DNA from: Bacillota bacterium
GTDB taxonomy: Bacteria; Bacillota; Sulfobacillia; Fermentithermobacillales; Fermentithermobacillaceae
Direction of reading: 5' to 3'
NCBI GenBank assembly: GCA_040880305.1
Contig: JBBDIP010000059.1
Location: 226 to 64,225 of the forward strand
DNA: 64,000 bases
Within the stretch, counting starts at the first letter, position 1; each line of letters opens with the position of its first letter. The translations under genes and the position numbers were made by a program. Of the stretch, positions 1 through 64,000 are shown piece by piece. The notes below the pieces were generated by a model that had not been told where the DNA came from, did not search any database, and worked only from the letters and a program-made list of their open reading frames with translations.

Positions 1-1221
1 TACCGCGGTGACATCGGCGTCGAACCCTTCGGCCAGGGCGCCCTTGTGCTCGAAGCCAAACATCCGCGCAGGGTTCAGTGTCAGCTTCCTGGCCAACTCA
101 GGCCAGGTCAGAGCGCCCAGCCTGATTAGGGCGGAACCTCTCTCCAACTGGACGTTCCTCGGGATGGCGCCGCCATCTGTGCTGATGGCGTCGACCACGA
201 ATTCGTCCCCGCCCTTCATCCTCGCCGCAGCCAGGATGTGCATGGACGTTGTGTCGTTCACCGGGAAGCTGACGCCGGTCCTAGTACTGGCGGTCTTCCA
301 GACCTCGTGGCCCTCTTTGCCGGTGACCAGTTCCATCTTGCCGCCGCGCAAAACCTGGATGAGCGCCCATCCTCCGAGAATGGCCTCGCCCATGCCCTTC
401 TCGTTGGGCTCGTAGCCGCCCATACGGAGGCAGTTCCTGGTGACGTGGCTGGAGGGCAGGCCGTCTACGATATTGGCGCTTGTGCCGTTGATGGTGCCGA
501 GGTAAGACTCGGAGACCAAGTTGCGGTGGGTCCGCAGAGCCTCGACGGCCTCCAGAGCCTCTGCTGCGGGGACCTTATGCAGCCCGCGGCAGTAGCTGTT
601 GACATGTGCTATGTGCAGGTGATTCTTCCCGGCCAGTTTTACCGCCTCATGGAAGCCTTCGATGTCGCTGCCGTGCTCGGTCGTTCCTACGTGGAAAGCC
701 ACGTAGCAGCCTTTCTTGTTTGCCACGTCGATGATGCGGGCGGTGGCTTCGGGGGTGGCCGGACTGTGTCCGCCCACAATCTTCAAACCGATTGCGCCGT
801 CGGACAAGGCTGCGTCGATGATGGCGCCGAGTTCCTCTTCGGACGGGTTGCCGTCTTTGGTATTGCGGCCCGGGACGACCGTGTGCAGGCCGGCGATGCT
901 CATCCCGCACCCGAATGACCCCAGACCCTTGACCGTGTGCTGGATGGGTCCGCCGAAATCCACCGCCGTCATCACGCCAACGCTGGCCATCATCGAGAAG
1001 CCGATCCACCGTTCCTCTGAGGAAACGTGGACGTGTGCGTCGATGACGCCCGGCATGACTATGTAACCCGCGGCATCGATCACTTTGTCCGCCGTCGTGG
1101 CCGGGAGATTGGCCCCGACCTGCGCGATCTTGCCCTGGTAGATGCCAACGTCGCCCTGTCCGCCGTAACCCGACAGCGGGTCAACTACGTATCCGCCCTT
1201 CACCAAGATATCGAATTTCAC
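1..1221 (-). CDS. amidohydrolase-superfamily metallohydrolase, partial (C-terminus lies beyond window start)
   Basis: Absent from the ORF track because it has no in-window stop. My translation of the minus strand from GTG at 1221 (GGGGTGA 5 nt upstream) gives an open 407-codon frame VKFDILVKGGYVVDP..AAGYIVMPGVIDAHVHV.. carrying the N-terminal DxHxH metal motif of the amidohydrolase fold. The plus-strand track ORFs here are Arg/Pro-rich antisense artefacts. Confidence 0.75.
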   Translation of the reverse strand, partial: MKFDILVKGGYVVDPLSGYGGQGDVGIYQGKIAQVGANLPATTADKVIDAAGYIVMPGVIDAHVHVSSEERWIGFSMMASVGVMTAVDFGGPIQHTVKGLGSFGCGMSIAGLHTVVPGRNTKDGNPSEEELGAIIDAALSDGAIGLKIVGGHSPATPEATARIIDVANKKGCYVAFHVGTTEHGSDIEGFHEAVKLAGKNHLHIAHVNSYCRGLHKVPAAEALEAVEALRTHRNLVSESYLGTINGTSANIVDGLPSSHVTRNCLRMGGYEPNEKGMGEAILGGWALIQVLRGGKMELVTGKEGHEVWKTASTRTGVSFPVNDTTSMHILAAARMKGGDEFVVDAISTDGGAIPRNVQLERGSALIRLGALTWPELARKLTLNPARMFGFEHKGALAEGFDADVTAV

Positions 1222-1360
1222 TGCTGTCACCCCCGTCGCTTTTGCGTAGTGTTGTCCAATTGCGAGAAACTTTGCCTTTGCGGGTAGCGTTCTATATCTT
1301 CGCGGGTGATTCCTGCCGCCGGGGGACGGGGCTGTCGCCATGGCGACTTCAAATCACTCC

Positions 1361-1389
1361 TTGAACCTTGTCTCAAGCGGTGATAGATT
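1361..1389 (+). promoter_or_regulatory. candidate sigma-70-type promoter for guaA-pur operon
   Basis: TTGAAC (1361-1366), 17-nt spacer, TAGATT (1384-1389), about 65 nt upstream of the guaA ATG. Sequence match only. Confidence 0.3.
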
Positions 1390-1452
1390 CTAAGTAGAAT
1401 TGTTGCACGCAAGTCAAATCGGCACAATTGCGTACACAAAGAGGGTGTCCAC

Positions 1453-3009
1453 ATGGCAAACCAGGTCATCGTCCTCGATTTTGGAGCGCAGTACACTCAG
1501 CTGATCGCACGTAGAGTCCGCGAAGAGAAGGTCTACTGCCAGGTCCTGTCCGGCGACGCCTCGGTGGAGGAGATCAAGAGGGCGGTCAGCCCATCCGGGA
1601 AGGATCTACCCGGAGCCATCATCCTGTCGGGCGGCCCCGACAGCGTCTACCTGCCCGGCGCCATCCTACCCGACCCGGAAGTCCTCAAACTTGATTGCCC
1701 AATCCTCGGCATTTGCTACGGGATGCAGGCTATGGCCAATATCCTGGGCGGCAAGGTGGTTCCAGGGAAGGAGGGCGGCGGAAGGGAGTTTGGACCGGCG
1801 GTCTTTGCCGTCAAGCAGCCGGAAGGTCTTCTGGACGGGCTTGGCGAGAAGATGGACGTGTGGATGAGCCACGGCGACAGCGTTGAAGCGGTCCCACCCG
1901 GCTTTGAAGTGCTGGGCTCGACCGGCAAGACGCCCGCGGCGGCGATGGGGAACAGGTCGGCTAGGCGCTACGGCGTCCAGTTTCACCCCGAAGTCAAGCA
2001 CACCCCGTTAGGGCAGGAGGTCCTCAGGAACTTCCTGTTCAAAGTAGCCGGGCTCAAGAAAGACTGGACGATGGAAGCGTTCGTCGAAAGAACGGTCAGG
2101 CATATCCGCGAGACGGTGGGCGACGGCCACGTCATCGCAGGGGTTTCAGGCGGCGTGGACTCTACGATAGCGGCGGTCCTTGTCCATCGCGCTGTGGGAG
2201 ACCATCTCCACCCGATCCTGGTCGATCACGGTCTCATGAGGCAGGGCGAGGCGAGCTACGTTGTGAAGGCGCTGGCTACGCTCGGCATCAAGGTCAACCT
2301 GGTGAACGCCCAGGATAGGTTCCTCGGCCGCCTCGCAGGTGTCCTCGACCCCGAGAAGAAGCGGAAGATCATCGGTGAGGAGTTCATCAAGGTCTTTGAG
2401 GAAGAGGCCCGCAAGGTTGGAGGAGCCGAGTGGTTCGTCCAGGGCACCATCTATCCCGACGTCATCGAGTCCGGCTCCAGACTGCGTGCCGTGATTAAGA
2501 GCCACCATAACGTCGGCGGGCTCCCCGAACGCATGGATCTCAAGTTGCTCGAACCTCTCCGCGAGCTGTTCAAGGACGAGGTCAGGCTGGTTGGGAAGGA
2601 ACTCGGGCTTCCTCACGAGTTCACCGGCAGGCACCCGTTCCCGGGGCCGGGGCTGGGAGTGAGGATCCTGGGCGGAGTCACATTCGAGAAGTGCGAGATC
2701 GTGCGCAAAGCCCAGGCCATCTTGGATGAGGAGATACGCACGGCGGGTTGGTACGACAAACTGTGGCAGTGCTTCATCGTGCTGCCCGACGTCAGGACCG
2801 TCGGCGTGCAGGGAGACGTCCGCACTTACGGGCACTTGGTCGCCATCCGCGCGGTACATTCGGAGGACGCAATGACCGCCGACTGGGCCAGGCTCCCTTA
2901 CGAAGTTCTGGAGAAGGTCTCGGCCAGGATAGTCAACGAGGTACCGGACGTTAACAGGGTCGCGCTTGACATAACGTCGAAGCCGCCGTCCACCATTGAG
3001 TGGGAATAG
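1453..3009 (+). CDS. guaA: GMP synthase (glutamine-hydrolysing)
   Basis: 518 aa, full length. N-terminal glutamine amidotransferase (ILGICYGMQ), ATP-pyrophosphatase P-loop SGGVDS, and the typical C-terminus ..KPPSTIEWE. Confidence 0.95.
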   Translation: MANQVIVLDFGAQYTQLIARRVREEKVYCQVLSGDASVEEIKRAVSPSGKDLPGAIILSGGPDSVYLPGAILPDPEVLKLDCPILGICYGMQAMANILGGKVVPGKEGGGREFGPAVFAVKQPEGLLDGLGEKMDVWMSHGDSVEAVPPGFEVLGSTGKTPAAAMGNRSARRYGVQFHPEVKHTPLGQEVLRNFLFKVAGLKKDWTMEAFVERTVRHIRETVGDGHVIAGVSGGVDSTIAAVLVHRAVGDHLHPILVDHGLMRQGEASYVVKALATLGIKVNLVNAQDRFLGRLAGVLDPEKKRKIIGEEFIKVFEEEARKVGGAEWFVQGTIYPDVIESGSRLRAVIKSHHNVGGLPERMDLKLLEPLRELFKDEVRLVGKELGLPHEFTGRHPFPGPGLGVRILGGVTFEKCEIVRKAQAILDEEIRTAGWYDKLWQCFIVLPDVRTVGVQGDVRTYGHLVAIRAVHSEDAMTADWARLPYEVLEKVSARIVNEVPDVNRVALDITSKPPSTIEWE

Positions 3010-3039
3010 CCGCCAAGCCGAAGGAAAGGTGGTACCGGG

Positions 3040-4341
3040 ATGATACCCAGATACGCCAGGCCCGCTATGAGGAAGATCTGGAGCGAGGAAAACAAGTACG
3101 GGCGCTGGCTAGAGGTTGAGGTTCTGGCCCTGGAAGCCTGGGAGCGCCTAGGCGCTGTCCCGAAAGGGATCGCCGAAGCGGTCCGCGCCAAGGCCAAGGT
3201 CGATCCCAAGCGTATCGATGAGATCGAGGCCATAGTCAGGCACGACGTCATCGCGTTCGTGAGCCAGGTAGCCGAAACCGTCGGCGACGAGGGCAAGTAC
3301 ATTCACTTCGGACTCACCTCTTACGACGTCGTGGACACCGCTCTGTCGTCCCTGGTCAGAGAGTCTCTCCTTGTCATTATGGCGGACGTCCAGGCAATGG
3401 TCGATGTGTTGGGGTCATTGGCCCTGAAGTACAAGGACACCCCCATGATCGGACGTACGCACGGCGTCCACGCCGAACCCATCACCTTCGGCCTGCTCCT
3501 GGCCCGGTGGTATCAGGAGATGAAGCGGAACCTGGAGAGAGTCCAGGTCGCCATCGCGGAAATATCGGTGGGCAAGCTTTCCGGCGCCGTCGGCAACTAC
3601 GCCCATGTTGACCCATTTGTCGAGCGTTTCGTCTGCAAGCGGCTGGACCTTACTCCCGCGCCCGTCTCCAGCCAGGTGATCCAGCGCGACCGGCACGCGG
3701 CCGTGGTCTCGACTCTCGCGGTCGTCGCGGGGACCCTGGAGAAGATTGGCACCGACTTGCGCCATCTGGCCCGCACCGAGGTGCGGGAGGTCGAGGAGCC
3801 GTTCCGGACCGGCCAGAAGGGTTCGTCGGCGATGCCCCACAAGCGCAACCCCGTCGGCCTTGAGCAGATATGCGGGATGTCCAGACTGATGCGCGGATAC
3901 GCCGTCGCCGCCCTCGAGAACAACGCACTCTGGCACGAGCGCGACATCTCCAACTCGTCGGTAGAGAGGATTATCCTCCCCGACGCAACGACTCTCCTGG
4001 ACTACGCCCTTTCCCGGATGACCGGGATTCTCAAGGACATGAGGGTGTATCCCGATCGGATGCTCGCCAACCTCAACCTCACCGGAGGGCTGGTTTTCTC
4101 CGAGGAAGTCCTGCTGGCGCTGGTGGCGTCCGGGATGAGGAGGGAAGACGCGTACGCGATCGTCCAGCGGCTGGCAATGGCCTCTTGGGAGGGCGCTCCC
4201 ACGTTTAGGGAGAGGATCGCGGCGGAACCGGCTATCGTGAATGTCTTGGGTGAAGCGAAGATCGCGGCGTGTTTCGACCTGAAGCACGCCTTGGCCAGGG
4301 TGGACGATATCTTCAGACAAGCTGACCTACTAATCTCCTGA
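3040..4341 (+). CDS. purB: adenylosuccinate lyase
   Basis: 433 aa. N-terminus MIPRYARPAMRKIW and fumarate-lyase signature GSSAMPHKRNP. Confidence 0.95.
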   Translation: MIPRYARPAMRKIWSEENKYGRWLEVEVLALEAWERLGAVPKGIAEAVRAKAKVDPKRIDEIEAIVRHDVIAFVSQVAETVGDEGKYIHFGLTSYDVVDTALSSLVRESLLVIMADVQAMVDVLGSLALKYKDTPMIGRTHGVHAEPITFGLLLARWYQEMKRNLERVQVAIAEISVGKLSGAVGNYAHVDPFVERFVCKRLDLTPAPVSSQVIQRDRHAAVVSTLAVVAGTLEKIGTDLRHLARTEVREVEEPFRTGQKGSSAMPHKRNPVGLEQICGMSRLMRGYAVAALENNALWHERDISNSSVERIILPDATTLLDYALSRMTGILKDMRVYPDRMLANLNLTGGLVFSEEVLLALVASGMRREDAYAIVQRLAMASWEGAPTFRERIAAEPAIVNVLGEAKIAACFDLKHALARVDDIFRQADLLIS

Positions 4342-4362
4342 CACCGATCGAGGAGGGACACT

Positions 4363-5094
4363 GTGAGCGACCTAGTTGCAGGCAAAGACAAGCTCTACGA
4401 AGGCAAAGCTAAGGTTGTGTACCCTGGGGATCCCGGCGAAGTCTACATGGTCTTCAAGGACAGCGCGACCGCCTTCAACGGCGAGAAGAAGGGCACCATC
4501 AAGGGGAAGGGATTCTTCAACGCCCACATCTCCACCACGCTCTTCAAGTACCTTGAGAAACAGGGCGTACCCACCCACTTCATCTCACTGGCTGACGAAG
4601 TCACCATGAAGTGCAAGCGCCTCCGGATTTTCCCCATCGAGGTCGTGGTCCGCAACATCGTGGCCGGCAGTCTCTCCAAGAGGACAGGCAAGCCCGAGGG
4701 CGTCGACCTCCCGTTCCCAATCCTGGAGCTCTACTACAAGTCCGACGAGTTGGGCGACCCCCTCCTGAACGACGACCACATCCTGGCGTTCGGCTTCGCA
4801 GCCAAGGCAGAACTGGACCACCTGCGGGACGAAGCCAAGAGGATCAACGCTATCCTTATGCCGTTCTTCCGCGAGAGGGGCCTCCTGCTGGTGGACTTCA
4901 AACTTGAGTTCGGCCGGGTGGTCAGCGCCGACGGCTCCTTGGCACAGACCGTGCTGGGAGACGAGATTTCGCCCGATACCTGCCGGTTCTGGGACGCCAC
5001 TACCAGAGAGAAGTTGGACAAAGACAGGTTCCGCAGGGATCTCGGCGGGGTGGAGGAAGCCTACGCTGAGGTGCTGCGGAGGGTTAGCCAGTAA
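4363..5094 (+). CDS. purC: SAICAR synthase
   Basis: 243 aa, GTG start. LYEGKAKVVY.. N-terminus; sits between purB and purS. Confidence 0.93.
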   Translation: MSDLVAGKDKLYEGKAKVVYPGDPGEVYMVFKDSATAFNGEKKGTIKGKGFFNAHISTTLFKYLEKQGVPTHFISLADEVTMKCKRLRIFPIEVVVRNIVAGSLSKRTGKPEGVDLPFPILELYYKSDELGDPLLNDDHILAFGFAAKAELDHLRDEAKRINAILMPFFRERGLLLVDFKLEFGRVVSADGSLAQTVLGDEISPDTCRFWDATTREKLDKDRFRRDLGGVEEAYAEVLRRVSQ

Positions 5095-5122
5095 GCACGA
5101 CTTTTCAATGGGGGTGTTGCGC

Positions 5123-5386
5123 ATGAAGTTCATGGGTACAGTCACAGTCGCTTTGAAGGAAGGCATTTTCGACCCCCAGGGCGCGGCGGTCAAGGGTTCG
5201 CTGGACGCCCTCGGCTACGCCCAGGTGCAGAGGGTCAGGATGGGGAAGGACATCGTAATCGCCCTGGAGGCGGCCTCAATTGAGGAGGCCAATTCCCTGC
5301 TGGACGAGATGGCGAGGAAGCTCCTGGCCAACCCTGTCACCGAAGTCTACCGCATAGCGGTTCAAGAGGCCGGTGAACGGCCATGA
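5123..5386 (+). CDS. purS: FGAM synthase subunit PurS
   Basis: 87 aa from ATG 5123 ([20 protein letters not shown]..). The track ORF starting at 4904 overlaps purC and is an artefactual extension. Stop overlaps the purQ start (ATGA). Confidence 0.9.
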
Positions 5387-6102
5387 AGTTCGGCGTAATC
5401 GTATTCCCCGGGTCAAACTGCGACACCGACGCCCACCATGCCATAAAGGACGTGGTTGGCGCTGACTGCGAGTTCATCTGGCACGACGGCGTCGACCTAC
5501 AAGGCTTCGACGCGGTTGTCCTGCCCGGCGGCTTCTCTTACGGCGACTACTTGCGGTCAGGCGCCCTGGCCAGGTTTTCCCGCATAATGTCGTCGCTGTA
5601 CGAGTTCATCGAGAAGGGCCGCCTGGTCATAGGCATCTGCAACGGGTTTCAGATCCTGACCGAAGCGGGCTTGCTCCCCGGACAGCTGCTTTCCAACGAC
5701 GTCCTCGAGTTCCGCTGCAAGTGGGTAAACCTTCGGGTGGAGAACGCGAAAACCCCCTTCACCTCTCTGTACAGGCCCCGCGAAGTGCTGCGGATGCCCA
5801 TAGCCCACCACGACGGCAACTACTACGCCGAGAAGGACGTCCTAGACGACCTCGAACGCTCCGGCCAGGTAGTGCTGCGGTACGTCGACGAGAGCGGCAA
5901 CCCTACCGCTGAGGCCAATCCTAATGGAGCAGCACGCAATATCGCCGGGATAGTCAACAAGAAGGGCAACGTCCTCGGGTTGATGCCGCACCCGGAGCGC
6001 TGCGTCGAGACCATCCTCGGCGGCGAGGACGGCAGGCGGATATTCCTCTCGATGGTTGACAGCCTGTCCAAGGGGACGCTGGTCGGAAAGGGGCGATCGT
6101 AG
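5383..6102 (+). CDS. purQ: FGAM synthase glutaminase subunit
   Basis: 239 aa. [14 protein letters not shown], nucleophile context GICNGFQ, and MPHPER. Confidence 0.95.
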
Positions 6103-8349
6103 ATGGACATCCCCGCTTGGAAGAAGATGGGGCTCAAGGATTTTGAGTACAAGGAGATCGTGAACAGGCTCGGGCGGGAACCCAACTACACCGAGACCGG
6201 CATATTCTCTGTGCTTTGGTCCGAGCACTGCGGGTACAAGCATTCCAGGTCATTGCTGCGGACTCTCCCGACCAAGGGCGAGAAAGTGCTGGTCGGTCCG
6301 GGAGAGAACGCCGGAGTGGTCGACATCGGCGACGGATTGGCCTGTGCTTTTAAGGTCGAATCCCATAACCATCCGTGCGCTGTTGAGCCTTACCAGGGCG
6401 CGGCCACCGGCATCGGCGGTATCGTCCGCGACGTCCTGGCTATGGGCGCCCGTCCGGTCATCCTACTGGACTCGCTGCGCTTCGGCCCGGTCGAGGACGC
6501 AAGGTCGCGCTTCCTCTTCGGCGGCGTGGTCTCAGGCATCGCCGGCTACGGCAACTGTCTGGGCATCCCTACGGTTGGAGGCGAGGTGTTCTTCGCCGAG
6601 CCATACAAGGGTAACCCCCTGGTTAACGTGCTGTGCGCCGGCCTCATGAAGCACGAGGATCTGCACCTGGGCAAGGCTTACGGGGTTGGGAACGTGGTGA
6701 TGATCGTCGGGCACTCCACGGGGCGGGACGGAATTCACGGCGCCACCTTCGCGTCCGACGTGCTGGGCGAGGACAATGAGGACAAGAGGCCCAACGTCCA
6801 GGTCGGCGACCCGTTCATGGAAAAGCTGCTCATCGAGGCCTGCCTCGAGATGATGCATAAGGGTGTAGTCGTGGGCATCCAGGACATGGGCGCAGCCGGG
6901 ATAACCTCCTCTTGCGCTGAAACCGCCGCTAGAGCGGGGACCGGGCTTTCAATTGAGATAGCCAAAGTCCCCATGCGCGAAGAGAACATGACCGCGTACG
7001 ACGTGATGCTTTCCGAGAGCCAGGAGCGCATGTTGCTCATCGTCAAGCCTGAAAAGGTGGACGAGGTCGCGGCAATCGGCAAGAAGTGGGGCCTCCACGT
7101 CGCCAACATCGGACGCGTCACCGACAGCGGGAGTTTGGAGGTCTACGAGTACGGCAAGCTGGCGGCGGCGATACCGGTGTCCCTCTTGGTCGAGGGTTCG
7201 CCTGTCTACTGCCCCGAATCGGCGGAGCCGGGCTACGTTTCGAATAACACGAATTGGGCAGCCGCCTCGGTGAAGGTGCCCGCCAAGAGCGAACTGGGCG
7301 GTATCCTCCTGAAGCTGTTGGCCGCTCCCAACATCGCCTCCAAAGAGACCGTGTACAGGCAGTACGACTACATGGTCAGGACAGACACGGTGGAGGGTCC
7401 GGGCAAGGGCGCCGCGGTGGTGCGGGTCAAGGGCACCAAGAGGGCGCTGGTGCTGAAGACCGACTGCAATGGCAGGCTGGCCTACCTGAACCCAAAGGCC
7501 GGGGCGGCGTGGGCGGTGGCTGAGTCGGCAAGGAACGTGGCCGCGACCGGCGCGAGACCGGTGGCGATCACCAACTGCCTGAACTTCGGCAACCCCGAGC
7601 GGCCCGAAATATATTGGCAGTTCAAAGAGGCTATCGCAGGGATGTCCGAAGCCTGTGTGGCCCTCGGCACCCCTGTCACCGGTGGCAACGTCAGCTTCTA
7701 CAACGAGACCGAAGGCGTGGCGGTCTACCCGACGCCCGTCATCGGCATGCTAGGTGTTTTGGAGGACCTTGATAAGCACGTCAGCCCCGGGTTCAAGTCG
7801 GCGGGTGACGCAATCGCCGTGCTGGGCAAGGTGTGGGGCGACGGCAGGTCACTGGCGGGATCGGAGTATCTGGCCAGCATCTGTGGCCAAGTAGCGGGCA
7901 ATCCTCGCGAGCCCGACCTCGCTTTGGAGAAGGGGCTCGTCGACGTGCTGGTCGAAGGAGCGTCACTTGGGCTCCTCCGGTCCGCGCAGGACCTATCCGA
8001 AGGCGGTCTGGCGGTGGCGTTGGCCGAGTCCTGTATCCATGGTGAGGATGGAGCCTGCGGTGCGACGATCTCAATTGGCGCCATAGGCTGCGGCGGAAAC
8101 CCGGACCACCGTCCCGATTCCGTCATGTTTGGCGAGTGCAACTCGGCGGTCGTGGTGAGTCTCGCTCCAGATAAGGAGCAGGCACTCAAGGACCTGTGCG
8201 CCAGACATTCGGTTCCCCTTGCTGTCCTCGGCCAAGTGGGCAGCGACAAACTAGTGGTGAAGGACTGCCTGGGCGGAGAGATCATCAGCCTCGCCACCGC
8301 TGAGATGGCTGACGCGTGGCGAAATGGGATCCCCAGGGCGGCGAAGTAG
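6103..8349 (+). CDS. purL: FGAM synthase subunit II
   Basis: 748 aa. SEHCGYKHS and ESHNHP motifs; starts directly after the purQ stop. Confidence 0.95.
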
Positions 8350-8700
8350 TCAGAAGGAATTGGTGGGGGCCGAAAGGCCCCCTTCGTTTTGAGCAACTTC
8401 ATGCGTATCGGGGATGTACCTAAGGAGCAGGTATCCGGTGGCAAACCTTCCCACGGCGCTGATTAGCATTATTGGGCGAAGGCTCTGCCCAAGGATGCCG
8501 GTCAGTCCGCCCGCAAAGGACATGTAGGCAAGGTGGACCGGCGTCCCATGCAGGTCTTGTATTAAGTAGGCGCCCTCAGCGCGAACGGAGTGAGGAACGG
8601 GTTGACGAATGTCGCCGCGACGTTGCCCACCAGGCCGTCGGCCATGAGGTTCCTTTGGTCGCCGTCCCAGTTCCCTTTTGCGTCGTAAACTATGGTGGGT
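8350..8700 (-). pseudogene. frameshifted remnant of a membrane-protein gene
   Basis: One minus-strand frame reads ..GNWDGDQRNLMADGLVGNVAATFVNPFLTPFALRAPT*. An adjacent frame continues ..AYLIQDLHGTPVHLAYMSFAGGLTGILGQSLRPIMLISAVGRFATGYLLLRYI... The segments are hydrophobic and TM-like, neither piece has a credible start or RBS, and the tail runs through the purL terminator. Confidence 0.4.
8365..8390 (+). terminator. rho-independent terminator after purL
   Basis: GGGGGCC-gaaa-GGCCCCC hairpin followed by TTCGTTTT. Confidence 0.7.
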
Positions 8701-8735
8701 CCCCGCAAAAAAGGGGGCTCTTGGAGGACGATTAG

Positions 8736-9500
8736 ATGCTAAAAGTGACACAGGCGTCCAAGAGCTACGGATCGGATGCAAAGGCGGTTGACGGCCTCAA
8801 CCTCGAGGTCAAACCTGGCGAGATATTCGGGTTCCTGGGACCCAACGGGGCGGGCAAGACCACGACCATAAAGATGGTGGTCGGGGTACTGAAACCGGAC
8901 GAAGGCACTATCCTGATCAACGGCCGCGACATCGCAAAGGACCACATCGAGGCCAAGAAGCAGATAGGCTTCGTGCCGGATGAGGCGCAGATCTGGGAGA
9001 AGCTCTCGGGAGTCGAGTACCTGAACTTCATGGGTGACGTCTATCGAGTCCCTGGCGAGGAGCGGGAGCGCCGGATTCTTCCGCTGCTCGAGACGTTTGA
9101 GATGACGGGGGCGGTGAGGGACCCGATCGGCAGCTACTCGCGCGGCATGCGTCAGAAGATCTGCCTAATCGGCTCACTGATCCACCGGCCCCCGCTATGG
9201 ATCCTGGACGAACCCATGATGGGGCTCGATCCCCGGTCGTCTTTCCTGCTCAAGGAGATCATGAGGTCCCACGCCGACCAAGGCGGCGCGGTCTTTTTCT
9301 CGACCCACGTCATGGAGATAGCCGAGAGGCTATGCGATCGCGTCGGCATCATCCACAAGGGCAAGCTCATCGCCGTCGGCACCGTCGACGAGATCAGGAA
9401 GCTCTTCGCCCAGGAAGGCAACAAGTCGCTTGAGGAGATATTCCTCAAGGTGACTGAAGCCAAGCTGTCGGAAGAGCAGGTCGCATCGCTGGCTAGGTAG
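8736..9500 (+). CDS. ABC transporter ATP-binding protein
   Basis: 254 aa. Walker A GPNGAGKTT, signature-like YSRGMRQK, Walker B LWILDEP, H-loop STHVM. RBS GGAGG upstream. Confidence 0.9.
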   Translation: MLKVTQASKSYGSDAKAVDGLNLEVKPGEIFGFLGPNGAGKTTTIKMVVGVLKPDEGTILINGRDIAKDHIEAKKQIGFVPDEAQIWEKLSGVEYLNFMGDVYRVPGEERERRILPLLETFEMTGAVRDPIGSYSRGMRQKICLIGSLIHRPPLWILDEPMMGLDPRSSFLLKEIMRSHADQGGAVFFSTHVMEIAERLCDRVGIIHKGKLIAVGTVDEIRKLFAQEGNKSLEEIFLKVTEAKLSEEQVASLAR

Positions 9501-9537
9501 CTTTTATGCGCAGCTTGCCTGAAATGAGGTCAATCAT

Positions 9538-11289
9538 ATGAGCGTTTCTGGGATTCGCGGTCTTAGGACGAAGGGATTGCCTTCTTCCTTCTGGTCGCTA
9601 CTTACCATGCAGTTCAAAGTCGAATACGGGCAGCGTGGCATGGCCGAGAAACTTGGCCTGGGCCGCAAGTCGCGGCAAGCGTGGCTCTACCTGGGTTTGA
9701 TGGTGATGGCGTTTGTGCCGCTCATGGGTTTTCTTTACCAGATGGGGGACAGCATAGCAGCCCAGTCTGTGGCCATCGCCCAGCCGGGGCTCCCTGTCAT
9801 CGTCGCGGTAATGATGGGCCAGTTCCTAGTGTTCTTCATCGGGATAAGCGCCCTCATGTCCACGCTCTACTACGCGACCGATCTGGAGATGCTGCAGGCT
9901 ATGCCGCTTACAGGCCGGCAGATCCTGGGGGCCAAGGTCCTCATCGCCTATGTGGCTCAGCTCATCTTCTCGTCTGTCATCGCGATCCCGTTCCTCGTCC
10001 CTTTGGGTCTTAGGCTCGGCAGCCCGCTGTTCTGGGTGTTGGCAGCGCTGGTCAACCTGGTGATCCCCGCGATCCCGCTGGCGCTCGCGCTATTGTTCAC
10101 TATACTCATCATGCGCGGCACCAAAGGCTTCCGACACCGCGATATGTTCCGGGTCGTCTTCGGACTTGCGTTCTTCCTGGTCATCATGGCGTTCCAGTTC
10201 TTCAACTCGAGCATGGTCACGAAAGGCCCCGAGGAGATCATGAGGGCGCTCACGCAGCCCAACGGGCTGGTGCAGATGGCGGCCGGATACTATCCGCCGC
10301 TCAAGTGGGCGGCCTGGGCGCTGACAGGTTGGGCGACCGGTACCGGTCTCATCGGGACCGTGGCATTCTTGGGCGGATCCGTGGCTGCCTTGCTGGCGGT
10401 GGCGACTGTCGCCCAGGGATGGTTCCTCGGTGGCCTCGGCAAGGACGTGAGGACGGCGGGATCTGGTAGGACAGCAGGGACTGTCGGGACCCACTCCAGA
10501 CGCCACAACGCAGCGTCCGAGGGATCCGGGTCGGTTAGCGGTCTGTTCTCGCATCCCAGGGACCCGTCCGTCGCAGTAACGTTCCGCGACCACTGGGTCC
10601 TGACTCGCACACCCAATTTCCTTCTGGTGGTGCTGACCAACCTGGCCATTATCCCGATAATGTGGGTCTTCGGCGCCGTTGGGGGAGGGGAGCTGCGCAT
10701 GCTCATCGGCGGCTTTGCCGGGGCCTCTATCGACGCGCTGGTGCTGATAATGATAGCTGCTCAGGGCGGATTGGCCTCGATGAACCAGGTCTCTTCGACC
10801 TCCATATCGCGCGAGGGCGGCACGTTCTGGCTCAGCAAGATGATCCCCGTGCCTGCCAGAACGCAAGTGCGTGGGAAGCTGCGGTACTCGATGCTGGTAG
10901 CGGCAGTGCAACTGGCGACCCTGCTGGTGTCGGCTGCGATGTTGTTTAGGGTGGACCTCTACCATCTGGCCGTCGTCGCGGTGTTGGGGCTGCTGGTTTC
11001 GTGGCCGGTCAGCGCCATCTGCCTCATCAACGACCTATACAGCCCGCGATTGTCCTGGACCGAACCACACCAGGCGATGAAGGGCAACTTCGCGACGCTG
11101 GGTGCCATGTTGTTGTCCGCGGTCTACCTGTTCGTTGGCGGTTTCGTCGTAAGGATGATCTACAAGGCAGGGCTCGGCGGGGTACCGTTGTACCTGGTCG
11201 TGGCCGCGATTGCGGCGGCTTCCGGCTTCGCTCTGCAGAAGTACATGGAGAACTTGGCCGGACCGAGATACGAGGCGATTGAGGCGTAG
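9538..11289 (+). CDS. polytopic membrane protein, putative permease partner of the upstream ABC ATPase
   Basis: 583 aa. Two blocks of hydrophobic helices separated by a Gly/Ser/Arg-rich cytoplasmic loop. Starts 38 nt after the ATPase gene. No named family recognised. Confidence 0.6.
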   Translation: MSVSGIRGLRTKGLPSSFWSLLTMQFKVEYGQRGMAEKLGLGRKSRQAWLYLGLMVMAFVPLMGFLYQMGDSIAAQSVAIAQPGLPVIVAVMMGQFLVFFIGISALMSTLYYATDLEMLQAMPLTGRQILGAKVLIAYVAQLIFSSVIAIPFLVPLGLRLGSPLFWVLAALVNLVIPAIPLALALLFTILIMRGTKGFRHRDMFRVVFGLAFFLVIMAFQFFNSSMVTKGPEEIMRALTQPNGLVQMAAGYYPPLKWAAWALTGWATGTGLIGTVAFLGGSVAALLAVATVAQGWFLGGLGKDVRTAGSGRTAGTVGTHSRRHNAASEGSGSVSGLFSHPRDPSVAVTFRDHWVLTRTPNFLLVVLTNLAIIPIMWVFGAVGGGELRMLIGGFAGASIDALVLIMIAAQGGLASMNQVSSTSISREGGTFWLSKMIPVPARTQVRGKLRYSMLVAAVQLATLLVSAAMLFRVDLYHLAVVAVLGLLVSWPVSAICLINDLYSPRLSWTEPHQAMKGNFATLGAMLLSAVYLFVGGFVVRMIYKAGLGGVPLYLVVAAIAAASGFALQKYMENLAGPRYEAIEA

Positions 11290-11320
11290 GGGAAGGGAAA
11301 CTGATGGCGGATCGAGGTCT

Positions 11321-11397
11321 GTTGACATAACGACTTTACTGCCTGTTATATAGGCACTGGTTGTTCGCTACGTCTCAATTATCGGTGTTATGTAGAC
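11321..11397 (+). repeat. 77-nt inverted-repeat element, copy A
   Basis: Left arm GTTGACATAAC (11321-11331), internal hairpin TGCCT-7nt-AGGCA (11340-11356), TTATCG box (11379-11384), right arm GTTATGTAGAC (11387-11397). Confidence 0.7.
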
Positions 11398-11419
11398 CCG
11401 ATCTGCCACTAGATGCATA

Positions 11420-11439
11420 TTATCGAGACTTATGTTAAC
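11420..11439 (+). repeat. partial third copy (right half only) of the inverted-repeat element
   Basis: TTATCGagaCTTATGTTAAC. The preceding tgccACTAGAtGC also aligns with copy B's ggcACTAGAcGC. Confidence 0.5.
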
Positions 11440-11476
11440 TCGGAGCGAGGAAGTCGACCAAACGCAGCCCCGGTCG

Positions 11477-11553
11477 GTTGACATAACGCGTCCAGTGCCT
11501 ATCTCGTGGGCACTAGACGCCTCCAACGTCCTAGTTATCGATGTTATGTTGAC
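11477..11553 (+). repeat. 77-nt inverted-repeat element, copy B
   Basis: Left arm GTTGACATAAC (11477-11487), internal hairpin AGTGCC-9nt-GGCACT (11494-11514), TTATCG box (11535-11540), right arm GTTATGTTGAC (11543-11553). Same length and layout as copy A, 156 nt downstream. Confidence 0.7.
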
Positions 11554-11684
11554 TCGGCTCGCCCGCGAAACTCCGCACGACCGCGAGGCTGCGCACGTCC
11601 GAGAAACTGCACTCGCCTGACTCTTCCCGGCAGGAATCCCGCCATCGCTTATCCAAACCCGATCCTCGGGGAGCATAGGGGCAA

Positions 11685-11745
11685 GGGATCTACGGAATCA
11701 AGGAATCGAGGAATCGAGGGAATCACAGGAGTCGCAGAAATCAAC
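11685..11745 (+). repeat. seven tandem degenerate 8-9-nt repeats (GGAATC-type) in the leader of the M20D gene
   Basis: GGGATCTAC GGAATCAA GGAATCGA GGAATCGAG GGAATCACA GGAGTCGCA GAAATCAAC. Ends 5 nt before the RBS AAGGGGG (11751-11757) of the TTG-start ORF at 11766. Confidence 0.8.
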
Positions 11746-11765
11746 AACACAAGGGGGTCACGCTG

Positions 11766-12965
11766 TTGGAGACTTTGAGAGCCGCGAAAGCCATCGAGAA
11801 TGACATCATCAGCCTGCGCAGGGAGATCCACATGCACCCCGAGCTCGGGCTCGAGACGCCCCATACCTCCGCCTTGGTGGCGAAGGTGTTGAGGGACCTT
11901 GGGATTGAAGTGAGGGAGCACGTCGGCGGTCACGGCGTCGTCGGGTTGCTAAGAGGCGAGGGCCCTGGTCACGGTCTGGGCGACGGCCTGACCATCGCGC
12001 TTCGGGCTGACATGGACGCCCTCCCGATCACAGAGGAGACGGGCAAGGAGTACTGCTCAAAGATTCCGGGGTTGATGCACGCGTGCGGGCACGACGCCCA
12101 CACTGCTATCCTGCTCGGCACGGCCAAAGTGCTGTCGGACATGCGTAAGGAATTTGCCGGCAACGTGAAGTTCATCTTCCAGCCCGGCGAGGAGGGCGCA
12201 GGCGGCGCGAGGCCAATGATAAAGGACGGCTGTCTCGAGAATCCCAGGCCCGACATGATTTTGGGCGCGCACGTGGGATCGCTGTGGTCAGTCGGATCAG
12301 GGCAGATCGGCGTAAGACGTGGCCCGCTCATGGCGGCCACCGATCGCTTCACCGTGACAGTGCGGGGTAAAGGCGGTCACGGGGCGGCGCCGCATATGTC
12401 GGTGGACCCTGTCGTGATCGCCGCTCAAATCGTGGTGATGCTGCAGACCATCGTGTCCAGGGAAATCGATCCCCTCACCCCGGCAGTGGTCACCATCGGG
12501 ATGATCAAGGCGGGCACCGCCAACAACATCATCCCTGAGACCTGCGAGATCCGCGGCACGGTCCGCTACCTGGACCGCAGCTTCGCCAAGGTCATCCCCC
12601 AGAGGATCAAGGAGATCGCGGAAGGCACCGCAGGGGCGATGCGCGGTCAGGCTGTCCTGGAGTACTTCTACGGGTACCCGCCTGTGGTGAACGACCCGGC
12701 CGCGACCGATTTCCTGGCCAATTCGGCCGCGTCGGTGGTCGGCGCCGACAACATAAGGCAGGTCCAGCCCACGATGGGCGGGGAGGATATGTCGTACTAC
12801 CTGGAGCAGGTCCCCGGCACTTTCTTTGGCATTGGGACCGCCACCCCAGGTGAAGGCACTGATTTCCCCCACCATCACCCGAAGTTCGACGTGGATGAGG
12901 AAGTGCTGCACGTGGGAGTCGCGGTCTTCTCCCAGGCGTGTCTGGACTTTCTGAAAGGTCGGTAG
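11766..12965 (+). CDS. M20D-family amidohydrolase (N-acyl-amino acid / hippurate hydrolase-like)
   Basis: 399 aa, TTG start. ..LRREIHMHPELG.., ALRADMDALP, MHACGHDAH metal-ligand motifs. Confidence 0.85.
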   Translation: METLRAAKAIENDIISLRREIHMHPELGLETPHTSALVAKVLRDLGIEVREHVGGHGVVGLLRGEGPGHGLGDGLTIALRADMDALPITEETGKEYCSKIPGLMHACGHDAHTAILLGTAKVLSDMRKEFAGNVKFIFQPGEEGAGGARPMIKDGCLENPRPDMILGAHVGSLWSVGSGQIGVRRGPLMAATDRFTVTVRGKGGHGAAPHMSVDPVVIAAQIVVMLQTIVSREIDPLTPAVVTIGMIKAGTANNIIPETCEIRGTVRYLDRSFAKVIPQRIKEIAEGTAGAMRGQAVLEYFYGYPPVVNDPAATDFLANSAASVVGADNIRQVQPTMGGEDMSYYLEQVPGTFFGIGTATPGEGTDFPHHHPKFDVDEEVLHVGVAVFSQACLDFLKGR

Positions 12966-13014
12966 GAAGACAGACTCCTCGCCGGGATTGGGGAAAACGA
13001 TGCGGGCCTCCACG

Positions 13015-13043
13015 CCGACAGGTGGGGGCCTGCGTGCTATAAT
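13015..13043 (+). promoter_or_regulatory. candidate promoter of the R-M operon
   Basis: CCGACA (13015-13020), 17-nt spacer, TATAAT (13038-13043) with extended -10 TGc. About 30 nt upstream of the methyltransferase start. Confidence 0.4.
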
Positions 13044-13073
13044 CTGGTAGGAGCCTTGTTGGGAGGGTGGCCG

Positions 13074-13964
13074 GTGCAGGAACTGAGAGTCCATCCTGAC
13101 GATGTTGTTGGGTTGACTGAATCCGTAGTGTTCCAAGGCGATGCTGCGGAGATACTCAAGCGGGTTCCGGCGCGGTCTGTACAATGCGTGGTGACATCTC
13201 CCCCATACTGGAGTCTCAGAGACTACCACGTGCCAGGGCAAATCGGTCTTGAGAAGACGCTCGATGGCTATGTCGCCAACCTTGTGAAGGCATTCAGCGA
13301 GGTACGACGAGTCCTCCGCGCCGACGGGGTCATGTGGCTCAACATTGGCGACTCCTACACGAGCGGCGGAAGGACTTGGCGCGCTCCGGACAAGAAGAAC
13401 CCGGCCAGGGCCATGTCCGTGCGTCCAGATACCCCGAAAGGTCTCAAGCCCAAGGACCTAATAGGCGTGCCATGGAGGATCGCGTTCGCGCTTCAGGAGG
13501 ACGGTTGGTACCTGCGTTCCGACACGATCTGGGAGAAGCCGAACGCACAGCCAGAGAGCGTAAAAGATCGACCCACAAAGTGCCACGAGTACATCTTCCT
13601 ACTGAGCAAATCCGAGAAGTACCACTACGATTGGGCAGCCATCGTTGAGCCGAACGGTCGCAATAAACGCAGTGTATGGCATGTGAACACACAGCCGTTC
13701 ACCGACGCGCATTTTGCCACCTTCCCGGAAAAACTCATTGAGCCCTGCATCCTTGCGGGCAGCCGACCAGGTGATTTCGTTCTCGACCCTTTCTTCGGAT
13801 CCGGAACAGTAGGGGTTGTCTGCGGGCAATTGCAGCGGAAGTACATTGGGATTGAACTGAACCCCGATTACATCGAGATCGCCGAGAAGCGATTGGGTGG
13901 GCTACATAGCCCGATGTTCATTAAGACGATCTGTCTTGCCGGGGGTGAGCAGATCGCATTCTGA
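13074..13964 (+). CDS. beta-class DNA amino-methyltransferase, probably N4-cytosine (type II R-M, M subunit)
   Basis: Motif IV TSPPY near the N-terminus precedes motif I DPFFGSGT near the C-terminus. SPPY rather than D/NPPY favours m4C. I place the start at GTG 13074 (RBS GGGAGGG 13061-13067); the track starts at TTG 13056. Confidence 0.88.
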   Translation: MQELRVHPDDVVGLTESVVFQGDAAEILKRVPARSVQCVVTSPPYWSLRDYHVPGQIGLEKTLDGYVANLVKAFSEVRRVLRADGVMWLNIGDSYTSGGRTWRAPDKKNPARAMSVRPDTPKGLKPKDLIGVPWRIAFALQEDGWYLRSDTIWEKPNAQPESVKDRPTKCHEYIFLLSKSEKYHYDWAAIVEPNGRNKRSVWHVNTQPFTDAHFATFPEKLIEPCILAGSRPGDFVLDPFFGSGTVGVVCGQLQRKYIGIELNPDYIEIAEKRLGGLHSPMFIKTICLAGGEQIAF

Positions 13965-14937
13965 TCAGCCAGCCGCAATAGTCCTCCCAAGTGTGGAACC
14001 CCAGATTCGTTTCAGTCAGGCTTTGGACGCTATGCGACAGGAATGCCTGATGAATGCCCTACTGGAGACCGTTCGGACTCTCAGTGTGAGGCTCATAGAC
14101 CTCGAACTGTCGGGTTTTGTGCCAGAAGAGAGGCTCAGGGAGATGGCCGCCCTGGGGCTTAGGGCCGAGCTGCTGTATCCCGTTCCTTGCCTGCTGGCGG
14201 CTAAGCCCAGGCTGCTCGCGTACTACCGCATGCTGCTCGGATTCTCCGGGAAGGAGTTCTACCGTGCCTCCACAGGCCTGACCAGCTTCCAGCGCATGGA
14301 GACTGCCGGCACTGTGGACGATCGACAACTGAGCCGTCTTCCGGATCTTTGCCGTGCCTTTATCGTGGAGGCCGAAACGTTAGTCGATGGCGTGGGGATC
14401 GCCCGGATCTCGCGGGAATTTCTAGACGACCTGACCCTATTGACTCTCGGGCCGTCCCTTCGCGGCGGAAGTAATGTCAGAAGAGGTGCAGGCGCCACGG
14501 AACTCGTGCGCAATATGATAGTAGACCTGCTGGGCAAGCACATTGTGGCTCAGTCGCCCAGGGAGATTTCTATCTTGAACGCTGCCGGGCGGAAGGTCTT
14601 CATTGGTTTCGCGTCTGACCCGGATGTGACCGTTCGGGAGGAACTCCAGCCTGGCATCTACCGCAATGTCGCGGCCATAGAGATAAAGGGCGGAACTGAT
14701 GCTTCCAATGTCCACAACCGCATAGGCGAAGCCGAGAAGAGCCACCAGAAGGCCAGGAATGCCGGTTTCACCGAGTGCTGGACGATAGTGAACGTGGATA
14801 GTCTGGACCTGGAAATGGCCAGACGGGAATCTCCCAGCACAGACCGTTTTTACCTGCTCAGCATGCTCATCTCAAAGGACTCCCAGGAATGCCAGGAGTT
14901 CCGAAGCAGGCTTGCCAGCATCGCCGGCATCCCCTAA
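13897..14937 (+). CDS. putative type II restriction endonuclease (PD-(D/E)xK)
   Basis: Overlaps or abuts the methyltransferase 3' end. FASDPDV..(~20 aa)..AAIEIKGG fits a D...ExK nuclease core. From memory it resembles XcyI/Cfr9I-type (CCCGGG) enzymes, unverified. Start is uncertain (13897, GTG 13993 or ATG 14032). Confidence 0.6.
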   Translation: MGYIARCSLRRSVLPGVSRSHSDQPAAIVLPSVEPQIRFSQALDAMRQECLMNALLETVRTLSVRLIDLELSGFVPEERLREMAALGLRAELLYPVPCLLAAKPRLLAYYRMLLGFSGKEFYRASTGLTSFQRMETAGTVDDRQLSRLPDLCRAFIVEAETLVDGVGIARISREFLDDLTLLTLGPSLRGGSNVRRGAGATELVRNMIVDLLGKHIVAQSPREISILNAAGRKVFIGFASDPDVTVREELQPGIYRNVAAIEIKGGTDASNVHNRIGEAEKSHQKARNAGFTECWTIVNVDSLDLEMARRESPSTDRFYLLSMLISKDSQECQEFRSRLASIAGIP

Positions 14938-14947
14938 CAGATTTGGT

Positions 14948-15721
14948 TTACCCCCTATCCAGGAACGACCAGTCGTTCCTCTGGAAGGCCCAGCCGGTCG
15001 CGTCCATCTCGTTCAGGAAGGCGACCAGGTAGTCCGCAAGAGCGCTTACGATGAGGCGGCCCTTTTCTCCGGTCGCGGGGACGGGGTCGCCCGTCGCGCC
15101 GGTCATGGATATCTCCGGGATGCTTGTCAGCAGTTTGACCTCTCTGGGAGACGCCGGCCACTCCCCTTCGGCGACGTCCATGTCGACGCAGTCGGGTACC
15201 AGGTAGAGGGCTGTCGAGGTCTCGGCTTCACCGGCGTGGCCGATGCCGAGATCCTTCGCGAAAGTGCCCGGTGGCAGGAGTTTGGGGCCTGATATCCACC
15301 AGGCCAGCGAAGCGGCGATCTTCGCGTCCGGATAGTGCCTGTGAATCTTCCTCATGGCGACGTCGATGGCCGAGTTATTGCCGCCATGGCCGTTCACGAT
15401 GAGGAACCGGGAGATCCCCTGCGTGACGCAGGACTGGGCCACCTCGAAGATGACCTCGGCCAGCGTCTCGGGCGTCATGGTCACGGTAAACGGGTAGGGC
15501 ATGAGCTGGTCGCTGACGCCGTAGTGGATGGGCGGGAGCAGGAGCGTGCCGCTCACCCGGCTCGCCACCGCCTCGGCGACGCCGTAAGCGGCGTAAGTAT
15601 CGGTGCCCATGGGCAGGTGGAAAGCGTGATTCTCGGTTGCGCCCGTGACTATGATCGCCTTATCGAACTTGGTCTTCTCGAACCGGTGGCGGTTAATGCG
15701 TTCCAGCCTGAATTCGTCCAT
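14948..15721 (-). CDS. creatininase-family amidohydrolase
   Basis: 257 aa from ATG 15721 (MDEFRLERINRH..). ..GATENHAFHLPMGTD.., FLIVNGHGGN, GHAGEAETS motifs. The track's longer start (15904) is an unsupported extension. Confidence 0.85.
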   Translation of the reverse strand: MDEFRLERINRHRFEKTKFDKAIIVTGATENHAFHLPMGTDTYAAYGVAEAVASRVSGTLLLPPIHYGVSDQLMPYPFTVTMTPETLAEVIFEVAQSCVTQGISRFLIVNGHGGNNSAIDVAMRKIHRHYPDAKIAASLAWWISGPKLLPPGTFAKDLGIGHAGEAETSTALYLVPDCVDMDVAEGEWPASPREVKLLTSIPEISMTGATGDPVPATGEKGRLIVSALADYLVAFLNEMDATGWAFQRNDWSFLDRG

Positions 15722-15936
15722 CCTGAGTTGCCCCCCAACAGCATGTAAGATTCGAGGATCTTCAACAAAGGCTTCTCCATGTCCCCCAAAACCCCTCCAC
15801 AAGGTTCCTCGCAGGAAGTCGGCGCGACGCCGGAGAATCATCCGGGCATCAGGCACGAGATGAAGGATTACTATAGATAAGGCACCCTTCAGATATCTAG
15901 ACATTGCGGCTACCTAGACATGGAGGTTGGCTGAGT

Positions 15937-17196
15937 ATGGAACGTGAACCACACGTCAATTCGGAGCGGCTATGGGCGGACCTGCAAAGGTTGGGCGAAA
16001 TAGGCCGGGGAGACCGCGGCATCTCCAGGCTGGCTTTTAGTCCAGCTGACATGGAGGGCCGCAGGTGGCTCGTCCAAAGGATGTCTGAGGCAGGGCTCCA
16101 GGCCCGAATGGATGCGGTGGGAAACGTCATCGGTGATGTGGATGGTGGTGTGGATCGTGATGCGGATCGTGGCGCGGGGGAATCCCCGGCCATCATGATT
16201 GGATCCCATTGCGACACCGTACCTGAAGGCGGCGTCTTCGACGGCGCCCTCGGGGTCCTGGCGGGAGTAGAAGTCGCGCGGGCGCTGCGGGACGCGGGTC
16301 ATCGCCTGCGCCACCCACTGCGCGTTCTGGCTTTTGCCAACGAGGAAGGTTCGCGGATCATGCCCGGTACCTTCGGGAGCAGGGCTTTCGTTGGCCTAAT
16401 TTCGGAGGCTGAGTGGTCGCGTGTCACGCCCGTACTGGCCGACGCCGGCCTGGGAGCCCCATCGCTTCCCGAGCCTGAGTTCAGCCCCGACAAGTGCCTT
16501 TGTTACCTGGAACTCCACATTGAGCAGGGCGGAGTGCTGGACGCAGCAGCAGAGGACATTGGCGTGGTGACAGGGATCGTGTGGATAACTTCCTTCGCCG
16601 CCACCTTCAGGGGAGAACCGAACCATGCCGGCACGACTCCGATGGAAAAGAGGAAGGACGCCCTGCTGGGAGCGGCCGAGCTTGTGCTGGAGGTCCCAGA
16701 GGCGGTGAGGCGCCTGGGTTCCCCCGCCAGCGTGGGCACGTGCGGGCAGTTAAGTGTCCTCCCGGGCGGCAGGAACGTTATCCCGGGTGAGGCCACGATG
16801 AGCGTCGAGGTCAGGGACTTGGACGAGGGCGTCGCTATGCGGGTGGTGGAGAGCATCACGGAGGCGGCTCGCGTGATCGCCGGACGGCGCGCGCTTGGCG
16901 TGGATCTGACAGCGGTGTCAGCGAACCGAGGCGCGTTGATGGACCCTCGGATGCAGGACCTGATCGAGAAAGCCGCAAAGGATCTGCGCCTTCCGTTTCG
17001 CCGCATGCCGTCAGGGGCGGGCCACGACGCCATGAACATGGCGCCGCTAACCCCAACCGGGATGATCTTCGTCCCCAGCAAGGGCGGCATAAGCCACAGC
17101 CCGGCGGAGTGGACGTCCATGGAGCGATGCCGGGCAGGCGTCGATGTGTTGCTAAGGACGGTCCTGGCGGTCGACAGCGACCGGAAGGAAGGCTAG
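15937..17196 (+). CDS. M20-family carbamoylase / allantoate amidohydrolase-type hydrolase
   Basis: 419 aa from ATG 15937 (RBS GGAGG 15922-15926). ..LAFSPADMEGRRWL.., GSHCDTVPEGGVFDGALGV, FANEEGSR, typical of the AmaB/AllC group. Confidence 0.85.
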   Translation: MEREPHVNSERLWADLQRLGEIGRGDRGISRLAFSPADMEGRRWLVQRMSEAGLQARMDAVGNVIGDVDGGVDRDADRGAGESPAIMIGSHCDTVPEGGVFDGALGVLAGVEVARALRDAGHRLRHPLRVLAFANEEGSRIMPGTFGSRAFVGLISEAEWSRVTPVLADAGLGAPSLPEPEFSPDKCLCYLELHIEQGGVLDAAAEDIGVVTGIVWITSFAATFRGEPNHAGTTPMEKRKDALLGAAELVLEVPEAVRRLGSPASVGTCGQLSVLPGGRNVIPGEATMSVEVRDLDEGVAMRVVESITEAARVIAGRRALGVDLTAVSANRGALMDPRMQDLIEKAAKDLRLPFRRMPSGAGHDAMNMAPLTPTGMIFVPSKGGISHSPAEWTSMERCRAGVDVLLRTVLAVDSDRKEG

Positions 17197-18506
17197 TCCA
17201 GGTATCCCGCCCGCTTGCCGATGATCTCCAGGAGCCTGACCAGGCCTTTCAGCTCTAACCCGGCTCGCTCCTCGTCAAATTGGAAACGGCCCTGCCCCGG
17301 GTCTGGAAGATGCATCACGATGCTGGCCTCCAGAACCGACATCGTGGATATACCCATAGCGGCGATCCCGGCCTCGAGCAAATTGGCGCCGTTCCTTGAG
17401 TCTTCCACTGTGAAAATGGGAAAACCCATCTCGTCGCCCCAGGTATCCTCGTAGTTTATCTCTACCGATAGCGAAGCGCTGTTCTTTCCAACCCGAAGGG
17501 CCTTTTTGAACTCAGGCGCCAGGTGGCCCAGCTCCTCGGTAACCGTGTCGTAGAGGCGGGAGACGCTCCTGGTGTACCTGTCCGGATCGCCGGCGAGGTC
17601 GGTCACTAGGTCCTGGAGCGCCCGGAGGCCGGGCTGCTTGGTTGGTTCGCCGCGGTTTGCAGTGATCCCCTTGAGGATCGGCGTGACCAGGTCTTCAGTC
17701 CCTATGATGAGCCCCAATCCGTCCATCGCCCTATGGCCGTAAACCGTGACCGACGTGCCCGGCTCCGCTTCGGATCCCGAGAGAAAGGGCAGCGCGTAGG
17801 TCTGGTCGGTCACGTGCGGGACGTCGAACTCGGCTGCTAGGTCCCCAATGCCCTTGTGCAGGACGTCGACGCCCTGATCGTCCACCCGGCCGAACCCGCA
17901 CCCCGGAGTGGATGAGCCCTGGGAGTAGATGCCACAGAGGTACGGAGCGTGGACCTCGGCGCTCGCGGCCAGCACCTCAAGGGATGCCTCGGGGTTGACT
18001 GACGCCAAGAGCGACACCGGCGAGTTGCTCACGCCGTGGTTACCGTACACCGCGCCCTGCAAAGGCACCACGACGACGTCGAAGCCGGCCCGAGTCTTGG
18101 GGATAGGGTAATCGCCCGGTCCGCGTAGGTGCTCGTACTTGGGCGGGATAACGGCGCCGGGAGCCATGAGGCCTTTTTGACGGGGCGCCAAGCAACGCGG
18201 AAGGAGGATCTGTGGGGCGGGACCAGAGTGTCCCCCTGCGAAAGCCGCTTGGCAGGTCATCCACAAGGCTGAAGAGGGGGTCCCGGCCACGCAGCAGTCG
18301 TAATCGCCGCCGTAACTCCCTTTGACGACCTCGCGGATGTGGTCTAGCGCTTTCTCGCCCGGAAGGTCCTCGCCTGAGCGCTTGGCGGGGCTGGCGGGAA
18401 CGTCTAGCCCGATCTCCTGGGCTGCCTTGCGGGCCTCATCCAAGACCGCCGGAGCCTCAGCGGCCAGCGTCTGGTACATCCGGAATCTGTACTTATGGCG
18501 AGGCAT
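17193..18506 (-). CDS. hypothetical protein, possibly PLP-fold (SelA/DgaE-like)
   Basis: 437 aa, good RBS (GGAAAGGGTGG). CVAGTPSSALWMTCQAAFAG and VTVYGHRAMDGLGLIIGTEDLV resemble, from memory, the SelA-like xxSGxSAAL and SGxKxxGGPxxGxIxG segments. An Arg sits where the Schiff-base Lys is expected. Confidence 0.45.
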   Translation of the reverse strand: MPRHKYRFRMYQTLAAEAPAVLDEARKAAQEIGLDVPASPAKRSGEDLPGEKALDHIREVVKGSYGGDYDCCVAGTPSSALWMTCQAAFAGGHSGPAPQILLPRCLAPRQKGLMAPGAVIPPKYEHLRGPGDYPIPKTRAGFDVVVVPLQGAVYGNHGVSNSPVSLLASVNPEASLEVLAASAEVHAPYLCGIYSQGSSTPGCGFGRVDDQGVDVLHKGIGDLAAEFDVPHVTDQTYALPFLSGSEAEPGTSVTVYGHRAMDGLGLIIGTEDLVTPILKGITANRGEPTKQPGLRALQDLVTDLAGDPDRYTRSVSRLYDTVTEELGHLAPEFKKALRVGKNSASLSVEINYEDTWGDEMGFPIFTVEDSRNGANLLEAGIAAMGISTMSVLEASIVMHLPDPGQGRFQFDEERAGLELKGLVRLLEIIGKRAGYLD

Positions 18507-18662
18507 CTGGCCACCCTTTCCTTAGGCGATCCTGCCCAGTCGTCAGTCCGATATTCCGAACTTGCCCCAGAACGTCACGAAGTCCGCCTCGGCCTTTTTG
18601 AAGAGGGCCTCTTTCTGGTCGCACTGGTTGCCCGGCACAATCCGCTGATGTAAACTACGGCC

Positions 18663-19157
18663 ATGAGAAAATTATCTTTAGCCGGGCTTTTTGTTTCACT
18701 GGGTCTCGTCCTCCCGATAGGCTTCCATTCACTGGGGCTGGGGTCTTCTTTCCTGCCCATGCACATCCCCGTCCTGCTTGCCGGCATCTACCTGGGCTGG
18801 CGTTTTGGCGCGCTGGTGGGTGTTGTGACACCCCTCCTGTCCGCGGTCCTCACCGGCATGCCACCGCTGACGGTAGCCTTCATGATGGTGGTGGAGCTGC
18901 CTCTGTACGCGGTAACGGTTTCCCTCTTGTACAGGTGGAGTAAGAATGCTTTAGTGTCAGTCGCCGGAGCAGCCTTGGTCGGACGCCTGGCATATGGGCT
19001 CACTGCGTACCTTCTTTTTCCCATCCTTGGCCTGCCGCCGGTCCGGCCGCTGTACCCCGTGACTGCGGGCCTCATATCGGCTATCCCCGGAGTCGTGGCT
19101 CAACTGGCCGTGGTGCCTCTTTTGGTGGGGAGGTTCAAGCCGGAGAGGAATGTCTGA
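18663..19157 (+). CDS. ECF-type transporter S (substrate-capture) component, substrate unknown
   Basis: 164 aa, about 5 TM helices. ..SFLPMHIPVLLAGIYLGWRFGALVG.. is typical of ECF S components. No RBS is evident. Confidence 0.6.
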   Translation: MRKLSLAGLFVSLGLVLPIGFHSLGLGSSFLPMHIPVLLAGIYLGWRFGALVGVVTPLLSAVLTGMPPLTVAFMMVVELPLYAVTVSLLYRWSKNALVSVAGAALVGRLAYGLTAYLLFPILGLPPVRPLYPVTAGLISAIPGVVAQLAVVPLLVGRFKPERNV

Positions 19158-19189
19158 CCGCGGAACAACCCAGTGCTACGCGGGTCGGT

Positions 19190-21085
19190 TCAGCGGGGCA
19201 TTTTTTCCGCGGCATCGTCCAACCCAAGCCTGCGCAGCGTTTCGATTGTGGGAATGCCTGTTGCCAGGTCCCAGCCCCTGGCCAGGTAGTACTGGTCCAG
19301 CATGTCGTCCAGCTCGACTACGCTCCCGGCCGAAGGACCGCTATCTGCGGGGAGCGGCTCCTCAAGGAAACGTTTGGGCAGCGTGTCATCCTTTCGGCGT
19401 ATCCCCCGGAGGACAATGAAGGCTCTCTCGAGGTTGACGGTCCGCTCGCAGGCCTGCTCGACAACGGATTCATCGAAACCCAGCCCGGTTGCGGCCCGAA
19501 GGAGACTGGCCGCTCTGCCAAAGGGCAGGATTTCCATGTTCACGATGGTGTTCTTGCAGGCGTCCAGGCTGTCGGAAAGGGCGCACAACTCCTCGAAGTG
19601 TTTGACCAATCGACCCTTTCCCTCGTAGGATAGCCGCAGCGCGGCACCTTCTGCTCCATACCTGCGCAAACCTTCCTTGCGGTCCCCCGTGAACTCGAAG
19701 GACGGCTCGGACCTTAGATGGTCGCCTCCTCGCGAGGCCACGGCCAGCCCAAGGGCGTATCCCTTGAGGCCGCGGGGGTCGGCTTGGAAGAATTCCAGGC
19801 CCTTTACGTGCATCGCCAGATCCTCTGAGCCCTTGCCGATCCTCTGCGCCGCTTTCTTCACGCCTAGGGCGAACACGTCTCCAACGCCCTCCCGGTGTGC
19901 GATCTTGCGTATCATCTCGAGGATGCCGGTGGGCGAACCCCACCTCATGTCTAGCCCGTCCAGGTCAGACGCGGTAAGGATGCCCTTCTCGAAGCACTCC
20001 ATGGCGAAGGAGACGCACTCCGAGACGCCGATGACGTCCATCCCGTACCTGTTGCAGAGGTCGACGGCGTGGAGGCCCAGCTCAAGGTTGGCGTTCCCCA
20101 CCCGGGAGGTGAACCCGGCAAGGCCCTCGAACTCGGGACCCTCGCTCCCCAGGCCCTTGTGGTCGCCGGTCTGGATGCGGAAGTACCTGCTGCAGGGGAT
20201 AGGGCAGCTCTGACACGCCTTGGACTTCACCTTGTGCTTCCTGGCCAATGTCTCGCCGGATACATCCGCGGCGGATTCGAACCTTCCGGTCTTGTAGTGC
20301 CGTGTCGCCAGCGCGCCATAGGCATTAAGGGCTCCGACCAGGCGGGTCGTCCCCAACCAACCCCGGGGTTGGTAGTCGTTGTGGTTGTAGATGTCGCGCT
20401 CCAATTCGCCGATCAGGTGCGAAAAAGCCCCAGGATCTCTTACCGCCACCGGCGCCGTGCCCCGCACCGCGACGGCCTTCAGGTTCTTGGACGCCATTAG
20501 GGCGCCCATTCCTGTCCGCGCAGCGGCACGCACCAAGTTGACGAAGATGCCTGCCATGGTGACGCCCATCTCTGCCGCCGGTCCGGCCACCGCAATCTGT
20601 ACGCGGTTGTCTCGGATCTCTTCTCGCACCATCCGGTCGGTCTCAGGGATGTCCTTTCCCCACAGGTGGGACGCGGGACAGATCTCCGCCGCGCCGTCCT
20701 TGATGAACAGGTACACCGGGGACGAGGACTTCCCGGTGACTATGACCTGGTCGAAGCCCGCGTACTTGAGCTCGGGACCGAAGAAGCCTCCCGCGTTGGA
20801 GTCTCCCAGAATCCCTGTGTGGGGGGAGAGGCCTGATACGTTGAACCGTGAGGCGCCGGGGAAGAGGGTCCCGTCCAGCGGGCCCACGCCGAATATCAAA
20901 GGGTTGTCAGGAGAATCGGGAGACATAGACGGCGGGACCATTTCCCACAGCCTGCGCATGTTGAAACCGCGCCCGCCGATGTACTCCAGGGCAAGTCGCT
21001 CCTCCAGAGGCTCGACCCGGCAAATCCCGGAACCAAGGTCGACGCGGAGCACCTTGCCCGCGTAGCCAAAACCTCCAATGGTCAT
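19190..21085 (-). CDS. aor: tungsten-type aldehyde:ferredoxin oxidoreductase
   Basis: 631 aa from ATG 21085 (RBS GGGAGG): MTIGGFGYAGKVLRVDL..EYIGGRGF.. and the Cys cluster KACQSCPIPCSR. The track start at 21415 is an Arg-rich extension overlapping the upstream gene. Confidence 0.9.
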   Translation of the reverse strand: MTIGGFGYAGKVLRVDLGSGICRVEPLEERLALEYIGGRGFNMRRLWEMVPPSMSPDSPDNPLIFGVGPLDGTLFPGASRFNVSGLSPHTGILGDSNAGGFFGPELKYAGFDQVIVTGKSSSPVYLFIKDGAAEICPASHLWGKDIPETDRMVREEIRDNRVQIAVAGPAAEMGVTMAGIFVNLVRAAARTGMGALMASKNLKAVAVRGTAPVAVRDPGAFSHLIGELERDIYNHNDYQPRGWLGTTRLVGALNAYGALATRHYKTGRFESAADVSGETLARKHKVKSKACQSCPIPCSRYFRIQTGDHKGLGSEGPEFEGLAGFTSRVGNANLELGLHAVDLCNRYGMDVIGVSECVSFAMECFEKGILTASDLDGLDMRWGSPTGILEMIRKIAHREGVGDVFALGVKKAAQRIGKGSEDLAMHVKGLEFFQADPRGLKGYALGLAVASRGGDHLRSEPSFEFTGDRKEGLRRYGAEGAALRLSYEGKGRLVKHFEELCALSDSLDACKNTIVNMEILPFGRAASLLRAATGLGFDESVVEQACERTVNLERAFIVLRGIRRKDDTLPKRFLEEPLPADSGPSAGSVVELDDMLDQYYLARGWDLATGIPTIETLRRLGLDDAAEKMPR

Positions 21086-21870
21086 TCCCTGTCGCCTCCC
21101 TCGGTCCCGCGGATCGGCCGCTCTTTGCCGGGCTGCGAGAACTTGGGCGTGGCGGGGGAGTCCCCTGCTCGTCCAAAGGTTAACGCGGCGGTGGGACAGA
21201 CGTCGACGCACGCGGGATGTCCGTCGCAAAGGTCGCACAGCAGGGGGAACCCGTCCACACCTCGGTGTATAGCGCCGAATGAGCAGGCCTTGGCGCAGGC
21301 GTAGCACTTTCGGCATTTGTCTTTGTCCAGGAGCACCGCTTTGGTCGCGGGATCCCGCGACAGGGCGCCCTCCGGACACGCCTGTACACATTTGGCCGTC
21401 CCGCACTGCCGGCATACGGCCGGCGAGTCAACCCCGTTTGCCTCGTCCTTGTTGACCCTCACCCTGGACGCCTCGGGCCAGTACTTACCCTCGTGCTTGA
21501 AACTGCACGCCAATTCGCAGCGACGGCAACCTGAGCATTTATCGGCGTCCACCAACAGCCTGGGAGGGATACCCTCATCCGGCTCAGCCGGTGCTTCGTC
21601 GGCGCCGATCGCTTCCACCCTGTATATGACCATCCCGTTTGGGTCGGGGCAGCAGAGCCGGGAAGTAGTGGGGATCCAGTCGTTGACCTCGGCGGTCTTC
21701 CTCTGCTTGACCGTCAAGAAAGGCATCATGGAGGAAAGCGCCCATATGCACACGTGCTTGCCAGGCGGGATGATGAGCCTTCCGCCGTCGATTTCGAAGG
21801 TATCTCCGACCTTCATGGGAAGGTCGCAGAACCCTTTGACCTCTTCTACTGTGATTATCAACCGGTACAT
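21082..21870 (-). CDS. fusion protein: TIGR04076-like N-terminal domain + 2x[4Fe-4S] ferredoxin domain
   Basis: 262 aa. N-terminus MYRLIITVEEVKGFCDLPMKVGDTFEIDG..CIWALSSMMPF..CCPDPNGMVIYRVEAI. C-terminus has CSGCRRCELAC, CRQCGTAKCVQACP, CRKCYACAKAC, CDLCDGHPACVDVCP. Stop overlaps the aor start (ATGA). Confidence 0.8.
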   Translation of the reverse strand: MYRLIITVEEVKGFCDLPMKVGDTFEIDGGRLIIPPGKHVCIWALSSMMPFLTVKQRKTAEVNDWIPTTSRLCCPDPNGMVIYRVEAIGADEAPAEPDEGIPPRLLVDADKCSGCRRCELACSFKHEGKYWPEASRVRVNKDEANGVDSPAVCRQCGTAKCVQACPEGALSRDPATKAVLLDKDKCRKCYACAKACSFGAIHRGVDGFPLLCDLCDGHPACVDVCPTAALTFGRAGDSPATPKFSQPGKERPIRGTEGGDRE

Positions 21871-22050
21871 TGGACGCCTCCTCGTTGGCTATTTATCAAA
21901 AGTTCTGGTAGGCGGGCCGAAGTTCCTTCAGGTTTATGCTAAAGCGCACTGGCAGGGATGCCGATATGTTCTGGGAAGCTTCAAACGTCCTATCTACCAC
22001 GCAGAGAATGAGGCCTGATCCACGGCGCCAGTGTTTTTGGGGGGCTTCAA

Positions 22051-23850
22051 ATGAACAGCGGAGAAGAGATCAACCACGGCAAAGCGTGGGTTGAGGGCGG
22101 GCGGGTACGAGTGCAGAACCCAGGGCCGGGCGGTAAACCGGCCGTAATCCTGCCGTGCCCCAACGTCGAAATCCTCGTCTCCGGCCGCAAAGTCACTCGA
22201 GACGAGCCGCTTGTCGATACCACTCCGATCCAGATCCATTTCCCTGACGAGCAGCCTACCGTCTCATGCCAGGTCCAGATAGCCCAGGGTGGACTGGAGT
22301 GTCAGATCACGCTTCTCATGAGAGACGGGCTTAAGTACGCGCTGAAGGACACGCCTCCTGCCGAGTCGCTGCTAATCCAGTTCTCGACTTCTCCGATCGC
22401 GGTTACCCCCAACGTCCAGAGTATGCTGGAGGCCCTGAAGGAAAAGGGTGTCGTCTACGGACTCGACATGGAGGCGTGCAAAGAAGCCTGCGCTCATCCC
22501 ACCCCCAACGCCTTCGTGGCGGCCAGGGGCGACCCGTTCACACCGGGAAAGGACGGAGAGATCCAGTTCCTGGTGCCGATGGAGCGGATCGTGGACCTTC
22601 CGCTCGACGTGCTTCAGATAGACTTTCGAGAAACAGTCAAGATGCCCGACGTCAAGGCGGGACAGGTTATCGCGGTCAAGAGAGATCCGGTCCAGGGGAC
22701 GCCTGGAAAATCGGTCTCGGGCGCCGTAATCCCGGCTCCCAGGTGCAAGGACCCGCATTTTCGCGCCGGCAAGAACGTGGAGATAACCGCGGAGCGGGAA
22801 GGCTATCAGTCGGCCGTCGCCCGCGCCTCGGGGTGCCCGCTGTTTGCCGAGGAATCCGGCGTCATCAGCGTGGAACCCGTGCTGACCCACAAAGGGGACG
22901 TCGACCTTAGTTCCGGCAACATGCGCTCCAGCGGCGGGCTCAACATTCTTGGCCAGGTTAGCGAAGGCATGAAGGTGGAATGCGAGGGCAACCAGGAGAT
23001 AGCCGGGACGGTCACCGGCGCCACCCTCAAGGCCTGGGGTAGCATCAAGGTGAGGGGCAATGTGTTCAAGTCCACTATCAGCGCCGGAAAGGACTCCACC
23101 TGGGTCAGGACAATGGACGCGCTGTTTAAGGAGATCGACGAAACCTCGGATGCGGTGCTCGCTTTTGAGGCCCAGATAAAGGATCTCATACAGCGCAAAG
23201 AGGCCGGTGAACTGACCGAAGGCGACGCGCAGGTCCTCGACGAGGGTGCCCATCTGGAGCGCTTCAAGCGAATGGTGGTGGTGCTGGCCGCGCTCTACAA
23301 AGAGAACCTCATGCTTTTCCCCAAGGAGGTAGCCGAGAAGGTCCGGGCGACCCGCGACTTGCTCTCTGGGTTCGGCACAGGCGTCTTCGAGAAGACCCAC
23401 TCTATAGTCGCAGGGCTCAGCGACGCCAGGACATGGATTGTCCAGGAGCTCCTGAAGGGCAAGTCCGACGTCGTGGTGCCGTACGTGCAGAGCGCCACGA
23501 TAGAAGCCTCCAGGGACATCATCGTCACCGGGCAGGGCGCTTTCTATTGCACCCTCGTCGCGGGAAGGGCCATTAAGGTGGTAGGATCGCCCGGGTTGAT
23601 GAGGGGCGGCGAAGCGCATGCGCGGGAATTGGTGCAGGTCACCTCGGCCGGAGGGCTGGGGGCCGCGCCCACGGTGCTGGCTGTCTCCAGCGAAGGAAAG
23701 ATCCAGGCCCAGACCGTATTCCCCAATACAGTCATCACGGTCGGACGCCTCTCGTTCCGGACCGAGAACACCCTTGAGGCAGTCAAGGCCGCGATGCAGA
23801 ACAACCATCTCCTGGTCGTAACGGCTACCGGCTCCATCGAAGTCCAGTAG
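22051..23850 (+). CDS. FapA-family (DUF342) protein
   Basis: 599 aa. ..GDPFTPGKDGEIQF.., VQGTPGKSVSGAVIPA, then repetitive beta-helix-like G-x-V/I segments and a coiled-coil middle, as in DUF342 proteins. Confidence 0.75.
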   Translation: MNSGEEINHGKAWVEGGRVRVQNPGPGGKPAVILPCPNVEILVSGRKVTRDEPLVDTTPIQIHFPDEQPTVSCQVQIAQGGLECQITLLMRDGLKYALKDTPPAESLLIQFSTSPIAVTPNVQSMLEALKEKGVVYGLDMEACKEACAHPTPNAFVAARGDPFTPGKDGEIQFLVPMERIVDLPLDVLQIDFRETVKMPDVKAGQVIAVKRDPVQGTPGKSVSGAVIPAPRCKDPHFRAGKNVEITAEREGYQSAVARASGCPLFAEESGVISVEPVLTHKGDVDLSSGNMRSSGGLNILGQVSEGMKVECEGNQEIAGTVTGATLKAWGSIKVRGNVFKSTISAGKDSTWVRTMDALFKEIDETSDAVLAFEAQIKDLIQRKEAGELTEGDAQVLDEGAHLERFKRMVVVLAALYKENLMLFPKEVAEKVRATRDLLSGFGTGVFEKTHSIVAGLSDARTWIVQELLKGKSDVVVPYVQSATIEASRDIIVTGQGAFYCTLVAGRAIKVVGSPGLMRGGEAHARELVQVTSAGGLGAAPTVLAVSSEGKIQAQTVFPNTVITVGRLSFRTENTLEAVKAAMQNNHLLVVTATGSIEVQ

Positions 23851-23941
23851 GCCCCTACAGCGACGCTCACGAGGCAGGAGATCCCCTCCACTGGCAGGAA
23901 ATAGCCCGTTGCCACATTTGCTAGAGACGGAGGTACATACT

Positions 23942-24748
23942 TTGAGAGTGTTCATTTCCGTGGACATGGAAGGCGTTTCCGGCGTGGTTGCCTGGCCGCA
24001 GACTGAGCGCGGCCAGGACGACTATGAACGCATGAGGAGGCTCATGACGCAGGAGGCCAACGCCGCGGTCGAAGGGGCTCTTGAAGCAGGAGCCACAGAC
24101 GTGCTGGTCAACGATTCCCACGGCGGGATGCGAAACCTTATCCTGGAGGACCTGCATCCCGACGCCCGGCTCATAACCGGCGATCGAAAACCCATGTCGA
24201 TGATGGAGGGCGTCGGCCCAGGCTTTGACGCGGTATTCCTAATCGGCTACCATTCCCAGGCTTCCTCGACCGGAGTCCTAAACCACACCTACACGACTCG
24301 CGTGGTCCATTACGCTGTCAACGGCAAGGTGATGGGGGAGACAGGGATGAACGCCCTCATCGCCGGGTTCCACGACGTCCCCGTGGTGTTGGTGAGCGGC
24401 GACTCGATCGTGACGGCCGAGGCCAAAGACCTGCTTGGCAACGTGGAAGGCGTGACGGTGAAGGAGCCCAGGAGCCAGTTCTCGGCTGCCTGCCTGCATC
24501 CCGTCAAGGCCCGGGCGCTCATCAAGGAGGCGGCAGTCAGGGCGCTCTCGGATCTGAGCAAGTACCGGCCGTTAAGACCGCCGACCCCCTCGACCGTGAG
24601 ACTGGTGTTCAACGCCTCGGGTCACGCTGACCTGGCATCCATAATGCCCGGAGCGGTCCGGGTGGACCCCCTCACCGTCGAGTTTACGGCGCCCGACTAC
24701 CTGACTGCCTACCGCGGCGCCAGGACCATGATGCACCTAACTTTCTAA
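23942..24748 (+). CDS. dppA: M55-family D-aminopeptidase
   Basis: 268 aa from TTG 23942 (RBS GGAGG 23929-23933): LRVFISVDMEGVSGV.., VNDSHGGMRN, IGYHS. Confidence 0.85.
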   Translation: MRVFISVDMEGVSGVVAWPQTERGQDDYERMRRLMTQEANAAVEGALEAGATDVLVNDSHGGMRNLILEDLHPDARLITGDRKPMSMMEGVGPGFDAVFLIGYHSQASSTGVLNHTYTTRVVHYAVNGKVMGETGMNALIAGFHDVPVVLVSGDSIVTAEAKDLLGNVEGVTVKEPRSQFSAACLHPVKARALIKEAAVRALSDLSKYRPLRPPTPSTVRLVFNASGHADLASIMPGAVRVDPLTVEFTAPDYLTAYRGARTMMHLTF

Positions 24749-25587
24749 GCAAAAGCGCCGCTGTCGCTCTGCTTTTGCCTAACACGCAACGACAAGTCCC
24801 CGGCGGAGAAGGCGCGCGTCTCTCCTCCGGGGATTTCCACAAGGGCCCGGCCATCGCGGTCGATTCCCCTGAAGATCCCCTGCTTTTCAAGTTGATCCGC
24901 CGCAGTTGTGTTGCGCACGACCACAATCTCGCCCAGGAATGCGCAATGCTCGTGGATCCACTGCGCGAGATGCGAGAGGCCATTTTGGAGGAAGTCCAGA
25001 TAAGATGCCTCGAGGCGGTTCAAGATGCCGGCGATGAGGTTGCTGCTATTCACGTCGCGCCCGGCGAGGGATTTCAGCGATGCCGCAGTCTCCGGCAAGT
25101 CGCAGGCGTCCACATTTGCGTTCACCCCTATCCCGACCACTACCTCCGCCAAAGGGCCAGATCCGGAGCGCATCTCGCAGAGGATTCCGCACACCTTCCG
25201 GTTGTCTACCAGGACGTCGTTGGGCCATTTGAGGCGCGCGTCGAGTCCCACGGCGCTCCTGATCTCGGCGGCCACGCAGTGCCCGGCCACCAGCGACAGC
25301 GCCGGGATCCTTTCGGGGGATATGGCGGGGCGGAGCACTGCTGACATGAAGATCCCGCCTGGCGGGGAGGACCACTGCCGGCCGATCCTGCCCTTTCCCC
25401 CGGACTGGGTCCCGGCTAGGAAGACCGTCCCTTCAGGGTAATCGGATCCCAGGCTCTTGGCGTCCTCGTTGGTGGAGACCGTCGAGGGGGCATAAAGGAT
25501 GGTCCGCCCAAGGAAGGAGGTCTCAAGGCCCGCTCTTATCGCGCGAGCCACAAGAGTGTCCGCGGTGTATCCGTCAGGGCAACGCAA
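24745..25587 (-). CDS. birA: biotin--[acetyl-CoA-carboxylase] ligase (group I, no HTH)
   Basis: 280 aa. ..STNEDA.., GTQSGGKGRIGRQWSSPPGG, KWPNDV. Confidence 0.85.
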   Translation of the reverse strand: MRCPDGYTADTLVARAIRAGLETSFLGRTILYAPSTVSTNEDAKSLGSDYPEGTVFLAGTQSGGKGRIGRQWSSPPGGIFMSAVLRPAISPERIPALSLVAGHCVAAEIRSAVGLDARLKWPNDVLVDNRKVCGILCEMRSGSGPLAEVVVGIGVNANVDACDLPETAASLKSLAGRDVNSSNLIAGILNRLEASYLDFLQNGLSHLAQWIHEHCAFLGEIVVVRNTTAADQLEKQGIFRGIDRDGRALVEIPGGETRAFSAGDLSLRVRQKQSDSGAFA

Positions 25588-26770
25588 TTTTGCCCATCAC
25601 CACTGCCTTTCTGGCTCCCGTGGCGGCCGGGGCGTTGTTGGGGTGGCCCGAAAGCAGCTCGTTTCCCAGGACTGCGAAAGCCAGCGCTTCTTTGGCTTGG
25701 TCCGGTATCCCCACGTCCTCGTGGCTCATCACCCGCGCCGGCGCCAGTTCCTGGCGTAGTCTGCGCATGAAGTAGGGGTTGCGTGCGCCGCCGCCGCCCA
25801 CGATGACCTCGTCCACAGGGCCTTTGGGGAAGATGAAGTCCCGGTACGCCTGAACAATGGACGCTACCGTGAGTTCCGACGCGGTGGCGATGAGGTCGCG
25901 TGGATCGAAGTTCGTGTCCGGGAGCAGTGTCCGCGCGTATTGGACCCCGAACTCCTCGCGACCGGTGGACTTGGGCGGCGGGAGACGAAAATACGGGTTA
26001 TCCAAGAGTCGCGTCAGCAACATGCGGTCAACCTTGCCTGCAAGGGCCATCCGGGCGTCCCGGTCCATGGTCTCCCGGCCGTGGGTAAGCAGCGAGGCCA
26101 GGGCGTCCACCACCATGTTCCCCGGGCCGGTGTCGAAGGCCACGATCTGGTCCAGTGAGCAGGAGGGCGGCAGGTAGGTGCAGTTGCCGATGCCTCCGAT
26201 GTTCTGGACCACGCGGCCGATGCCGGGGCGGGCCAGAAGGACGTAGTCCACGTAAGGGACCAGAGGCGCTCCTTGGCCGCCCTGAGCCATGTCGGCCGGG
26301 CGAAAGTCGCCGACGGTCAGGATTCCGGTGTTCTGTGCGATGACTGAGATATCGCCTACCTGCAGCGTCGCCCTCACGGGGAGGACGGGATGGTCGGGCC
26401 AGGGGAAGTGGACCAGCGTCTGCCCGTGGGATGAGATGGCGTCTACCTGGGACGGCGTTAAACCGGCCTCACGGATGCACTTGACGGCCGCTTCGGAGAA
26501 AACGTCGGCGATTAGGAAGTTAAGCCTGGCAACTTCCTCGGCATTCAGCTTGCGGAGGTCTCCAAGCAGCATTGACCGCACAGCCGGGGAATACTCGACG
26601 CTGGACATGTGGACTACCCGGGCCTGCAGGCCCACGCCGTGCCCTATCACCTCGCACAGCACGGCGTCGACGCCGTCGGCCGAGGTACCCGACATGAGGC
26701 CCACGATCAGCCTCTCGGACTTGTCTCTGACTCTATCCAAGATTCCGGTCACAATCACCTCTCCAGTCAT
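25574..26770 (-). CDS. anmK: anhydro-N-acetylmuramic acid kinase
   Basis: 398 aa. ..IVGLMSGTSADGVDAVL.. and NIGGIGN. The true start may be GTG 26752 (RBS GGAGAGG). Confidence 0.9.
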   Translation of the reverse strand: MTGEVIVTGILDRVRDKSERLIVGLMSGTSADGVDAVLCEVIGHGVGLQARVVHMSSVEYSPAVRSMLLGDLRKLNAEEVARLNFLIADVFSEAAVKCIREAGLTPSQVDAISSHGQTLVHFPWPDHPVLPVRATLQVGDISVIAQNTGILTVGDFRPADMAQGGQGAPLVPYVDYVLLARPGIGRVVQNIGGIGNCTYLPPSCSLDQIVAFDTGPGNMVVDALASLLTHGRETMDRDARMALAGKVDRMLLTRLLDNPYFRLPPPKSTGREEFGVQYARTLLPDTNFDPRDLIATASELTVASIVQAYRDFIFPKGPVDEVIVGGGGARNPYFMRRLRQELAPARVMSHEDVGIPDQAKEALAFAVLGNELLSGHPNNAPAATGARKAVVMGKIALP

Positions 26771-26802
26771 TCAAGCGCGACGGGAAGCAGCGCCTGTCGC
26801 GG

Positions 26803-28851
26803 CTATCTTATGGCCGCCACGGCTGCGTTTGCGAACCTCGGGCGCAGCCGGATGGTAGCGTTCGCCTCTCGGCCTGCGTGTACTCTGTTTGTGAGCAGGA
26901 TGACCGCGGTCCCCGTCTCGGGATCGCACCACAAGCTGGTACCGGTGAAACCTGTGTGTCCGAAGGATCTGGGCGAAATCAGGTCGCCGCCGGAAGAGAA
27001 GCGGCGCGGCTTGAGCATCCAGCCCAGCCCCCTGCGTTCTCCCGCCGAAGTCTCCTCAGTGATGGCTGCCGCTACGCAAGACCTGCTCAGAACGTGGACC
27101 CCTTGCCACTCCCCCTGCCCGAGCCACATGAGAGCGTAGCGCGCCACATCCTCCACTGTGCTGAAGAGTCCGGCGTGCCCGGCCACTCCGCCAAGCGCGA
27201 GGGCGTTCTCATCGTGCACCTCGCCCCACATGACCCGGCCGAGGTCGGGGCGATACTCGGTCGCAGCGATCTTGTTCCGCCTATCCGGCGAAGGGAGGAA
27301 GCCGGTGTCGGCCATGCCTAGCGGGCCGAAGACTTCTTTGGCCGCGAACTTGTCGACAGTCGAACCCGTGGTGCGCAGGAGCACTTCGGCCAAGATGATG
27401 AAGCCGAGGTCGCTGTAGACGACCTCTTTGCCCGGCTCTGCCCCCTGGGCGAGACCGAGTCCCGAGATGAACTTCACGATCTCCTCGCCTCGCAGGCCTT
27501 GTTCCCAGAACTTGATGTGCCCCGGGAGGCCCGAAGTGTGAGTCAGGAGGTGCCGCAGAGTGATACGCTCCTTACCGCCTGAGGCGAATTCGGGTATGAA
27601 CACGGCGACAGGGTCGTCCAGTCTGAAAAGCCCGCGCTCGCAGGCGATTAGCACCGACGGCGTGGTGGCCAGGACCTTGGTCAAGCTCGCCATGTCGAAC
27701 ACGGTGAACGGCGTGGCCGGTATCCTCTCGGGGGTGCGCACGGCCCAGCCGAAAGCCCTGGGCCCGACCACAGTACCGTTATGCACGATGGCAGCCACGG
27801 CGCCCGGTATGTCGCCCTCCCCGTCGCCGACTGCCGTTCCCACAACTCCGAAAGCCCGTTCGACCTGGACCTCATCCAGGCCGGCTTCTCCGGCCGACCC
27901 AAAGCGCAGCCTCGGAGACGGCGTCAGCATCTGCGGAGCCGAAGGCAGCGGGGCAACGCCAAGAGCCGCCTCGCGGATAGCCCCGCGGTGCTTCTCCAGC
28001 GTACCGGCGGCTTCGTCCACGGGGATCCCCCTCCGAAGCGAAACCAGCGCCACGCCGATATCGCCTTTGGAGGCTGTGAAAGCTGCCTCGACCTCGCCGG
28101 CAGTCTTTTCGGTGGCTTCAATCAGGATCCTTCGGGCTCGCCCCGACAGTTTGATGTTTTTGGGGCTGGTGCCGGCCATGAGGTTTGAGTAAGTCCGTCC
28201 GGCCATAATCATGCCTGCTGTGGATATCATGTTGAGGACCAATTTCTGCGCGGTGCCGTTCTTCATCCTGGTTGAACCGGCGATGACCTCAGGGCCAACA
28301 TCGGGGGCGATGACCAATTCAGCCGACGCCGCCACCATCCCTGAAGCGTCTCCGACAAGGGCGACTGTCGTGGCACCCATCTCGCGTGCGGCTTGTAGCG
28401 CGCCGACAACGAACGGGGTGCTGCCCGATGAGGCGATGCCGACCACGACGTCCCCGGTCCCGGCCTCTTCCTGCGATATCGCCTCACGACCGGCGGGGAT
28501 GCTGTCTTCGGCCCCTTCCACGGCCTTGAAAACCGCTCCTGAACCTCCCGAGATTAGAGCCACGAACCTCTTGCCTGCAGCGCCGTATGTAGGCTCTATC
28601 TCCGAGGCGTCAAGCACCCCCAGCCTGCCGCTGGTGCCGGAGCCTAAGTAGAACACCCTCTTACCGCCCTTGATGGCTGCCGCCACCATCTCAACGGCCC
28701 GGGCGATGTTTTGGACTTCGCGGCCCACGGCCGGGGCCACCCTGTGGTCCTCGGCGTTGATGGCCTCGACGATCCTGATCGCCGGCCAGGTGTCGATGTC
28801 CCGCGTCAACGGGTTTACGGCCTCGGTCTTGGGCAAGTTCTGTCTGTCCAT
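26803..28851 (-). CDS. murQ: fusion: N-acetylmuramic acid 6-phosphate etherase (MurQ) + class-C beta-lactamase-fold serine hydrolase (AmiE-like)
   Basis: 682 aa. The N-terminal ~300 aa form a SIS etherase (NPLTRDID.., GSGTSGRLG, STRMK). The C-terminal ~380 aa carry SLTK (SxxK), YSD and GHTGFTGT motifs. Confidence 0.85.
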   Translation of the reverse strand: MDRQNLPKTEAVNPLTRDIDTWPAIRIVEAINAEDHRVAPAVGREVQNIARAVEMVAAAIKGGKRVFYLGSGTSGRLGVLDASEIEPTYGAAGKRFVALISGGSGAVFKAVEGAEDSIPAGREAISQEEAGTGDVVVGIASSGSTPFVVGALQAAREMGATTVALVGDASGMVAASAELVIAPDVGPEVIAGSTRMKNGTAQKLVLNMISTAGMIMAGRTYSNLMAGTSPKNIKLSGRARRILIEATEKTAGEVEAAFTASKGDIGVALVSLRRGIPVDEAAGTLEKHRGAIREAALGVAPLPSAPQMLTPSPRLRFGSAGEAGLDEVQVERAFGVVGTAVGDGEGDIPGAVAAIVHNGTVVGPRAFGWAVRTPERIPATPFTVFDMASLTKVLATTPSVLIACERGLFRLDDPVAVFIPEFASGGKERITLRHLLTHTSGLPGHIKFWEQGLRGEEIVKFISGLGLAQGAEPGKEVVYSDLGFIILAEVLLRTTGSTVDKFAAKEVFGPLGMADTGFLPSPDRRNKIAATEYRPDLGRVMWGEVHDENALALGGVAGHAGLFSTVEDVARYALMWLGQGEWQGVHVLSRSCVAAAITEETSAGERRGLGWMLKPRRFSSGGDLISPRSFGHTGFTGTSLWCDPETGTAVILLTNRVHAGREANATIRLRPRFANAAVAAIR

Positions 28852-29234
28852 GAGATAACCCCCACGTACCGATGATTAGCTGTAGATAAGGAATCGCCTT
28901 CGCTCGGACAGGAAGTCCCGGGATTGACTCCGCCAGTTCGGTTTCAAGCCCGCCTATGGGGTTGGGGCGGTCAAGCACGACAAAGGCGACCTTTGACCGG
29001 GAGGCCGGTCAGTTGATCCCGTCCCCCGCCTGCGGGTTCGCCCTCCCTAAGGTCGCCGTCGATGCCGTGTTCAGGCGAAAATAGAGCCTTGACGCGGTAC
29101 CCGCTTCGCAACATGAGATCCACGTTGCGCGAGAGGTCCTCGCCAAGGCCCGTGTGGTTGGTGATGAGACCTATGGTTTCCTGCCTGTGTAACCCTCGTT
29201 CAAGAAGCCTTTGGAGACCGGTCTTGACGGTCAA
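28852..29234 (-). pseudogene. namZ: decayed exo-beta-N-acetylmuramidase (DUF1343/NamZ) gene
   Basis: RBS GAAGGAGAG and a TTG start are intact. MTVKTGLQRL..GLITNHTGLGEDL..ALFSPEHGIDGD..TGLPV then jumps out of frame to KVAFVVLDRPNPIGG..IPGLPVR and ends. About 75 aa are missing internally, along with the C-terminal half. Confidence 0.7.
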
Positions 29235-29283
29235 ATAAAGACTCTCCTTCTGGAAGGCTAGCTACAAGCGTGATTCTACCCCC

Positions 29284-29832
29284 CTACCTGATGTCCCTGC
29301 CTCCAAGGCCGGCAGTCACGCTCTTGGGCAGCCCCTTCAGGAGGGCGTATGACAAGACGGTGTTGAGGCCGGCGTGGATCAGGTTGAAAGGGATGATGAT
29401 GGGGACGATCATCCCCGCTACCACCGCCCTTGGGGCGCCCGTGTAGATAGGGGTGACAACCAGGTTGAGCGGCACCATGAGGGCGACTCTGGTGAGGATG
29501 CCTGCCATCATGGAAACGTGCAGTTGGCTGCTCTTCTTCCAGAGGTAACCGATCACCAGCGCCATGCCGCCTGACGCCACGAAGTGCATGAAGGCTCCCC
29601 ACGGGCCGCCTTGCCCCGTCAGCACGACGAACAAGGTAGCGTTCACGAACGCCACCGCGGCTCCAGCGATGGGCCCCACTACCACGGCCGCGACGATGAT
29701 GGGCAGGTCGCCCGGAGAATAGAGCAAGAAGGGCGCGGCTGCCATCACGGGAAAATGGACGAACACCTCAAGGATCAAGGACATTCCCGCGAGGATTCCG
29801 GCGAGGACTAACGGCAGATGCTTTCGGTTCAT
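29284..29832 (-). CDS. ribU: riboflavin ECF transporter S component
   Basis: 182 aa from ATG 29832 (RBS GGGGGAG). Polytopic membrane protein directly downstream of an FMN riboswitch. Confidence 0.8.
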   Translation of the reverse strand: MNRKHLPLVLAGILAGMSLILEVFVHFPVMAAAPFLLYSPGDLPIIVAAVVVGPIAGAAVAFVNATLFVVLTGQGGPWGAFMHFVASGGMALVIGYLWKKSSQLHVSMMAGILTRVALMVPLNLVVTPIYTGAPRAVVAGMIVPIIIPFNLIHAGLNTVLSYALLKGLPKSVTAGLGGRDIR

Positions 29833-29885
29833 TTGGACTCCCCCTCGATAACATGCAGGGGGATCCCCGGGGGGGACACGTTCTT

Positions 29886-30030
29886 CCTGATCTTCTCCCA
29901 TCCGGACTTTACCGTCGGCCCCGGAATTCCACCGGGTCAGTCGCGCATCGGCGCGAGTCGCGGGCTATAGCCGCCGGTCAGGATTGGCGACCTTAGGCCG
30001 CTTCACCTTGCCCCGAAGATCCTCTCCAAC
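29886..30030 (-). promoter_or_regulatory. FMN riboswitch (RFN element)
   Basis: Minus strand reads GAUCUUCGGGGCAAGGUGAA..UCCUGACCGGCGGCUAUAGCCCGCGA..CCCGGUGGAAUUCCGGGGCCGACGGUAAAGUCCGGAUGGGAGAAGAUC. This matches the conserved RFN core blocks. Downstream, CCCCCU (29857-29862) can pair with the ribU SD AGGGGG (29838-45). Confidence 0.93.
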
Positions 30031-30034
30031 CATC

Positions 30035-30064
30035 AAAATACTGCAACCGTCCCTAGTAAGTCAA
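30035..30064 (-). promoter_or_regulatory. candidate promoter of riboswitch-ribU unit
   Basis: Minus strand TTGACT (30064-30059), 18-nt spacer, TATTTT (30040-30035), just upstream of the RFN element. Confidence 0.4.
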
Positions 30065-30075
30065 TGCCTGCCGCT

Positions 30076-30654
30076 TCATTCCAGCAGCTTCCTCCACGCG
30101 GCGCCCTGGTCCTGGTCCAGCTGCCTGGACTGGTGGGCGACGTCTGCCCTGACCAGGGGGTCTTTCATGAGGATCCTCCAGGCTTGCTTGACGCTGTCGA
30201 CGAACTGAGACCTCAAAGGATGCTCGCCTGGATGCCGGATGAGGGGACAGATCAGGGAGCCTGACAGCCGGTCGAGCCGGACGTCCAGGCTGCCGTCGGC
30301 GTCCAGGTAGGGGAGGAGAGGGAAAGTCCTGCACTGAATGGGGCGGCGGTCCCGAGGGCAGGTACCCTTGCACATCACGAACTGCACCAGGCCCTTCCAA
30401 TCAGGAGGGAAGTCGTGATTCCTGGCCAACTGGTATCGCCAGGTGAGCCATGACTCGTCCCCCGTGAACATGCATTCCTCGCCGGGGAGCAAGTACATCC
30501 CGACCCCGGGCTCGTATTCCTGGCAGCACTTGGCGCCGCACAGGTCTCCGCAGTTGCCTTCGACAGCCGGCACGTCCAATAGGGAGTAGACCTTCTCGAA
30601 ATCCTCGTTCCGCAGCATGCTCTTAACCAGATGGCGCCTGCCGTCCAGCCCCAT
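30076..30654 (-). CDS. YkgJ-type Cys-cluster (CxxCxxCC) protein
   Basis: 192 aa from ATG 30654 (RBS GGGGGTGGA). NCGDLCGAKCCQ motif plus later CPRD..C..C residues. The track start at 30729 lacks an RBS. Confidence 0.6.
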   Translation of the reverse strand: MGLDGRRHLVKSMLRNEDFEKVYSLLDVPAVEGNCGDLCGAKCCQEYEPGVGMYLLPGEECMFTGDESWLTWRYQLARNHDFPPDWKGLVQFVMCKGTCPRDRRPIQCRTFPLLPYLDADGSLDVRLDRLSGSLICPLIRHPGEHPLRSQFVDSVKQAWRILMKDPLVRADVAHQSRQLDQDQGAAWRKLLE

Positions 30655-30884
30655 ACGCGTTCCACCCCCCCTCAGGGTAACCCGCGCGCCGCTTGGTGTG
30701 CAAGACTTGATAATCGGAAAACCATACATCCCCGATGCAGGACTTCAGGTGTCAGCGCAGAAACATGCAACTGGAACAAGGTTCAGACGAAGGCCAATGT
30801 TCTCTCAACCGCTCATCTCCGGAGGTGGTCTATGACGCCGCGGTCCGCTTTACGTTCACGGATTCGTGAAGGAGGTGCGAAGTA

Positions 30885-31658
30885 ATGTTCATCGCGGGAA
30901 GAGTGGCGGGCCTATTTACGGTCGTAGCCGCCATGGTATTCACTTTGGTTGGACTAAGTCTGGCCCGCAAGCGGCCATTCCACATGCGCGCCATCCCCGG
31001 CCTCAAAGCAGTAGAGGAAGCGGTAGGCCGCGCGACTGAGATGGGCAAGCCCATCTTCTACAGCCCCGGATACGCCGACGTAGCCGGCACCACCGCTCCG
31101 CCGACCCTAGCGGGCCTGAACCTTCTGGCTCACGTGGGGCGATTGGCGGCCAGGTACAATACCCGGCTTGTGACCACAGTCGGCCACGCGAATACGTATG
31201 CACTGGCGACCGAGATCCTGAGGAATGCCTACGTCGTTGAAGGCAAGGTCGACAGTTTCGACATCGGGAACGTGTACTTCACATCCGAAGTCCAGTTCGC
31301 CTTCACCGCAGCAAGCGTCGGGCTCATCCAGCGCGAGAAACCGGCCACGGCGTTCCTCACCGGGTATTTCGCCGCCGAAGCCATAGTCCTCGCCGAGGCC
31401 ACAGCCGCTACCAATTCGCTTTCCATCTCGGGCACCACGAACTATTTCCAGATTCCTTTCTTTATGGCCGCCTGCGACTACACCATGATAGGCGAGGAAT
31501 TCCTGGCCGCCGGCGCCTTCATCTCCAATGATCCAGACCTTATTGGAAGTATCGCGGGACAGGACTACGTCAAGATTGTGGCGATCTTTGCGCTGCTCCT
31601 GGGCGCCGTCCTAAAGAGCTTCGGAAACGACGCTATTCTTAACCTGCTTAAGCGCTAG
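30885..31658 (+). CDS. uncharacterised membrane-anchored protein (cluster protein 1)
   Basis: 257 aa, RBS GAAGGAGGTG. N-terminal TM helix, ~200-aa soluble region (..GKPIFYSPGYADVAG..), C-terminal hydrophobic helix. No family recognised. Confidence 0.75.
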   Translation: MFIAGRVAGLFTVVAAMVFTLVGLSLARKRPFHMRAIPGLKAVEEAVGRATEMGKPIFYSPGYADVAGTTAPPTLAGLNLLAHVGRLAARYNTRLVTTVGHANTYALATEILRNAYVVEGKVDSFDIGNVYFTSEVQFAFTAASVGLIQREKPATAFLTGYFAAEAIVLAEATAATNSLSISGTTNYFQIPFFMAACDYTMIGEEFLAAGAFISNDPDLIGSIAGQDYVKIVAIFALLLGAVLKSFGNDAILNLLKR

Positions 31659-31673
31659 GGAGGGGGGAGCGAA

Positions 31674-32297
31674 ATGAAAAGGATTCTTCCGGTTTTGGTT
31701 TCGGCCGTGGTCGGACTGATACTCCTGGCGGACTACTTTCTGAAAGTCCCCATCCTAAAGCAGCCGGCCACCGAGATCCAGGACTGGGGCTTGATCGTGT
31801 CGGCCTTCGCTCTGGCGCTGGCGGCGGTCAACCTCTTGCGGATTCACGCAAAGAGGATCGTGAGAAAGGACCGCCAGAGCGTCCACAGCGGCATTTTGAT
31901 CGCGGCGCTCCTGGTCACGGCCTTCTCCGGGATCTTCATGGGTACGACGTCCAAAGTCTTCAAGTTCATCTTCGATTCGACTTTCACGCCGCTGGCCGCG
32001 GTGTTCTACGCCATGACGGCGTTCCATCTGGCCTCGGCCTCCTACCGGGCCTTTCGGGCCAAAAACCTCCAGGCCGTGGCCCTTCTGCTCTCAGGCGTCC
32101 TCTTGATGCTTGGCCGGGCGCCCATCGGCGAGGTCATCTGGAAGGGGTTCCCGACCGTGGCTGACTGGATCGTCAATGTGGTCAACCTGGCCGGGTCTCG
32201 CGGCATCCTCATCAGCACGGCCGTTGGAACAGTAGGCGCGGGCCTCCGCATCCTCGCTGGAATCGACCGCTCCCATCTGGGCAGCGGTGCTGAGTAA
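31674..32297 (+). CDS. uncharacterised polytopic membrane protein (cluster protein 2)
   Basis: 207 aa, RBS GGGAGGGGGGAG. About 5-6 hydrophobic helices. Starts 15 nt after protein 1. Confidence 0.75.
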   Translation: MKRILPVLVSAVVGLILLADYFLKVPILKQPATEIQDWGLIVSAFALALAAVNLLRIHAKRIVRKDRQSVHSGILIAALLVTAFSGIFMGTTSKVFKFIFDSTFTPLAAVFYAMTAFHLASASYRAFRAKNLQAVALLLSGVLLMLGRAPIGEVIWKGFPTVADWIVNVVNLAGSRGILISTAVGTVGAGLRILAGIDRSHLGSGAE

Positions 32298-32309
32298 GGA
32301 GGGAAAAAC

Positions 32310-33140
32310 GTGAAAACCCTAGAAAGGCTCGGTCGGATCGACAGCAGGGTGATCTACGCCCTCCTGATCGTTGCTCTCCTTCTGCCGCTTATGAACCCGA
32401 TCGGACTTCCCATTAGCGTTGGCAAGCACACCACGCGGTCGTTCGGAGTGCTGGACCAGCTTCAATCCGGCGACAAGATCATCATGGACGTGGGCTACTC
32501 CGTCTCAGGCGCAGCCGACGTCGAGCCGCAGACCGTCGCGATCCTGAAGCACCTCTTCGGCAAGGGCGTCCGCATCATCTTCACCGGCAACCAAACCGAA
32601 GGGCCCATGGTCACCGAGAGACTGGTTGCTCCCTACGAGGCGGCCGGCAAGAAGTACGGGGTCGACTTCGTGAACCTGGGATACCTGGCCGGCGGAGAGA
32701 ACGCCATCGCGTCCTACTGCCGGGACCTGAAGAAGTCGTACCCGGTGGATTTCCGCAAGAACTCCACGTCGGATCTGCCGCTCCTGGATGACGTGAACGG
32801 AGCTGCAGACGTGAAAATGTTCGTGTTCTTCACCACCCAGAACTCGGACATGTACGTCCGTCAGGTCACCCAGTTCAAGATCCCCATAGTGGGCGGCCTC
32901 ATCAACACGATCTCACCCCAGGCTGAGCCCTACGTCAACGCAGGACAGCTCGCCGGTATCCTGGTCGGGCTTCGCGGCGGCGCTGAGTACGAGATGCTCA
33001 TGAATTCCCCTGGGCAGGGCGTCGCAAGCATGGACGCGCAGAGCATGGGGCACCTCCTCATCATCGTGTTCATCGCCATCGCCAATCTCTCGTACCTGGC
33101 GAGCAAAAAGGCCACGGCTAAGAAGGGGGGAGCACAGTGA
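32310..33140 (+). CDS. uncharacterised bitopic membrane protein (cluster protein 3)
   Basis: 276 aa, GTG start, RBS AAGGAGGG. TM helix at each end flanking a ~220-aa soluble domain. Confidence 0.75.
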   Translation: MKTLERLGRIDSRVIYALLIVALLLPLMNPIGLPISVGKHTTRSFGVLDQLQSGDKIIMDVGYSVSGAADVEPQTVAILKHLFGKGVRIIFTGNQTEGPMVTERLVAPYEAAGKKYGVDFVNLGYLAGGENAIASYCRDLKKSYPVDFRKNSTSDLPLLDDVNGAADVKMFVFFTTQNSDMYVRQVTQFKIPIVGGLINTISPQAEPYVNAGQLAGILVGLRGGAEYEMLMNSPGQGVASMDAQSMGHLLIIVFIAIANLSYLASKKATAKKGGAQ

Positions 33141-33745
33141 CCAGCGATCCCGTAATCTGGATCTCTTCGATACTGACAGTCATCGGATTCTCCTACCTGT
33201 TCAAGGAGAATGAGTTCTACAGGGCGGTTGAGCACCTGTACGTAGGCGTCGCCGCCGGATACACCGTGGTCATGGGGTACACCAACGTGGTCAACAAGGT
33301 GTGGGGACCCCTCACCAAGAAGTCGCAGTACTCAGTGCTTATCCCCGCGGTCCTTGGGTTCCTCCTGTTCATGCCCTACATCTCGCGGTCCCTGGGATGG
33401 CTTCGAAGACTTCCGGTGGCCGTCATCGTCGCGATTGGCGGGGCTTTGGCTCTTAGGACCGCCGTGGTCGAGCAGTTCATCGGTCAGCTCCGTTCCACCA
33501 TAATCCCCCTAAACAGCATCAACAACATCATCATCGTGCTGGGTGTTGCCGTCACGCTTACCTACTTCATCTTCACGGTCAAACCGAACCCAGTGATGAA
33601 GGTCGGTGTTGAAAGCGGCAAGTGGGTCATAATGGTAACTCTAGGGGCGGCTTTCGGATCGGGCATCATGGGGCGCATCTCGCTCCTCATCGGCAGGCTG
33701 TTTCTGGTGTTCCGAGATTGGATCCCGCTCATCCCCAAGACCTAG
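33137..33745 (+). CDS. uncharacterised polytopic membrane protein (cluster protein 4)
   Basis: 202 aa, GTG start overlapping the protein-3 stop by 4 nt, RBS GAAGGGGGGAG. About 6 hydrophobic helices. Confidence 0.75.
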   Translation: MTSDPVIWISSILTVIGFSYLFKENEFYRAVEHLYVGVAAGYTVVMGYTNVVNKVWGPLTKKSQYSVLIPAVLGFLLFMPYISRSLGWLRRLPVAVIVAIGGALALRTAVVEQFIGQLRSTIIPLNSINNIIIVLGVAVTLTYFIFTVKPNPVMKVGVESGKWVIMVTLGAAFGSGIMGRISLLIGRLFLVFRDWIPLIPKT

Positions 33746-33783
33746 CAGGAAGGCAAGTAAGGCCTAATAGGGAGGGCTTTTCG

Positions 33784-34656
33784 TTGAGGAGACGACCGAT
33801 CGGCTCTTTGCGTACTGCTGCGAGCGAGCCAAGGATGCCGGAGGCTAGCGGGACAGAGGCCGCCGGGATAGAGGCTGTTGGGACGAAGGCTGGCGGAGCG
33901 GGGACGCTTCCCAAGAGGCTTTACCTCTATGATATGACATGGCCTGAAGTTAAGACGGCGCTGCCTGGCGTGAAGGTGGCTATCATCCCGACCGGCTCAA
34001 CGGAGCAGCACGGTCCCCACGGGACATTCGAGGTCGACACCGCTCGTGCCAGGGAGTTTTCGCTGAGGCTGGCGGACCGGGTGTACCCGAGCGCGCTGGT
34101 CACACCTTGCGTGCACTTCGGAATATCCCCGCATCACATGCACTTCCCGGGCACCATCTCGCTCACGGCTGAGACCTTCACCCAGGTCCTCATGGACGTG
34201 GCGCGGTCCTTGTACCAACACGGCATCCGCAGGTTCTTGTTCGTGAACGGGCACGGAGGCAACCGGCCCGCTCTAACCATCGCGATGAACCGGCTACGGC
34301 ACGAGTTGGGCGTCCGGGCGGCAGTAGCCTCGCCGACCACGGTGGCGGCCGACATCATCAAGGAGCGGGTCTCCTCGCCCATCACCGGACACGCTTGCGA
34401 GAGCGAGATGTCACAGGTCCTCTACCTGTACCCGCAGGCGATGAAGAAGGAGAGAGCCGAGAAGGGCAAGATCCGCGAAGAAATCCAGGCCTCCTACGGC
34501 AAACTGGCCGTGGAGGAGGGCCGTTTCTGGGAAGAACTCACCGAGAACGGCGCTCTCGGCGACGCGACGCTTGCCACTGCGGAACTGGGCAAGGAAGTCA
34601 TCGAGGTCGCCCTGGACCGGCTCACGGAGTTTCTCAGAAGGTTCATGGAGAGCTAG
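33784..34656 (+). CDS. creatininase-family amidohydrolase (second copy)
   Basis: TTG 33784 follows RBS AGGGAGGG (alternative ATG 33835). ..IIPTGSTEQHGPHGTFEVD.., FLFVNGHGGN, GHACESEMS. Confidence 0.85.
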   Translation: MRRRPIGSLRTAASEPRMPEASGTEAAGIEAVGTKAGGAGTLPKRLYLYDMTWPEVKTALPGVKVAIIPTGSTEQHGPHGTFEVDTARAREFSLRLADRVYPSALVTPCVHFGISPHHMHFPGTISLTAETFTQVLMDVARSLYQHGIRRFLFVNGHGGNRPALTIAMNRLRHELGVRAAVASPTTVAADIIKERVSSPITGHACESEMSQVLYLYPQAMKKERAEKGKIREEIQASYGKLAVEEGRFWEELTENGALGDATLATAELGKEVIEVALDRLTEFLRRFMES

Positions 34657-34718
34657 AGCGGGAGCCAGAGCGCGCGAACCAAAGCAGAAGAACCAAAGCG
34701 CGGGAAGCAATTTGGTGG

Positions 34719-34755
34719 GCTGCCCTGCCTTGCGGCGGGGCAGCTTTGCTCTGTT
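34719..34755 (+). terminator. candidate terminator after the creatininase-family gene
   Basis: GCTGCCC-12nt-GGGCAGC hairpin followed by a T-rich CTTTGCTCTGTT; weak U-tract. Confidence 0.45.
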
Positions 34756-34873
34756 GCCCAGCCTGCCGCATTCGGTTATCCTGTTACTGGTGTTGTATGC
34801 GCAGCATATCCTCGCGGCGGGACGCCGGTTCCGCGGACGCAACCAAATCCTTTCACTGGAGAGGGTCTTCTGA

Positions 34874-35665
34874 TTGAAGATAGTCGCGCTGATGAAGCAA
34901 GTCCCCGGCACGAGCGATGTCGCTATCGACCCCGAGAGGGGCACTCTCCGGCGTGAGGGCGTCGCTGTCAAGACTAACCCGTATGACCTGCATGCTCTTG
35001 AAGCCGCCTTGGATGTGAGGGACAAGCTGACCGACGGATCAACGGTTTCGGTGGTCAGCATGGGTCCGCCACAGGCGGAGGCCGTTATCCGTGAGTCCTA
35101 CTGGATGGGAGCGGACGGCGGCGCGCTCATGACCGACAGGGCTTTTGCCGGCGCCGACACCCTGGCCACGGCGTTTGCCTTGAGTCAGGCCCTTAAGAAG
35201 CAGGGTTTTGACCTCATCGTGGCCGGGATGCAGTCCACCGACGGCGATACCGCCCAGGTAGGCCCGGGCGTGGCCGAGTTTTTGGGGATCCCCCACGTTT
35301 CCTATGTCCGATCCATCGACGCGGTGAGACCGGACCGGATCGAAGTCACCGCAGACCTTGGGGACCGCTACCTTTCTCAGGAAGTGCAGCTTCCGTGCCT
35401 TATCACTGTAACCAAGGACATAAACCAGCCCAGGCTGCCGTCTTTCCGCAAGCGCAAGGAGACCGCCGGGAGGGCAGTGGATATTGTGAAAGCAGCCGAT
35501 CTTCCTCCCTCGGATGAGCAACACCTGGGTCTGGCCGGGTCTCCCACACGGGTGGAGAAGATTTTCCCGCCCAAGAGGGAGCGCGTGCGAGAAGTATGGG
35601 AAGGCCCTTCAGTCGAACTTGCCGGGCGCTTGGCCACCCTCCTGAAGGAGGTGCTGGAGCCTTGA
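34874..35665 (+). CDS. etfB: electron transfer flavoprotein beta subunit
   Basis: 263 aa, TTG start, RBS GGAGAGGG. MKIVALMKQVPGTSDV..NPYDLHALEAAL. Confidence 0.9.
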   Translation: MKIVALMKQVPGTSDVAIDPERGTLRREGVAVKTNPYDLHALEAALDVRDKLTDGSTVSVVSMGPPQAEAVIRESYWMGADGGALMTDRAFAGADTLATAFALSQALKKQGFDLIVAGMQSTDGDTAQVGPGVAEFLGIPHVSYVRSIDAVRPDRIEVTADLGDRYLSQEVQLPCLITVTKDINQPRLPSFRKRKETAGRAVDIVKAADLPPSDEQHLGLAGSPTRVEKIFPPKRERVREVWEGPSVELAGRLATLLKEVLEP

Positions 35666-36690
35666 GTGAAGCAGCAAACCTGGACAGGAAGGCCTGGAAA
35701 GGCGTCATGGTGTTCGCCGAGTCACACGAAGGACGGTTTGAGCCGGTCACCTTCGAACTCATTGGCAAGGCCCGAGAACTGGCCGACAAGACCGGGCAGG
35801 ACGTTATCTGCGTGGCCGTCGGCCACCCTCTGAGTGATATCACGGGCGACCTCCTGCACTACCCGGTGGACCGGGTTTTGGCATACGACGCGCCCGAGTT
35901 CCAGCACTTCGTGGCAGGAGTCTACGCGGCGGCCCTTGAGGACGCCGTACTCCTTGAAAGACCTAGCGTGGTGTTGATAGGCGCGACGCCGGTCGGCAGG
36001 AGCCTGGCGCCAAGAGTGGCGGTGCGGTTCAGGACCGGGCTTACGGCTGACTGCACGGTCTTGGACATCCGCCCCAACGGCGATCTGGTGCAGACCAGAC
36101 CCGCCTTCGGCGGCAACATAATGGCAACTATCGTGACTCGGAACGCCCGACCCCAGATGGCCACAGTCCGGCACAAGGTGATGCCGAGGGCCGAGAGGTT
36201 GGAGGCGCCCCGAGGCGCTCTGCTCCCCAAGAGCATAGCCGCCCCGCAGGCTCTGGCAGGATTCACCCGCCACCTGGCCGCGGTCCGCGTAAAGTCTGAG
36301 ACCTCGCTCCCCAAAGCCGAATCCATTTCCGATGCCAAGGTCATCGTGGCCTGTGGCAGAGGTATCCGTGCGAAGGAAGACCTTCAGATGTTCGAGGAAC
36401 TCGCCGACCGGTTGGGCGGAGTTCTGGCAGGGTCGAGGCCGCTGGTTGAGAAGGGTTGGCTGCCGGCTGCAAGGCAGGTTGGGCAGAGCGGACGGACAGT
36501 CCGTCCCGACCTATATATTGCCTGCGGCATCTCCGGAGCGATCCAGCATGTAGCAGGCATGTCGGGCAGCACGACCGTGGTAGCCATCAACCAGGATAAG
36601 GACGCCCCGATCTTCGAGACGGCCAACTACGCTTTGGTGGGCGACATGTATGAGATAGTAGGCGAACTCCTCAAAACCGGTGGTGCTTAA
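35662..36690 (+). CDS. etfA: electron transfer flavoprotein alpha subunit
   Basis: 342 aa from TTG 35662 (RBS GAAGGAGGTG, overlaps the etfB stop). ..KGVMVFAESHEG.., C-terminal FAD motif ..YIACGISGAIQHVAGM... Confidence 0.9.
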   Translation: MSEAANLDRKAWKGVMVFAESHEGRFEPVTFELIGKARELADKTGQDVICVAVGHPLSDITGDLLHYPVDRVLAYDAPEFQHFVAGVYAAALEDAVLLERPSVVLIGATPVGRSLAPRVAVRFRTGLTADCTVLDIRPNGDLVQTRPAFGGNIMATIVTRNARPQMATVRHKVMPRAERLEAPRGALLPKSIAAPQALAGFTRHLAAVRVKSETSLPKAESISDAKVIVACGRGIRAKEDLQMFEELADRLGGVLAGSRPLVEKGWLPAARQVGQSGRTVRPDLYIACGISGAIQHVAGMSGSTTVVAINQDKDAPIFETANYALVGDMYEIVGELLKTGGA

Positions 36691-38115
36691 GTGGTGCTTA
36701 AGATGAGCGCAGGCGGATTTGCCAGGTGTACCGCGAAGGACCTTGATGAGCTCCGAGGGATCTGCGGGGATGACGCGGTCATCGCGGGCGGACCTCTTCT
36801 CGAGGACTATACCCACGACGAGATGGTCGCCGTCAGGAGCTATCCTGACGGCGTGGTATTCCCAAAGGATACGGAGCAGGTTTCTCGCGTGATGCAGTTC
36901 GCGTCGTCGCGGCACATCGCGGTCACGCCCAGGGGAGCAGGCACTGGCCTCTGTGGAGGCGCGGTGCCGGTCGAAGGCGGGATCGTCCTTTGCCTTTCTC
37001 GAATGTCCGCGATATTGGAGATAGACAGGGAGAACCTTACCGCCACCGTCGAGTCGGGAGTGATGCTTATGTCGATCCACCAGGCGGTGGAGGCTCAGGG
37101 ATTCCTCTATGCCCCTGACCCCGGCGAGAAGACCGCCACCATTGGCGGCAACGTCAACACCAACGCCGGCGGGATGCGCGCCATCAAGTACGGCGTGACC
37201 AGGGACAACATCCGCGGCTTGGAAGTGGTCATGCCGTCGGGCGAGGTCCTTGAGATGGGCGGGAAACACGCCAAGAACAGCACCGGATACAGTCTCATGA
37301 GCTCTTTCATCGGCAGCGAGGGGACCCTGGGCATCGTGACCCGGGCGACCCTCAAGCTGTTCCCGCTGCCCAGGCAGACCCTTAGCCTGCTGGTACCCTT
37401 CAACTCTCTGGGGGACGCCATCCGGACAGTCCCCAGGATACTGGCCACGGGCATTTTGCCCCAGTCCATCGAGTTCGCCGAGAAGGGCGTCATCGAGGCT
37501 TCCGAAAGGTACCTGGGGAAGCGGTTCCCTCACGCTTCCGCCCCCTCATACCTCCTCTTGAGGGTGGACGGCAATTCGCCGGCGGAAGTCTCGTCCGCCA
37601 TGGACCTTGTCGGCGACGCCTGCCTGACCGCGGGAGCGGTTGACGTCCTCATCGCCGACAGTCCCGAGCGGCAATCCGCCATCTGGGACGGCCGCGCGGC
37701 CTTCCTAGCGGCTCTAAAGAGCGGTAACGAGGTGGATGAGTGCGACGTCGTCCTGCCCAGGAACCGGATCGCCGAATTGGTGGAGTACACCAAGGAGGTC
37801 TCCGTGGCTGTGGGAGTCAGGATCGAGAGTTTCGGTCACGCGGGGGACGGCAACCTGCACATTTACGTTCTCCGGGACGGCATGTCCACCGGGGACTGGG
37901 AGCGCAAGCTGCCGAAGGCGATGGATCTTCTCTACGAGAAGGGCGACGCCCTCGGTGGCCTGGTGTCGGGCGAGCACGGGATCGGGCTGGCGAAGAGGAA
38001 GTACATGGCGCGGAACCTTTCCGCCGGTGAACTGGCGCTTATGTTGCGCCTCAAGAAGACGTTCGACCCGGAAGGCATCCTGAACCCTGGAAAAGTGGTG
38101 CTAGAATCATCTTAA
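36691..38115 (+). CDS. FAD-linked oxidase (GlcD / D-lactate dehydrogenase LctD-like)
   Basis: 474 aa. FAD_binding_4-type N-terminus (..VTPRGAGTGLCGGAVP..), C-terminal GEHGIGLAKRKY. The start may be ATG 36703, because GTG 36691 lies inside an 11-bp tandem duplication. Confidence 0.85.
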   Translation: MVLKMSAGGFARCTAKDLDELRGICGDDAVIAGGPLLEDYTHDEMVAVRSYPDGVVFPKDTEQVSRVMQFASSRHIAVTPRGAGTGLCGGAVPVEGGIVLCLSRMSAILEIDRENLTATVESGVMLMSIHQAVEAQGFLYAPDPGEKTATIGGNVNTNAGGMRAIKYGVTRDNIRGLEVVMPSGEVLEMGGKHAKNSTGYSLMSSFIGSEGTLGIVTRATLKLFPLPRQTLSLLVPFNSLGDAIRTVPRILATGILPQSIEFAEKGVIEASERYLGKRFPHASAPSYLLLRVDGNSPAEVSSAMDLVGDACLTAGAVDVLIADSPERQSAIWDGRAAFLAALKSGNEVDECDVVLPRNRIAELVEYTKEVSVAVGVRIESFGHAGDGNLHIYVLRDGMSTGDWERKLPKAMDLLYEKGDALGGLVSGEHGIGLAKRKYMARNLSAGELALMLRLKKTFDPEGILNPGKVVLESS

Positions 38116-38128
38116 GGAGGGCCGCCGA

Positions 38129-38815
38129 ATGGACGCTGTCTTGCGAGGACTCAGCCACCCGCTGATTGGACCGTTCTACGCCCTTGTTGCGGGCATTCTG
38201 ACCTCGGCGAGCCCGTGCGCTCTCGCGGCGCTTCCCCTGGTCTTCGGCCACATGGCCGGCTCCACAAATAGGAGCCGTGTCCCCGACCTAGCCTGGTTCC
38301 TTACCGGTCTGACGCTGGCCCTAACCTTCGTGGGTGTTGTCGCGGGCGCGGTCGGCCGTTCCCTCATCCTAAGCACACCTTGGTTACGCTGGGTGGCCGG
38401 CTTGGCCTTCATCGCCGGAGGGGCCGGATACATGGGGCTTTTCAGCCGTTCCACGACGTGCGGGCCACCGCTGGCCGGCGGCCTCGGCGCGTCCGCCGCC
38501 GTCCCCCGTCCTTTGGCTGGGGCAGCGATGGGCGCTCTGTACGGCGTGTCAGCGTCCCCCTGCTCGACGCCCGCGCTCTTGGCGATCCTCGCGCTGGTCT
38601 CAGCCACCGGCTCGATCTCCAAAGGAGCCGTGCTGCTGTTCTTCTACTCCACAGGCCAATCGTTCCTGGTGGCCGCGGCGGGCCTCGCTACCTCCGCTTT
38701 CCGGGGACTTCTTGAGAGCGCCAAGGGCATGCGGGCTTTGGACTTGCTGCGAAAGGCGGGCGGAGCGGTCATCATCGCCTCCGGCCTCTACGTCCTGGCG
38801 CGACCGTACCTTTGA
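38129..38815 (+). CDS. ccdA: cytochrome c biogenesis / thiol-disulfide transfer membrane protein CcdA
   Basis: 228 aa. ..LTSASPCALAALPLV.. and ..GVSASPCSTPALLAIL.. are the two conserved Cys-containing helices of the DsbD/CcdA family. Confidence 0.85.
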   Translation: MDAVLRGLSHPLIGPFYALVAGILTSASPCALAALPLVFGHMAGSTNRSRVPDLAWFLTGLTLALTFVGVVAGAVGRSLILSTPWLRWVAGLAFIAGGAGYMGLFSRSTTCGPPLAGGLGASAAVPRPLAGAAMGALYGVSASPCSTPALLAILALVSATGSISKGAVLLFFYSTGQSFLVAAAGLATSAFRGLLESAKGMRALDLLRKAGGAVIIASGLYVLARPYL

Positions 38816-38840
38816 GCGAAACTGCGGGGAGGTCGTCTGT

Positions 38841-39284
38841 TTGAGGGATGAGCCAACGGCACGACGGATGATATGGGCCTTTCTCGGGCTGTTGATCGTG
38901 ATCGGCGTGTTTTGGATCCTGACCTCAAACCGGTTCAACTCCACCGGTACATCCGAGGAAGTGACCGACGTCGGTCCCCAGACCCTCGCCCAGCTGACTT
39001 CAATGGGCAAGCCCGGGATCCTGGAGTTCTACACCACCAATTGCAGTTATTGCGCCAAGATAGCCCCCGAACTGGTCAAGGTCGACAAGCTGTACGGGGA
39101 CCGGCTGTTTGTGGTGAAGATGAACGCCGAGAAGTACCCGGCGGAAGCCGCGAAGTACGGTCTTCAGGGCGTCCCCACGCTGGTCTACTTTGACCCCGCG
39201 GGCGTCCCGAAGGCGGTCGTCCCCGGGTATGTGACGTCCGAGGACATTGTGACGACGCTAAAGGGACTGAAGTTGGTGGAGTGA
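38841..39284 (+). CDS. membrane-anchored thioredoxin-like protein (CSYC active site)
   Basis: TTG 38841 follows RBS GGGGAGG (alternative ATG 38868). TM helix IWAFLGLLIVIGVFWIL, then LEFYTTNCSYCAKIAPE and GVPTLVYF (cis-Pro loop). Confidence 0.8.
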   Translation: MRDEPTARRMIWAFLGLLIVIGVFWILTSNRFNSTGTSEEVTDVGPQTLAQLTSMGKPGILEFYTTNCSYCAKIAPELVKVDKLYGDRLFVVKMNAEKYPAEAAKYGLQGVPTLVYFDPAGVPKAVVPGYVTSEDIVTTLKGLKLVE

Positions 39285-39359
39285 CTGCGTTGGAGGAGTT
39301 CGGCCCCTCGTGTGCAATATACTGGTGTGGCTTTGCGTGGCCAGAGCAGGAGGATTCGC

Positions 39360-40238
39360 ATGGGCGACAACCTAAGGACCGAAGTCCCCTTCACCAAAAT
39401 GGAGGGTCTGGGCAACGATTACCTGTATATTGACCGTTTCGCCTACAAGCCCGAACACGACTGGGGCGCGCTTTCCCGGGTCATGGCCGAAAGGCATTTC
39501 GGAGCTGGTTCAGACGGCATCATCCTCATCGGGCCGGGAGAGAAAGCCCCTTTCCGCATGCGGATCTTCAATGCCGACGGGTCCGAGGGCGACATGTGCG
39601 GAAACGGGATGCGCTGCTTCGCAAGGTACGTGTACGACCACCGGATTACCTCCGACACCGACTTTCTGGTTGAGACCCGCCACGGACTCATCCATCCGGT
39701 CCTAAACGTGAGGGACGGGCAGGTCCTGAGCATTTCAGTCGACATGGGGATACCGGTCTTCGGCCGCAAGGACATCCCACTCTCCAAACTGGACGGACCC
39801 GAGCCGGTCGTTGACGAACCGGTGGAGGTGGACGGCCAGGTCCTTCGGGGGACCGCGCTTTCCGCGGGGAATCCTCACTGCATATTCTTTGTAGACGACG
39901 TCTGGAAAGTCGATCTGGAGCGCATAGGGCCCAAACTCGAGCGTCACCCGCTCTTCCCAAGGAAGGCCAACATCGAGTTTGTCGCGGTCAAGTCCAAGAC
40001 AGACATGGACATGAGAGTTTGGGAGAGAGGTTCTGGCATCACGCTGGCCTGCGGTACCGGGGCATCCGCCGTAGTGGTCGCGGCCGCGCTTAACGGGTAT
40101 GCGGAAAGGGACGTCCCGGTGACTGTGCGCCTGCCGGGAGGCCCCCTCACGGTCGAGTGGAAAGGCGACAATCACATCTGGCAGACAGGTCCTGCCAAGG
40201 AAGTGTACACGGGGGTGTTCTTCTATGAAGCTCGCTAA
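39360..40238 (+). CDS. dapF: diaminopimelate epimerase
   Basis: 292 aa from ATG 39360 (RBS AGGAGGA). FTKMEGLGNDYLYID, GDMCGNGMRCF, and second catalytic Cys ACGTGASA. Confidence 0.9.
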   Translation: MGDNLRTEVPFTKMEGLGNDYLYIDRFAYKPEHDWGALSRVMAERHFGAGSDGIILIGPGEKAPFRMRIFNADGSEGDMCGNGMRCFARYVYDHRITSDTDFLVETRHGLIHPVLNVRDGQVLSISVDMGIPVFGRKDIPLSKLDGPEPVVDEPVEVDGQVLRGTALSAGNPHCIFFVDDVWKVDLERIGPKLERHPLFPRKANIEFVAVKSKTDMDMRVWERGSGITLACGTGASAVVVAAALNGYAERDVPVTVRLPGGPLTVEWKGDNHIWQTGPAKEVYTGVFFYEAR

Positions 40239-41379
40239 GAGAATGGGTAACGTAGCTCCGTACCTTTTCGCCACCATGAACGCAACTAAGGCCCGGCTCC
40301 GCGAGCAGGGAGTGGACATAATCGACATGTCCATCGGCGACCCTGACATGCCGACGCCCGGTCACATCATTGACCGGCTGTCCCAGGCGGCGAGGAACCC
40401 CGCAAACCACAGGTACCCGCCCTACGAGGGGACTCTCGGCTTCAAGACCGCGGTGGCCAACTACTACGCCAAGCGGTTCGGTGTCAAATTGGACCCGAAG
40501 TCTGAGGTCATGACCCTTATCGGTTCAAAGGAGGGCCTCACTCACCTGATCTGGGCCATGGTGGGGGAGGGGCAGTACGCGTTGCTGCCGGACCCGGCCT
40601 ATCCGGTGTACAGCACTCAGGTGGGGCTCGCGGGAGGGTCTGTCCACAAGATGCCCCTCTACGAGAAGAACGGCTACCTGCCCGTTCTGGAGGACATCCC
40701 CAGCGACATCGCGGCCAAGGCGTCGATCATGTTCCTGAATTACCCCAACAACCCGACTGCCGGTGTCGCTGACCTCGGATTCTTCAAGAAAGCGGCGGAC
40801 TTCTGCAAGCAATACGACATCGTGCTGTGCCACGACGCCGCCTATGTTGATGTCGGATTTGACGGGTTCGTGCCACCCAGCGCCCTGCAGGCTTCCAGGT
40901 TCCAGGTCGTTGAGACCTACTCGCTCTCCAAGCCCTTCAACATGACGGGATGGAGGATAGCCGCCATAGTGGGCGACGCGGACGTCATCTCCAAGAGCGT
41001 CGGCATCATAAAGACCAACACCGATTCCGGCCAGTTCAACGCCATCCAGGAGGCGGGCGAGGCAGCCCTGGGCGCGGAACCGGAGAAGTACATTGCCGCC
41101 AACGTGGCGGCCTATCAGGAGCGCAGGGACATCATGGTGGACGCACTGCGCAAGGCCGGCTTCGCCGTTGATCCACCCAAAGGAGCCTTCTACCTCTGGG
41201 TCCACGTCCCGGCGGGGGAGACGTCCGAGTCCTACGCCGCCAAGGTGCTGCAGAAGACGGGCATCTTGGTCACGCCCGGGAGCGCATATGGCAAATGCGG
41301 CGAGGGCTACGTAAGGGCTTCTCTTTCCGTGCCGACGGACCGGATCAAGGAGGCCGCGAAACGCCTGACGGGAGTGTAG
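40225..41379 (+). CDS. class I/II aminotransferase, LL-diaminopimelate aminotransferase-like
   Basis: 384 aa. ..IDMSIGDPDMPTP.., NYPNNPT, SLSKPFNMTGWR (PLP Lys). Overlaps the dapF end. Confidence 0.8.
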   Translation: MKLAKRMGNVAPYLFATMNATKARLREQGVDIIDMSIGDPDMPTPGHIIDRLSQAARNPANHRYPPYEGTLGFKTAVANYYAKRFGVKLDPKSEVMTLIGSKEGLTHLIWAMVGEGQYALLPDPAYPVYSTQVGLAGGSVHKMPLYEKNGYLPVLEDIPSDIAAKASIMFLNYPNNPTAGVADLGFFKKAADFCKQYDIVLCHDAAYVDVGFDGFVPPSALQASRFQVVETYSLSKPFNMTGWRIAAIVGDADVISKSVGIIKTNTDSGQFNAIQEAGEAALGAEPEKYIAANVAAYQERRDIMVDALRKAGFAVDPPKGAFYLWVHVPAGETSESYAAKVLQKTGILVTPGSAYGKCGEGYVRASLSVPTDRIKEAAKRLTGV

Positions 41380-41422
41380 GTTCGCCCGCAGAGCGCGCGC
41401 AAGGCCCGCAACTGGAGAGACA

Positions 41423-42406
41423 ATGTCGCAGCTGACCGCTGACCTATTGCTGCTGTTGGTCACCCTGGCGTGGGGGACCACGTTCGTCATAGTCAAGGAA
41501 ACCATCGCCGAAATGGGACCGCTGACGTTCATCGCGGTGCGTTTTCTCATAGCCGGCCTAGTTCTGCTATTGTGGTACGTGACTACGAAGATGCGCGGGG
41601 GTGGTGGGGCCGGCAGGCGCGGCAGGACAGACGTGGCGGCCGAGACTCTTTCCGCGGCGAGCAGTGATGGTGCGTGCTCCACGGTCTTTGGCGAGTCCTC
41701 CCGTGGGTTCTCTTGTGAGTTCCTTCTCGGGGCCGTGCTCACCGGGTTTGCCCTGTTCTTCTCCTACGCTACCCAGACCCTCGGTCTCGTCACCGTCGCG
41801 GCCGGCAAAGCCGCTTTCATCACCGGCCTCTACGTGGTGATCGTCCCCGTAGCCGCCAGGGCGTTCCTCAAGGCGTCGCCGGACCGCGCGTCAGTGGCGG
41901 GCGTCATCCTTGCTACGATTGGCCTGGGTCTGCTTTCGCTGAAACTGCCGCTGCAAGTCGCTCCCGGCGACTTTCTGGTCTTCTTGTGCGCCATCGGCTT
42001 TTCAGCCCATATCCTGCTGGTTGGGCACTATTCGGAGCGAGGGAACACCGTCCTGTTCGCTGCCATTCAGCTATTGGTGGTCTCAGCCGGTTCCTTTGTC
42101 TACGCAGCCATCATGGAGCGTCCGTTGGTCGTGCCGCCTACGGCTTGGGGAGCCATCTTGTTCACCGCGATAGCCGCGACCTCATTTGCATTCCTCGCGC
42201 AGACAGCCGTACAGCGCTTCACTTCGGCTACCCACACCGCTCTAATCTTTTCGGCCGAGCCCGTCTTTGGCGCGATTTTCGCTTGGTTGGTGGCCGGCGA
42301 GGTGCTGGCCGCTCGTGAGATAGTTGGCGCCATTTGCATCCTGACCGGGATGTTGGTGTCGGAGTCAGGCTTGTTTAGGAGACCGCACCGGCAAAGCGCC
42401 CAGTAG
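41423..42406 (+). CDS. DMT-superfamily (EamA) transporter
   Basis: 327 aa. Two EamA-type 5-TM halves, with a ~45-aa Gly/Arg/Ser-rich insert between TM2 and TM3. Confidence 0.8.
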   Translation: MSQLTADLLLLLVTLAWGTTFVIVKETIAEMGPLTFIAVRFLIAGLVLLLWYVTTKMRGGGGAGRRGRTDVAAETLSAASSDGACSTVFGESSRGFSCEFLLGAVLTGFALFFSYATQTLGLVTVAAGKAAFITGLYVVIVPVAARAFLKASPDRASVAGVILATIGLGLLSLKLPLQVAPGDFLVFLCAIGFSAHILLVGHYSERGNTVLFAAIQLLVVSAGSFVYAAIMERPLVVPPTAWGAILFTAIAATSFAFLAQTAVQRFTSATHTALIFSAEPVFGAIFAWLVAGEVLAAREIVGAICILTGMLVSESGLFRRPHRQSAQ

Positions 42407-42412
42407 TTGACC

Positions 42413-42431
42413 AGCCCAGAGGGCTTGGGCT
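42413..42431. terminator. hairpin between convergent genes (possible bidirectional terminator)
   Basis: AGCCCA-7nt-TGGGCT, followed by the 12-nt palindrome GCTGCATGCAGC. No U-tract. Confidence 0.3.
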
Positions 42432-42444
42432 GCATGCAGCTTGG

Positions 42445-43905
42445 CTACTTCATCAAATTGGTGAACAGCGCTCTCCAGGTCTTCCAGGCCAGGACGGCCT
42501 GGTCGTTTGTGTACTGGGTGAGGAGCGCTACGCCCTTGGCCGGGTCTTGCTTGAAGGCCTCGTAAGCAGCGGCTTCGACTGCGGCTTGGTCCTTGGCCCA
42601 CTTCTGCTCCAGTTCGTCACGCTTGGAGGCTATCTGCCTGACGACGGCGGCGTAAGATGCATCGGCAAGGTCCTGCACGTCCTGGAACGCCCACCACGCG
42701 TGTCCCGGCCGATACGACAGATCGCCCGCGGGCACCGCGAAGTGGTTGTTGAACCCCACCTGTGGGAGGATCCATCCGTACCCGGCCGGAATCTTGGAGA
42801 TCCCCAAGTACCAGGGGACGAACGGGCTGGTGCAGGGGTTAAGAGTCGCTCGCCACATGCAAGAGAACTCCACCTGCTCGCGGAACTGGAGCACGAAGCT
42901 CTCCAGCGTGGTGCCGGTGCAGATGGTCCGGTTGCCGGCGCGATGTGGGTTCACTGCGTAAGCCTGGCTCAGGTCGTCGTCGGTTCCTTCATAGTGAGTC
43001 CGGAGTATCCTCTTGACGTCCTCCACGCCCATCTTCCTGGCGGGTTTGGCGGAGAAAGGTCTCAAGTCTTGGGGTTCCTTGCCCAGGATGAGACGAAGGG
43101 CGTTCTTGTGGCGGACCATGTTGCCCGCCATGTTCTGGGTTGGGTTCTGGTAGGCTACCGCGAAGTCGAAATCGCTGTAGTTTCCCTCTTTAGCGGGCGT
43201 GTACCAGCCCCGCTTCTCGGCGTAGGTGATGATGTCGGGCGAGGCCAGGCAGTTGGTGGTGTCGGCGAAGTCCACGCCGTGTATGGTGTACCAGTTGGGG
43301 ATGAAGAGGACTTCGTCATCGGCGACCCTCTTGGCCACGTAGTGCTTGCCTTTCACCACCTGGAACATCCAGCCCTCGTTCTTGTCGACTATCTCGTAAG
43401 CCCGTCCTGACCCGGTGTACCCATACTTAGCGACCAGGTCAGCGGCGACCTCGACGCCTTCCCTGGAGGTCCTGGCGCGCTGGGAGATCAGATGTCCGAG
43501 TCCGTACCCGATCCCCCCATTTGTGAGTTCGGGCTGGTCCTCCCGTGAATTGGAGCAGCTATCGCTGGCTATGGCGACGCCCCACTCGTTCAAGAAGACA
43601 TCGCTGAAGGACGCCTTCCAACTGGCCCTGGTTTCGGACCAATAATAGCCCCAAGTTTCGCTGACTTGGGGGATCTTTGCGCACTCAGGCTCGAAGGTCA
43701 CGAGTCCGTCGGGTTTGTGGGTCGCTCTGGGGACGCTGTACTGCACCATCACGTTGCTGCCGCTGTCGTCCTCGTTGTGGCCGAGGAGAACCTCGCCGGT
43801 GGCGGAAGCCTTCTTGCCGACTATTACGGCGCTGCAATCTTCGATGATCAAATCGTCATCAGGCACCTCGCAGAGAGGCGCCAAAGGGATCCTGCTGTCT
43901 AGCAT
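42445..43905 (-). CDS. C69-family dipeptidase
   Basis: 486 aa, RBS AGGAGGGAG. N-terminal nucleophile context ..EDCSAVIVGKKASATGEVLLGHNED... Confidence 0.85.
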   Translation of the reverse strand: MLDSRIPLAPLCEVPDDDLIIEDCSAVIVGKKASATGEVLLGHNEDDSGSNVMVQYSVPRATHKPDGLVTFEPECAKIPQVSETWGYYWSETRASWKASFSDVFLNEWGVAIASDSCSNSREDQPELTNGGIGYGLGHLISQRARTSREGVEVAADLVAKYGYTGSGRAYEIVDKNEGWMFQVVKGKHYVAKRVADDEVLFIPNWYTIHGVDFADTTNCLASPDIITYAEKRGWYTPAKEGNYSDFDFAVAYQNPTQNMAGNMVRHKNALRLILGKEPQDLRPFSAKPARKMGVEDVKRILRTHYEGTDDDLSQAYAVNPHRAGNRTICTGTTLESFVLQFREQVEFSCMWRATLNPCTSPFVPWYLGISKIPAGYGWILPQVGFNNHFAVPAGDLSYRPGHAWWAFQDVQDLADASYAAVVRQIASKRDELEQKWAKDQAAVEAAAYEAFKQDPAKGVALLTQYTNDQAVLAWKTWRALFTNLMK

Positions 43906-44007
43906 TAGTACGTGCTCCCTCCTGATGTGTGGCGCTTATCCGTTGTGGAAGACCACTTCGCAACACCTTTCGATATGCGGCGCTACTCCTCCTGCGTGGT
44001 TTCCGAC

Positions 44008-44577
44008 TCAGCCGGAAATCGTCGCGATGAACTTTCTGACCTGCTCGAACGCCTCAGGATGCTGGAGGATCGCCCCTTCCTCGTCGACCCCTCGGAACAG
44101 GGCGTCTCCGGCGTACTCGATCCCCAGCGCGTCGAACCAGTACTTGACGGTAAGGACGGCTCCTTCGAAGAGCCTGTGACCCTTCGTCGCCCCACACGAG
44201 ATGAAGAAACCTTTGCCCGGTTTGGTCCTCGCCGGTTGCTTTTGCCTGTATGAGAGGTTGAAAAAGATCTGGCACCGGTCGATCATGGCCTTGACGTGGG
44301 CCGGGAGACCGTAGAAGTAGATGGGCGCGGCAAGCACGACTGCGTCCGCGTCCCGCAATTTCGGATAGAGTTCCTGCATGGAGTCCTTCTGGACACACTC
44401 GCCGCTGACGCACTTGTCGCAGCCCAGGCAGGGGGCTATCAGCCACTTCGCCCTGTTGGCCAGGTTCACCACTTCTACCTCATGGCCTACCCTAGTGGCT
44501 TCGTCCACGAATGCATCCAGCAGGAGCCTGGTGTTGCCGCTCCGTCTTGGACTGCCCGCAAACGCCAGTACCTTCAC
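44008..44577 (-). CDS. iron-sulfur flavoprotein / NADPH-dependent FMN reductase-like
   Basis: 189 aa, GTG start. MKVLAFAGSPRRSGNT.. flavodoxin-like fold plus the compact Cys motif CLGCDKCVSGEC. Confidence 0.8.
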   Translation of the reverse strand: MKVLAFAGSPRRSGNTRLLLDAFVDEATRVGHEVEVVNLANRAKWLIAPCLGCDKCVSGECVQKDSMQELYPKLRDADAVVLAAPIYFYGLPAHVKAMIDRCQIFFNLSYRQKQPARTKPGKGFFISCGATKGHRLFEGAVLTVKYWFDALGIEYAGDALFRGVDEEGAILQHPEAFEQVRKFIATISG

Positions 44578-44656
44578 AGCAAATCCGCTCCTTCGCCCGA
44601 ACTCACTTCACAGTGTATCATCTCACGTGAACACGTGGTACACTTAATTCCGTGAG

Positions 44657-44911
44657 GTGAAGGCTGTGGAAACCCAGAACATAACCCTTGCCGTACCCAA
44701 GGATGTCCTCAGGAGGATCAAGCACTTGGCCGTTCAGAAGGATAAGTCAGTCTCAAGGATGCTGACTGAGGCCCTTATCGAGCTCGTGGTACGAGAAGAC
44801 CAGTATATGCAGGCCCGCACACACCACTCAGATATGCTTGCTCAAGTCCGGGATCTCGGTACTGAAGGTCGCATCGCCTACGCAAGGGAGGACCTCCATG
44901 ACCGAAAGTGA
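44657..44911 (+). CDS. vapB: ribbon-helix-helix antitoxin (VapB-like)
   Basis: 84 aa (or start GTG 44666). ..ITLAVPKDVLRRIKHLAVQKDKSVSRMLTEAL.. is RHH-like. Overlaps the downstream PIN gene. Confidence 0.75.
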   Translation: MKAVETQNITLAVPKDVLRRIKHLAVQKDKSVSRMLTEALIELVVREDQYMQARTHHSDMLAQVRDLGTEGRIAYAREDLHDRK

Positions 44912-45323
44912 GCGCGTCTTTGTCGACACGAACATTCTTGTGTATGCGCATGACTCTTGCGCTGGAGTGAAGCACCAACAGGCCAGGCAGACCATGCTGG
45001 AGCTGTGGGAGTCCGGTTGTGGGTGCCTGAGTGTGCAGGTGCTTCAGGAGTTCTACAACGCGGTCACCAGAAAGGTGCCGAAGCCGATAGGACGGTTTGA
45101 GGCGCAGATGATCATCCGGGATCTGGCAGCGTGGACTGTCCACTCGCCGATAGCGGAGGACATTCTCCAGGCCATTGAGATCCAGCAGAACCACGGCTTA
45201 TCTTTCTGGGATGCTATGATCGTGCGCAGCGCAGTGCAGTTGGTCTGCAGGCGCCTTCTCTCAGAGGATCTGAGCGCCGGGCAGCTGTACTCGGGCGTAC
45301 TGGTCGTCAATCCGTTCGCGTGA
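44898..45323 (+). CDS. vapC: PIN-domain toxin VapC
   Basis: 141 aa from ATG 44898 (RBS GGGAGGA). ..VFVDTNILVYA.. (first acidic residue), later ..SFWDAMIV... Confidence 0.8.
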   Translation: MTESERVFVDTNILVYAHDSCAGVKHQQARQTMLELWESGCGCLSVQVLQEFYNAVTRKVPKPIGRFEAQMIIRDLAAWTVHSPIAEDILQAIEIQQNHGLSFWDAMIVRSAVQLVCRRLLSEDLSAGQLYSGVLVVNPFA

Positions 45324-45360
45324 TCTTCCTACTCCTCGTTCCCCCACAGCCCGCGTGCAG

Positions 45361-46362
45361 TCACCAGGCCGATTCACGTTCTCTGTCTTTTCCCGCCCAC
45401 AGCACCCTGTCGTCGACGCCGCGGATGACCGAATAGCATACCGGCGTGAAATGCCTCAGCCAGAACCGGCTGCCGTGAATGTTGAAGGACTCGAAGTCTA
45501 CTGACACCCTGTGAAAGCCAGCGGACCTTACCTGATCCACCAGGCGGCCCAGCAGAGCCGACGCGATCCCACCGCTACGGAGATCCTCCTCGGTGTAGGC
45601 CCCGGTGATGGCGACTGTCCCTGGATCGTGGACGGCTTTGGCCGTCCCATCCCCTTCGGGCTGATACTGGATGTAGGAGACCGCTTCCCCTCCACGCATG
45701 GCAAGGAACAGGGCGTTCGAAGGATCTTCCAAGAATCGGGCCCTTTCCTCGCGGGAATCGAACTCCAAGAGAGGCATGAAAATGGGAGCCTGGGCCATGT
45801 ATCTCTGGTGGGCTTCCCTCAGGCGCACCACCTGATCGAGGTCGTCTATCGTGGCCCTGCGGATCTCGATCCCTTGAGGGATGGGGGCATTCACCGGGCT
45901 CAGGTCTCTGATCGCGTCCACGACTAGCATGCCGAAGCTGCTCCAGAACCAGGCGTCCAGTGCTTCCTTGTCGTGGGCAAAAAGAGTGATGGCATGAGTG
46001 AGGCAGCCGTTCTCCACCCAAGTCTTGGACAGGGTCTCGTAGAGATAGCGGTACACGAGCCCTCTGCTCTCACCCGAAGCGGCGTGGGACCATTCAGCCA
46101 CATAGGTCCCCCTGTGCCTGCCCCTTAAGTTGGGGACAGGCAAACCGAGAAGAAAGCCGGACATCCGGTCGCCCTCAAACGCGACAACACCGGGGGCTCT
46201 GGCGAGCCATTTTCGCAGTGACGCAGCGATTTGGTCTGTGTTCTCCGGTCGTTCGGTCAGTGTTGGGACTTTGCGCCTCTCCCGCTTGTAACCCTCGACC
46301 ACAAGGGCCGCAGCGTCCGCGAGGTGATCCTCGCGCAAACGTTCTATGAAGATATGACTCAC
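45361..46362 (-). CDS. tandem-domain GNAT N-acetyltransferase
   Basis: 333 aa, GTG start. Two acetyltransferase-like halves; the second carries the CoA-binding RSGGIASALL motif. Confidence 0.7.
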   Translation of the reverse strand: MSHIFIERLREDHLADAAALVVEGYKRERRKVPTLTERPENTDQIAASLRKWLARAPGVVAFEGDRMSGFLLGLPVPNLRGRHRGTYVAEWSHAASGESRGLVYRYLYETLSKTWVENGCLTHAITLFAHDKEALDAWFWSSFGMLVVDAIRDLSPVNAPIPQGIEIRRATIDDLDQVVRLREAHQRYMAQAPIFMPLLEFDSREERARFLEDPSNALFLAMRGGEAVSYIQYQPEGDGTAKAVHDPGTVAITGAYTEEDLRSGGIASALLGRLVDQVRSAGFHRVSVDFESFNIHGSRFWLRHFTPVCYSVIRGVDDRVLWAGKDRERESAW

Positions 46363-46417
46363 AGATCAGTTTCCTTTCGGGGGGAGCCCCCTGTTCTTGT
46401 CTAGGCTAACCATGATA

Positions 46418-46924
46418 TCACGCGATGCGAGCAAACCGCCTCGCAGCCCACTTAGCGCCGTTCTCGATCGACTGGCGCAATCGCGCATAGCCCCTGGCCG
46501 ATAGGCCGACTCGGACCAGTTCGAGCCTCTTGAGCATAAACGCGGGATCGCGGCCCGCCAGCCTCATCACCGTATCGTGGGCGCGGTTCTGGATCCCGCC
46601 CTGCTCATACCTGTGGATCGTGATGCGCCCCCACCCTAGAATGCGTGCCATCGCACGCTGGGATATCCCGTACAAGGTCCTTATGCCGGCGATTTGCGAC
46701 CCAGTGAGCAGGCCGTGGGCCCTGCGGTAAGCGTTGCAGGCCGCATGACGCTGGAAGCGGTCCAGCTTCTCGTAGGGGACCACAGTCAGGCAGTGGGGGC
46801 AGATGGCGACCGCCACCTGCACGGTGTACACTTCGCCCTTGATAAGGTAGTCCTTCATGCAAACTTCGGTTTGCAGGACTCTCTCCTTGTTGCAGTGCTC
46901 GCAGAATCCTCGCAGAACGGTCAC
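46418..46924 (-). CDS. MqsA/YgiT-type antitoxin-like regulator (Zn finger + XRE HTH)
   Basis: 168 aa. CEHC...CPHC zinc ribbon, then ..LTGSQIAGIRTLYGISQRAMARILGWGRITIHRYEQG.. HTH. Confidence 0.75.
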   Translation of the reverse strand: MTVLRGFCEHCNKERVLQTEVCMKDYLIKGEVYTVQVAVAICPHCLTVVPYEKLDRFQRHAACNAYRRAHGLLTGSQIAGIRTLYGISQRAMARILGWGRITIHRYEQGGIQNRAHDTVMRLAGRDPAFMLKRLELVRVGLSARGYARLRQSIENGAKWAARRFARIA

Positions 46925-47042
46925 TCCTTTGTGGCTGGGCGCGGATCATGTCGATTATGGTGAGCAGTTGCCGCCGGAATTGCGGGGCGGGAGGTGATGT
47001 ATGTCGATTTCGCCCAAAACTGTTGCTACCAAATGATAGCAG

Positions 47043-47072
47043 TAAATTTCTCCCAAAAGCAATACACAGTCC
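47043..47072 (-). promoter_or_regulatory. candidate promoter with overlapping imperfect palindrome upstream of the MqsA-like gene
   Basis: Minus strand TTGCTT (47072-47067), 18-nt spacer, TATCAT (47048-47043). The imperfect palindrome TGCTATCAtttgGTAGCA overlaps the -10. Confidence 0.3.
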
Positions 47073-47205
47073 CTCGGACAACGAGCCGCCCGCAGAGGGC
47101 TGCGCGCAACGGGCCCCGCCGGCGGCGAGGCCCACTCATCGGATAGTTTTATGGGTTTACCAGCGCTTCCTGCGACGGTCAAAGCCCGCAGCTAGAGCGC
47201 CAATC

Positions 47206-48570
47206 CTACTTCTCGGCAAGCCTTTCGACGAATTCCGCCGCCATCTTGATGCCCTGCCTGTAGTCCACAAGACGGATGTTCTCGTTGGGGCCATGGTTGC
47301 CCGACGCCCAGTATCCAACCCCGAACGCCACCATGGGGAGGTCCAGGTACTGCTTGAAGGGGTGCATGGGGCCAGACCCGCCCTGGGTGGGAGCGATGGA
47401 CGCAGGCTTACCGTAAACGGCCAGAGCCGCTTCCTCCGCCGCCTTGACCACCGCGTGGTCAGATGTGGTCTTGACCGGGTAGTCCATGGTGATGACGCGG
47501 ACCTTCACGTCGTCGAAGCCGTTCTGGTCGAGGTGCTTACGAAGTTTTTGGTAGATGTCGTCGGGGTCCTGATTGGGGACCAGGCGGAAGTCCATCTTGA
47601 CCAGCGCTTTGGCGGGAAGGACCGTCTTTTGGCCTTCGCCGATGTAACCGCTCCTAAAACCGCAGATGTTGGCGGTGGGGCTGAACAAAGAGTGTTTCCT
47701 CAGTTCAAGACCGCTAAGGTCAAGGAGGGGAGAGTGGATCCCGACCTGTCCTGCGCCTTGCGCCGCACTGCGCCCTTCCTCCGCTGCCTTGAGGAGCGCC
47801 ATCTCGGACTCGGTGGGAGGGAGGACGGCGTCGTAGAAGCCGGGGATCAGCACCTTCTCGTTCTGGTCCTTGATGGTCGACAACGCCCAGACCAAGCGCC
47901 ACGCGGGATTGGGAACGGTGGCCGCGCTGCCCGAGTGCATGTCCCTGGAGGCTCCCTGGGCGTCGAGTTCGACGTAGAGGATGCCCTTCACGCCCAGGTA
48001 CATCCCGGGACGCCCGTCCGACCCCATGTAGCCCGACTCCCAGACGCCGTAGTCTGCCTTCAGGAGGTCGCGGTTGTCTCTTATGAACTCAGATAGGTGG
48101 GTGGAGCCGATTTCCTCTTCGCCCTCGATGAGGAACTTCACGTTCATGGGGAGCCTGCCGCGGAGCTTTCGGAGCGTCCCGACCGCCTGGATGCGGGCGC
48201 AAGCGTTGCCCTTGTTGTCGGACACGCCGCGGGCGAAGATCTTGCCATCGCGTATCTCGCCTGAGAACGGTTCGGAGACCCACTCGTCCAGGGGGTCAGG
48301 CGGCTGAACATCGTAGTGGTCGTAGAAGAGGACGGTCTTGTCGGACTCGCCCTTTATCTCGCCGTATACAACGGGATGGCCCTTGGTAGCGATGATCCGC
48401 GCCGAGATCCCGTACTTTTCCAACAGACCCCTGAAGTGCTCCGCCGCCTCGGTCATGCCGATGTTCTGCGCAGCTATGCTGGGCTTTTGGACGGCCGCCC
48501 GGAGCTCCGACACGAATTCTTCGAAGTGATCGTCTATGTAGGCGGAATTGCTCTTGCCATCTTGTGCCAA
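47206..48570 (-). CDS. M20-family dipeptidase
   Basis: 455 aa from TTG 48570 (RBS GGGAGG, 8-nt spacing). ..FYDHYDVQPPDPLDEW.., RGVSDNKG, EGEEEIGS. Confidence 0.85.
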   Translation of the reverse strand: MAQDGKSNSAYIDDHFEEFVSELRAAVQKPSIAAQNIGMTEAAEHFRGLLEKYGISARIIATKGHPVVYGEIKGESDKTVLFYDHYDVQPPDPLDEWVSEPFSGEIRDGKIFARGVSDNKGNACARIQAVGTLRKLRGRLPMNVKFLIEGEEEIGSTHLSEFIRDNRDLLKADYGVWESGYMGSDGRPGMYLGVKGILYVELDAQGASRDMHSGSAATVPNPAWRLVWALSTIKDQNEKVLIPGFYDAVLPPTESEMALLKAAEEGRSAAQGAGQVGIHSPLLDLSGLELRKHSLFSPTANICGFRSGYIGEGQKTVLPAKALVKMDFRLVPNQDPDDIYQKLRKHLDQNGFDDVKVRVITMDYPVKTTSDHAVVKAAEEAALAVYGKPASIAPTQGGSGPMHPFKQYLDLPMVAFGVGYWASGNHGPNENIRLVDYRQGIKMAAEFVERLAEK

Positions 48571-48714
48571 GGAAGATGCCTCCCTGTCAGGATTTCTTCC
48601 GGTATTCTTCCTCAGAACGCGTCGATATCCTTCTGCCCCGACATCCCTCCGGGTTGCCCGGCCTATGCAGGTCATATACAGTAAAGGGGCGAGAAATGCG
48701 TGAGGTGACCCATC

Positions 48715-49536
48715 ATGACCGTGGAATTGGCCGCTCTGACCGGGTACTGGGCCGCCACAGCCAAGATAGCGGCAGTGCTCGTCTTAGCCTCCGTCGTCGT
48801 AAGACTTGGCGATTCCCTCATAGCTCGGCTTCTACAGACGGCTTCCAAGGGCCGGACCTTGCACGTGTCCGACAGCCGCAGCAAGACGCTGGCTGGCCTC
48901 CTGCGCAGCGCCCTTCGGTACACCATGGGGACAGTCTTCCTGCTTACCGCCCTTGACCTTGTAGGCATTGACACCAGGGCGCTCCTGGGTGGAGCGGCCA
49001 TTTTCGGAGTCGCCATAGGCTTTGGGGCGCAAAACCTGGTTCGCGACATCATCACAGGCTTTTTCATCATATATGAGCGGCAGTACGACGTGGGCGACTA
49101 CGTGAGCGCCGCGGGGGTTTCAGGGACCGTGGAGGAGATCGGCCTGCGCACTACCCGCCTCCGTGACTGGAGCGGCGACGTCCACGTCATCCCCAACGGG
49201 CTTATCGACAAGACAACCAACAGGAGCAGGTCCGGGTCTCGCGCCCTGGTCGACGTCACTTTGGCACACGAGGTCGACGCCCGCAAAGCGATTGCCGTCA
49301 TGCAGGCCGCTTGCGACGAGATTGCGCGCGAACACCTTGTGATCACTGACGGGCCGGTTGTGCTGGGCATATCCAGCCTGGAGCCCGCAGGCGTGGTCAT
49401 CCAGGTCTGGGCCCGCACCAAACCCTTGGAGCACTTCGCCATTGAGCGGGAGATCCGCCTGCGGATCAAGGAAGCCTTGCAGAGCGCCGGCATCGAGATG
49501 GCGCACCAGTTGGTCACGGTCATCCCACATGGGTGA
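48715..49536 (+). CDS. small-conductance mechanosensitive channel (MscS family)
   Basis: 273 aa. ..GGAAIFGVAIGFGAQNLVRDIITGFFIIYERQYDVGDYV... Confidence 0.88.
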   Translation: MTVELAALTGYWAATAKIAAVLVLASVVVRLGDSLIARLLQTASKGRTLHVSDSRSKTLAGLLRSALRYTMGTVFLLTALDLVGIDTRALLGGAAIFGVAIGFGAQNLVRDIITGFFIIYERQYDVGDYVSAAGVSGTVEEIGLRTTRLRDWSGDVHVIPNGLIDKTTNRSRSGSRALVDVTLAHEVDARKAIAVMQAACDEIAREHLVITDGPVVLGISSLEPAGVVIQVWARTKPLEHFAIEREIRLRIKEALQSAGIEMAHQLVTVIPHG

Positions 49537-50401
49537 GTCCTTGGCTATCGCCCTCACCGGCCTTCAGCAAGGGACCATCATCTACCGGCCCAACCGTTTC
49601 GTGGCCGTGGTCCGCCTTGGCGACCAGGAGTTCCTCGCCCATGTGGCCGACTCCGGGCGTCTGAAGGAACTCCTATTCCCTGGGAACCAGGTGATGGTGA
49701 GGAAGGCAGGTCGGGCAGGCGCACCCGCGACCGTCCCGGCCGATTGCTCTCAGCGAAAGACCCCTTACGATCTGGTACTGGCCTCCGCCCGCACAGCGGC
49801 ATCCAGCAACACAGCAGTCCACGACCGCTCCGGCAAGCCAATCTGGGTTTCTGTGGATACGCGATACCCAAATCAGATCTTTGGACAAGCCCTGCGTGCC
49901 CGTGCTATCTGCGAGGTGGATGGAGGCGGAGAAGTCCGGTCTGAGTACTGGTACCACCACCTCTCACCTTGGAAGGAAGAGGTTGAGCGGGAGGCCCTCC
50001 AAGGCGCGGCTGTCTCCAGGGCGGTCAGGAGCCGCATGGACTTTTTCCTGGGCGGCGTTCCAGGCGCATCCCCCGGGCTGGTTGAAGTGAAATCGGTCAC
50101 CCTGTGTAGGGAGGGTATCGGGTTCTTCCCGGATGCCACAACGGACAGGGGGACCCGCCACCTGCGCGAACTCATGCGGGGCGTCAAAGAAGGGTATCGG
50201 GCGTACGCTGTGTTCATCGCCCAGCGCGAGGACATCGGAGTGGTGAAGCCTAACCGGGAGATGGACCCCGCTTTCGCCGACGCATTGAAAGAAGCCCAGG
50301 ATAGTGGCGTGCGCCTCCTGGGCTTCCGCTGTTCGGTTACTCCGACAGAGATCCGGCTGGACCCCAGGGCCATCCCTGTCGATGCAAGAGCAGACCGTTA
50401 A
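49529..50401 (+). CDS. sfsA: SfsA-family nuclease-fold protein (sugar fermentation stimulation protein A)
   Basis: 290 aa from ATG 49529 (overlaps the mscS end). ..GTIIYRPNRFVAVVRLGDQEFLAHVADSGRLKELL.., ..VEVKSVTL... Confidence 0.8.
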   Translation: MGESLAIALTGLQQGTIIYRPNRFVAVVRLGDQEFLAHVADSGRLKELLFPGNQVMVRKAGRAGAPATVPADCSQRKTPYDLVLASARTAASSNTAVHDRSGKPIWVSVDTRYPNQIFGQALRARAICEVDGGGEVRSEYWYHHLSPWKEEVEREALQGAAVSRAVRSRMDFFLGGVPGASPGLVEVKSVTLCREGIGFFPDATTDRGTRHLRELMRGVKEGYRAYAVFIAQREDIGVVKPNREMDPAFADALKEAQDSGVRLLGFRCSVTPTEIRLDPRAIPVDARADR

Positions 50402-50409
50402 GCTGTCAG

Positions 50410-51066
50410 CTAATACCCCAGCTTCTCTCCAACCACTATCACCACAAACTGGTCCTTGGCGCCCGGCTTGCCCTCGATGATGGTGGTGATGCGGCACGAC
50501 TTGGAAGTGCATGCGTCGCACTCTCCGCCTTCCACGCAAGGGACGTTGGCGTTCAGTCTTCTGTAGTTCACCGGGGCCGCGTATCTCCTGATGCGGCGGA
50601 TGGCCGCGCGGACGTCAGGCACTATCTTGTTGTAGCCGCAAACGACCACGCTGACTTTGGGCCCCATGATCATGGCGCCGACGCGGTTTCCCGTCCCATC
50701 GGTGTTGACCAGGGCGCCGTCCATTGTGACCGCGTTGGTGCTGGAGAGGAACACGTCCGCCCTGACCTGGTTATCCCTGGCCGCCACTTTCTCGGCAGGG
50801 GAGAGGGTCGCGTCCCAGTGGTCGTAGACCGTGTTGCCCCGCTCCTTCAAGGACTCGTGGATCCCCAGTTCACGGACCGTCACCGAGCCGCCTATCCCTA
50901 CCGAGGCTCCCGCGGGGATCGCTTCCAGCGCGATCCGCTTGGCTTCGTCCCTGGTCTCGACGTAGTGGGCGGTGAAGCCGTTCTTGCGCAGGGCCTCCAC
51001 GCATTTCTCCGCGGTCCTCCTGTTGAACCACTTTTCCGGCTCGTACATCGGGTTATCTGGAGCCAT
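50410..51066 (-). CDS. LUD-domain (lactate-utilisation YkgG-like) protein
   Basis: 218 aa, RBS GAAGGTGAGG. ..GASVGIGGSVTVRELG.., SSTNAVTMDGALVNTDGTGNRV. Confidence 0.75.
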   Translation of the reverse strand: MAPDNPMYEPEKWFNRRTAEKCVEALRKNGFTAHYVETRDEAKRIALEAIPAGASVGIGGSVTVRELGIHESLKERGNTVYDHWDATLSPAEKVAARDNQVRADVFLSSTNAVTMDGALVNTDGTGNRVGAMIMGPKVSVVVCGYNKIVPDVRAAIRRIRRYAAPVNYRRLNANVPCVEGGECDACTSKSCRITTIIEGKPGAKDQFVVIVVGEKLGY

Positions 51067-51110
51067 ATGGTTTTACCTCACCTTCAGATCCTCTGACCGT
51101 ACAGTCCAAC

Positions 51111-51965
51111 CTAGACCAGGTTCAGGTACTCAGCTATATTGGCCTTGTCGACCTTAACCGGCGTTATCTTGTTGTTGAGCGCCGTCACGAGACTGGTGAC
51201 GCCGGGACCGTGGCCGGACACGAACGAGTTGGAGTGGACCACGATGCCGATGATGACGGCGCCGCGCCGGTAGCTTCTCCCGTAGAAGGAGGACGAATCC
51301 GCGATAGCGACGATGTCGCCGAAGCGGATCTTGTCCAGTCCCAGTTCGTGGACCCTTTCAGTCTCCATGGAGGTGATGTCGTAGTCGCCCTTCTCGGCAG
51401 ATGAGGCGCCCAGGCCGCTGCCCATAAACTCGGCCGGGACGATGTGCGCGACCGGCACCTCCAGCACCCCGTCCTTCTCCACGATCCCCATCTTGTGCAG
51501 GAGGCCGGGATCGGTGTTAATGACCTTGACGTCGGAGTGGTCCGGCAGCTCCAGCCCCTGCCCGTAGCTCCTGACCTGGATCTGGTCGCCGACCTTCATT
51601 TTCTCCAGGTCGTCCTTGGGGAAGTAGATCAGGACGTGCTCGATGCCGCCGTGCTTGCCGGTGACGACGCCTTTGGCGCCCTTGGCGTCGCCCGACCACA
51701 CGACGGCGGTGTTGCCGATGCAGGAGAGGGTGTTGTAGCCCGAGTTGGCCTTCTCGTCCTTATTCTTGCTGCTCACGCCGGGTTCGACGTGGTCGCCGGC
51801 CCAGCCGAACGCGGGGTCGCCGATCTTCACGTTGTAGGTGATCCCGCCTGTGCCTGGGGTGACGCGGACGACCCCGTCATAGCAAATGCGCGGGTTGGAG
51901 GCAGGCGCCGAAATCTCGCCCGCCACCGAAAGCATGACCAACTTGTCTTCATTGGTTCTCAGCAT
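51111..51965 (-). CDS. conserved hypothetical protein (DUF4438-like)
   Basis: 284 aa, RBS GAGGAGGAG. MLRTNEDKLVMLSVAGEI.. resembles DUF4438 proteins from memory; no function known. Confidence 0.6.
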   Translation of the reverse strand: MLRTNEDKLVMLSVAGEISAPASNPRICYDGVVRVTPGTGGITYNVKIGDPAFGWAGDHVEPGVSSKNKDEKANSGYNTLSCIGNTAVVWSGDAKGAKGVVTGKHGGIEHVLIYFPKDDLEKMKVGDQIQVRSYGQGLELPDHSDVKVINTDPGLLHKMGIVEKDGVLEVPVAHIVPAEFMGSGLGASSAEKGDYDITSMETERVHELGLDKIRFGDIVAIADSSSFYGRSYRRGAVIIGIVVHSNSFVSGHGPGVTSLVTALNNKITPVKVDKANIAEYLNLV

Positions 51966-52002
51966 CCATGCTCCTCCTCTACAGCCTTTGCTCCTCTTGC
52001 CT

Positions 52003-54066
52003 CTACAGCGCCGGCTCGTAATCCGCGGCGTTCTTCTTTATGTGCTCGTCGCACCACCGGATGATGTGGTTTAGCCTGGAGACCCTGAGCACGGGCTTTC
52101 CGCTCCGTGACAGCTCGTGGCTGGAGCCGGGGAACCTCACCATCTCGACTTCCTTCTTGAGCTTCTTGAGGGCGATGTAGAACTGCTCTCCCTGCTCGAT
52201 GGGGCATCGCATGTCATTCTCGCTGTGGATGAGCATTAGCGGCGTCGTGACGTTCCGGACGTACTTCAAAGGCGAGTGGAACCACAGTTTGTCGAGGTCG
52301 TTGAAGAAGTCGCCCTGGACTTCGCGGTCTACGAAGGTGTATCCGATGTCGGAAACGCCGTGGAACGACACAAAGTTGGAGATGCTGCGCATGGTGACGG
52401 CGGCCGCGAACCTGCCGGTGTGGCCTACGATCCAGTTGGTCATGAATCCGCCGTAGCTTCCGCCGCCCACGGCCAGTTTGGTCTCATCGATCCAGCCGGT
52501 GTGCTTCACGGCGACGTCGGTCCAGATCATGAGGTCCTTGTAGTCCTTGCCGCCGTAGTCTCCGTTGACCGCGGCCTCAAACTGCTGGCCGAAGCCGGAT
52601 CCGCCCCTGGGGTTGGTGTAGACCACGCCGTACCCCTTGTTGGCCAGCAGCTGGAACTCGAAGAAGAAGCTGTAGCCGAACATGGAGTGAGGCCCGCCGT
52701 GAATCTCCAGGAACGCCGGGTATTTCACGCCTTCCTTCCAGCCCACGGGCTTCATTATCCAGCCATACTCCTGCCAGCCCTCCAGCGCCTTGAAAGGCAC
52801 CGTCTCAGGGGCGATGATGTAAACCTCGTCGAGTAGGGCCTTGTTGGCCTGCGTGAGGACCTTCTCGGTCTTGGTGGACAGGTCGTAGGACCCGATCTCG
52901 CCCGGGAGAGTGGGCTCGGTGACGACGAACGCGACCTTCTGGCACGAATCGTCCATGGTGAAGCCGTAGATCTCCCTATCGCCGTCCATGACCACCGTGA
53001 CCTCACCGCCATCCGCCGGGACGGTGTACAGCGAGGTCTTGCCCATGTCGCTGGCCAGGAAGTACAGCGTTTTCCCATCGGGGGTGACCCTGGGGCCGTT
53101 CTCACCGGCGCCCAGTTTGGAGTCGCCGGCGCAGTGGTCGCCGATGCCCCGGTCGAATCCGGCGGTCAGGCAGACGGGCTCGCCGCCCTCAACGCTGATC
53201 TTCCACAGTCTGCGCAGCGTCGCCGAGGGGGCCGCCTCCCACTCCTCGTGGTGGCCCGCAAAGATGATTGACTTGCCGTCCGGGGTCCAGACGGGACCGT
53301 GAGCGGGGCCGTTGCTGGCGGTCAGCTTGCGCATCTCGCCGCCCTCGGCCGGCATCACGTAGATGTCAGAGAACCAGCCCTGGTACTCGTGGTCGGGACT
53401 TCTGTTGCTGGCGAAGGCCAGGTACTTGCCGTCGGGAGACCACGCGGCGCCCATGTGGCTGAACTCGCCTGTGGTGACCATCTTGGCAGAGTCCTTACCC
53501 TCGGCGTCCGTGACAAAGATGTGCATCTGCCGGTTGCCCACAAGGCCCATAGCCATGTCGGCCTTCACGCGCAGGTTCTTGAGGACCTTGGGTTCCTCGC
53601 GGCGCTTTTTCTCCTCGGCCTCCTTGGCCTTGGCGTCCAGGGGCTTCTCCCAGTCCTCGGGCTTGACCTCGGGGTCGATGGAGGCGTTGAAGGCGATCTT
53701 GCTGCCGTCTGGCGACCAGACGGGAGTGCCGGCGCCCCAGCGAAACTTGGTTACCTGGCTCGCCTCGCCACCTTTGGTGGAGACGACGTAGACCTGCTTG
53801 CCCACGCCTCTGTCCGACAGAAACGCGATCTTGCTTCCGTCAGGGGACCAGCGCGGGGAGTTGTCGGTCGTCGGGCCGGAGGTATACTGCCTGGGCTCGC
53901 CGCCCGCGGTTGGGGCCATCCATATGCTGGAACGATATTCCTTGGTCTCCTCGTCAATGTGGGACTTGACAAACGCTACGTTCTTGCCGTCGGGCGAAAT
54001 CTGCGGATCCGATACGAAAACTAGTTTGTACAGGTCTTCGGCGACAAGTCTCCTCTTCTCTGCCAT
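52003..54066 (-). CDS. S9-family serine peptidase (beta-propeller + alpha/beta hydrolase)
   Basis: 687 aa. Repeated SPDGK/WSPDG propeller motifs; nucleophile GGSYGG; RBS AAGGAGGAA. Confidence 0.9.
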   Translation of the reverse strand: MAEKRRLVAEDLYKLVFVSDPQISPDGKNVAFVKSHIDEETKEYRSSIWMAPTAGGEPRQYTSGPTTDNSPRWSPDGSKIAFLSDRGVGKQVYVVSTKGGEASQVTKFRWGAGTPVWSPDGSKIAFNASIDPEVKPEDWEKPLDAKAKEAEEKKRREEPKVLKNLRVKADMAMGLVGNRQMHIFVTDAEGKDSAKMVTTGEFSHMGAAWSPDGKYLAFASNRSPDHEYQGWFSDIYVMPAEGGEMRKLTASNGPAHGPVWTPDGKSIIFAGHHEEWEAAPSATLRRLWKISVEGGEPVCLTAGFDRGIGDHCAGDSKLGAGENGPRVTPDGKTLYFLASDMGKTSLYTVPADGGEVTVVMDGDREIYGFTMDDSCQKVAFVVTEPTLPGEIGSYDLSTKTEKVLTQANKALLDEVYIIAPETVPFKALEGWQEYGWIMKPVGWKEGVKYPAFLEIHGGPHSMFGYSFFFEFQLLANKGYGVVYTNPRGGSGFGQQFEAAVNGDYGGKDYKDLMIWTDVAVKHTGWIDETKLAVGGGSYGGFMTNWIVGHTGRFAAAVTMRSISNFVSFHGVSDIGYTFVDREVQGDFFNDLDKLWFHSPLKYVRNVTTPLMLIHSENDMRCPIEQGEQFYIALKKLKKEVEMVRFPGSSHELSRSGKPVLRVSRLNHIIRWCDEHIKKNAADYEPAL

Positions 54067-54242
54067 GCGGGTTCCTCCTTGTATATGTAGATGGGCCGTG
54101 GAATTCGTTAGAACAGATTCAGCATTCCCCGCGCGAATACCTTCCGTAGGCGAAGATCTACGTCAAGGAAGTGGAGCCGGGATGTCGAATCCATCGTTAG
54201 ATGAAACGCTCCAATGCCTGTCCAAACGGAGGTAAATTACCG

Positions 54243-55583
54243 GTGGAGAAAGTACTCGCGGGTTTTGAGTGGATTGACGGGCAGTCCAAGGCGCTCGCAG
54301 ATATCAGCGACGCCATCTGGCGGTTTGCAGAAATTGGGCTGCATGAAGACAAGTCAGCCGAGGCGTTAGAGGAATTGCTGCGTAAGAACGGGTTCACCAT
54401 CAAAACGGGTGTGGGCGGGATGCCGACCGCATTCGTGGCCACCTGGGGAAAGGGCAAGCCCTCCATTGGGTTTCTGGGAGAGTACGACGCGCTCCCGGGC
54501 GTCTCGCAGAAGGTCCAGCCCACCAAGGAGGAGCTGGAGTCCGGCGCCTGCGGGCACGGGTGCGGGCACAACCTCCTCGGTGTCGCGGCGGCGGCAGGGG
54601 CCATCGCCCTCAGGGAAGAGATGGTTAAGCGGGGCCTTAGCGGGACTGTCAAGTACTTCGGATGTCCGGCTGAGGAGAACTTCAGCGGCAAAGCCTTCAT
54701 GGCGAAGGATGGCCTGTTCAACGACCTGGACGTCTGCCTCACGTGGCACCCCGGCCCGATGAACAGCGTGCGCGGCGGGAGCTCCCTGGCCGTGAACTCG
54801 ATGAATGTCACGTTCCACGGCGTATCGTCCCTCGCGGGGGGCGCCCCTCACCTGGGGCGGAGCGCTCTGGACGCAGTCGAGCTCATGAACATCGGCGCCA
54901 ACTACCTGCGCGAGCACGTCATTGAGAAGGCCCGCATCCACTACGTCACCACCAACGGCGGGCTGCAACCCAACGTAGTCGCGTCCATCATGACCGACAC
55001 CACTTACGATGTGGAACTGCTGGAGGGCATCTACGAGGTGCTGCCCAACCGCGTGCTGGAGGACGTCCTGGTCGAGGCCATGGAAATCGCCGGCCCGCCC
55101 GTCTTCACCGCGGAGGACGTCAAGTTCGCCAAGGAACTCAGCAAGACGTTCCCGCCCGGCCAGTCAGAAGCCTACAAGCGGGACGAGACTCTTCCCGACG
55201 AGATAAAGGCCAAATTGGAAGGGAAGGTCCTGAACGACGCGGTGCTTGGACGCCCGCCTATCGCTCCGGACATGCGCGGTTCAACGGACGTCGGCGACGT
55301 CTCGTGGTGCTGCCCGACATCCCAGTTCTCGACGGCCTGCACGGCCATAGGGACGCCCGGACACTCGTGGCAGTACACCGCCCAGACCGGGATGCATATC
55401 GGCCACGCAGGGATGATCGCCGCCGCGAAGACCCTGGCCCAGGCCGGGTTCAGGCTCATGACCGACGAGGACGCCCGCAAGCAGGCCAGGGTTGAGTTCG
55501 AGAAGCGCACCGGCGGGAAGAAGTACAAGAGCCCGCTGCCGCCCGATGTGAAGCCGGCGTTCCATCAATTCGACAAGAAGTAG
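54243..55583 (+). CDS. M20-family amidohydrolase (AbgB-like), possibly carrying an in-frame internal deletion
   Basis: 446 aa from GTG 54243 (RBS GGAGG 54228-32). ..GEYDALPGVSQ.., CGHGCGHNLLG, GRSALDAVELMNIGANYLREH. After HYVTTNGGLQPNVVAS the sequence jumps to IMTDTTYDVELL. Confidence 0.8.
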   Translation: MEKVLAGFEWIDGQSKALADISDAIWRFAEIGLHEDKSAEALEELLRKNGFTIKTGVGGMPTAFVATWGKGKPSIGFLGEYDALPGVSQKVQPTKEELESGACGHGCGHNLLGVAAAAGAIALREEMVKRGLSGTVKYFGCPAEENFSGKAFMAKDGLFNDLDVCLTWHPGPMNSVRGGSSLAVNSMNVTFHGVSSLAGGAPHLGRSALDAVELMNIGANYLREHVIEKARIHYVTTNGGLQPNVVASIMTDTTYDVELLEGIYEVLPNRVLEDVLVEAMEIAGPPVFTAEDVKFAKELSKTFPPGQSEAYKRDETLPDEIKAKLEGKVLNDAVLGRPPIAPDMRGSTDVGDVSWCCPTSQFSTACTAIGTPGHSWQYTAQTGMHIGHAGMIAAAKTLAQAGFRLMTDEDARKQARVEFEKRTGGKKYKSPLPPDVKPAFHQFDKK

Positions 55584-55638
55584 ACGTCGTCGTTTGGCGC
55601 ATTATGTAACCTTCAAGCCACCCCCGAAACCAGGGGAT

Positions 55639-55668
55639 GGCTGGTTTTCCCAGCCACCGTCTTTCTTT
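55639..55668. terminator. rho-independent terminator between convergent genes
   Basis: GGCTGG-ttttc-CCAGCC followed by ..CTTTCTTT. Confidence 0.65.
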
Positions 55669-55701
55669 AATTGGTTTTGGACTAGGCGGCGCAGCCGCCC
55701 A

Positions 55702-56706
55702 TCATACCGACTCCCTTGCCTTCGCCACCCACTTGGGGTCCCGCAGGATCCCGCGCCCCACACCGATGAGGTCCGCGTGGCCCTCTTGCAGGACTTTCTC
55801 TGCGAATTGCCCATCAGTGATCCCACCGGTCACCAGCACTGGGATCGCGACGGTCTTCTTGATCACTGAGGCATTGGACACGAAGTACCCTGGCGGAGCC
55901 CCCGCCGGCCGGGATCCTCCGAATCCTCCGGAGACGTCGATCAGCGCGACACCCGCATCTTGCAGCATTTTGGCAACCTTAGCGGCATCCCTCGCTTCAA
56001 ATCCTCCGGGAACGCCTCCGTCCGTGCTGCCCAGCCTCACGAACACTGGGAACTCCGGGCCCACCTTCTCCTTTACCGTCTTCACCGTCTCGAGGATGAA
56101 CCGCGCCCGGTTCTCAAGGCTGCCGCCATACTCATCGGTCCTGGTGTTGGTGAGAGGGGAGAGGAACTGGGTGCCCAGGTAGCCGTGGGCGGAGTGGATC
56201 TCCACCGCGTCGAATCCGGCCAGTTGAACCCTCCGGGCTGCGGCCGCAAAAAGATCCTGCACTTCATGAATTTCGTCTACGGTCATCCCCCTGGGTTTGC
56301 GTTCGGACCGGGGATTGGGGGTGTCGGACGGGCCGAGCGGCTCGCCGCCGGTAACCTCGGGATTTGCCGTGGCTCCTGAGTGGTTCAGTTGGATGGCCGC
56401 GACCGCGCCGTTGGTGCGCAGCGTCAGGGCAAGTTGCTTGAAAGCCGGGATTGCCTTGTCGTTGTCCAGGCCCAGCTGTCCCTTGTGGGCCTTGCCGCGT
56501 TTGGTTATGTAGGTGTGCTCGACGATGACCATGCCGACGCCGTTGGCGGCCCTTTCCCGGTAATACTCAACGGTCGACTCGCCGGGCAGGCCATTGTCGT
56601 GCTGGGATCCGCCGGGACCCTCGATTGCCGTGGCCATGGGCGGCATCACGATGCGGTTTCGCAGGTCGAGCCCTGCAAAGGAGAATGGAGAGAAAAGCAG
56701 GGACAT
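55702..56706 (-). CDS. Old-Yellow-Enzyme-family NADH:flavin oxidoreductase
   Basis: 334 aa. ..LRNRIVMPPMAT.., AIQLNHSG, EIHSAHGYL..FLSP..N.RTDEYGGSLENR. Confidence 0.9.
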   Translation of the reverse strand: MSLLFSPFSFAGLDLRNRIVMPPMATAIEGPGGSQHDNGLPGESTVEYYRERAANGVGMVIVEHTYITKRGKAHKGQLGLDNDKAIPAFKQLALTLRTNGAVAAIQLNHSGATANPEVTGGEPLGPSDTPNPRSERKPRGMTVDEIHEVQDLFAAAARRVQLAGFDAVEIHSAHGYLGTQFLSPLTNTRTDEYGGSLENRARFILETVKTVKEKVGPEFPVFVRLGSTDGGVPGGFEARDAAKVAKMLQDAGVALIDVSGGFGGSRPAGAPPGYFVSNASVIKKTVAIPVLVTGGITDGQFAEKVLQEGHADLIGVGRGILRDPKWVAKARESV

Positions 56707-56782
56707 GAGTACTCCTCCTCTAGTAGATGTTTGCCTGTGCTGACCACTTGCCTAATTGACATTTCCGTGGAGGTTTCCGGGA

Positions 56783-57583
56783 CTATTGCAGGTCCTGCCG
56801 CCTGAACTTGTCGAAGCCCGCCCAGAGCAACGCCGCGGACAGGAAGATCGCCGTCGTCCCCGGCTTCAGGAGCAGGGACAGTGTGCTCGAGTCTGGCGAC
56901 CCAGTGGATCCGGCCGACCCGGTAAGCAGCAGGTTCGCGTTCCCCATCAGGGCTGAGGGGAGCCACGGCCCCACAGTCGAGCGGCCCAAGAGGGAACCCG
57001 CGATGCCCACCGCGATCATGAACGCCAGCCCAACCCCGCCCGCAGCCAGCGCTCCCGATGTTACCATGGACGCCGCGAACGTGGCCGACATGATGAATTC
57101 GGCGTATATGCCGATCGCCAAAGTGGCCAGAGCCACTCTTGAGGCTTGGATGGGTCCGATGAGGGTCCAGGTGTAAAGGGACGTGAGCAGCACTGATGCT
57201 GCGATCCCCAGGGCGAGGCCGACAGATAGGACGCCGTACTTAGCCAGGACGTAAGACTTCCTGGACGCGGGCTTGGTCACGATGAACGTCGCGACCCCCG
57301 ACGCCTTTTCGCTCGCCACCACTCCCATTGTGATGGCCACGATGACCAGGAGGCCAATCTCGACGATGTCGCCGATGAACGACCCCACCGCCATCTCCGC
57401 GGAAGGAGGAGGGACGATTATCGTGATGCCCTGGCCGAACTTCTGCAGGATTTCTCCCATATACCTTGTGGAGAGGGGGTCCATGATCGCCAGGAACAAG
57501 AGAGCCAGGTAGAGAGCGGGGAGGCGGAATGTCCGCCAGGCCTGCCGGATTTCCTTTCCTACCAACGCTGACACAGGCAACAC
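56783..57583 (-). CDS. ABC-2-type transporter permease
   Basis: 266 aa, GTG start, 6 TM-like helices. Directly downstream of an ABC ATPase. Confidence 0.75.
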   Translation of the reverse strand: MLPVSALVGKEIRQAWRTFRLPALYLALLFLAIMDPLSTRYMGEILQKFGQGITIIVPPPSAEMAVGSFIGDIVEIGLLVIVAITMGVVASEKASGVATFIVTKPASRKSYVLAKYGVLSVGLALGIAASVLLTSLYTWTLIGPIQASRVALATLAIGIYAEFIMSATFAASMVTSGALAAGGVGLAFMIAVGIAGSLLGRSTVGPWLPSALMGNANLLLTGSAGSTGSPDSSTLSLLLKPGTTAIFLSAALLWAGFDKFRRQDLQ

Positions 57584-57589
57584 CTCAGT

Positions 57590-58543
57590 TCAGTCTGCGC
57601 TAAGCCGGAGGAACACGGTTTCAAGGTCGGTCCGGGACTGCCCGAACTCCCTCACTCGGACGCCCTGTTGGACCAGTCCGGCAAGCGTTCCATCCAGCGC
57701 CGTCTCCATCTGGCCGTGGCGGACGTCCGCGTAGAGCACCCCGGTCACCGCTCCGTCCTGCGACACCGCCGAGACCCACGGCATAGCTCTGAGCAGCCCT
57801 TCTGCATTGCCCACGTCTTCGGGTCGCACTTCCATTCGGAGCCGGTCAGACGCGTAGCGCGAGAGGATGTCTTCCACCGGGCCGTCGAGAAGGTTCCGGC
57901 CGGCCTTCACCATGACAAGTTTGTCGGACACGCGCTCGACGTCCTCGAGGATGTGACTCGAGAACAGCACGGTGGCCTTTCCTTTGAGTTGGCGGAGCAG
58001 GCCGAACACTTCTACGCGACCCTCCGGGTCAAGAGCCGAGACGGGTTCGTCCAGCACCAGGAGGTCCGGCTCAGGCAAGAAGCAGGTCGCGAGCCCCAGG
58101 CGCTGCTTCATCCCCCGGGAATAGGTGCCGACGCTGTGTCTCCTGGCGTCTTCAAGGTGGAACTCCTTGAGCAGGGCCGCGGAACGCTCCCGCGCGGTGC
58201 GGGGGTCCATCTCGTAAAGCCCGGCTACCAGGTCCATCACTTCCTGGCCGGTGTGCCGCTCAGGAAAAACCGGATCTTGCGGCAGGTAGGACATCTTGCC
58301 TCGCTGGGGCAAATCGCGCCCGAAGACCACGTCCTGCCCGAGCAGGCGCACCTTGCCGCCGTCCCTTGGGAGCAGGCCAAGGAGGATCCTCAGCGTGGTC
58401 GTCTTGCCGGCTCCGTTCGGGCCGATGAAACCGCAGACCGTCCCGGTCTCGACCTGCATGGACAGCCCGTTCAATGCGTGCACCGAGCCGAACGACTTCG
58501 TAAGACCCTCAATATTGATAGCTTCCACGACGTTCACCCTCAA
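57590..58543 (-). CDS. ABC transporter ATP-binding protein (intact)
   Basis: 317 aa. GPNGAGKTT, YSRGMKQRLGLA, LLVLDEP, SSHILEDVE. Confidence 0.9.
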   Translation of the reverse strand: MRVNVVEAINIEGLTKSFGSVHALNGLSMQVETGTVCGFIGPNGAGKTTTLRILLGLLPRDGGKVRLLGQDVVFGRDLPQRGKMSYLPQDPVFPERHTGQEVMDLVAGLYEMDPRTARERSAALLKEFHLEDARRHSVGTYSRGMKQRLGLATCFLPEPDLLVLDEPVSALDPEGRVEVFGLLRQLKGKATVLFSSHILEDVERVSDKLVMVKAGRNLLDGPVEDILSRYASDRLRMEVRPEDVGNAEGLLRAMPWVSAVSQDGAVTGVLYADVRHGQMETALDGTLAGLVQQGVRVREFGQSRTDLETVFLRLSAD

Positions 58544-58564
58544 TCGCTGCCTTCGTGACTACCC

Positions 58565-58762
58565 TTACTCCTCGCCGCGGCCGACCGCGAAGTAGAGGAT
58601 GGGCCCCAGGCACTCGCCCAGTATGATGATGACGATCCAGGCTGCCCTGGGCAGGTGTTTGACGGTCTTGCGCTTCCTTATGTCAAGGAGCCCGGCGGTC
58701 ATCATCGCCAACTGCAGAACCAATAAGGGCCAAAACTTCAAAAGGATCTCGGTGAAGCTCAC
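58565..58762 (-). CDS. small PLD-nuclease-N-terminal-domain-type membrane protein
   Basis: 65 aa, GTG start, RBS AAAGGGGTGA. Two TM helices with ..LLDIRKRK..LPRAAWIVIIIL..PILYFAVGR... Confidence 0.65.
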   Translation of the reverse strand: MSFTEILLKFWPLLVLQLAMMTAGLLDIRKRKTVKHLPRAAWIVIIILGECLGPILYFAVGRGEE

Positions 58763-58784
58763 GTGAATTCACCCCTTTCAAAGA

Positions 58785-61169
58785 CTACCCGATCGATTGG
58801 TAGAGCGCGGGATCCGCGTTGGCGACGAACGGCGAAGGAACCCCCTCGTAGTGGAGGTGCAGCTTGTGAAGCGCCCTGGTGCAGGCTGTATAGAGGACTC
58901 GGCGGTCCGCTTCCGCTGAGTACCGGTCCTTGCTGGCGTCGTATATGACCACCGCCTCGAACTCCAGGCCCTTGGCCAGGTACGAGGCGATGACCAAGAT
59001 GCCCCGCCTGAACCGGCCCTCGCCCGGTTTGACCAGGCTGATCTTCTGGCCGCGGAGTCCGGGCGCCGCTTTGAGGTCGTCGAAAGCCGCCCAACTCTCA
59101 CGCGCGGTCTTGCAGATGATGGCGATCGACGTCAACCCTGAATCCTTCAGCCCGGCGACGTCAGCAGCGACCGAGCGCGCCAGCGCCTCCCGATCGGGTG
59201 AGACGAACACCTTGGGGAGTTCGCCGGGACGTTCGATAGCCTCGATTGGCTCGCCGCCAGCGAGAAGTCCCCTGGTAAACTCGGTGATCTCGCGCGTGGA
59301 GCGATAGCTCTCGGTAAGGATGACGCGGACGACTGGCCGGTCGGTAGAGCCGTACACCGCTGAGACCTGGCTGACCACTTCTTCGGAGGTCGCCGGACCG
59401 GAGTCGACGTTCATAGACTGGTTCACGTCCCCCAGCAGCGTGAACGCCGCGCCGGGGAAAGACCTTCGCAGGACCTCATGCTGGGCGGGGGAGAAGTCCT
59501 GCACCTCGTCCACGATGACGTGCCGCACTCCACCGGAGTCCGGGAAGCCGTCCAGCATGCCTTGGAGGAGCAGGAGGGGGGCCAAGTCCTCATAAGGAAT
59601 GGTGCCGGAGTTGAGGCGCGCCAGCGTCTGCTTGCGGACCTCTCCAAATCCCTTCGGGAGCGCGAGGCTGTCGCCCGCGACCTGGCTGAACAGGGCTTCG
59701 TCCTTGAACAGCTTCATGTAGGCCTCAAGGGTTGCGACGGGTTTCCACGAATGGACTCTGTCCCGCGCCGCCTGAATTTCCTGGTGCGCTTGGATCCTGC
59801 CCATCCGCTTGATCTCTTTCGCGAACAGGTACGCGCTCTCCGCGCTCTCTGCGATTTCCTTCTGGAGCTCCTCGACCCTGTGCTCCTGCACCTCGTCCAG
59901 GAGCCAGTTGGCGCGCCGCTTGATCTTGTCCACCCGCCTTTCCAGCGGGAGGTACCCATACTCTGAGCGGAGGAGCTTCGCCGCTTCCTCCCTGGACATG
60001 ACGACATTGCCGCGGAAAGATACCTCGCCCAGGCCTTCAGCGCTGTCAGTGAGGAGGCCGGCGTAGCGCACTATAAGCGCGGCGAACTCCTGGGACGACT
60101 TCAGACGGATCCCGTCCGTCCTGACCAGGTAGCTCTTGCTTCCCCGGTCATCCAGGAGGTACTCCAGTTGATCGCCGAGGCTCTCGATTTGGAGGGGGCT
60201 GAAGCTTTGTTCGGCTGTGGGCATCGCGCCGGGCGTTGCTGTGGGCATCGCCGCTGGCGTCGTCCCTGGCAGTGCGCTTCTCAGGCGGTCCGCACCAAAC
60301 TCGCTGAACGATATTTGCTGGACGGGCTCCTCGCCCAGTTCAGGTAGAACTGGTGAAGTGTAGTCGGTGAAAAGGCCCCCGGGCGAGAACATAACGATGT
60401 TCTTGGCGACCATGGTGGCCCTATGCTTGTAAAGGAGGTAGGCTGCGCGGTGCAGGGCGATCACCGTCTTGCCGCTGCCCGCCGACCCCTGAACCACAAG
60501 CGCACCCCTGCTGTCTCCACGGATGACGCGGTTCTGCTCCCGCTGGATAGTGTTTACGATGCTCCGCATGCGGTCGCCCGTGGCCTTCTGGAGGGCATCC
60601 TGCAGCATCTCGTCGTAGATGGTGAGGCTGTTGTCGAACATAAACGTGAGGCGACCGTCTTTGATGCGGAAGTGCCGCTTCAGTAGAATCTCGCCCGCGA
60701 CCACGCCCAAAGGCGCTTCGTACTGGGCGTGACCCAACTCGTAGTCGTAGTACATGCTGGAGACAGGCGCCCTCCAGTCAAAGACAAGGTGTTTGCCGGT
60801 CTCTTGCGCCATGAGGGAGGAGATGCCGATGTAAATCTGCTGAACGCCCGCGCCGGAGCTACGGAAGTCGATTCGCGCGAAGTAGGGGGACTTGGCTAGC
60901 CTCTCCAACTGCCTCGCTCTGTCTAGCGAAAAGCGGTGGAGTTTGGCCGCGGTCTTGAGTTTCTGCATGCCGCTGGCGACCTCGATAACTCCCTCGAAGT
61001 CGGCGACGGCGCGGGGCGATTCGTCGCGGAGGAAGTCCTGTGTCCCGGTGAGTTGCGCCCTGTATTTGGCCGTATCAGATGTCCGCTCGCGATGCTGCCC
61101 GGCTATCTCGTCCAGGACAAGTGCCAACCGTTGTTCCTCATGTTCTTTGTCCGGCACCGAAACGCTCAT
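58785..61169 (-). CDS. helD: HelD-type (helicase IV-like) UvrD-family ATPase
   Basis: 794 aa from ATG 61169 (RBS AGAGGGGG). ..PYFARIDF.., Walker A GSAGSGKT, VIVDEVQD, C-terminal ..VIASYLAKGLEFEAVVI..LYTACTRA... Confidence 0.85.
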   Translation of the reverse strand: MSVSVPDKEHEEQRLALVLDEIAGQHRERTSDTAKYRAQLTGTQDFLRDESPRAVADFEGVIEVASGMQKLKTAAKLHRFSLDRARQLERLAKSPYFARIDFRSSGAGVQQIYIGISSLMAQETGKHLVFDWRAPVSSMYYDYELGHAQYEAPLGVVAGEILLKRHFRIKDGRLTFMFDNSLTIYDEMLQDALQKATGDRMRSIVNTIQREQNRVIRGDSRGALVVQGSAGSGKTVIALHRAAYLLYKHRATMVAKNIVMFSPGGLFTDYTSPVLPELGEEPVQQISFSEFGADRLRSALPGTTPAAMPTATPGAMPTAEQSFSPLQIESLGDQLEYLLDDRGSKSYLVRTDGIRLKSSQEFAALIVRYAGLLTDSAEGLGEVSFRGNVVMSREEAAKLLRSEYGYLPLERRVDKIKRRANWLLDEVQEHRVEELQKEIAESAESAYLFAKEIKRMGRIQAHQEIQAARDRVHSWKPVATLEAYMKLFKDEALFSQVAGDSLALPKGFGEVRKQTLARLNSGTIPYEDLAPLLLLQGMLDGFPDSGGVRHVIVDEVQDFSPAQHEVLRRSFPGAAFTLLGDVNQSMNVDSGPATSEEVVSQVSAVYGSTDRPVVRVILTESYRSTREITEFTRGLLAGGEPIEAIERPGELPKVFVSPDREALARSVAADVAGLKDSGLTSIAIICKTARESWAAFDDLKAAPGLRGQKISLVKPGEGRFRRGILVIASYLAKGLEFEAVVIYDASKDRYSAEADRRVLYTACTRALHKLHLHYEGVPSPFVANADPALYQSIG

Positions 61170-61203
61170 CCAGGTACCCCCTCTGGTTGATCCTGCCCGC
61201 AAG

Positions 61204-61228
61204 CGGGTTGCAGCCAACGGGTTGCAGC
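61204..61228. repeat. two perfect 11-nt direct repeats upstream of helD
   Basis: CGGGTTGCAGC caa CGGGTTGCAGC (plus strand), 35-60 nt upstream of the helD ATG. Confidence 0.8.
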
Positions 61229-61283
61229 GGGCGCACGGACGTGATAAGATCCAGACACTTTTTGGATGACCTGCTAATCCCTT

Positions 61284-61958
61284 CTATCTGACTATCTTAC
61301 CACTCTGGCGAGCCGCTGGGGAGTCCTGCCTGTAGAGACCGTAACGCAGCATTTCCTTGTATTCGTCCATCTCCTTTAGCGCGGCGGGGAGGTCCGCCAG
61401 TCCCTTGTCAGGGCGCGTCCGCGAAGTCTCAAGGAACTTCTCGCTGACGGCGTTAAGCGTCAACAGGATGAACCGCATGGCCTTCTGGGGGTCGACGCCC
61501 TTACGCAGGCCCGAGAAATCCACCCCTTTAAGAAAGATGGCCATCAACCGCTCGGATACCTGCGTGTACCTGGCGGCCAGATCCGGCTTGACGTCTTCGG
61601 GGACATCCTGCATGGTCGCCGCGCCCATCTTGTACATCAGCGGGTTTTCGGAGAGCATCTTCACCTTAAGGGTACCCCAGGTCATGAGGCGATCCAGGAG
61701 GTCGGACGGCAGCTCGCCGAGGTTTCGCAGAAAGTAATCCAGCTGGTAGTCGATGCTGCAATCCAACGCGTAGAGGTAGAGGCCTTTCTTGCTGCCGAAA
61801 TAGTGAAAGAGCAGGCCTTTGGCGATGCCTGCTTCTTTCACTATGTTGTTGGTGGACGCCTTCTCGAACCCGTTTTCCGCAAACTCCCGTATGGCGGCAT
61901 CCAGTATCTTCTGCCGCTTGTCCTCCGGGAGCCTGGTCAGACGGTCCGGGCCTTCCAT
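61284..61958 (-). CDS. TetR-family transcriptional regulator
   Basis: 224 aa. ..KILDAAIREFAENGFEKASTNNIVKEAGIAKGLLFHYFGSK.. HTH. Confidence 0.9.
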   Translation of the reverse strand: MEGPDRLTRLPEDKRQKILDAAIREFAENGFEKASTNNIVKEAGIAKGLLFHYFGSKKGLYLYALDCSIDYQLDYFLRNLGELPSDLLDRLMTWGTLKVKMLSENPLMYKMGAATMQDVPEDVKPDLAARYTQVSERLMAIFLKGVDFSGLRKGVDPQKAMRFILLTLNAVSEKFLETSRTRPDKGLADLPAALKEMDEYKEMLRYGLYRQDSPAARQSGKIVR

Positions 61959-62762
61959 CTAGACGGTGATGTCCTTGCGGCCGTACGCCGCGTACGAGCC
62001 CGCGATGGAGATGACGATCGTTGCCACGGCGGCCGCCAGGTAAACGGGGTCAACTTCCCCCTTGGGCAAGATGTCCGCCGCGCTGGCCCACTTGAAAGGC
62101 GTGATGAAGCGCAGGAAACGGGCTTTCTCCGAGATGTCCGCCACGACCTGCAGCGCGTAAAGGCCCAGGACGAAGCCCAGCGACGCCGAGTACACCGCGC
62201 GGTTGCGTGTCACGAACACCGATCCAAGGAAACCGAGGGAGGCGACAGCCATGATGGCCAAGAGCGTCATGCCTCCGAGCAGCAAAAAAGGCTTCAAGGC
62301 GAAATCCGCCTCGCTGAAGACCCGCATCGCCGCATAGGCCGCCGCCCAGTTGATGCCGGTGAACAGGACCACGTAGACCACGAAGGTCAGGAGCTTCTGC
62401 GTCACGATCTCGGACCTCGTGATGGGCCTCGCCAGCAGGAACTCGACGGTCTTGTCGTTCTCCTCCTTAGATAGGAGGGAGGTGCTCAGAAGCGACCCGT
62501 ACATAGCTCCGAACAGGATGATCATGAGGTGCACCTCAGTGCCGAAGTACCCGGTGACCGTGGTCATGTCCAACCTGTCCATTCCGAACGCTTTGCGCAT
62601 GCCCTCGGGGAACATTTTGATGAACTCATCCATGCCCTTGCCGGCGCCTGCGAACGACGACTCATAGACCGACAGCATGTAGGCGACAAATGCCGCCACG
62701 GCCACTGTCCAGAAGAGGAAGGTCCGGAAGTTGCGCTTGAGTTCAAAGCGGAAGATGTTCAT
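61959..62762 (-). CDS. ABC-2-type transporter permease
   Basis: 267 aa, 6 TM-like helices. Start overlaps the upstream (decayed) ATPase stop. Confidence 0.75.
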   Translation of the reverse strand: MNIFRFELKRNFRTFLFWTVAVAAFVAYMLSVYESSFAGAGKGMDEFIKMFPEGMRKAFGMDRLDMTTVTGYFGTEVHLMIILFGAMYGSLLSTSLLSKEENDKTVEFLLARPITRSEIVTQKLLTFVVYVVLFTGINWAAAYAAMRVFSEADFALKPFLLLGGMTLLAIMAVASLGFLGSVFVTRNRAVYSASLGFVLGLYALQVVADISEKARFLRFITPFKWASAADILPKGEVDPVYLAAAVATIVISIAGSYAAYGRKDITV

Positions 62763-63347
62763 CTTGCCCCCTCCTTCTCGTAGTAGTGCATGAATATCTC
62801 CTCAAGAGTGGGCTCCTCCAGGTGAAGGGCTTTCACCTGGGTCTGAGCCAGGGCCTTGACCAGAGAATCGACGTCGCCGCTGAACATGAATTTCAGCGTG
62901 CCGTTCTCGCGCTCGGGGGCGACCACGCCCCGGAGGTCGTCCGGCAGCCTTGAGGCAGGATCCGCGAACGTCACCTGCACCTTCATCAGTTGCCGGCCTC
63001 GCAGCGACTCGATTTCCTCCGTGCGCAGCACGCGGCCTTCTTCGAAGTTCGCCGTAATAGGCAACTTCGCCGGGTAGATAGCCGACCTCTTGCTTGATCC
63101 GCTTGGTATCGCGGACGGCGTCCAGCCCGAATATCCTGGCCGTCCCCTTGGTGGGGAAGATGAAGTTCAAGAGGCACCTAATGGTCGTGGTCTTCCCGGC
63201 GCCGTTGGGCCCGATGAATCCGAAGATCTCCCCCTCGGAAAGATGCAGGTTGACGTCGATGATCCCTCTGGACTTTCCGTAGTACTTGGTGAGCCCCTCC
63301 GTCTCGAGGACGTAGCCCTTGCTAGCGGTGACGTTGGCGACGCTCAC
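62759..63347 (-). pseudogene. ABC transporter ATP-binding gene with the catalytic core deleted
   Basis: The N-terminal piece (..GPNGAGKTT..IGYLPGEVAYY) changes frame near 63045-63060 into the C-terminal piece (..NFEEGRVLRTEEIESLRG..LEEIFMHYY). The Q-loop, LSGGQ signature, Walker B and H-loop (about 120-130 aa) are absent. Confidence 0.75.
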
Positions 63348-63389
63348 ATTCTTCACTCTCCTTTGACGGTTTGACGAAACCAATTGCGA

Positions 63390-63405
63390 TTGACCATGTG
63401 GTCAA
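63390..63405. promoter_or_regulatory. palindromic operator candidate 1 (TetR-type)
   Basis: TTGACCATGTGGTCAA: perfect 6+6 inverted repeat, downstream of the candidate -10. Confidence 0.55.
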
Positions 63406-63420
63406 TGCCTTGCGGGTCAA

Positions 63421-63450
63421 AATATAGCACGCTGTTGACCGGGTGGTCAA
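63421..63450 (-). promoter_or_regulatory. candidate promoter of the ABC-permease-TetR operon
   Basis: Minus strand TTGACC (63450-63445), 18-nt spacer, TATATT (63426-63421). Confidence 0.5.
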
Positions 63451-63451
63451 C
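63434..63451. promoter_or_regulatory. palindromic operator candidate 2 (TetR-type)
   Basis: GTTGACCGGGTGGTCAAC: perfect 7+7 inverted repeat overlapping the candidate -35. Confidence 0.55.
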
Positions 63452-63473
63452 AGTCCCGCGACCGCAGAGTTGA

Positions 63474-64000
63474 CACCGCCCCGATGAGCACGGCACTCCC
63501 GCCGAGATATCGGCCCTTGAGGAGGGCCTGGACGTAGAGGCATACTGCGATAAGATGCACGCTGAGCCTGCGGAAGTCTACGCGAGTCTACTCGCCTGAT
63601 GACGGGAGGTTCCTGCCGGACCGCTTTATCGTCGGTACGTGCCCTCGCTGCGGCTACAGGGCCGCGCGCGGCGACCAGTGTGAGAGCTGCACCACGCTGC
63701 TGGATCCGCTGGCGCCGGAGATAGAGGATTGCGTGAAATCCCACGAGAGGGATTGGCCGAAGCTGACGTTGTCCATCGCGATGAAATGGCTGAGTGAGGG
63801 CCTGAAACCCCGCTGCATCACAAGGGATCTCGACTGGGGCGTCCCCGTCCCGAAGGAAGGCTTTGAAGATAAGGTGTTCTACGTCTGGTTCGACGCGCCT
63901 ATCGAGTATGTGGGCGCGACCAGGGAGTGGGCGGACCTGAAGCCGGCCGAGAGGGACTGGCGGTTGTGGTGGGGAGGGCAGATGACCGACAACTCAGCCG
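63474..64000 (+). pseudogene. metG: methionyl-tRNA synthetase remnant (5'-truncated, internally deleted, frameshifted; continues past window end)
   Basis: A stop codon lies at 63471-63473, then ..[28 protein letters not shown].. ends in a stop. A second frame gives [35 protein letters not shown]|[43 protein letters not shown]... The HIGH region and about 60+30 internal aa are missing. Confidence 0.75.

Follow-up and report, generated by a model that had tools for sequence, protein, structure and literature searches.

The non-coding spacer between an ABC_tran_2 membrane protein gene and an M20 amidohydrolase gene of an uncultured Bacillota bacterium carries a composite repeat of ∼233 bp. This composite is probably a species-specific mosaic that combines XerD half-sites with a REP-like palindrome, a double-stranded DNA-level docking or recombination element whose segments are gained and lost at the half-sites. 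The match of one of its conserved boxes to the XerD half of dif, together with the 21 bp palindrome that forms the other, makes a protein-docking or recombination element at the DNA level the most likely reading. The stretch of DNA analyzed (the window) is 64,000 nucleotides long and is C59:226-64225 in a 1.74-Mb genome of 61 contigs that is 84% complete; the analysis is based on metagenome assemblies of one species, and a sister strain was examined locus by locus.

Layout and spacing of the composites

The host spacer is 476 nt long, with the ABC_tran_2 gene (bp 9538-11289) upstream and the M20 amidohydrolase (M20D) gene (bp 11766-12965) downstream. An independent Logan contig, SRR27977663, is identical to this locus at every base; exact-protein look-ups with the window's M20D and ABC ATPase genes returned the identical contig only, and a similar look-up with the M20 peptidase at C12 returned no record. 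The initial annotation described two 77-nt elements here, copy A at bp 11321-11397 and copy B at bp 11477-11553, and a right-half-only copy (TTATCGAGACTTATGTTAAC) at bp 11420-11439. All three are present in the sequence, and together they make up one non-coding composite, bp 11321-11553 (C59:11546-11778). Each unit consists of GTTGACATAAC, 6-7 nt, a palindrome with a TGCC/GGCA core, ∼28 nt, TTATCG, two nucleotides and GTTATGTnGAC; copy A, for example, is GTTGACATAAC-GACTTT-ACTGCCTGTTATATAGGCACT-...-TTATCG-GT-GTTATGTAGAC. The features of the window locus are as follows.

11321-11553, plus strand: the whole composite (unit A, solo right-type site, unit B); the same box order and spacing are found at C12, C52 and C48
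11321-11331, minus strand: arm 1, GTTGACATAAC, the reverse complement of the XerD-arm box TTATGTCAAC
11338-11358, no strand: palindrome A, ACTGCCTGT-TAT-ATAGGCACT; its centre is 22.5 bp from the centre of arm 1, a distance found in 10 of 11 modules
11381-11397, plus strand: right-type site of unit A, TTATCG-GT-GTTATGTAGAC (arm 2), 44.5 bp from the palindrome centre
11420-11439, plus strand: solo right-type site, TTATCG-AGAC-TTATGTTAAC (arm 3), 42-43 bp past arm 2 (centre to centre) in 4 of 4 composites
11477-11487, minus strand: arm 4, GTTGACATAAC; the centres of arms 3 and 4 are 47 bp apart in the window
11494-11514, no strand: palindrome B, AGTGCCTAT-CTC-GTGGGCACT
11537-11553, plus strand: right-type site of unit B, TTATCG-AT-GTTATGTTGAC (arm 5)
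11322-11627, no strand: segment missing in the sister strain (approximate limits), which has ∼26 nt, AGTTACGTCTCCATAAATAGGCACT, instead
11628-11765, plus strand: proximal spacer, GCTTATCCAAACCCG..GGGGAGCATAG and then GGAATC repeats, kept in the sister strain and in the relatives G001 and G002, both of the same genus

Further copies, for which the initial annotation had proposed a search of the whole genome, were sought by word and profile searches followed by alignment. The repeat is present in at least five places, at least four of which are full composites.

C59:11546-11778, plus strand: the window composite
C12:38029-38271: composite between the convergent ileS and M20 peptidase genes
C52:2303-2556, minus strand: composite 3′ of groEL, with an extra module at 2732-2776
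C48:560-970, minus strand: composite between convergent genes, with the window's box order and spacing at 560-777
C13:18796-18853: partial copy upstream of tadA and dnaX

The window's order of unit, half copy and unit recurs at C12, C52 and C48. In all of them an arm (GGTTKACATAAC) is followed by 6-7 nt, AGTGCC-N9-GGCACT, ∼28 nt and TTATCG-NN-arm, then by a solo TTATCG-N3-4-arm, and then by a second 77-nt unit; each composite thus has five arms (two inverted pairs and one solo arm) and contains the palindrome twice. The same arrangement at four loci is far above chance. Copy number is low, with ∼10 modules and ∼25 palindromes in tandem arrays.

The six full units are 77, 77, 77, 77, 76 and 77 nt long. 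The centre of the palindrome lies 44.5 bp from that of the next arm in four of them, and 43.5 and 56.5 bp away in the other two. The centres of arms 3 and 4 are 47, 47, 47, 57, 57 or 68 bp apart, steps of about one helical turn, but with only three length classes, and with shared descent as an alternative, the helical phasing of this gap is suggestive only. Among the six full units, identity between copies is 85% in the box columns and 37% in the spacer columns, against a random expectation of 26%, and none of 5000 permutations reaches the observed value. The high box identity and the fixed unit length and geometry indicate that the boxes and their geometry are constrained whereas the spacer sequence is not; there is selection on boxes and spacing. 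The composites are strictly intergenic, each beside at least one gene 3′ end, and two of the four lie between convergent genes. Their orientation relative to the flanking genes is mixed (along the upstream gene at C59 and C12, opposed to it at C52). The elements are also assembly breakpoints, in that contigs from other samples end at them.

The arms, the dif site and the palindrome box

A search for dif-like 28-mers found ACGTCCTATAA-TAGTTA-TTATGTCAACT at C11:33-60. When up to three mismatches are allowed, 35 of 41 related genomes contain a single occurrence of the corresponding pattern ACGTCCTATAA-N6-TTATGTNAACT, and the reversed control pattern has almost no matches; such a single-copy pattern is the behavior expected of the chromosomal dif site. 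The C11 site, which lies 32 nt from a contig end, agrees with B. subtilis dif at 23 of 28 positions. The arms of the repeat family share 10-11 of their 11 positions with the dif XerD arm, and their box reads TTATGT-N-R-AC-Y; arm 1 matches the lineage's XerD half at 10 of 11, and the sole difference is the outermost base. TTATGT is invariant in all of the ∼25 arms, and the variation falls at the outer positions equivalent to dif positions 24 and 25. XerD (RipX) belongs to the right half of dif, which among bacteria is the better conserved of the two halves (PMC5357621; PMC2731167). Position 24, which also differs between the dif sites of the relatives, is one of two outer XerD-arm positions that have been described as highly variable (PMC2731167). 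Judged from their sequences, the arms are identical in kind to the dif XerD arm. This likeness to dif does not appear in the initial annotation.

The sites contain an 11-bp XerD arm of the TTATGTnAAnT type, and a XerC arm across a 6-8 bp centre is absent. Scored against the dif XerC arm, their left halves agree at 3-8 of 11 positions (5.1 on average), and random positions mostly give 4. The family's only clear XerC-like left half is ACGTCCTAGTT at the right end of unit B, which lies 7 nt 5′ of arm 5 and matches at 8 of 11 positions; with the exception of this one site, complete XerC plus XerD sites were rejected as a description. At the palindrome-type sites the proximal palindrome half, (G/A)ATAGGCACTG, fills the place of the XerC arm, exactly 6 bp from the XerD arm. 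Since there is no consistent XerC arm, canonical XerCD recombination at these sites is doubtful, and because the arms inside a unit are inverted, inversion would be favored over excision. A XerD equivalog encoded on C49 (306 aa) scores 404 bits with TIGR02225, above the cut-off of 330, and C27 encodes a XerC/CodV-like protein (324 aa) whose gene adjoins topA and hslU; a third tyrosine recombinase is a phage-type integrase encoded near a contig end. The complement of the arm holds TTGACA-like hexamers, so some arm-like words in the relatives are simply promoters. Enrichment of arms in relatives, where several lie in promoter-like contexts, was not relied on as a sign of XerD-only sites of the XDS type (discussed below).

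The second box, AGTGCC-N9-GGCACT, is a 21 bp repeated and strictly intergenic palindrome present in ∼37 copies, in composites, in 52-nt arrays and singly. Palindrome A is a variant with an uncompensated C-C mismatch that is common to three "A-type" units. Outside the composites the following copies were located.

C25:14296-14640, C43:6540-6790, C43:67920-68105 and C44:50200-50510: 52-nt tandem arrays headed by the palindrome
C49:14305 and C61:55057: single palindromes

The 52-nt "minisatellites" of this genome are thus members of the same palindrome family. The CIRCE/HrcA operator (TTAGCACTC-N9-GAGTGCTAA) was considered as an identity for the palindrome and rejected, as the family half-sites are everted and have an extra G; canonical CIRCE elements occur elsewhere in the genome, at C52:168 and C42:9515.

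RNA, leader and promoter readings

The composite lies upstream of the M20D gene, its left arm includes TTGACA, and on the plus strand units A and B are more stable than shuffled sequences (z = -1.8 and -5.4, respectively), all of which would suit a structured small RNA, a cis-regulatory leader of M20D, or a portable promoter that uses the arm's TTGACA as its -35 hexamer. The initial annotation leaned on the observation that all 11 arm positions of copy B pair on the plus strand only if two G-U pairs are allowed. That observation is correct (the arms of copy A have one wobble and one G-A mismatch), but it proved to be particular to the window copies: the wobbles are on the plus strand in unit B and on the opposite strand in unit B of the C12 composite, and the minus strands of units A and B fold with z = -3.8 and -3.6. 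Since the wobble strand differs and both strands fold about equally, the argument from G-U pairs to a transcribed RNA does not generalize.

When pairs were counted in the six full units (arm positions 1-11 with 67-77, palindrome positions 18-26 with 30-38), none had changed on both sides, and shuffled controls give more such changes; covariation of the RNA type is absent. Column 4/74 is unpaired in four of the six units and column 24/32 in three, and at the inner palindrome positions T-A, T-G and C-A occur, but no C-G. Pairing maintained by different base pairs is therefore seen for copy A against copy B and not across the six units, where no change is two-sided and the variable columns mostly unpair. 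An Rfam scan of bp 11000-12000 at a permissive threshold gave noise only. With no compensatory change, mixed orientation, wobbles on either strand and no Rfam family, the suggestion of a small non-coding RNA family falls away.

The leader suggestion fares no better, as neither the sister strain nor any of four congeners or family members has the element in this spacer, and its other copies adjoin unrelated genes (ileS, groEL and an ABC ATPase gene), two of them lying at the 3′ ends of convergent genes. The true M20D promoter and leader are probably within bp 11628-11765, outside the element, and this proximal block of ∼140 nt persists in genomes where the composite is absent. A TTGACA -35 hexamer had also been noted, but it has no -10 partner; a scan of bp 11200-11850 found no promoter of the sigma-70 type, and its single "terminator-like" hit is palindrome A, which has no real T tract. 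The TTG of the hexamer varies among the arms (GTTGAC, GTTTAC, GTTAAC, GTCTAC, GTCAAC and GTAGAC). The hexamer stems from the arm, whose reverse complement gives the dif XerD arm, so that its -35-like look is a by-product. An RNA, leader or promoter function for the composite is extremely unlikely.

Gain and loss between strains and relation to known elements

The arm-plus-palindrome module has no match in 40 relatives (two of the same genus), in 185,579 GTDB species genomes or in the JGI metagenomes. A shorter arm-plus-half-palindrome pattern has 34 matches in IMG/VR, but all of them lack the other palindrome half, and these are therefore chance matches; a plasmid search with the composite as query returned no match. 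Between the ABC_tran_2 and M20D genes, the spacers of G001, G002, G003 and G004 measure ∼250, 125, 120 and 45 nt, respectively, and none of them has the composite. Of the window spacer, G001 and G002 retain the proximal block GCTTATCCAAnCCCG..GGGGAGCATA and nothing else, and G001 also has GGAATC-type repeats. G001 similarly lacks the composite at the C12, C52 and C13 loci (four loci in all), and at those other loci it has a 44-nt tandem repeat or extra transporter genes instead.

The sister strain, E (∼92% nucleotide identity; ENA ERZ27297473, Logan ERR6862853), lacks the composite at all three of the orthologous loci that were recovered, and degenerate solo arms are left at two of them. At the C59 locus its spacer is 190 nt long as against 476 nt, and in place of bp 11322-11627 it has AGTTACGTCTCCATAAATAGGCACT, interpretable as half a palindrome (ATAGGCACT) abutted by a degenerate arm (GTCTCCATAA, whose opposite strand is TTATGGAGAC); the difference at this locus is not one clean event. 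At the C12 locus a different palindromic repeat, TGATGCTCTGAGCATCA, occupies the spacer. The C52 locus has a clean difference of 494 nt that stops on the right at an arm's inner edge, where there is a 3-nt microhomology (TTA), and one degenerate arm, CTATGTGAACC, is retained there with the same small flanking hairpin. In a more distant relative (81% amino-acid identity in a HlyD-like neighbor) the same groEL spacer contains two perfect direct copies of ATTATGTAAACT, 264 nt apart. The composites are thus polymorphic for presence and absence, with arm remnants in the sister strain, and the remnants and the junctions at arms suggest that the arms mark where segments come and go; they appear to be the points of gain and loss between strains. 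A gain of the composites in the window's lineage is more parsimonious in that it needs fewer events, but gain by copy-and-paste is hard to square with the near-random spacers between copies. Loss from strain E of an older family fits those spacers and the arm and palindrome remnants.

Another reading is that the units are left over, after integration and decay, from folded attachment regions of single-stranded DNA elements that exploit Xer in the manner of CTXphi attP, with the inverted arms annealing to give a XerD-arm duplex. The units do have inverted dif-like half-sites with 55 nt between them and an unpaired "central" stretch alongside, a single strand of unit B has a stable fold (z = -5.4), and gain and loss map to the arms. 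In such a structure, however, the XerD arms alone would pair and no XerC duplex would form; moreover, the variation in the arms is uncompensated (column 4/74 is mismatched in four of six units), no phage or plasmid that was searched carries the module, and the copies lie off dif and have no cargo. We consider this origin very unlikely.

The initial annotation also offered a REP-like or MITE-like mobile repeat, and with respect to being multi-copy, strictly intergenic and species-specific this description holds. The copies are not uniformly alike, and the target-site duplications that would make the repeat a plain MITE were not found: no direct repeat flanking the nine boundaries of units or composites is longer than 3 nt, with offsets of up to 3 nt allowed. 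No RAYT/Y1 transposase (PF01797) was found in the 84%-complete genome, although 6 of 14 control genomes were positive, and no multi-copy IS (by self-BLAST) and no arm pair bracketing a transposase was found in the same assembly. Even so, the repeat could be of the ordinary selfish REP/BIME or MITE type, mobilized by a RAYT/Y1 or DDE transposase that lies outside the 84%-complete assembly, with the likeness to dif incidental or a target preference. Its intergenic placement beside gene 3′ ends (two of four composites between convergent genes), the palindromes that occur alone and in 52-nt tandem arrays, the species-specific mosaic build like that of E. coli BIMEs, and the breaks in other samples' assemblies at the element would all be explained. 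On the other side are the absence of Y1_Tnp/RAYT, of multi-copy IS and of target-site duplications, the agreement of the ends with a single defined 11-mer at 10-11 of 11 positions (chance roughly 1e-5), and an arm variation that follows the pattern of the dif XerD arm. This alternative thus seems rather unlikely.

The flanking genes were mapped onto the complete relative G004 (2.32 Mb) with a chimeric protein query. On that chromosome dif maps to 232 kb, and the M20D, groEL and ABC loci map to 544, 1170 and 1922 kb, so that the three loci are about 310, 940 and 630 kb from dif, respectively; the groEL locus is ∼300 kb from an origin-proximal dnaB-type helicase gene at 1466 kb. In G001, dif is separated by 78 kb from the ileS locus and by 642 kb from the M20D locus. 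Clustering at the terminus was rejected, as the loci are scattered on the G004 map.

This placement bears on the XDS, the XerD-specific sites of B. subtilis and S. aureus (Karaboja et al. 2021, Mol Cell, as cited in PMC11840125 and PMC11894783). These two reports describe XerD-only sites as recently found to control SMC complexes, with an array of them acting on SMC. As far as XDS are characterized there, the composites resemble them in being dif-like sites away from dif, in a member of the Bacillota with XerC and XerD, in which the XerD half is kept and the XerC half is degenerate. They are unlike XDS as presented in those sources, which are single, confined to the terminus and conserved in layout, whereas the composites have five arms in both orientations and a palindrome, are scattered, and are variable between strains of one species. 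A host-serving array, in which the five-arm clusters unload or stall Smc-ScpAB or organize the chromosome and are kept for that benefit, would draw support from the XerD half-sites without XerC arms, as in the B. subtilis XDS (PMC11840125; PMC11894783), from the apparent selection on boxes and spacing, and from the reported block of SMC translocation by an artificial XDS array. However, the loci are not at the terminus, the arms point both ways, and the composites are absent from the sister strain and all congeners, which is incompatible with a conserved housekeeping device. Such a role is improbable.

The preferred reading remains a DNA-level docking or recombination element. The XerD protein encoded in the genome would dock as monomers on the arms, and a second, dimeric protein would occupy the palindrome, unless the latter extrudes into a small cruciform; the fixed and roughly helix-phased spacing would place all of these on one DNA face in one nucleoprotein assembly. 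Segments would be gained and lost at the arms by Xer-type site-specific exchange or by recombination between the repeated arms. XerD binding and movement by Xer recombination, as well as the nature of the palindrome's binding partner and any benefit or cost to the host, we infer from the DNA sequence.

In NIMEs, repeat units are bracketed by dRS3 inverted repeats, and REP/BIME elements are paired with RAYT transposases. The composites resemble the REP/BIME elements of enterobacteria and pseudomonads and the NIMEs of Neisseria in being mosaics of short palindromes that are intergenic, near 3′ ends or convergent genes, species-specific and variable in their linkers. The hallmark of REP/BIME, a repeated extragenic imperfect palindrome in clusters or mosaics, is present, and a cognate RAYT was not found in the 84%-complete genome. 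Unlike REP/BIME, the composites have very low copy number and no RAYT, and their second box is a half-site of the host's dif recombinase; we know of no description of such a box, derived from the host's dif, in REP or BIME elements. They are like MITEs in that they are short, non-coding, multi-copy and intergenic, with inverted arms of 11-13 bp terminating both the units and the composite, and unlike them in having neither target-site duplications nor a cognate IS, with conservation in the boxes only and a modular interior.

Modules bounded by pdif sites have been described on Acinetobacter plasmids (PMC6449649; PMC13141974), and IMEX integrate at dif (PMC5357621). As in dif modules and IMEX, the segments considered here are bracketed by alternating Xer-type sites and are gained or lost there, with host Xer the presumed agent. 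The pdif sites, however, are complete 28-bp XerC/XerD sites on plasmids that flank gene cargo, while the composites have half-sites that bracket 55-80 bp of non-coding DNA, and are chromosomal and off dif. With no XerC arm, an off-terminus location, no RAYT and no target-site duplication, the family is a member of no single known family; it is closest to XDS-type docking sites in presumed function and to REP/BIME or NIME mosaics, and loosely to dif modules, in form and population behavior.

REP, BIME, NIME and MITE repeats are common, but for most of them no reading protein has, to our knowledge, been identified. In the present family a universal host protein, XerD, can be assigned by sequence match to one of the two conserved boxes, and this would tie a small, strain-variable repeat family to the Xer system and to XerD-only sites. 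It predicts that XerD binds the arms, that gain, loss and inversion take place at the arms, and that there may be an effect on SMC translocation. For annotation, a false lead toward an RNA or leader upstream of the amidohydrolase gene is removed. A bolder and unlikely extension is that the composites are gene-less cassettes, XerD half-site arrays with a palindrome for a partner protein, which live on host Xer and are inserted, expanded and deleted at scattered solo XerD-arm sites, a chromosomal and non-coding counterpart of dif modules or IMEX, and that their five-arm clusters, loaded with XerD, could act as roadblocks to Smc-ScpAB away from the terminus. If this were true, XerD half-sites would be the substrate for a previously undescribed kind of selfish DNA able to reshape chromosome folding.

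Palindrome-headed tandem arrays

The palindrome of the composites (the ~233-bp intergenic repeats of five XerD-type arms and two palindromes) also heads the units of a second repeat, of 52 nt, in the same form, CAGTGCCAAT-N3-ATTGGCACTG. These units lie on the following contigs of this genome:

C25:14296-14640, 52-nt-unit tandem array, unit headed by the composite palindrome
C43:6540-6790, the same
C43:67920-68105, the same
C44:50200-50510, the same
C49:14305, solo 52-nt unit
C61:55057, solo 52-nt unit

Four array loci and two solo sites thus make the 52-nt repeat a dispersed family rather than one isolated minisatellite.

XerD-type arms at dif and elsewhere

Outside the window, at C11:33-60 and only 32 nt from a contig end, is the probable dif site of the chromosome, ACGTCCTATAATAGTTATTATGTCAACT. 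A second XerD arm, TTATGTCAACT, is present 56 nt downstream of it and is missing in G001, a genome of the same genus; a repeat or integrated element may be hidden by the contig break beside dif. Several XerD-type arms are directly adjoined by a small hairpin, CCRCC-N3-GGYGG, and the same hairpin flanks a solo arm retained in the sister strain. It stands beside an arm at these positions (L090 is from another assembly):

C12:38016-38028
C52:2557-2575
C52:2777-2790
L090:~385-410

Solo and paired arm words were also found in this and related genomes:

C41:10358 (this genome), G002:C7:409 and G001:C11:517918, solo XerD-arm word in the conserved context CTACTTCnGnGGCAATnTTATGTCAACTCTTTGCC
L092:1542-1817 (ENA ERZ9284063), the XerD arm ATTATGTAAACT present twice, as perfect direct copies with 252 nt between them, in the groEL-HlyD spacer of a related species

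The solo word and its context are kept in three species of the genus, within a long gene-free stretch. The word may represent a conserved XerD site or a promoter, or belong to an RNA gene. The paired arrangement of L092 recurs in contig L093, and the 252-nt segment in L092 looks like a small insert with attachment sites on either side.

Features near the M20D gene

Two features lie near the M20D amidohydrolase gene (start at 11766), both of them also present in the sister strain (the second on L045):

window 11684-11740, just 5' of the M20D start, a GGAATC-type repeat in five or six copies with a period of 8-9 nt
window 13056-14937, restriction-modification pair of an N6_N4 DNA methylase and an XcyI-family endonuclease

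At the equivalent position G001 has a 15-nt unit, GATGGGAATC(G/A)CACA, in five copies. The GGAATC-type repeats could be a small satellite, or an array to which a protein binds to act on the leader or promoter.

Assembly breaks and the ileS/M20 peptidase spacer

Three contigs from other assemblies (L055, L051 and L052) end shortly 3' of the M20 peptidase gene. One of them, L055, comes from a strain that resembles this genome and breaks off ~20 nt before the start of the C12 composite. Such a stop would be expected if short-read assemblies break at the repeat, and thus further copies may be hidden in assembly gaps. The convergent ileS/M20 peptidase spacer carries three different repeats in three lineages. 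In this genome it holds an XerD-arm composite, in G001 a 44-nt tandem repeat (L040:770-930), and in the sister strain a periodic repeat of ~130 nt that contains TGATGCTCTGAGCATCA palindromes (L053:3929-4722). This spacer is a hot spot of repeat turnover.

Follow-up and report, generated by a model that had tools for sequence, protein, structure and literature searches.

A run of four genes for membrane proteins, followed by a gene of the creatininase family, raises the question of what these proteins do together. The genes lie on the plus strand of the window, the whole 64,000-nucleotide stretch of DNA that we analyzed, and we refer to the four and their products as P1 to P4 and collectively as the cassette. 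Shine-Dalgarno positions below were read from the sequence.

30870-30875, plus strand: Shine-Dalgarno sequence AGGAGG of P1, 9 nt 5' of the ATG
30885-31658, plus strand: P1, open reading frame of 257 aa, ATG start
31659-31663, plus strand: Shine-Dalgarno sequence GGAGG of P2
31674-32297, plus strand: P2, open reading frame of 207 aa, ATG start
32298-32303, plus strand: Shine-Dalgarno sequence GGAGGG of P3
32310-33140, plus strand: P3, open reading frame of 276 aa, GTG start
about 33125-33132, plus strand: Shine-Dalgarno sequence of P4, a less canonical purine run, GGGGGGAG
33137-33745, plus strand: P4, open reading frame of 202 aa, GTG start
33784-34656, plus strand: creatininase-family gene, PF02633 match, start at TTG 33784 or ATG 33835
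34719-34755, plus strand: terminator-like hairpin with a 12-bp G+C-rich stem, TTGC loop, and tail CTTTGCTCTGTT

These coordinates confirm the layout given in the first-pass annotation, four plus-strand reading frames of 257, 207, 276, and 202 aa spaced by 15 nt (P1-P2), 12 nt (P2-P3), and -4 nt, the last being a GTGA overlap shared by P3 and P4. The GGAGG-type ribosome-binding site ascribed to each gene is present for P1 to P3 but not for P4, which has the purine run instead. P1 to P4 are real genes and not chance reading frames, as they have homologs at 40 to 96% identity in the thousands. The hydrolase gene starts 38 nt after P4, as had been described, if translation begins at TTG 33784, which has GGGAGGG 7 nt upstream; the start is ambiguous because a public gene call uses ATG 33835. 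The predicted terminator after this gene was found as well. Its stem (about 34719-34745) lies in a region, 34700-34775, that folds at -40.3 kcal/mol (z-score, -2.0), and its U-tract (CTTTGCTCTGTT) is weak. This hairpin is the first terminator-like site 3' of the five genes, and we found none in the interior of 30885-34656. The 155-nt intergenic region upstream of P1 (30730-30884) showed no promoter-like site on the plus strand, no Rfam match at E ≤ 1, and no recognized riboswitch. On the minus strand, a genuine ECF S gene (29284-29901) is a separate unit under FMN riboswitch control.

P1 matched the Pfam family DUF6754 (PF20539) over its full length, scoring 250.8 bits (cut-off, 27; E = 1.5e-74) in an alignment that spans profile positions 10-254 of 257. 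P1 has more than 3,245 homologs, and PF20539 was present in every one among the matches listed. DUF6754 is a catalogued domain of unknown function that takes in one of the four cassette subunits, and our literature search found no paper on the family. The earlier claim that no subunit belongs to a characterized family thus stands for P2 to P4, which are unmatched, and is amended for P1, whose family is named yet uncharacterized. Hydropathy gave P1 two hydrophobic helices, one N-terminal and one C-terminal. These correspond to a membrane helix at residues 7-29 and a long membrane helix at 217-245, on either side of an alpha/beta domain (38-214) that is six-stranded and Rossmann-like in the AlphaFold model (pLDDT, 92.9). 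Invariant motifs include GRATEMGKP and ACDYT; in the model, the former precedes strand 1, the order being helix, loop, and strand, and it is therefore not a P-loop. Foldseek comparison of the model with the PDB gave no specific match (all E ≥ 0.02, query-normalized TM-score ≤ 0.38), and the weak fold neighbors are ligand-binding Rossmann domains, namely, the LOG-like Moco carrier 2iz5, the RCK domain 2aej, and DprA. Lys and Arg residues number 4.0 after helix 1 versus 1.0 before it, and P1 of many other phyla carries periplasmic-type FN3 extensions at the N terminus. Based on this charge bias and the extensions, the P1 domain is probably cytoplasmic.

P3 has the same layout as P1, as the first-pass annotation had noted: hydropathy found two hydrophobic helices, one at each end, and the models of both proteins have a membrane helix, an alpha/beta domain, and a membrane helix. 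The further suggestion that the two are distant paralogs found no support in sequence, since profile comparison by hhalign gave a probability of 0.3%. A short N-terminal tail of P3, predicted to be on the cytoplasmic side, holds an invariant D11/R13/Y16 motif and is followed by the first helix, a Rossmann-like domain (39-231; pLDDT, 92.6), and a long C-terminal membrane helix with invariant polar residues (D242, S245, H248, and N259). P3 has no family in Pfam or NCBIfam and no sequence match in the PDB, and Foldseek returned generic Rossmann matches only, with no specific PDB relative. The K+R counts of the tails (3.2 N-terminal, 3.1 C-terminal), together with an N-terminal double zinc ribbon fused to P3 in protein P0360, predict that the domain is probably extracytoplasmic. 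The P1 and P3 domains would then probably sit on opposite sides of the membrane.

P2 and P4 are polytopic proteins of about 200 aa, as proposed, with five to six hydrophobic helices each by hydropathy; the N terminus of P2 is predicted to be inside, and P2 has a conserved motif, ASxAYRAFRAR. Neither protein belongs to a Pfam or NCBIfam family, 31 homologs of each gave mere Pfam noise, and profile searches of the PDB matched nothing. Paralogy between P2 and P4 was undetectable by profile comparison (hhalign probability, 1.3%).

The synteny check suggested for these genes gave a clear answer. P1-P2-P3-P4 kept one order and strand wherever there was sufficient DNA in the 80 genome loci, which come from many phyla, and the tight spacing was kept as well (median gaps of 10 nt for P1-P2, 1 nt for P2-P3, and 0 nt for P3-P4; start and stop overlap 24-28 times at the P2-P3 and P3-P4 junctions). 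P2 is directly 3' of P1 and present in 75 of the loci; P4 is directly 3' of P3 and present in 68. The cassette is incomplete in 12 loci, and those checked end at a contig boundary. Whole cassettes are repeated in tandem, in two to three copies, at nine loci. A 2.3-Mb WOR-3 genome (L070) has at least two full cassettes and the start of a third in tandem. Genomes with several divergent paralogous cassettes also occur. P1 is the most conserved subunit (46% mean pairwise identity) and P3 the least (35.5%), and P3 identity was the lowest in five of seven tandem paralog pairs. Synteny, spacing, and joint duplication lead us to infer that P1 to P4 act as one hetero-oligomeric unit, and hydropathy and the AlphaFold models of P1 and P3 agree in suggesting a membrane complex. 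The conservation pattern, with P1 at one extreme, P3 at the other, and several paralogous cassettes per genome, appears transporter-like.

The fifth gene, of a family of cyclic-amide or peptide hydrolases, matched Pfam Creatininase (PF02633) over its full length (234.2 bits against a cut-off of 31.3; E = 1.9e-69), with 3no4 as the closest PDB match (E = 8.5e-26), and its product has no signal peptide. It fell below the cut-off of every NCBIfam equivalog, including creatinine amidohydrolase (TIGR04448; 102.2 bits, cut-off 235), MftE (TIGR03964; 132.9 bits, cut-off 172), and IolN (89.1 bits, cut-off 245). As a conserved neighbor, it holds up within a clade and not family-wide. At P1 identity of at least about 61%, a creatininase gene adjoins the cassette in eight of eight sampled contexts (the window, L001/L091, L002, L092/L093, L081-L083, L088, and L094), in which all other neighbors differ; family-wide, it is adjacent in 2 of 80 loci.

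Other hydrolases take this position elsewhere in Bacillota. Directly beside the cassette and on the same strand are an amidase and an alpha/beta hydrolase (L095 and L096), Amidohydro_1 and a trypsin-like protease (L097), and M20 peptidases (L004 and L009), and in L084 the gene 12 nt upstream of P1 encodes a class A beta-lactamase-like SxxK protein that lacks a signal peptide. Amidohydro_1/3, M20, and creatininase were the commonest Pfam families among the 60 nearest neighbors at 21 Bacillota-type loci, as raw counts. RpiR-type regulators lie upstream of the cassette in L081-L083 and L088. Outside Bacillota, the neighbors are not catabolic. Three partners recur there, at 17 of 80 loci: a GlmL/MutL-family ASKHA (actin/Hsp70-like) ATPase (PF13941, E = 4e-124; about 606 aa), a small membrane protein, and a barrel-sandwich/KOW protein (375 aa). 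Their positions are shuffled (upstream, downstream, or divergent), and the remaining neighbors recur within single lineages only.

The conserved gene order, the lack of any characterized family, and the adjacent amide-cleaving enzyme make an undescribed nutrient importer probable, and the uptake idea gains support in Bacillota, where amide hydrolases of different folds adjoin the cassette. We put at about an even chance the more specific proposal that the cassette is a new multisubunit importer for amide or peptide-like substrates. In such a model, P1 to P4 would assemble as a single hetero-oligomeric inner-membrane complex. P2 and P4, with about six helices each, would form the membrane core and translocation path; P3, with its Rossmann-like domain outside and a helix anchor at each end, would be the substrate receptor; and P1, anchored in the same way with its domain in the cytoplasm, would serve in coupling or regulation, independently of the substrate. 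For the lineage of the window, we propose that the complex is cotranscribed with the cytoplasmic creatininase-family amidohydrolase and most likely takes up the substrate of this enzyme, an amide or peptide-like compound. No energy-coupling component was found, and because the cassette encodes no ATPase, we take an ion gradient as the default source of energy.

Such an importer would have to be set against known designs. P1 to P4 matched no Pfam or NCBIfam model except DUF6754, which agrees with the original view that they follow none of the ABC, ECF, TRAP, or MFS designs. The five proteins had no ABC_tran (PF00005) match at E ≤ 1. No DctQ/DctM/DctP, TctA/B/C, or MFS model in Pfam or NCBIfam matched P1 to P4 or any of the 31 homologs each of P2 and P4. 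Homology to transport proteins was not found by sequence for P1 to P4 or by fold for P1 and P3, and no anti-phage defense match was found for the five proteins (PADLOC, E ≤ 0.01). By functional analogy, the cassette is like ABC and ECF importers in being multisubunit with two polytopic membrane subunits, in having an extracytoplasmic subunit that diverges fastest and a cytoplasmic one that is most conserved, and in being paired in operons with catabolic enzymes. Unlike them, it lacks an ABC ATPase and Walker motifs and matches neither EcfT nor S-component models above threshold, and P3 has one Rossmann-like lobe with a membrane helix on either side, whereas classical solute-binding proteins are two-lobed. 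TRAP (DctQMP) and TTT (TctABC) systems are likewise ATPase free, with a small membrane subunit and an external receptor, but the cassette has no 12-helix large subunit and adds P1, a cytoplasmic-domain subunit with no counterpart there. Operons that combine a transporter with an amidohydrolase are known, as in abgABT (AbgT with M20 hydrolases) and creatininase clusters with NCS1/BCCT permeases. These also place a membrane uptake component beside a cytoplasmic amide hydrolase, but as one known permease, not four unrelated, unclassified membrane proteins. It is conceivable, though we lean slightly against it, that the cassette is the founding example of an unrecognized class of multisubunit solute importer unrelated to ABC, ECF, TRAP, TTT, or MFS systems; on this view, the GlmL/MutL-type actin-fold ATPase may energize or regulate it in some lineages.

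The recurrent partners outside Bacillota would suit a housekeeping machine and a transporter equally well. Such a membrane machine, serving envelope biogenesis, scaffolding, or transmembrane signaling with no nutrient import, is possible, but we are doubtful of it. In that case, P3 would have a sensing or acting role on the outside, P1 would relay to cytoplasmic partners or recruit them (the GlmL/MutL-family actin-fold ATPase, for example), and the hydrolase neighbors in Bacillota would have been acquired secondarily. Pointing this way, no partners other than the ATPase, KOW protein, and small membrane protein recur across phyla, the invariant cytoplasmic motif of P3 could dock a partner, P1 has periplasmic FN3 extensions in many phyla, and the 2.3-Mb WOR-3 genome has tandem cassettes. 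There is also a likeness to PilM-PilN-PilO-type platforms, which are inner-membrane assemblies: in both, proteins with one or two membrane helices and external alpha/beta domains occur together with an actin-fold (ASKHA) ATPase, for the cassette at 17 of 80 loci, and P3 has a short conserved N-terminal motif in the cytoplasm. However, the cassette proteins match PilM, PilN, or PilO neither by sequence nor by fold, the ATPase partner is of the GlmL/MutL family and not PilM/FtsA, and the cassette has no linkage to pilus or secretin genes. Multiple divergent paralogous cassettes per genome, the fastest divergence in the external subunit, and repeated same-strand pairing with amide hydrolases of at least five folds (the three checked all lack a signal peptide) are more typical of uptake systems than of a single housekeeping machine, and the window has no GlmL-like gene.

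The dense invariant residues of P1 (G62, G160, E165, G183, Q189, C197-D198-Y199, G203, and E205) raise another idea, a membrane-anchored enzyme complex in which the P1 domain is catalytic or cofactor binding and works in one pathway with the neighboring hydrolase, and P2, P3, and P4 anchor P1 or supply a membrane-bound substrate. Several of these residues are at C-terminal beta-strand ends, the Rossmann-like ligand-binding position, the charged ones and Cys-Asp-Tyr would suit an enzyme, and the weak fold neighbors of P1 bind ligands. We nevertheless consider this improbable: P1 matches no enzyme family by sequence or fold, has no nucleotide-binding glycine motif, and the conserved external P3 domain and two polytopic subunits would be left unexplained. 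A divergent form of a known transporter, such as one in which P2 and P4 resemble ECF-type S components and use shared energizing modules encoded elsewhere, seems very improbable. The size and helix count of P2 and P4 are those of S components, and P2 weakly matched ECF_trnsprt (PF12822; E = 0.021), but its 15.3 bits are half the 30.7-bit cut-off, and 3 of 31 P2 homologs matched the model, among equally weak unrelated matches. P4 and its homologs gave no PF12822 match, and with no S-component score above the cut-off of PF12822 or PF07155, we rejected ECF membership. EcfT is absent among the neighbor families listed for the 80 loci, ABC ATPases are 3 of the 106 nearest downstream neighbors and none of the listed upstream families, ECF systems have no counterpart of P1 or P3, and the PDB profile searches with P2 and P4 found nothing.

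If the importer reading is correct, a large protein system, in which each subunit forms about 5,000 clusters at 50% identity (5,242 for P3), has been missed entirely by annotation, and the short list of membrane transport designs could be extended by one architecture. Assigning a role, in transport or otherwise, would give a meaning to four genes of each cassette, now listed as "hypothetical protein," across thousands of genomes; almost all of the more than 5,320 P4 homologs bear that label or no name. The varied hydrolase partners are direct experimental handles on substrates. A collection with one genome per species holds the system at no fewer than 594 places. It is spread over more than 10 bacterial phyla, mostly uncultured, including Bacillota, WOR-3, Marinimicrobia, Sumerlaeota, Zixibacteria, and Poribacteria, and many of the genomes are from uncultured, environmentally abundant lineages. 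We also found a cassette in a cultured species, Symbiobacterium thermophilum, although the only genome of it that showed one was assembled from a metagenome.

The genes under study are four consecutive open reading frames, P1 to P4, which together we call the cassette:

30885-31658, plus strand: P1, ORF of 257 aa
31674-32297, plus strand: P2, ORF of 207 aa
32310-33140, plus strand: P3, ORF of 276 aa
33137-33745, plus strand: P4, ORF of 202 aa

Read from the sequence, the gaps are 15 nt between P1 and P2 and 12 nt between P2 and P3, and P3 overlaps P4 in GTGA. A GGAGG-type Shine-Dalgarno site lies ahead of P1, of P2 and of P3. The first-pass annotation had given every ORF a strong site of this type, which holds for these three genes but not for P4, where the ribosome-site region is the purine-rich GGGGGGAG. 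Downstream of P4 is a fifth gene of the creatininase family (PF02633, E 1.9e-69 in Pfam). The TTG start previously chosen for it, at 33784, has GGGAGGG 7 nt upstream, and a public gene call starts instead at ATG 33835. A hairpin at about 34719-34745, whose T-rich tail is weak, is the first terminator-like site after P1. These readings confirm the proposed arrangement of four closely spaced ORFs followed by a creatininase gene and a hairpin. We found no promoter and no riboswitch upstream of P1. The window derives from a Bacillota metagenome-assembled genome, and an NCBI protein with locus tag WD024_08200 matches its P3 at 100% identity.

To place the cassette across genomes, we searched a collection holding one genome per species with a P1 profile, which matched in at least 594 places; locus statistics refer to the best-scoring 80 of these. 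Genes in the loci were called naively as the longest ORFs, and some gene starts and neighbours are approximate. The Bacillota members among the 80 are Fermentithermobacillaceae and a Symbiobacterium thermophilum MAG, and the other taxa include WOR-3, Sumerlaeota/BRC1, Stahlbacteria, Eisenbacteria, Marinimicrobia, Poribacteria, Zixibacteria, Edwardsbacteria and Vulcanimicrobiota. Iterated HMM searches of the locus ORFs detected P2 in 75, P3 in 71 and P4 in 68 of the 80 loci; 12 loci miss at least one member, and those checked end at a contig end. The order P1-P2-P3-P4 on a single strand was kept without exception in these best 80 of at least 594 loci, in agreement with the expectation that the four genes co-occur in fixed order. 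Median intergenic distances are 10 nt (P1-P2), 1 nt (P2-P3) and 0 nt (P3-P4), start and stop codons overlap at 24 P2-P3 and 28 P3-P4 junctions in 75 cassettes, and the whole cassette occurs in two or three tandem copies at 9 of the 80 loci. On comparative grounds, order, spacing and tandem copies argue strongly for a co-translated hetero-oligomer, and the four proteins are predicted with high confidence to form one complex.

A second, paralogous cassette (L087, 1321-4183) comes from the same sequencing run as the window (SRR27977663). Its P3, P0165, is 55% identical and carries the same WD024 locus tag prefix, and its contig stops directly after P4. Two other P3 relatives are unusually long, and neither is a natural fusion of P3 to P2 or P4. 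P0360 (460 aa) carries a CxxC-type double zinc ribbon at its N terminus, and P0340 (472 aa) has a low-complexity, beta-rich C-terminal extension reaching about 190 aa past the last membrane helix.

P1 is a full-length member of the uncharacterised Pfam family DUF6754, and P2, P3 and P4 matched no Pfam or NCBIfam model. The statement that none of the proteins has a characterised family motif thus stands, with the amendment that P1 is already catalogued. When 31 diverse P2 homologues and as many of P4 were scanned against Pfam, only scattered noise appeared, and profile searches of all PDB sequences with each subunit returned nothing credible. We judged a match of P2 to ECF S components to be noise, and dropped an anti-phage defence role as a PADLOC search had no match. 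A literature search for DUF6754 or PF20539 found no paper. Homologues are numerous: P1 has more than 3,245 matches, P4 more than 5,320, nearly all "hypothetical" or unnamed, and the P3 family comprises 5,242 clusters at 50% identity with E ≤ 1e-3 (4,087 with E ≤ 1e-10).

Hydropathy gave two hydrophobic helices each in P1 and P3 and five to six each in P2 and P4, in line with the layouts described from the first reading. AlphaFold2 models of P1 (pLDDT 92.9, pTM 0.87) and P3 (pLDDT 92.6, pTM 0.86), built from alignments of 76-78 sequences, each consist of a membrane helix, a six-stranded alternating beta/alpha Rossmann-like domain and a long C-terminal membrane helix. Against the PDB, Foldseek found only Rossmann-like matches of a generic kind, none above a query-normalised TM-score of 0.38. 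For P1 there was nothing at E < 1e-3, the best matches being a LOG-like Moco carrier, an RCK domain and DprA; for P3 the matches were eIF2B, halves of GT-B glycosyltransferases and vWA-type domains. A characterised homologue is therefore absent by sequence for all four subunits and by fold for the two modelled, P1 and P3. We could not place the system in any known kind, and the function proposed for it below is inferred.

Charge statistics over 76 cassettes suggest how the subunits are oriented. In P1, K+R counts are 1.0 before helix 1, 4.0 after it and 0.4 in the C-terminal tail, and the N terminus is probably outside, the domain inside and the C terminus outside. The N- and C-terminal tails of P3 carry 3.2 and 3.1, and the opposite arrangement is probable, with both termini inside and the domain outside. 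FN3-type N-terminal extensions occur on P1 in many phyla. As the positive-inside statistics agree with the FN3 and zinc-ribbon fusions, the two Rossmann-like domains probably lie on opposite membrane faces. The same topology analysis suggests that the P1 C terminus and P2 N terminus are on opposite sides of the membrane. P1 and P3 had been proposed as distant paralogs; the common layout is seen in the models, but sequence does not support homology (profile-profile probability 0.3%) and the domains probably face opposite ways. Paralogy of P2 and P4 was likewise rejected (1.3%). Two P1 homologues have very long extensions before DUF6754, one of about 445 aa with FN3 and GH85_C-like matches (L032, 6660-8774) and one of about 550 aa with no Pfam match (L023, 1087-3489).

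Conservation differs between subunits. Invariant charged residues are numerous in P1, which also carries GRATEMGKP and ACDYT motifs and, at the base of the last helix, QD..K. An Arg-rich motif, AYRAFRAR, is invariant in P2, and a set of polar residues (D242, S245, H248 and N259) is invariant in P3, within the last helix and shortly ahead of it. Compared pairwise across the 76 cassettes used for the charge statistics, P1 averages 46.4% identity, P2 40.8%, P4 40.3% and P3 35.5%, and 5 of 7 tandem paralogue pairs differ most in P3. Divergence is thus fastest in the predicted external subunit, P3, and slowest in the predicted cytoplasmic one, P1, a pattern common to the cassette and binding-protein-dependent importers. 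In the best-supported model, to which we give about even chances, the four proteins form a membrane complex that takes up amide- or peptide-like substrates for an adjoining cytoplasmic hydrolase. P3 would then serve as receptor and P2 and P4 as the pathway, with P1 as a conserved module for coupling or regulation. That the cassette is instead a hyper-divergent version of a known transporter seems very improbable, and a role for P1 as a membrane-anchored enzyme is unlikely.

The neighbourhoods bear on the hydrolase. At P1 identity ≥ 61%, all 8 contexts sampled have a creatininase-family gene adjoining the cassette: after P4 (window, L001/L091, L088), before P1 (L002, L092/L093), on both flanks (L081-L083) or one gene removed (L094). 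The remaining neighbours all differ among these contexts (CRISPR, McrBC, two-component systems and others). The creatininase gene is therefore a conserved neighbour within this clade but not family-wide, where the link is found in 2 of the best 80 of at least 594 loci. Cassettes in more distant Bacillota adjoin same-strand genes for other amide hydrolases: amidase and a DLH/S9-type hydrolase (L095, L096), Amidohydro_1 and a trypsin-like protease (L097), M20 peptidases (L004, L009), or an SxxK protein resembling class A beta-lactamases, which lacks a signal peptide and lies 12 nt ahead of P1 (L084). When the 60 nearest neighbours in 21 Bacillota-type loci are counted, Amidohydro_1/3, M20 and creatininase are the families met most often, with single GGT, M42 and M14 cases. 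RpiR-type regulators lie ahead of the unit in L081-L083 and L088. Beside the Fermentithermobacillus-like cassette of L088 is a further set of uncharacterised membrane genes (Gly_rich_SFCGS, DUF4312, DUF4311, DUF4310; 496-4661), followed by SelA-like and KDGP-aldolase genes.

In other phyla only three partners recur, in shuffled positions, at 17 of the 80 loci (L006, L012, L022, L023, L028, L029, L030, L037, L043, L046, L055, L057, L058, L067, L068, L072 and L080; in L029 at 4338-7846). One is an ASKHA ATPase of the GlmL/MutL family, about 606 aa long, which matches PF13941 at E 4e-124 and scores under the NCBIfam GlmL cut-offs. Another is a 375-aa protein that combines barrel-sandwich and KOW-like parts, and the third is a small membrane protein; all three are absent from the window. 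These contexts fit equally well the main rival to the importer model, a non-transport membrane machine working with the GlmL-like ATPase, which we regard as a tentative alternative. A literature search for GlmL/MutL gave irrelevant papers only. The ATPase extends about 140 aa beyond its MutL domain, and the 375-aa protein is highly conserved (59% mean column identity), without its own Pfam family or PDB relative.

The sequence around the operon holds several other features:

23909-24748, plus strand: M55 D-aminopeptidase
25574-26770, minus strand: AnmK
26803-28851, minus strand: fusion of a MurQ-like SIS domain and a serine beta-lactamase/PBP-like domain, 682 aa
28971-29234, minus strand: N-terminal fragment of NamZ, 87 aa
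29284-29901, minus strand: ECF-type riboflavin S component (RibU-like) gene, directly downstream of the FMN riboswitch
29886-30024, minus strand: FMN riboswitch (RF00050, 98.1 bits)
30076-30729, minus strand: 217-aa ORF, Cys-rich (CGDLCGAKCC...)
34874-38115, plus strand: EtfB, EtfA and an FAD-linked oxidase (GlcD/D-lactate dehydrogenase type), after the terminator

We rejected the FMN riboswitch as a control element for P1, as it belongs to the divergent RibU-like gene, with which it forms a separate unit; the longest RibU-like ORF probably overextends into it. The divergent 217-aa gene was set aside as an accessory gene, having no family and no counterpart beside other cassettes. The stretch 23909-29234 looks like a peptidoglycan-recycling cluster, in which the SIS/beta-lactamase-like fusion and the truncated NamZ are both unusual. 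The EtfB, EtfA and oxidase genes are the same set as in electron-bifurcating lactate dehydrogenase complexes. Because MurQ releases D-lactate, they may be linked to the upstream MurNAc genes.
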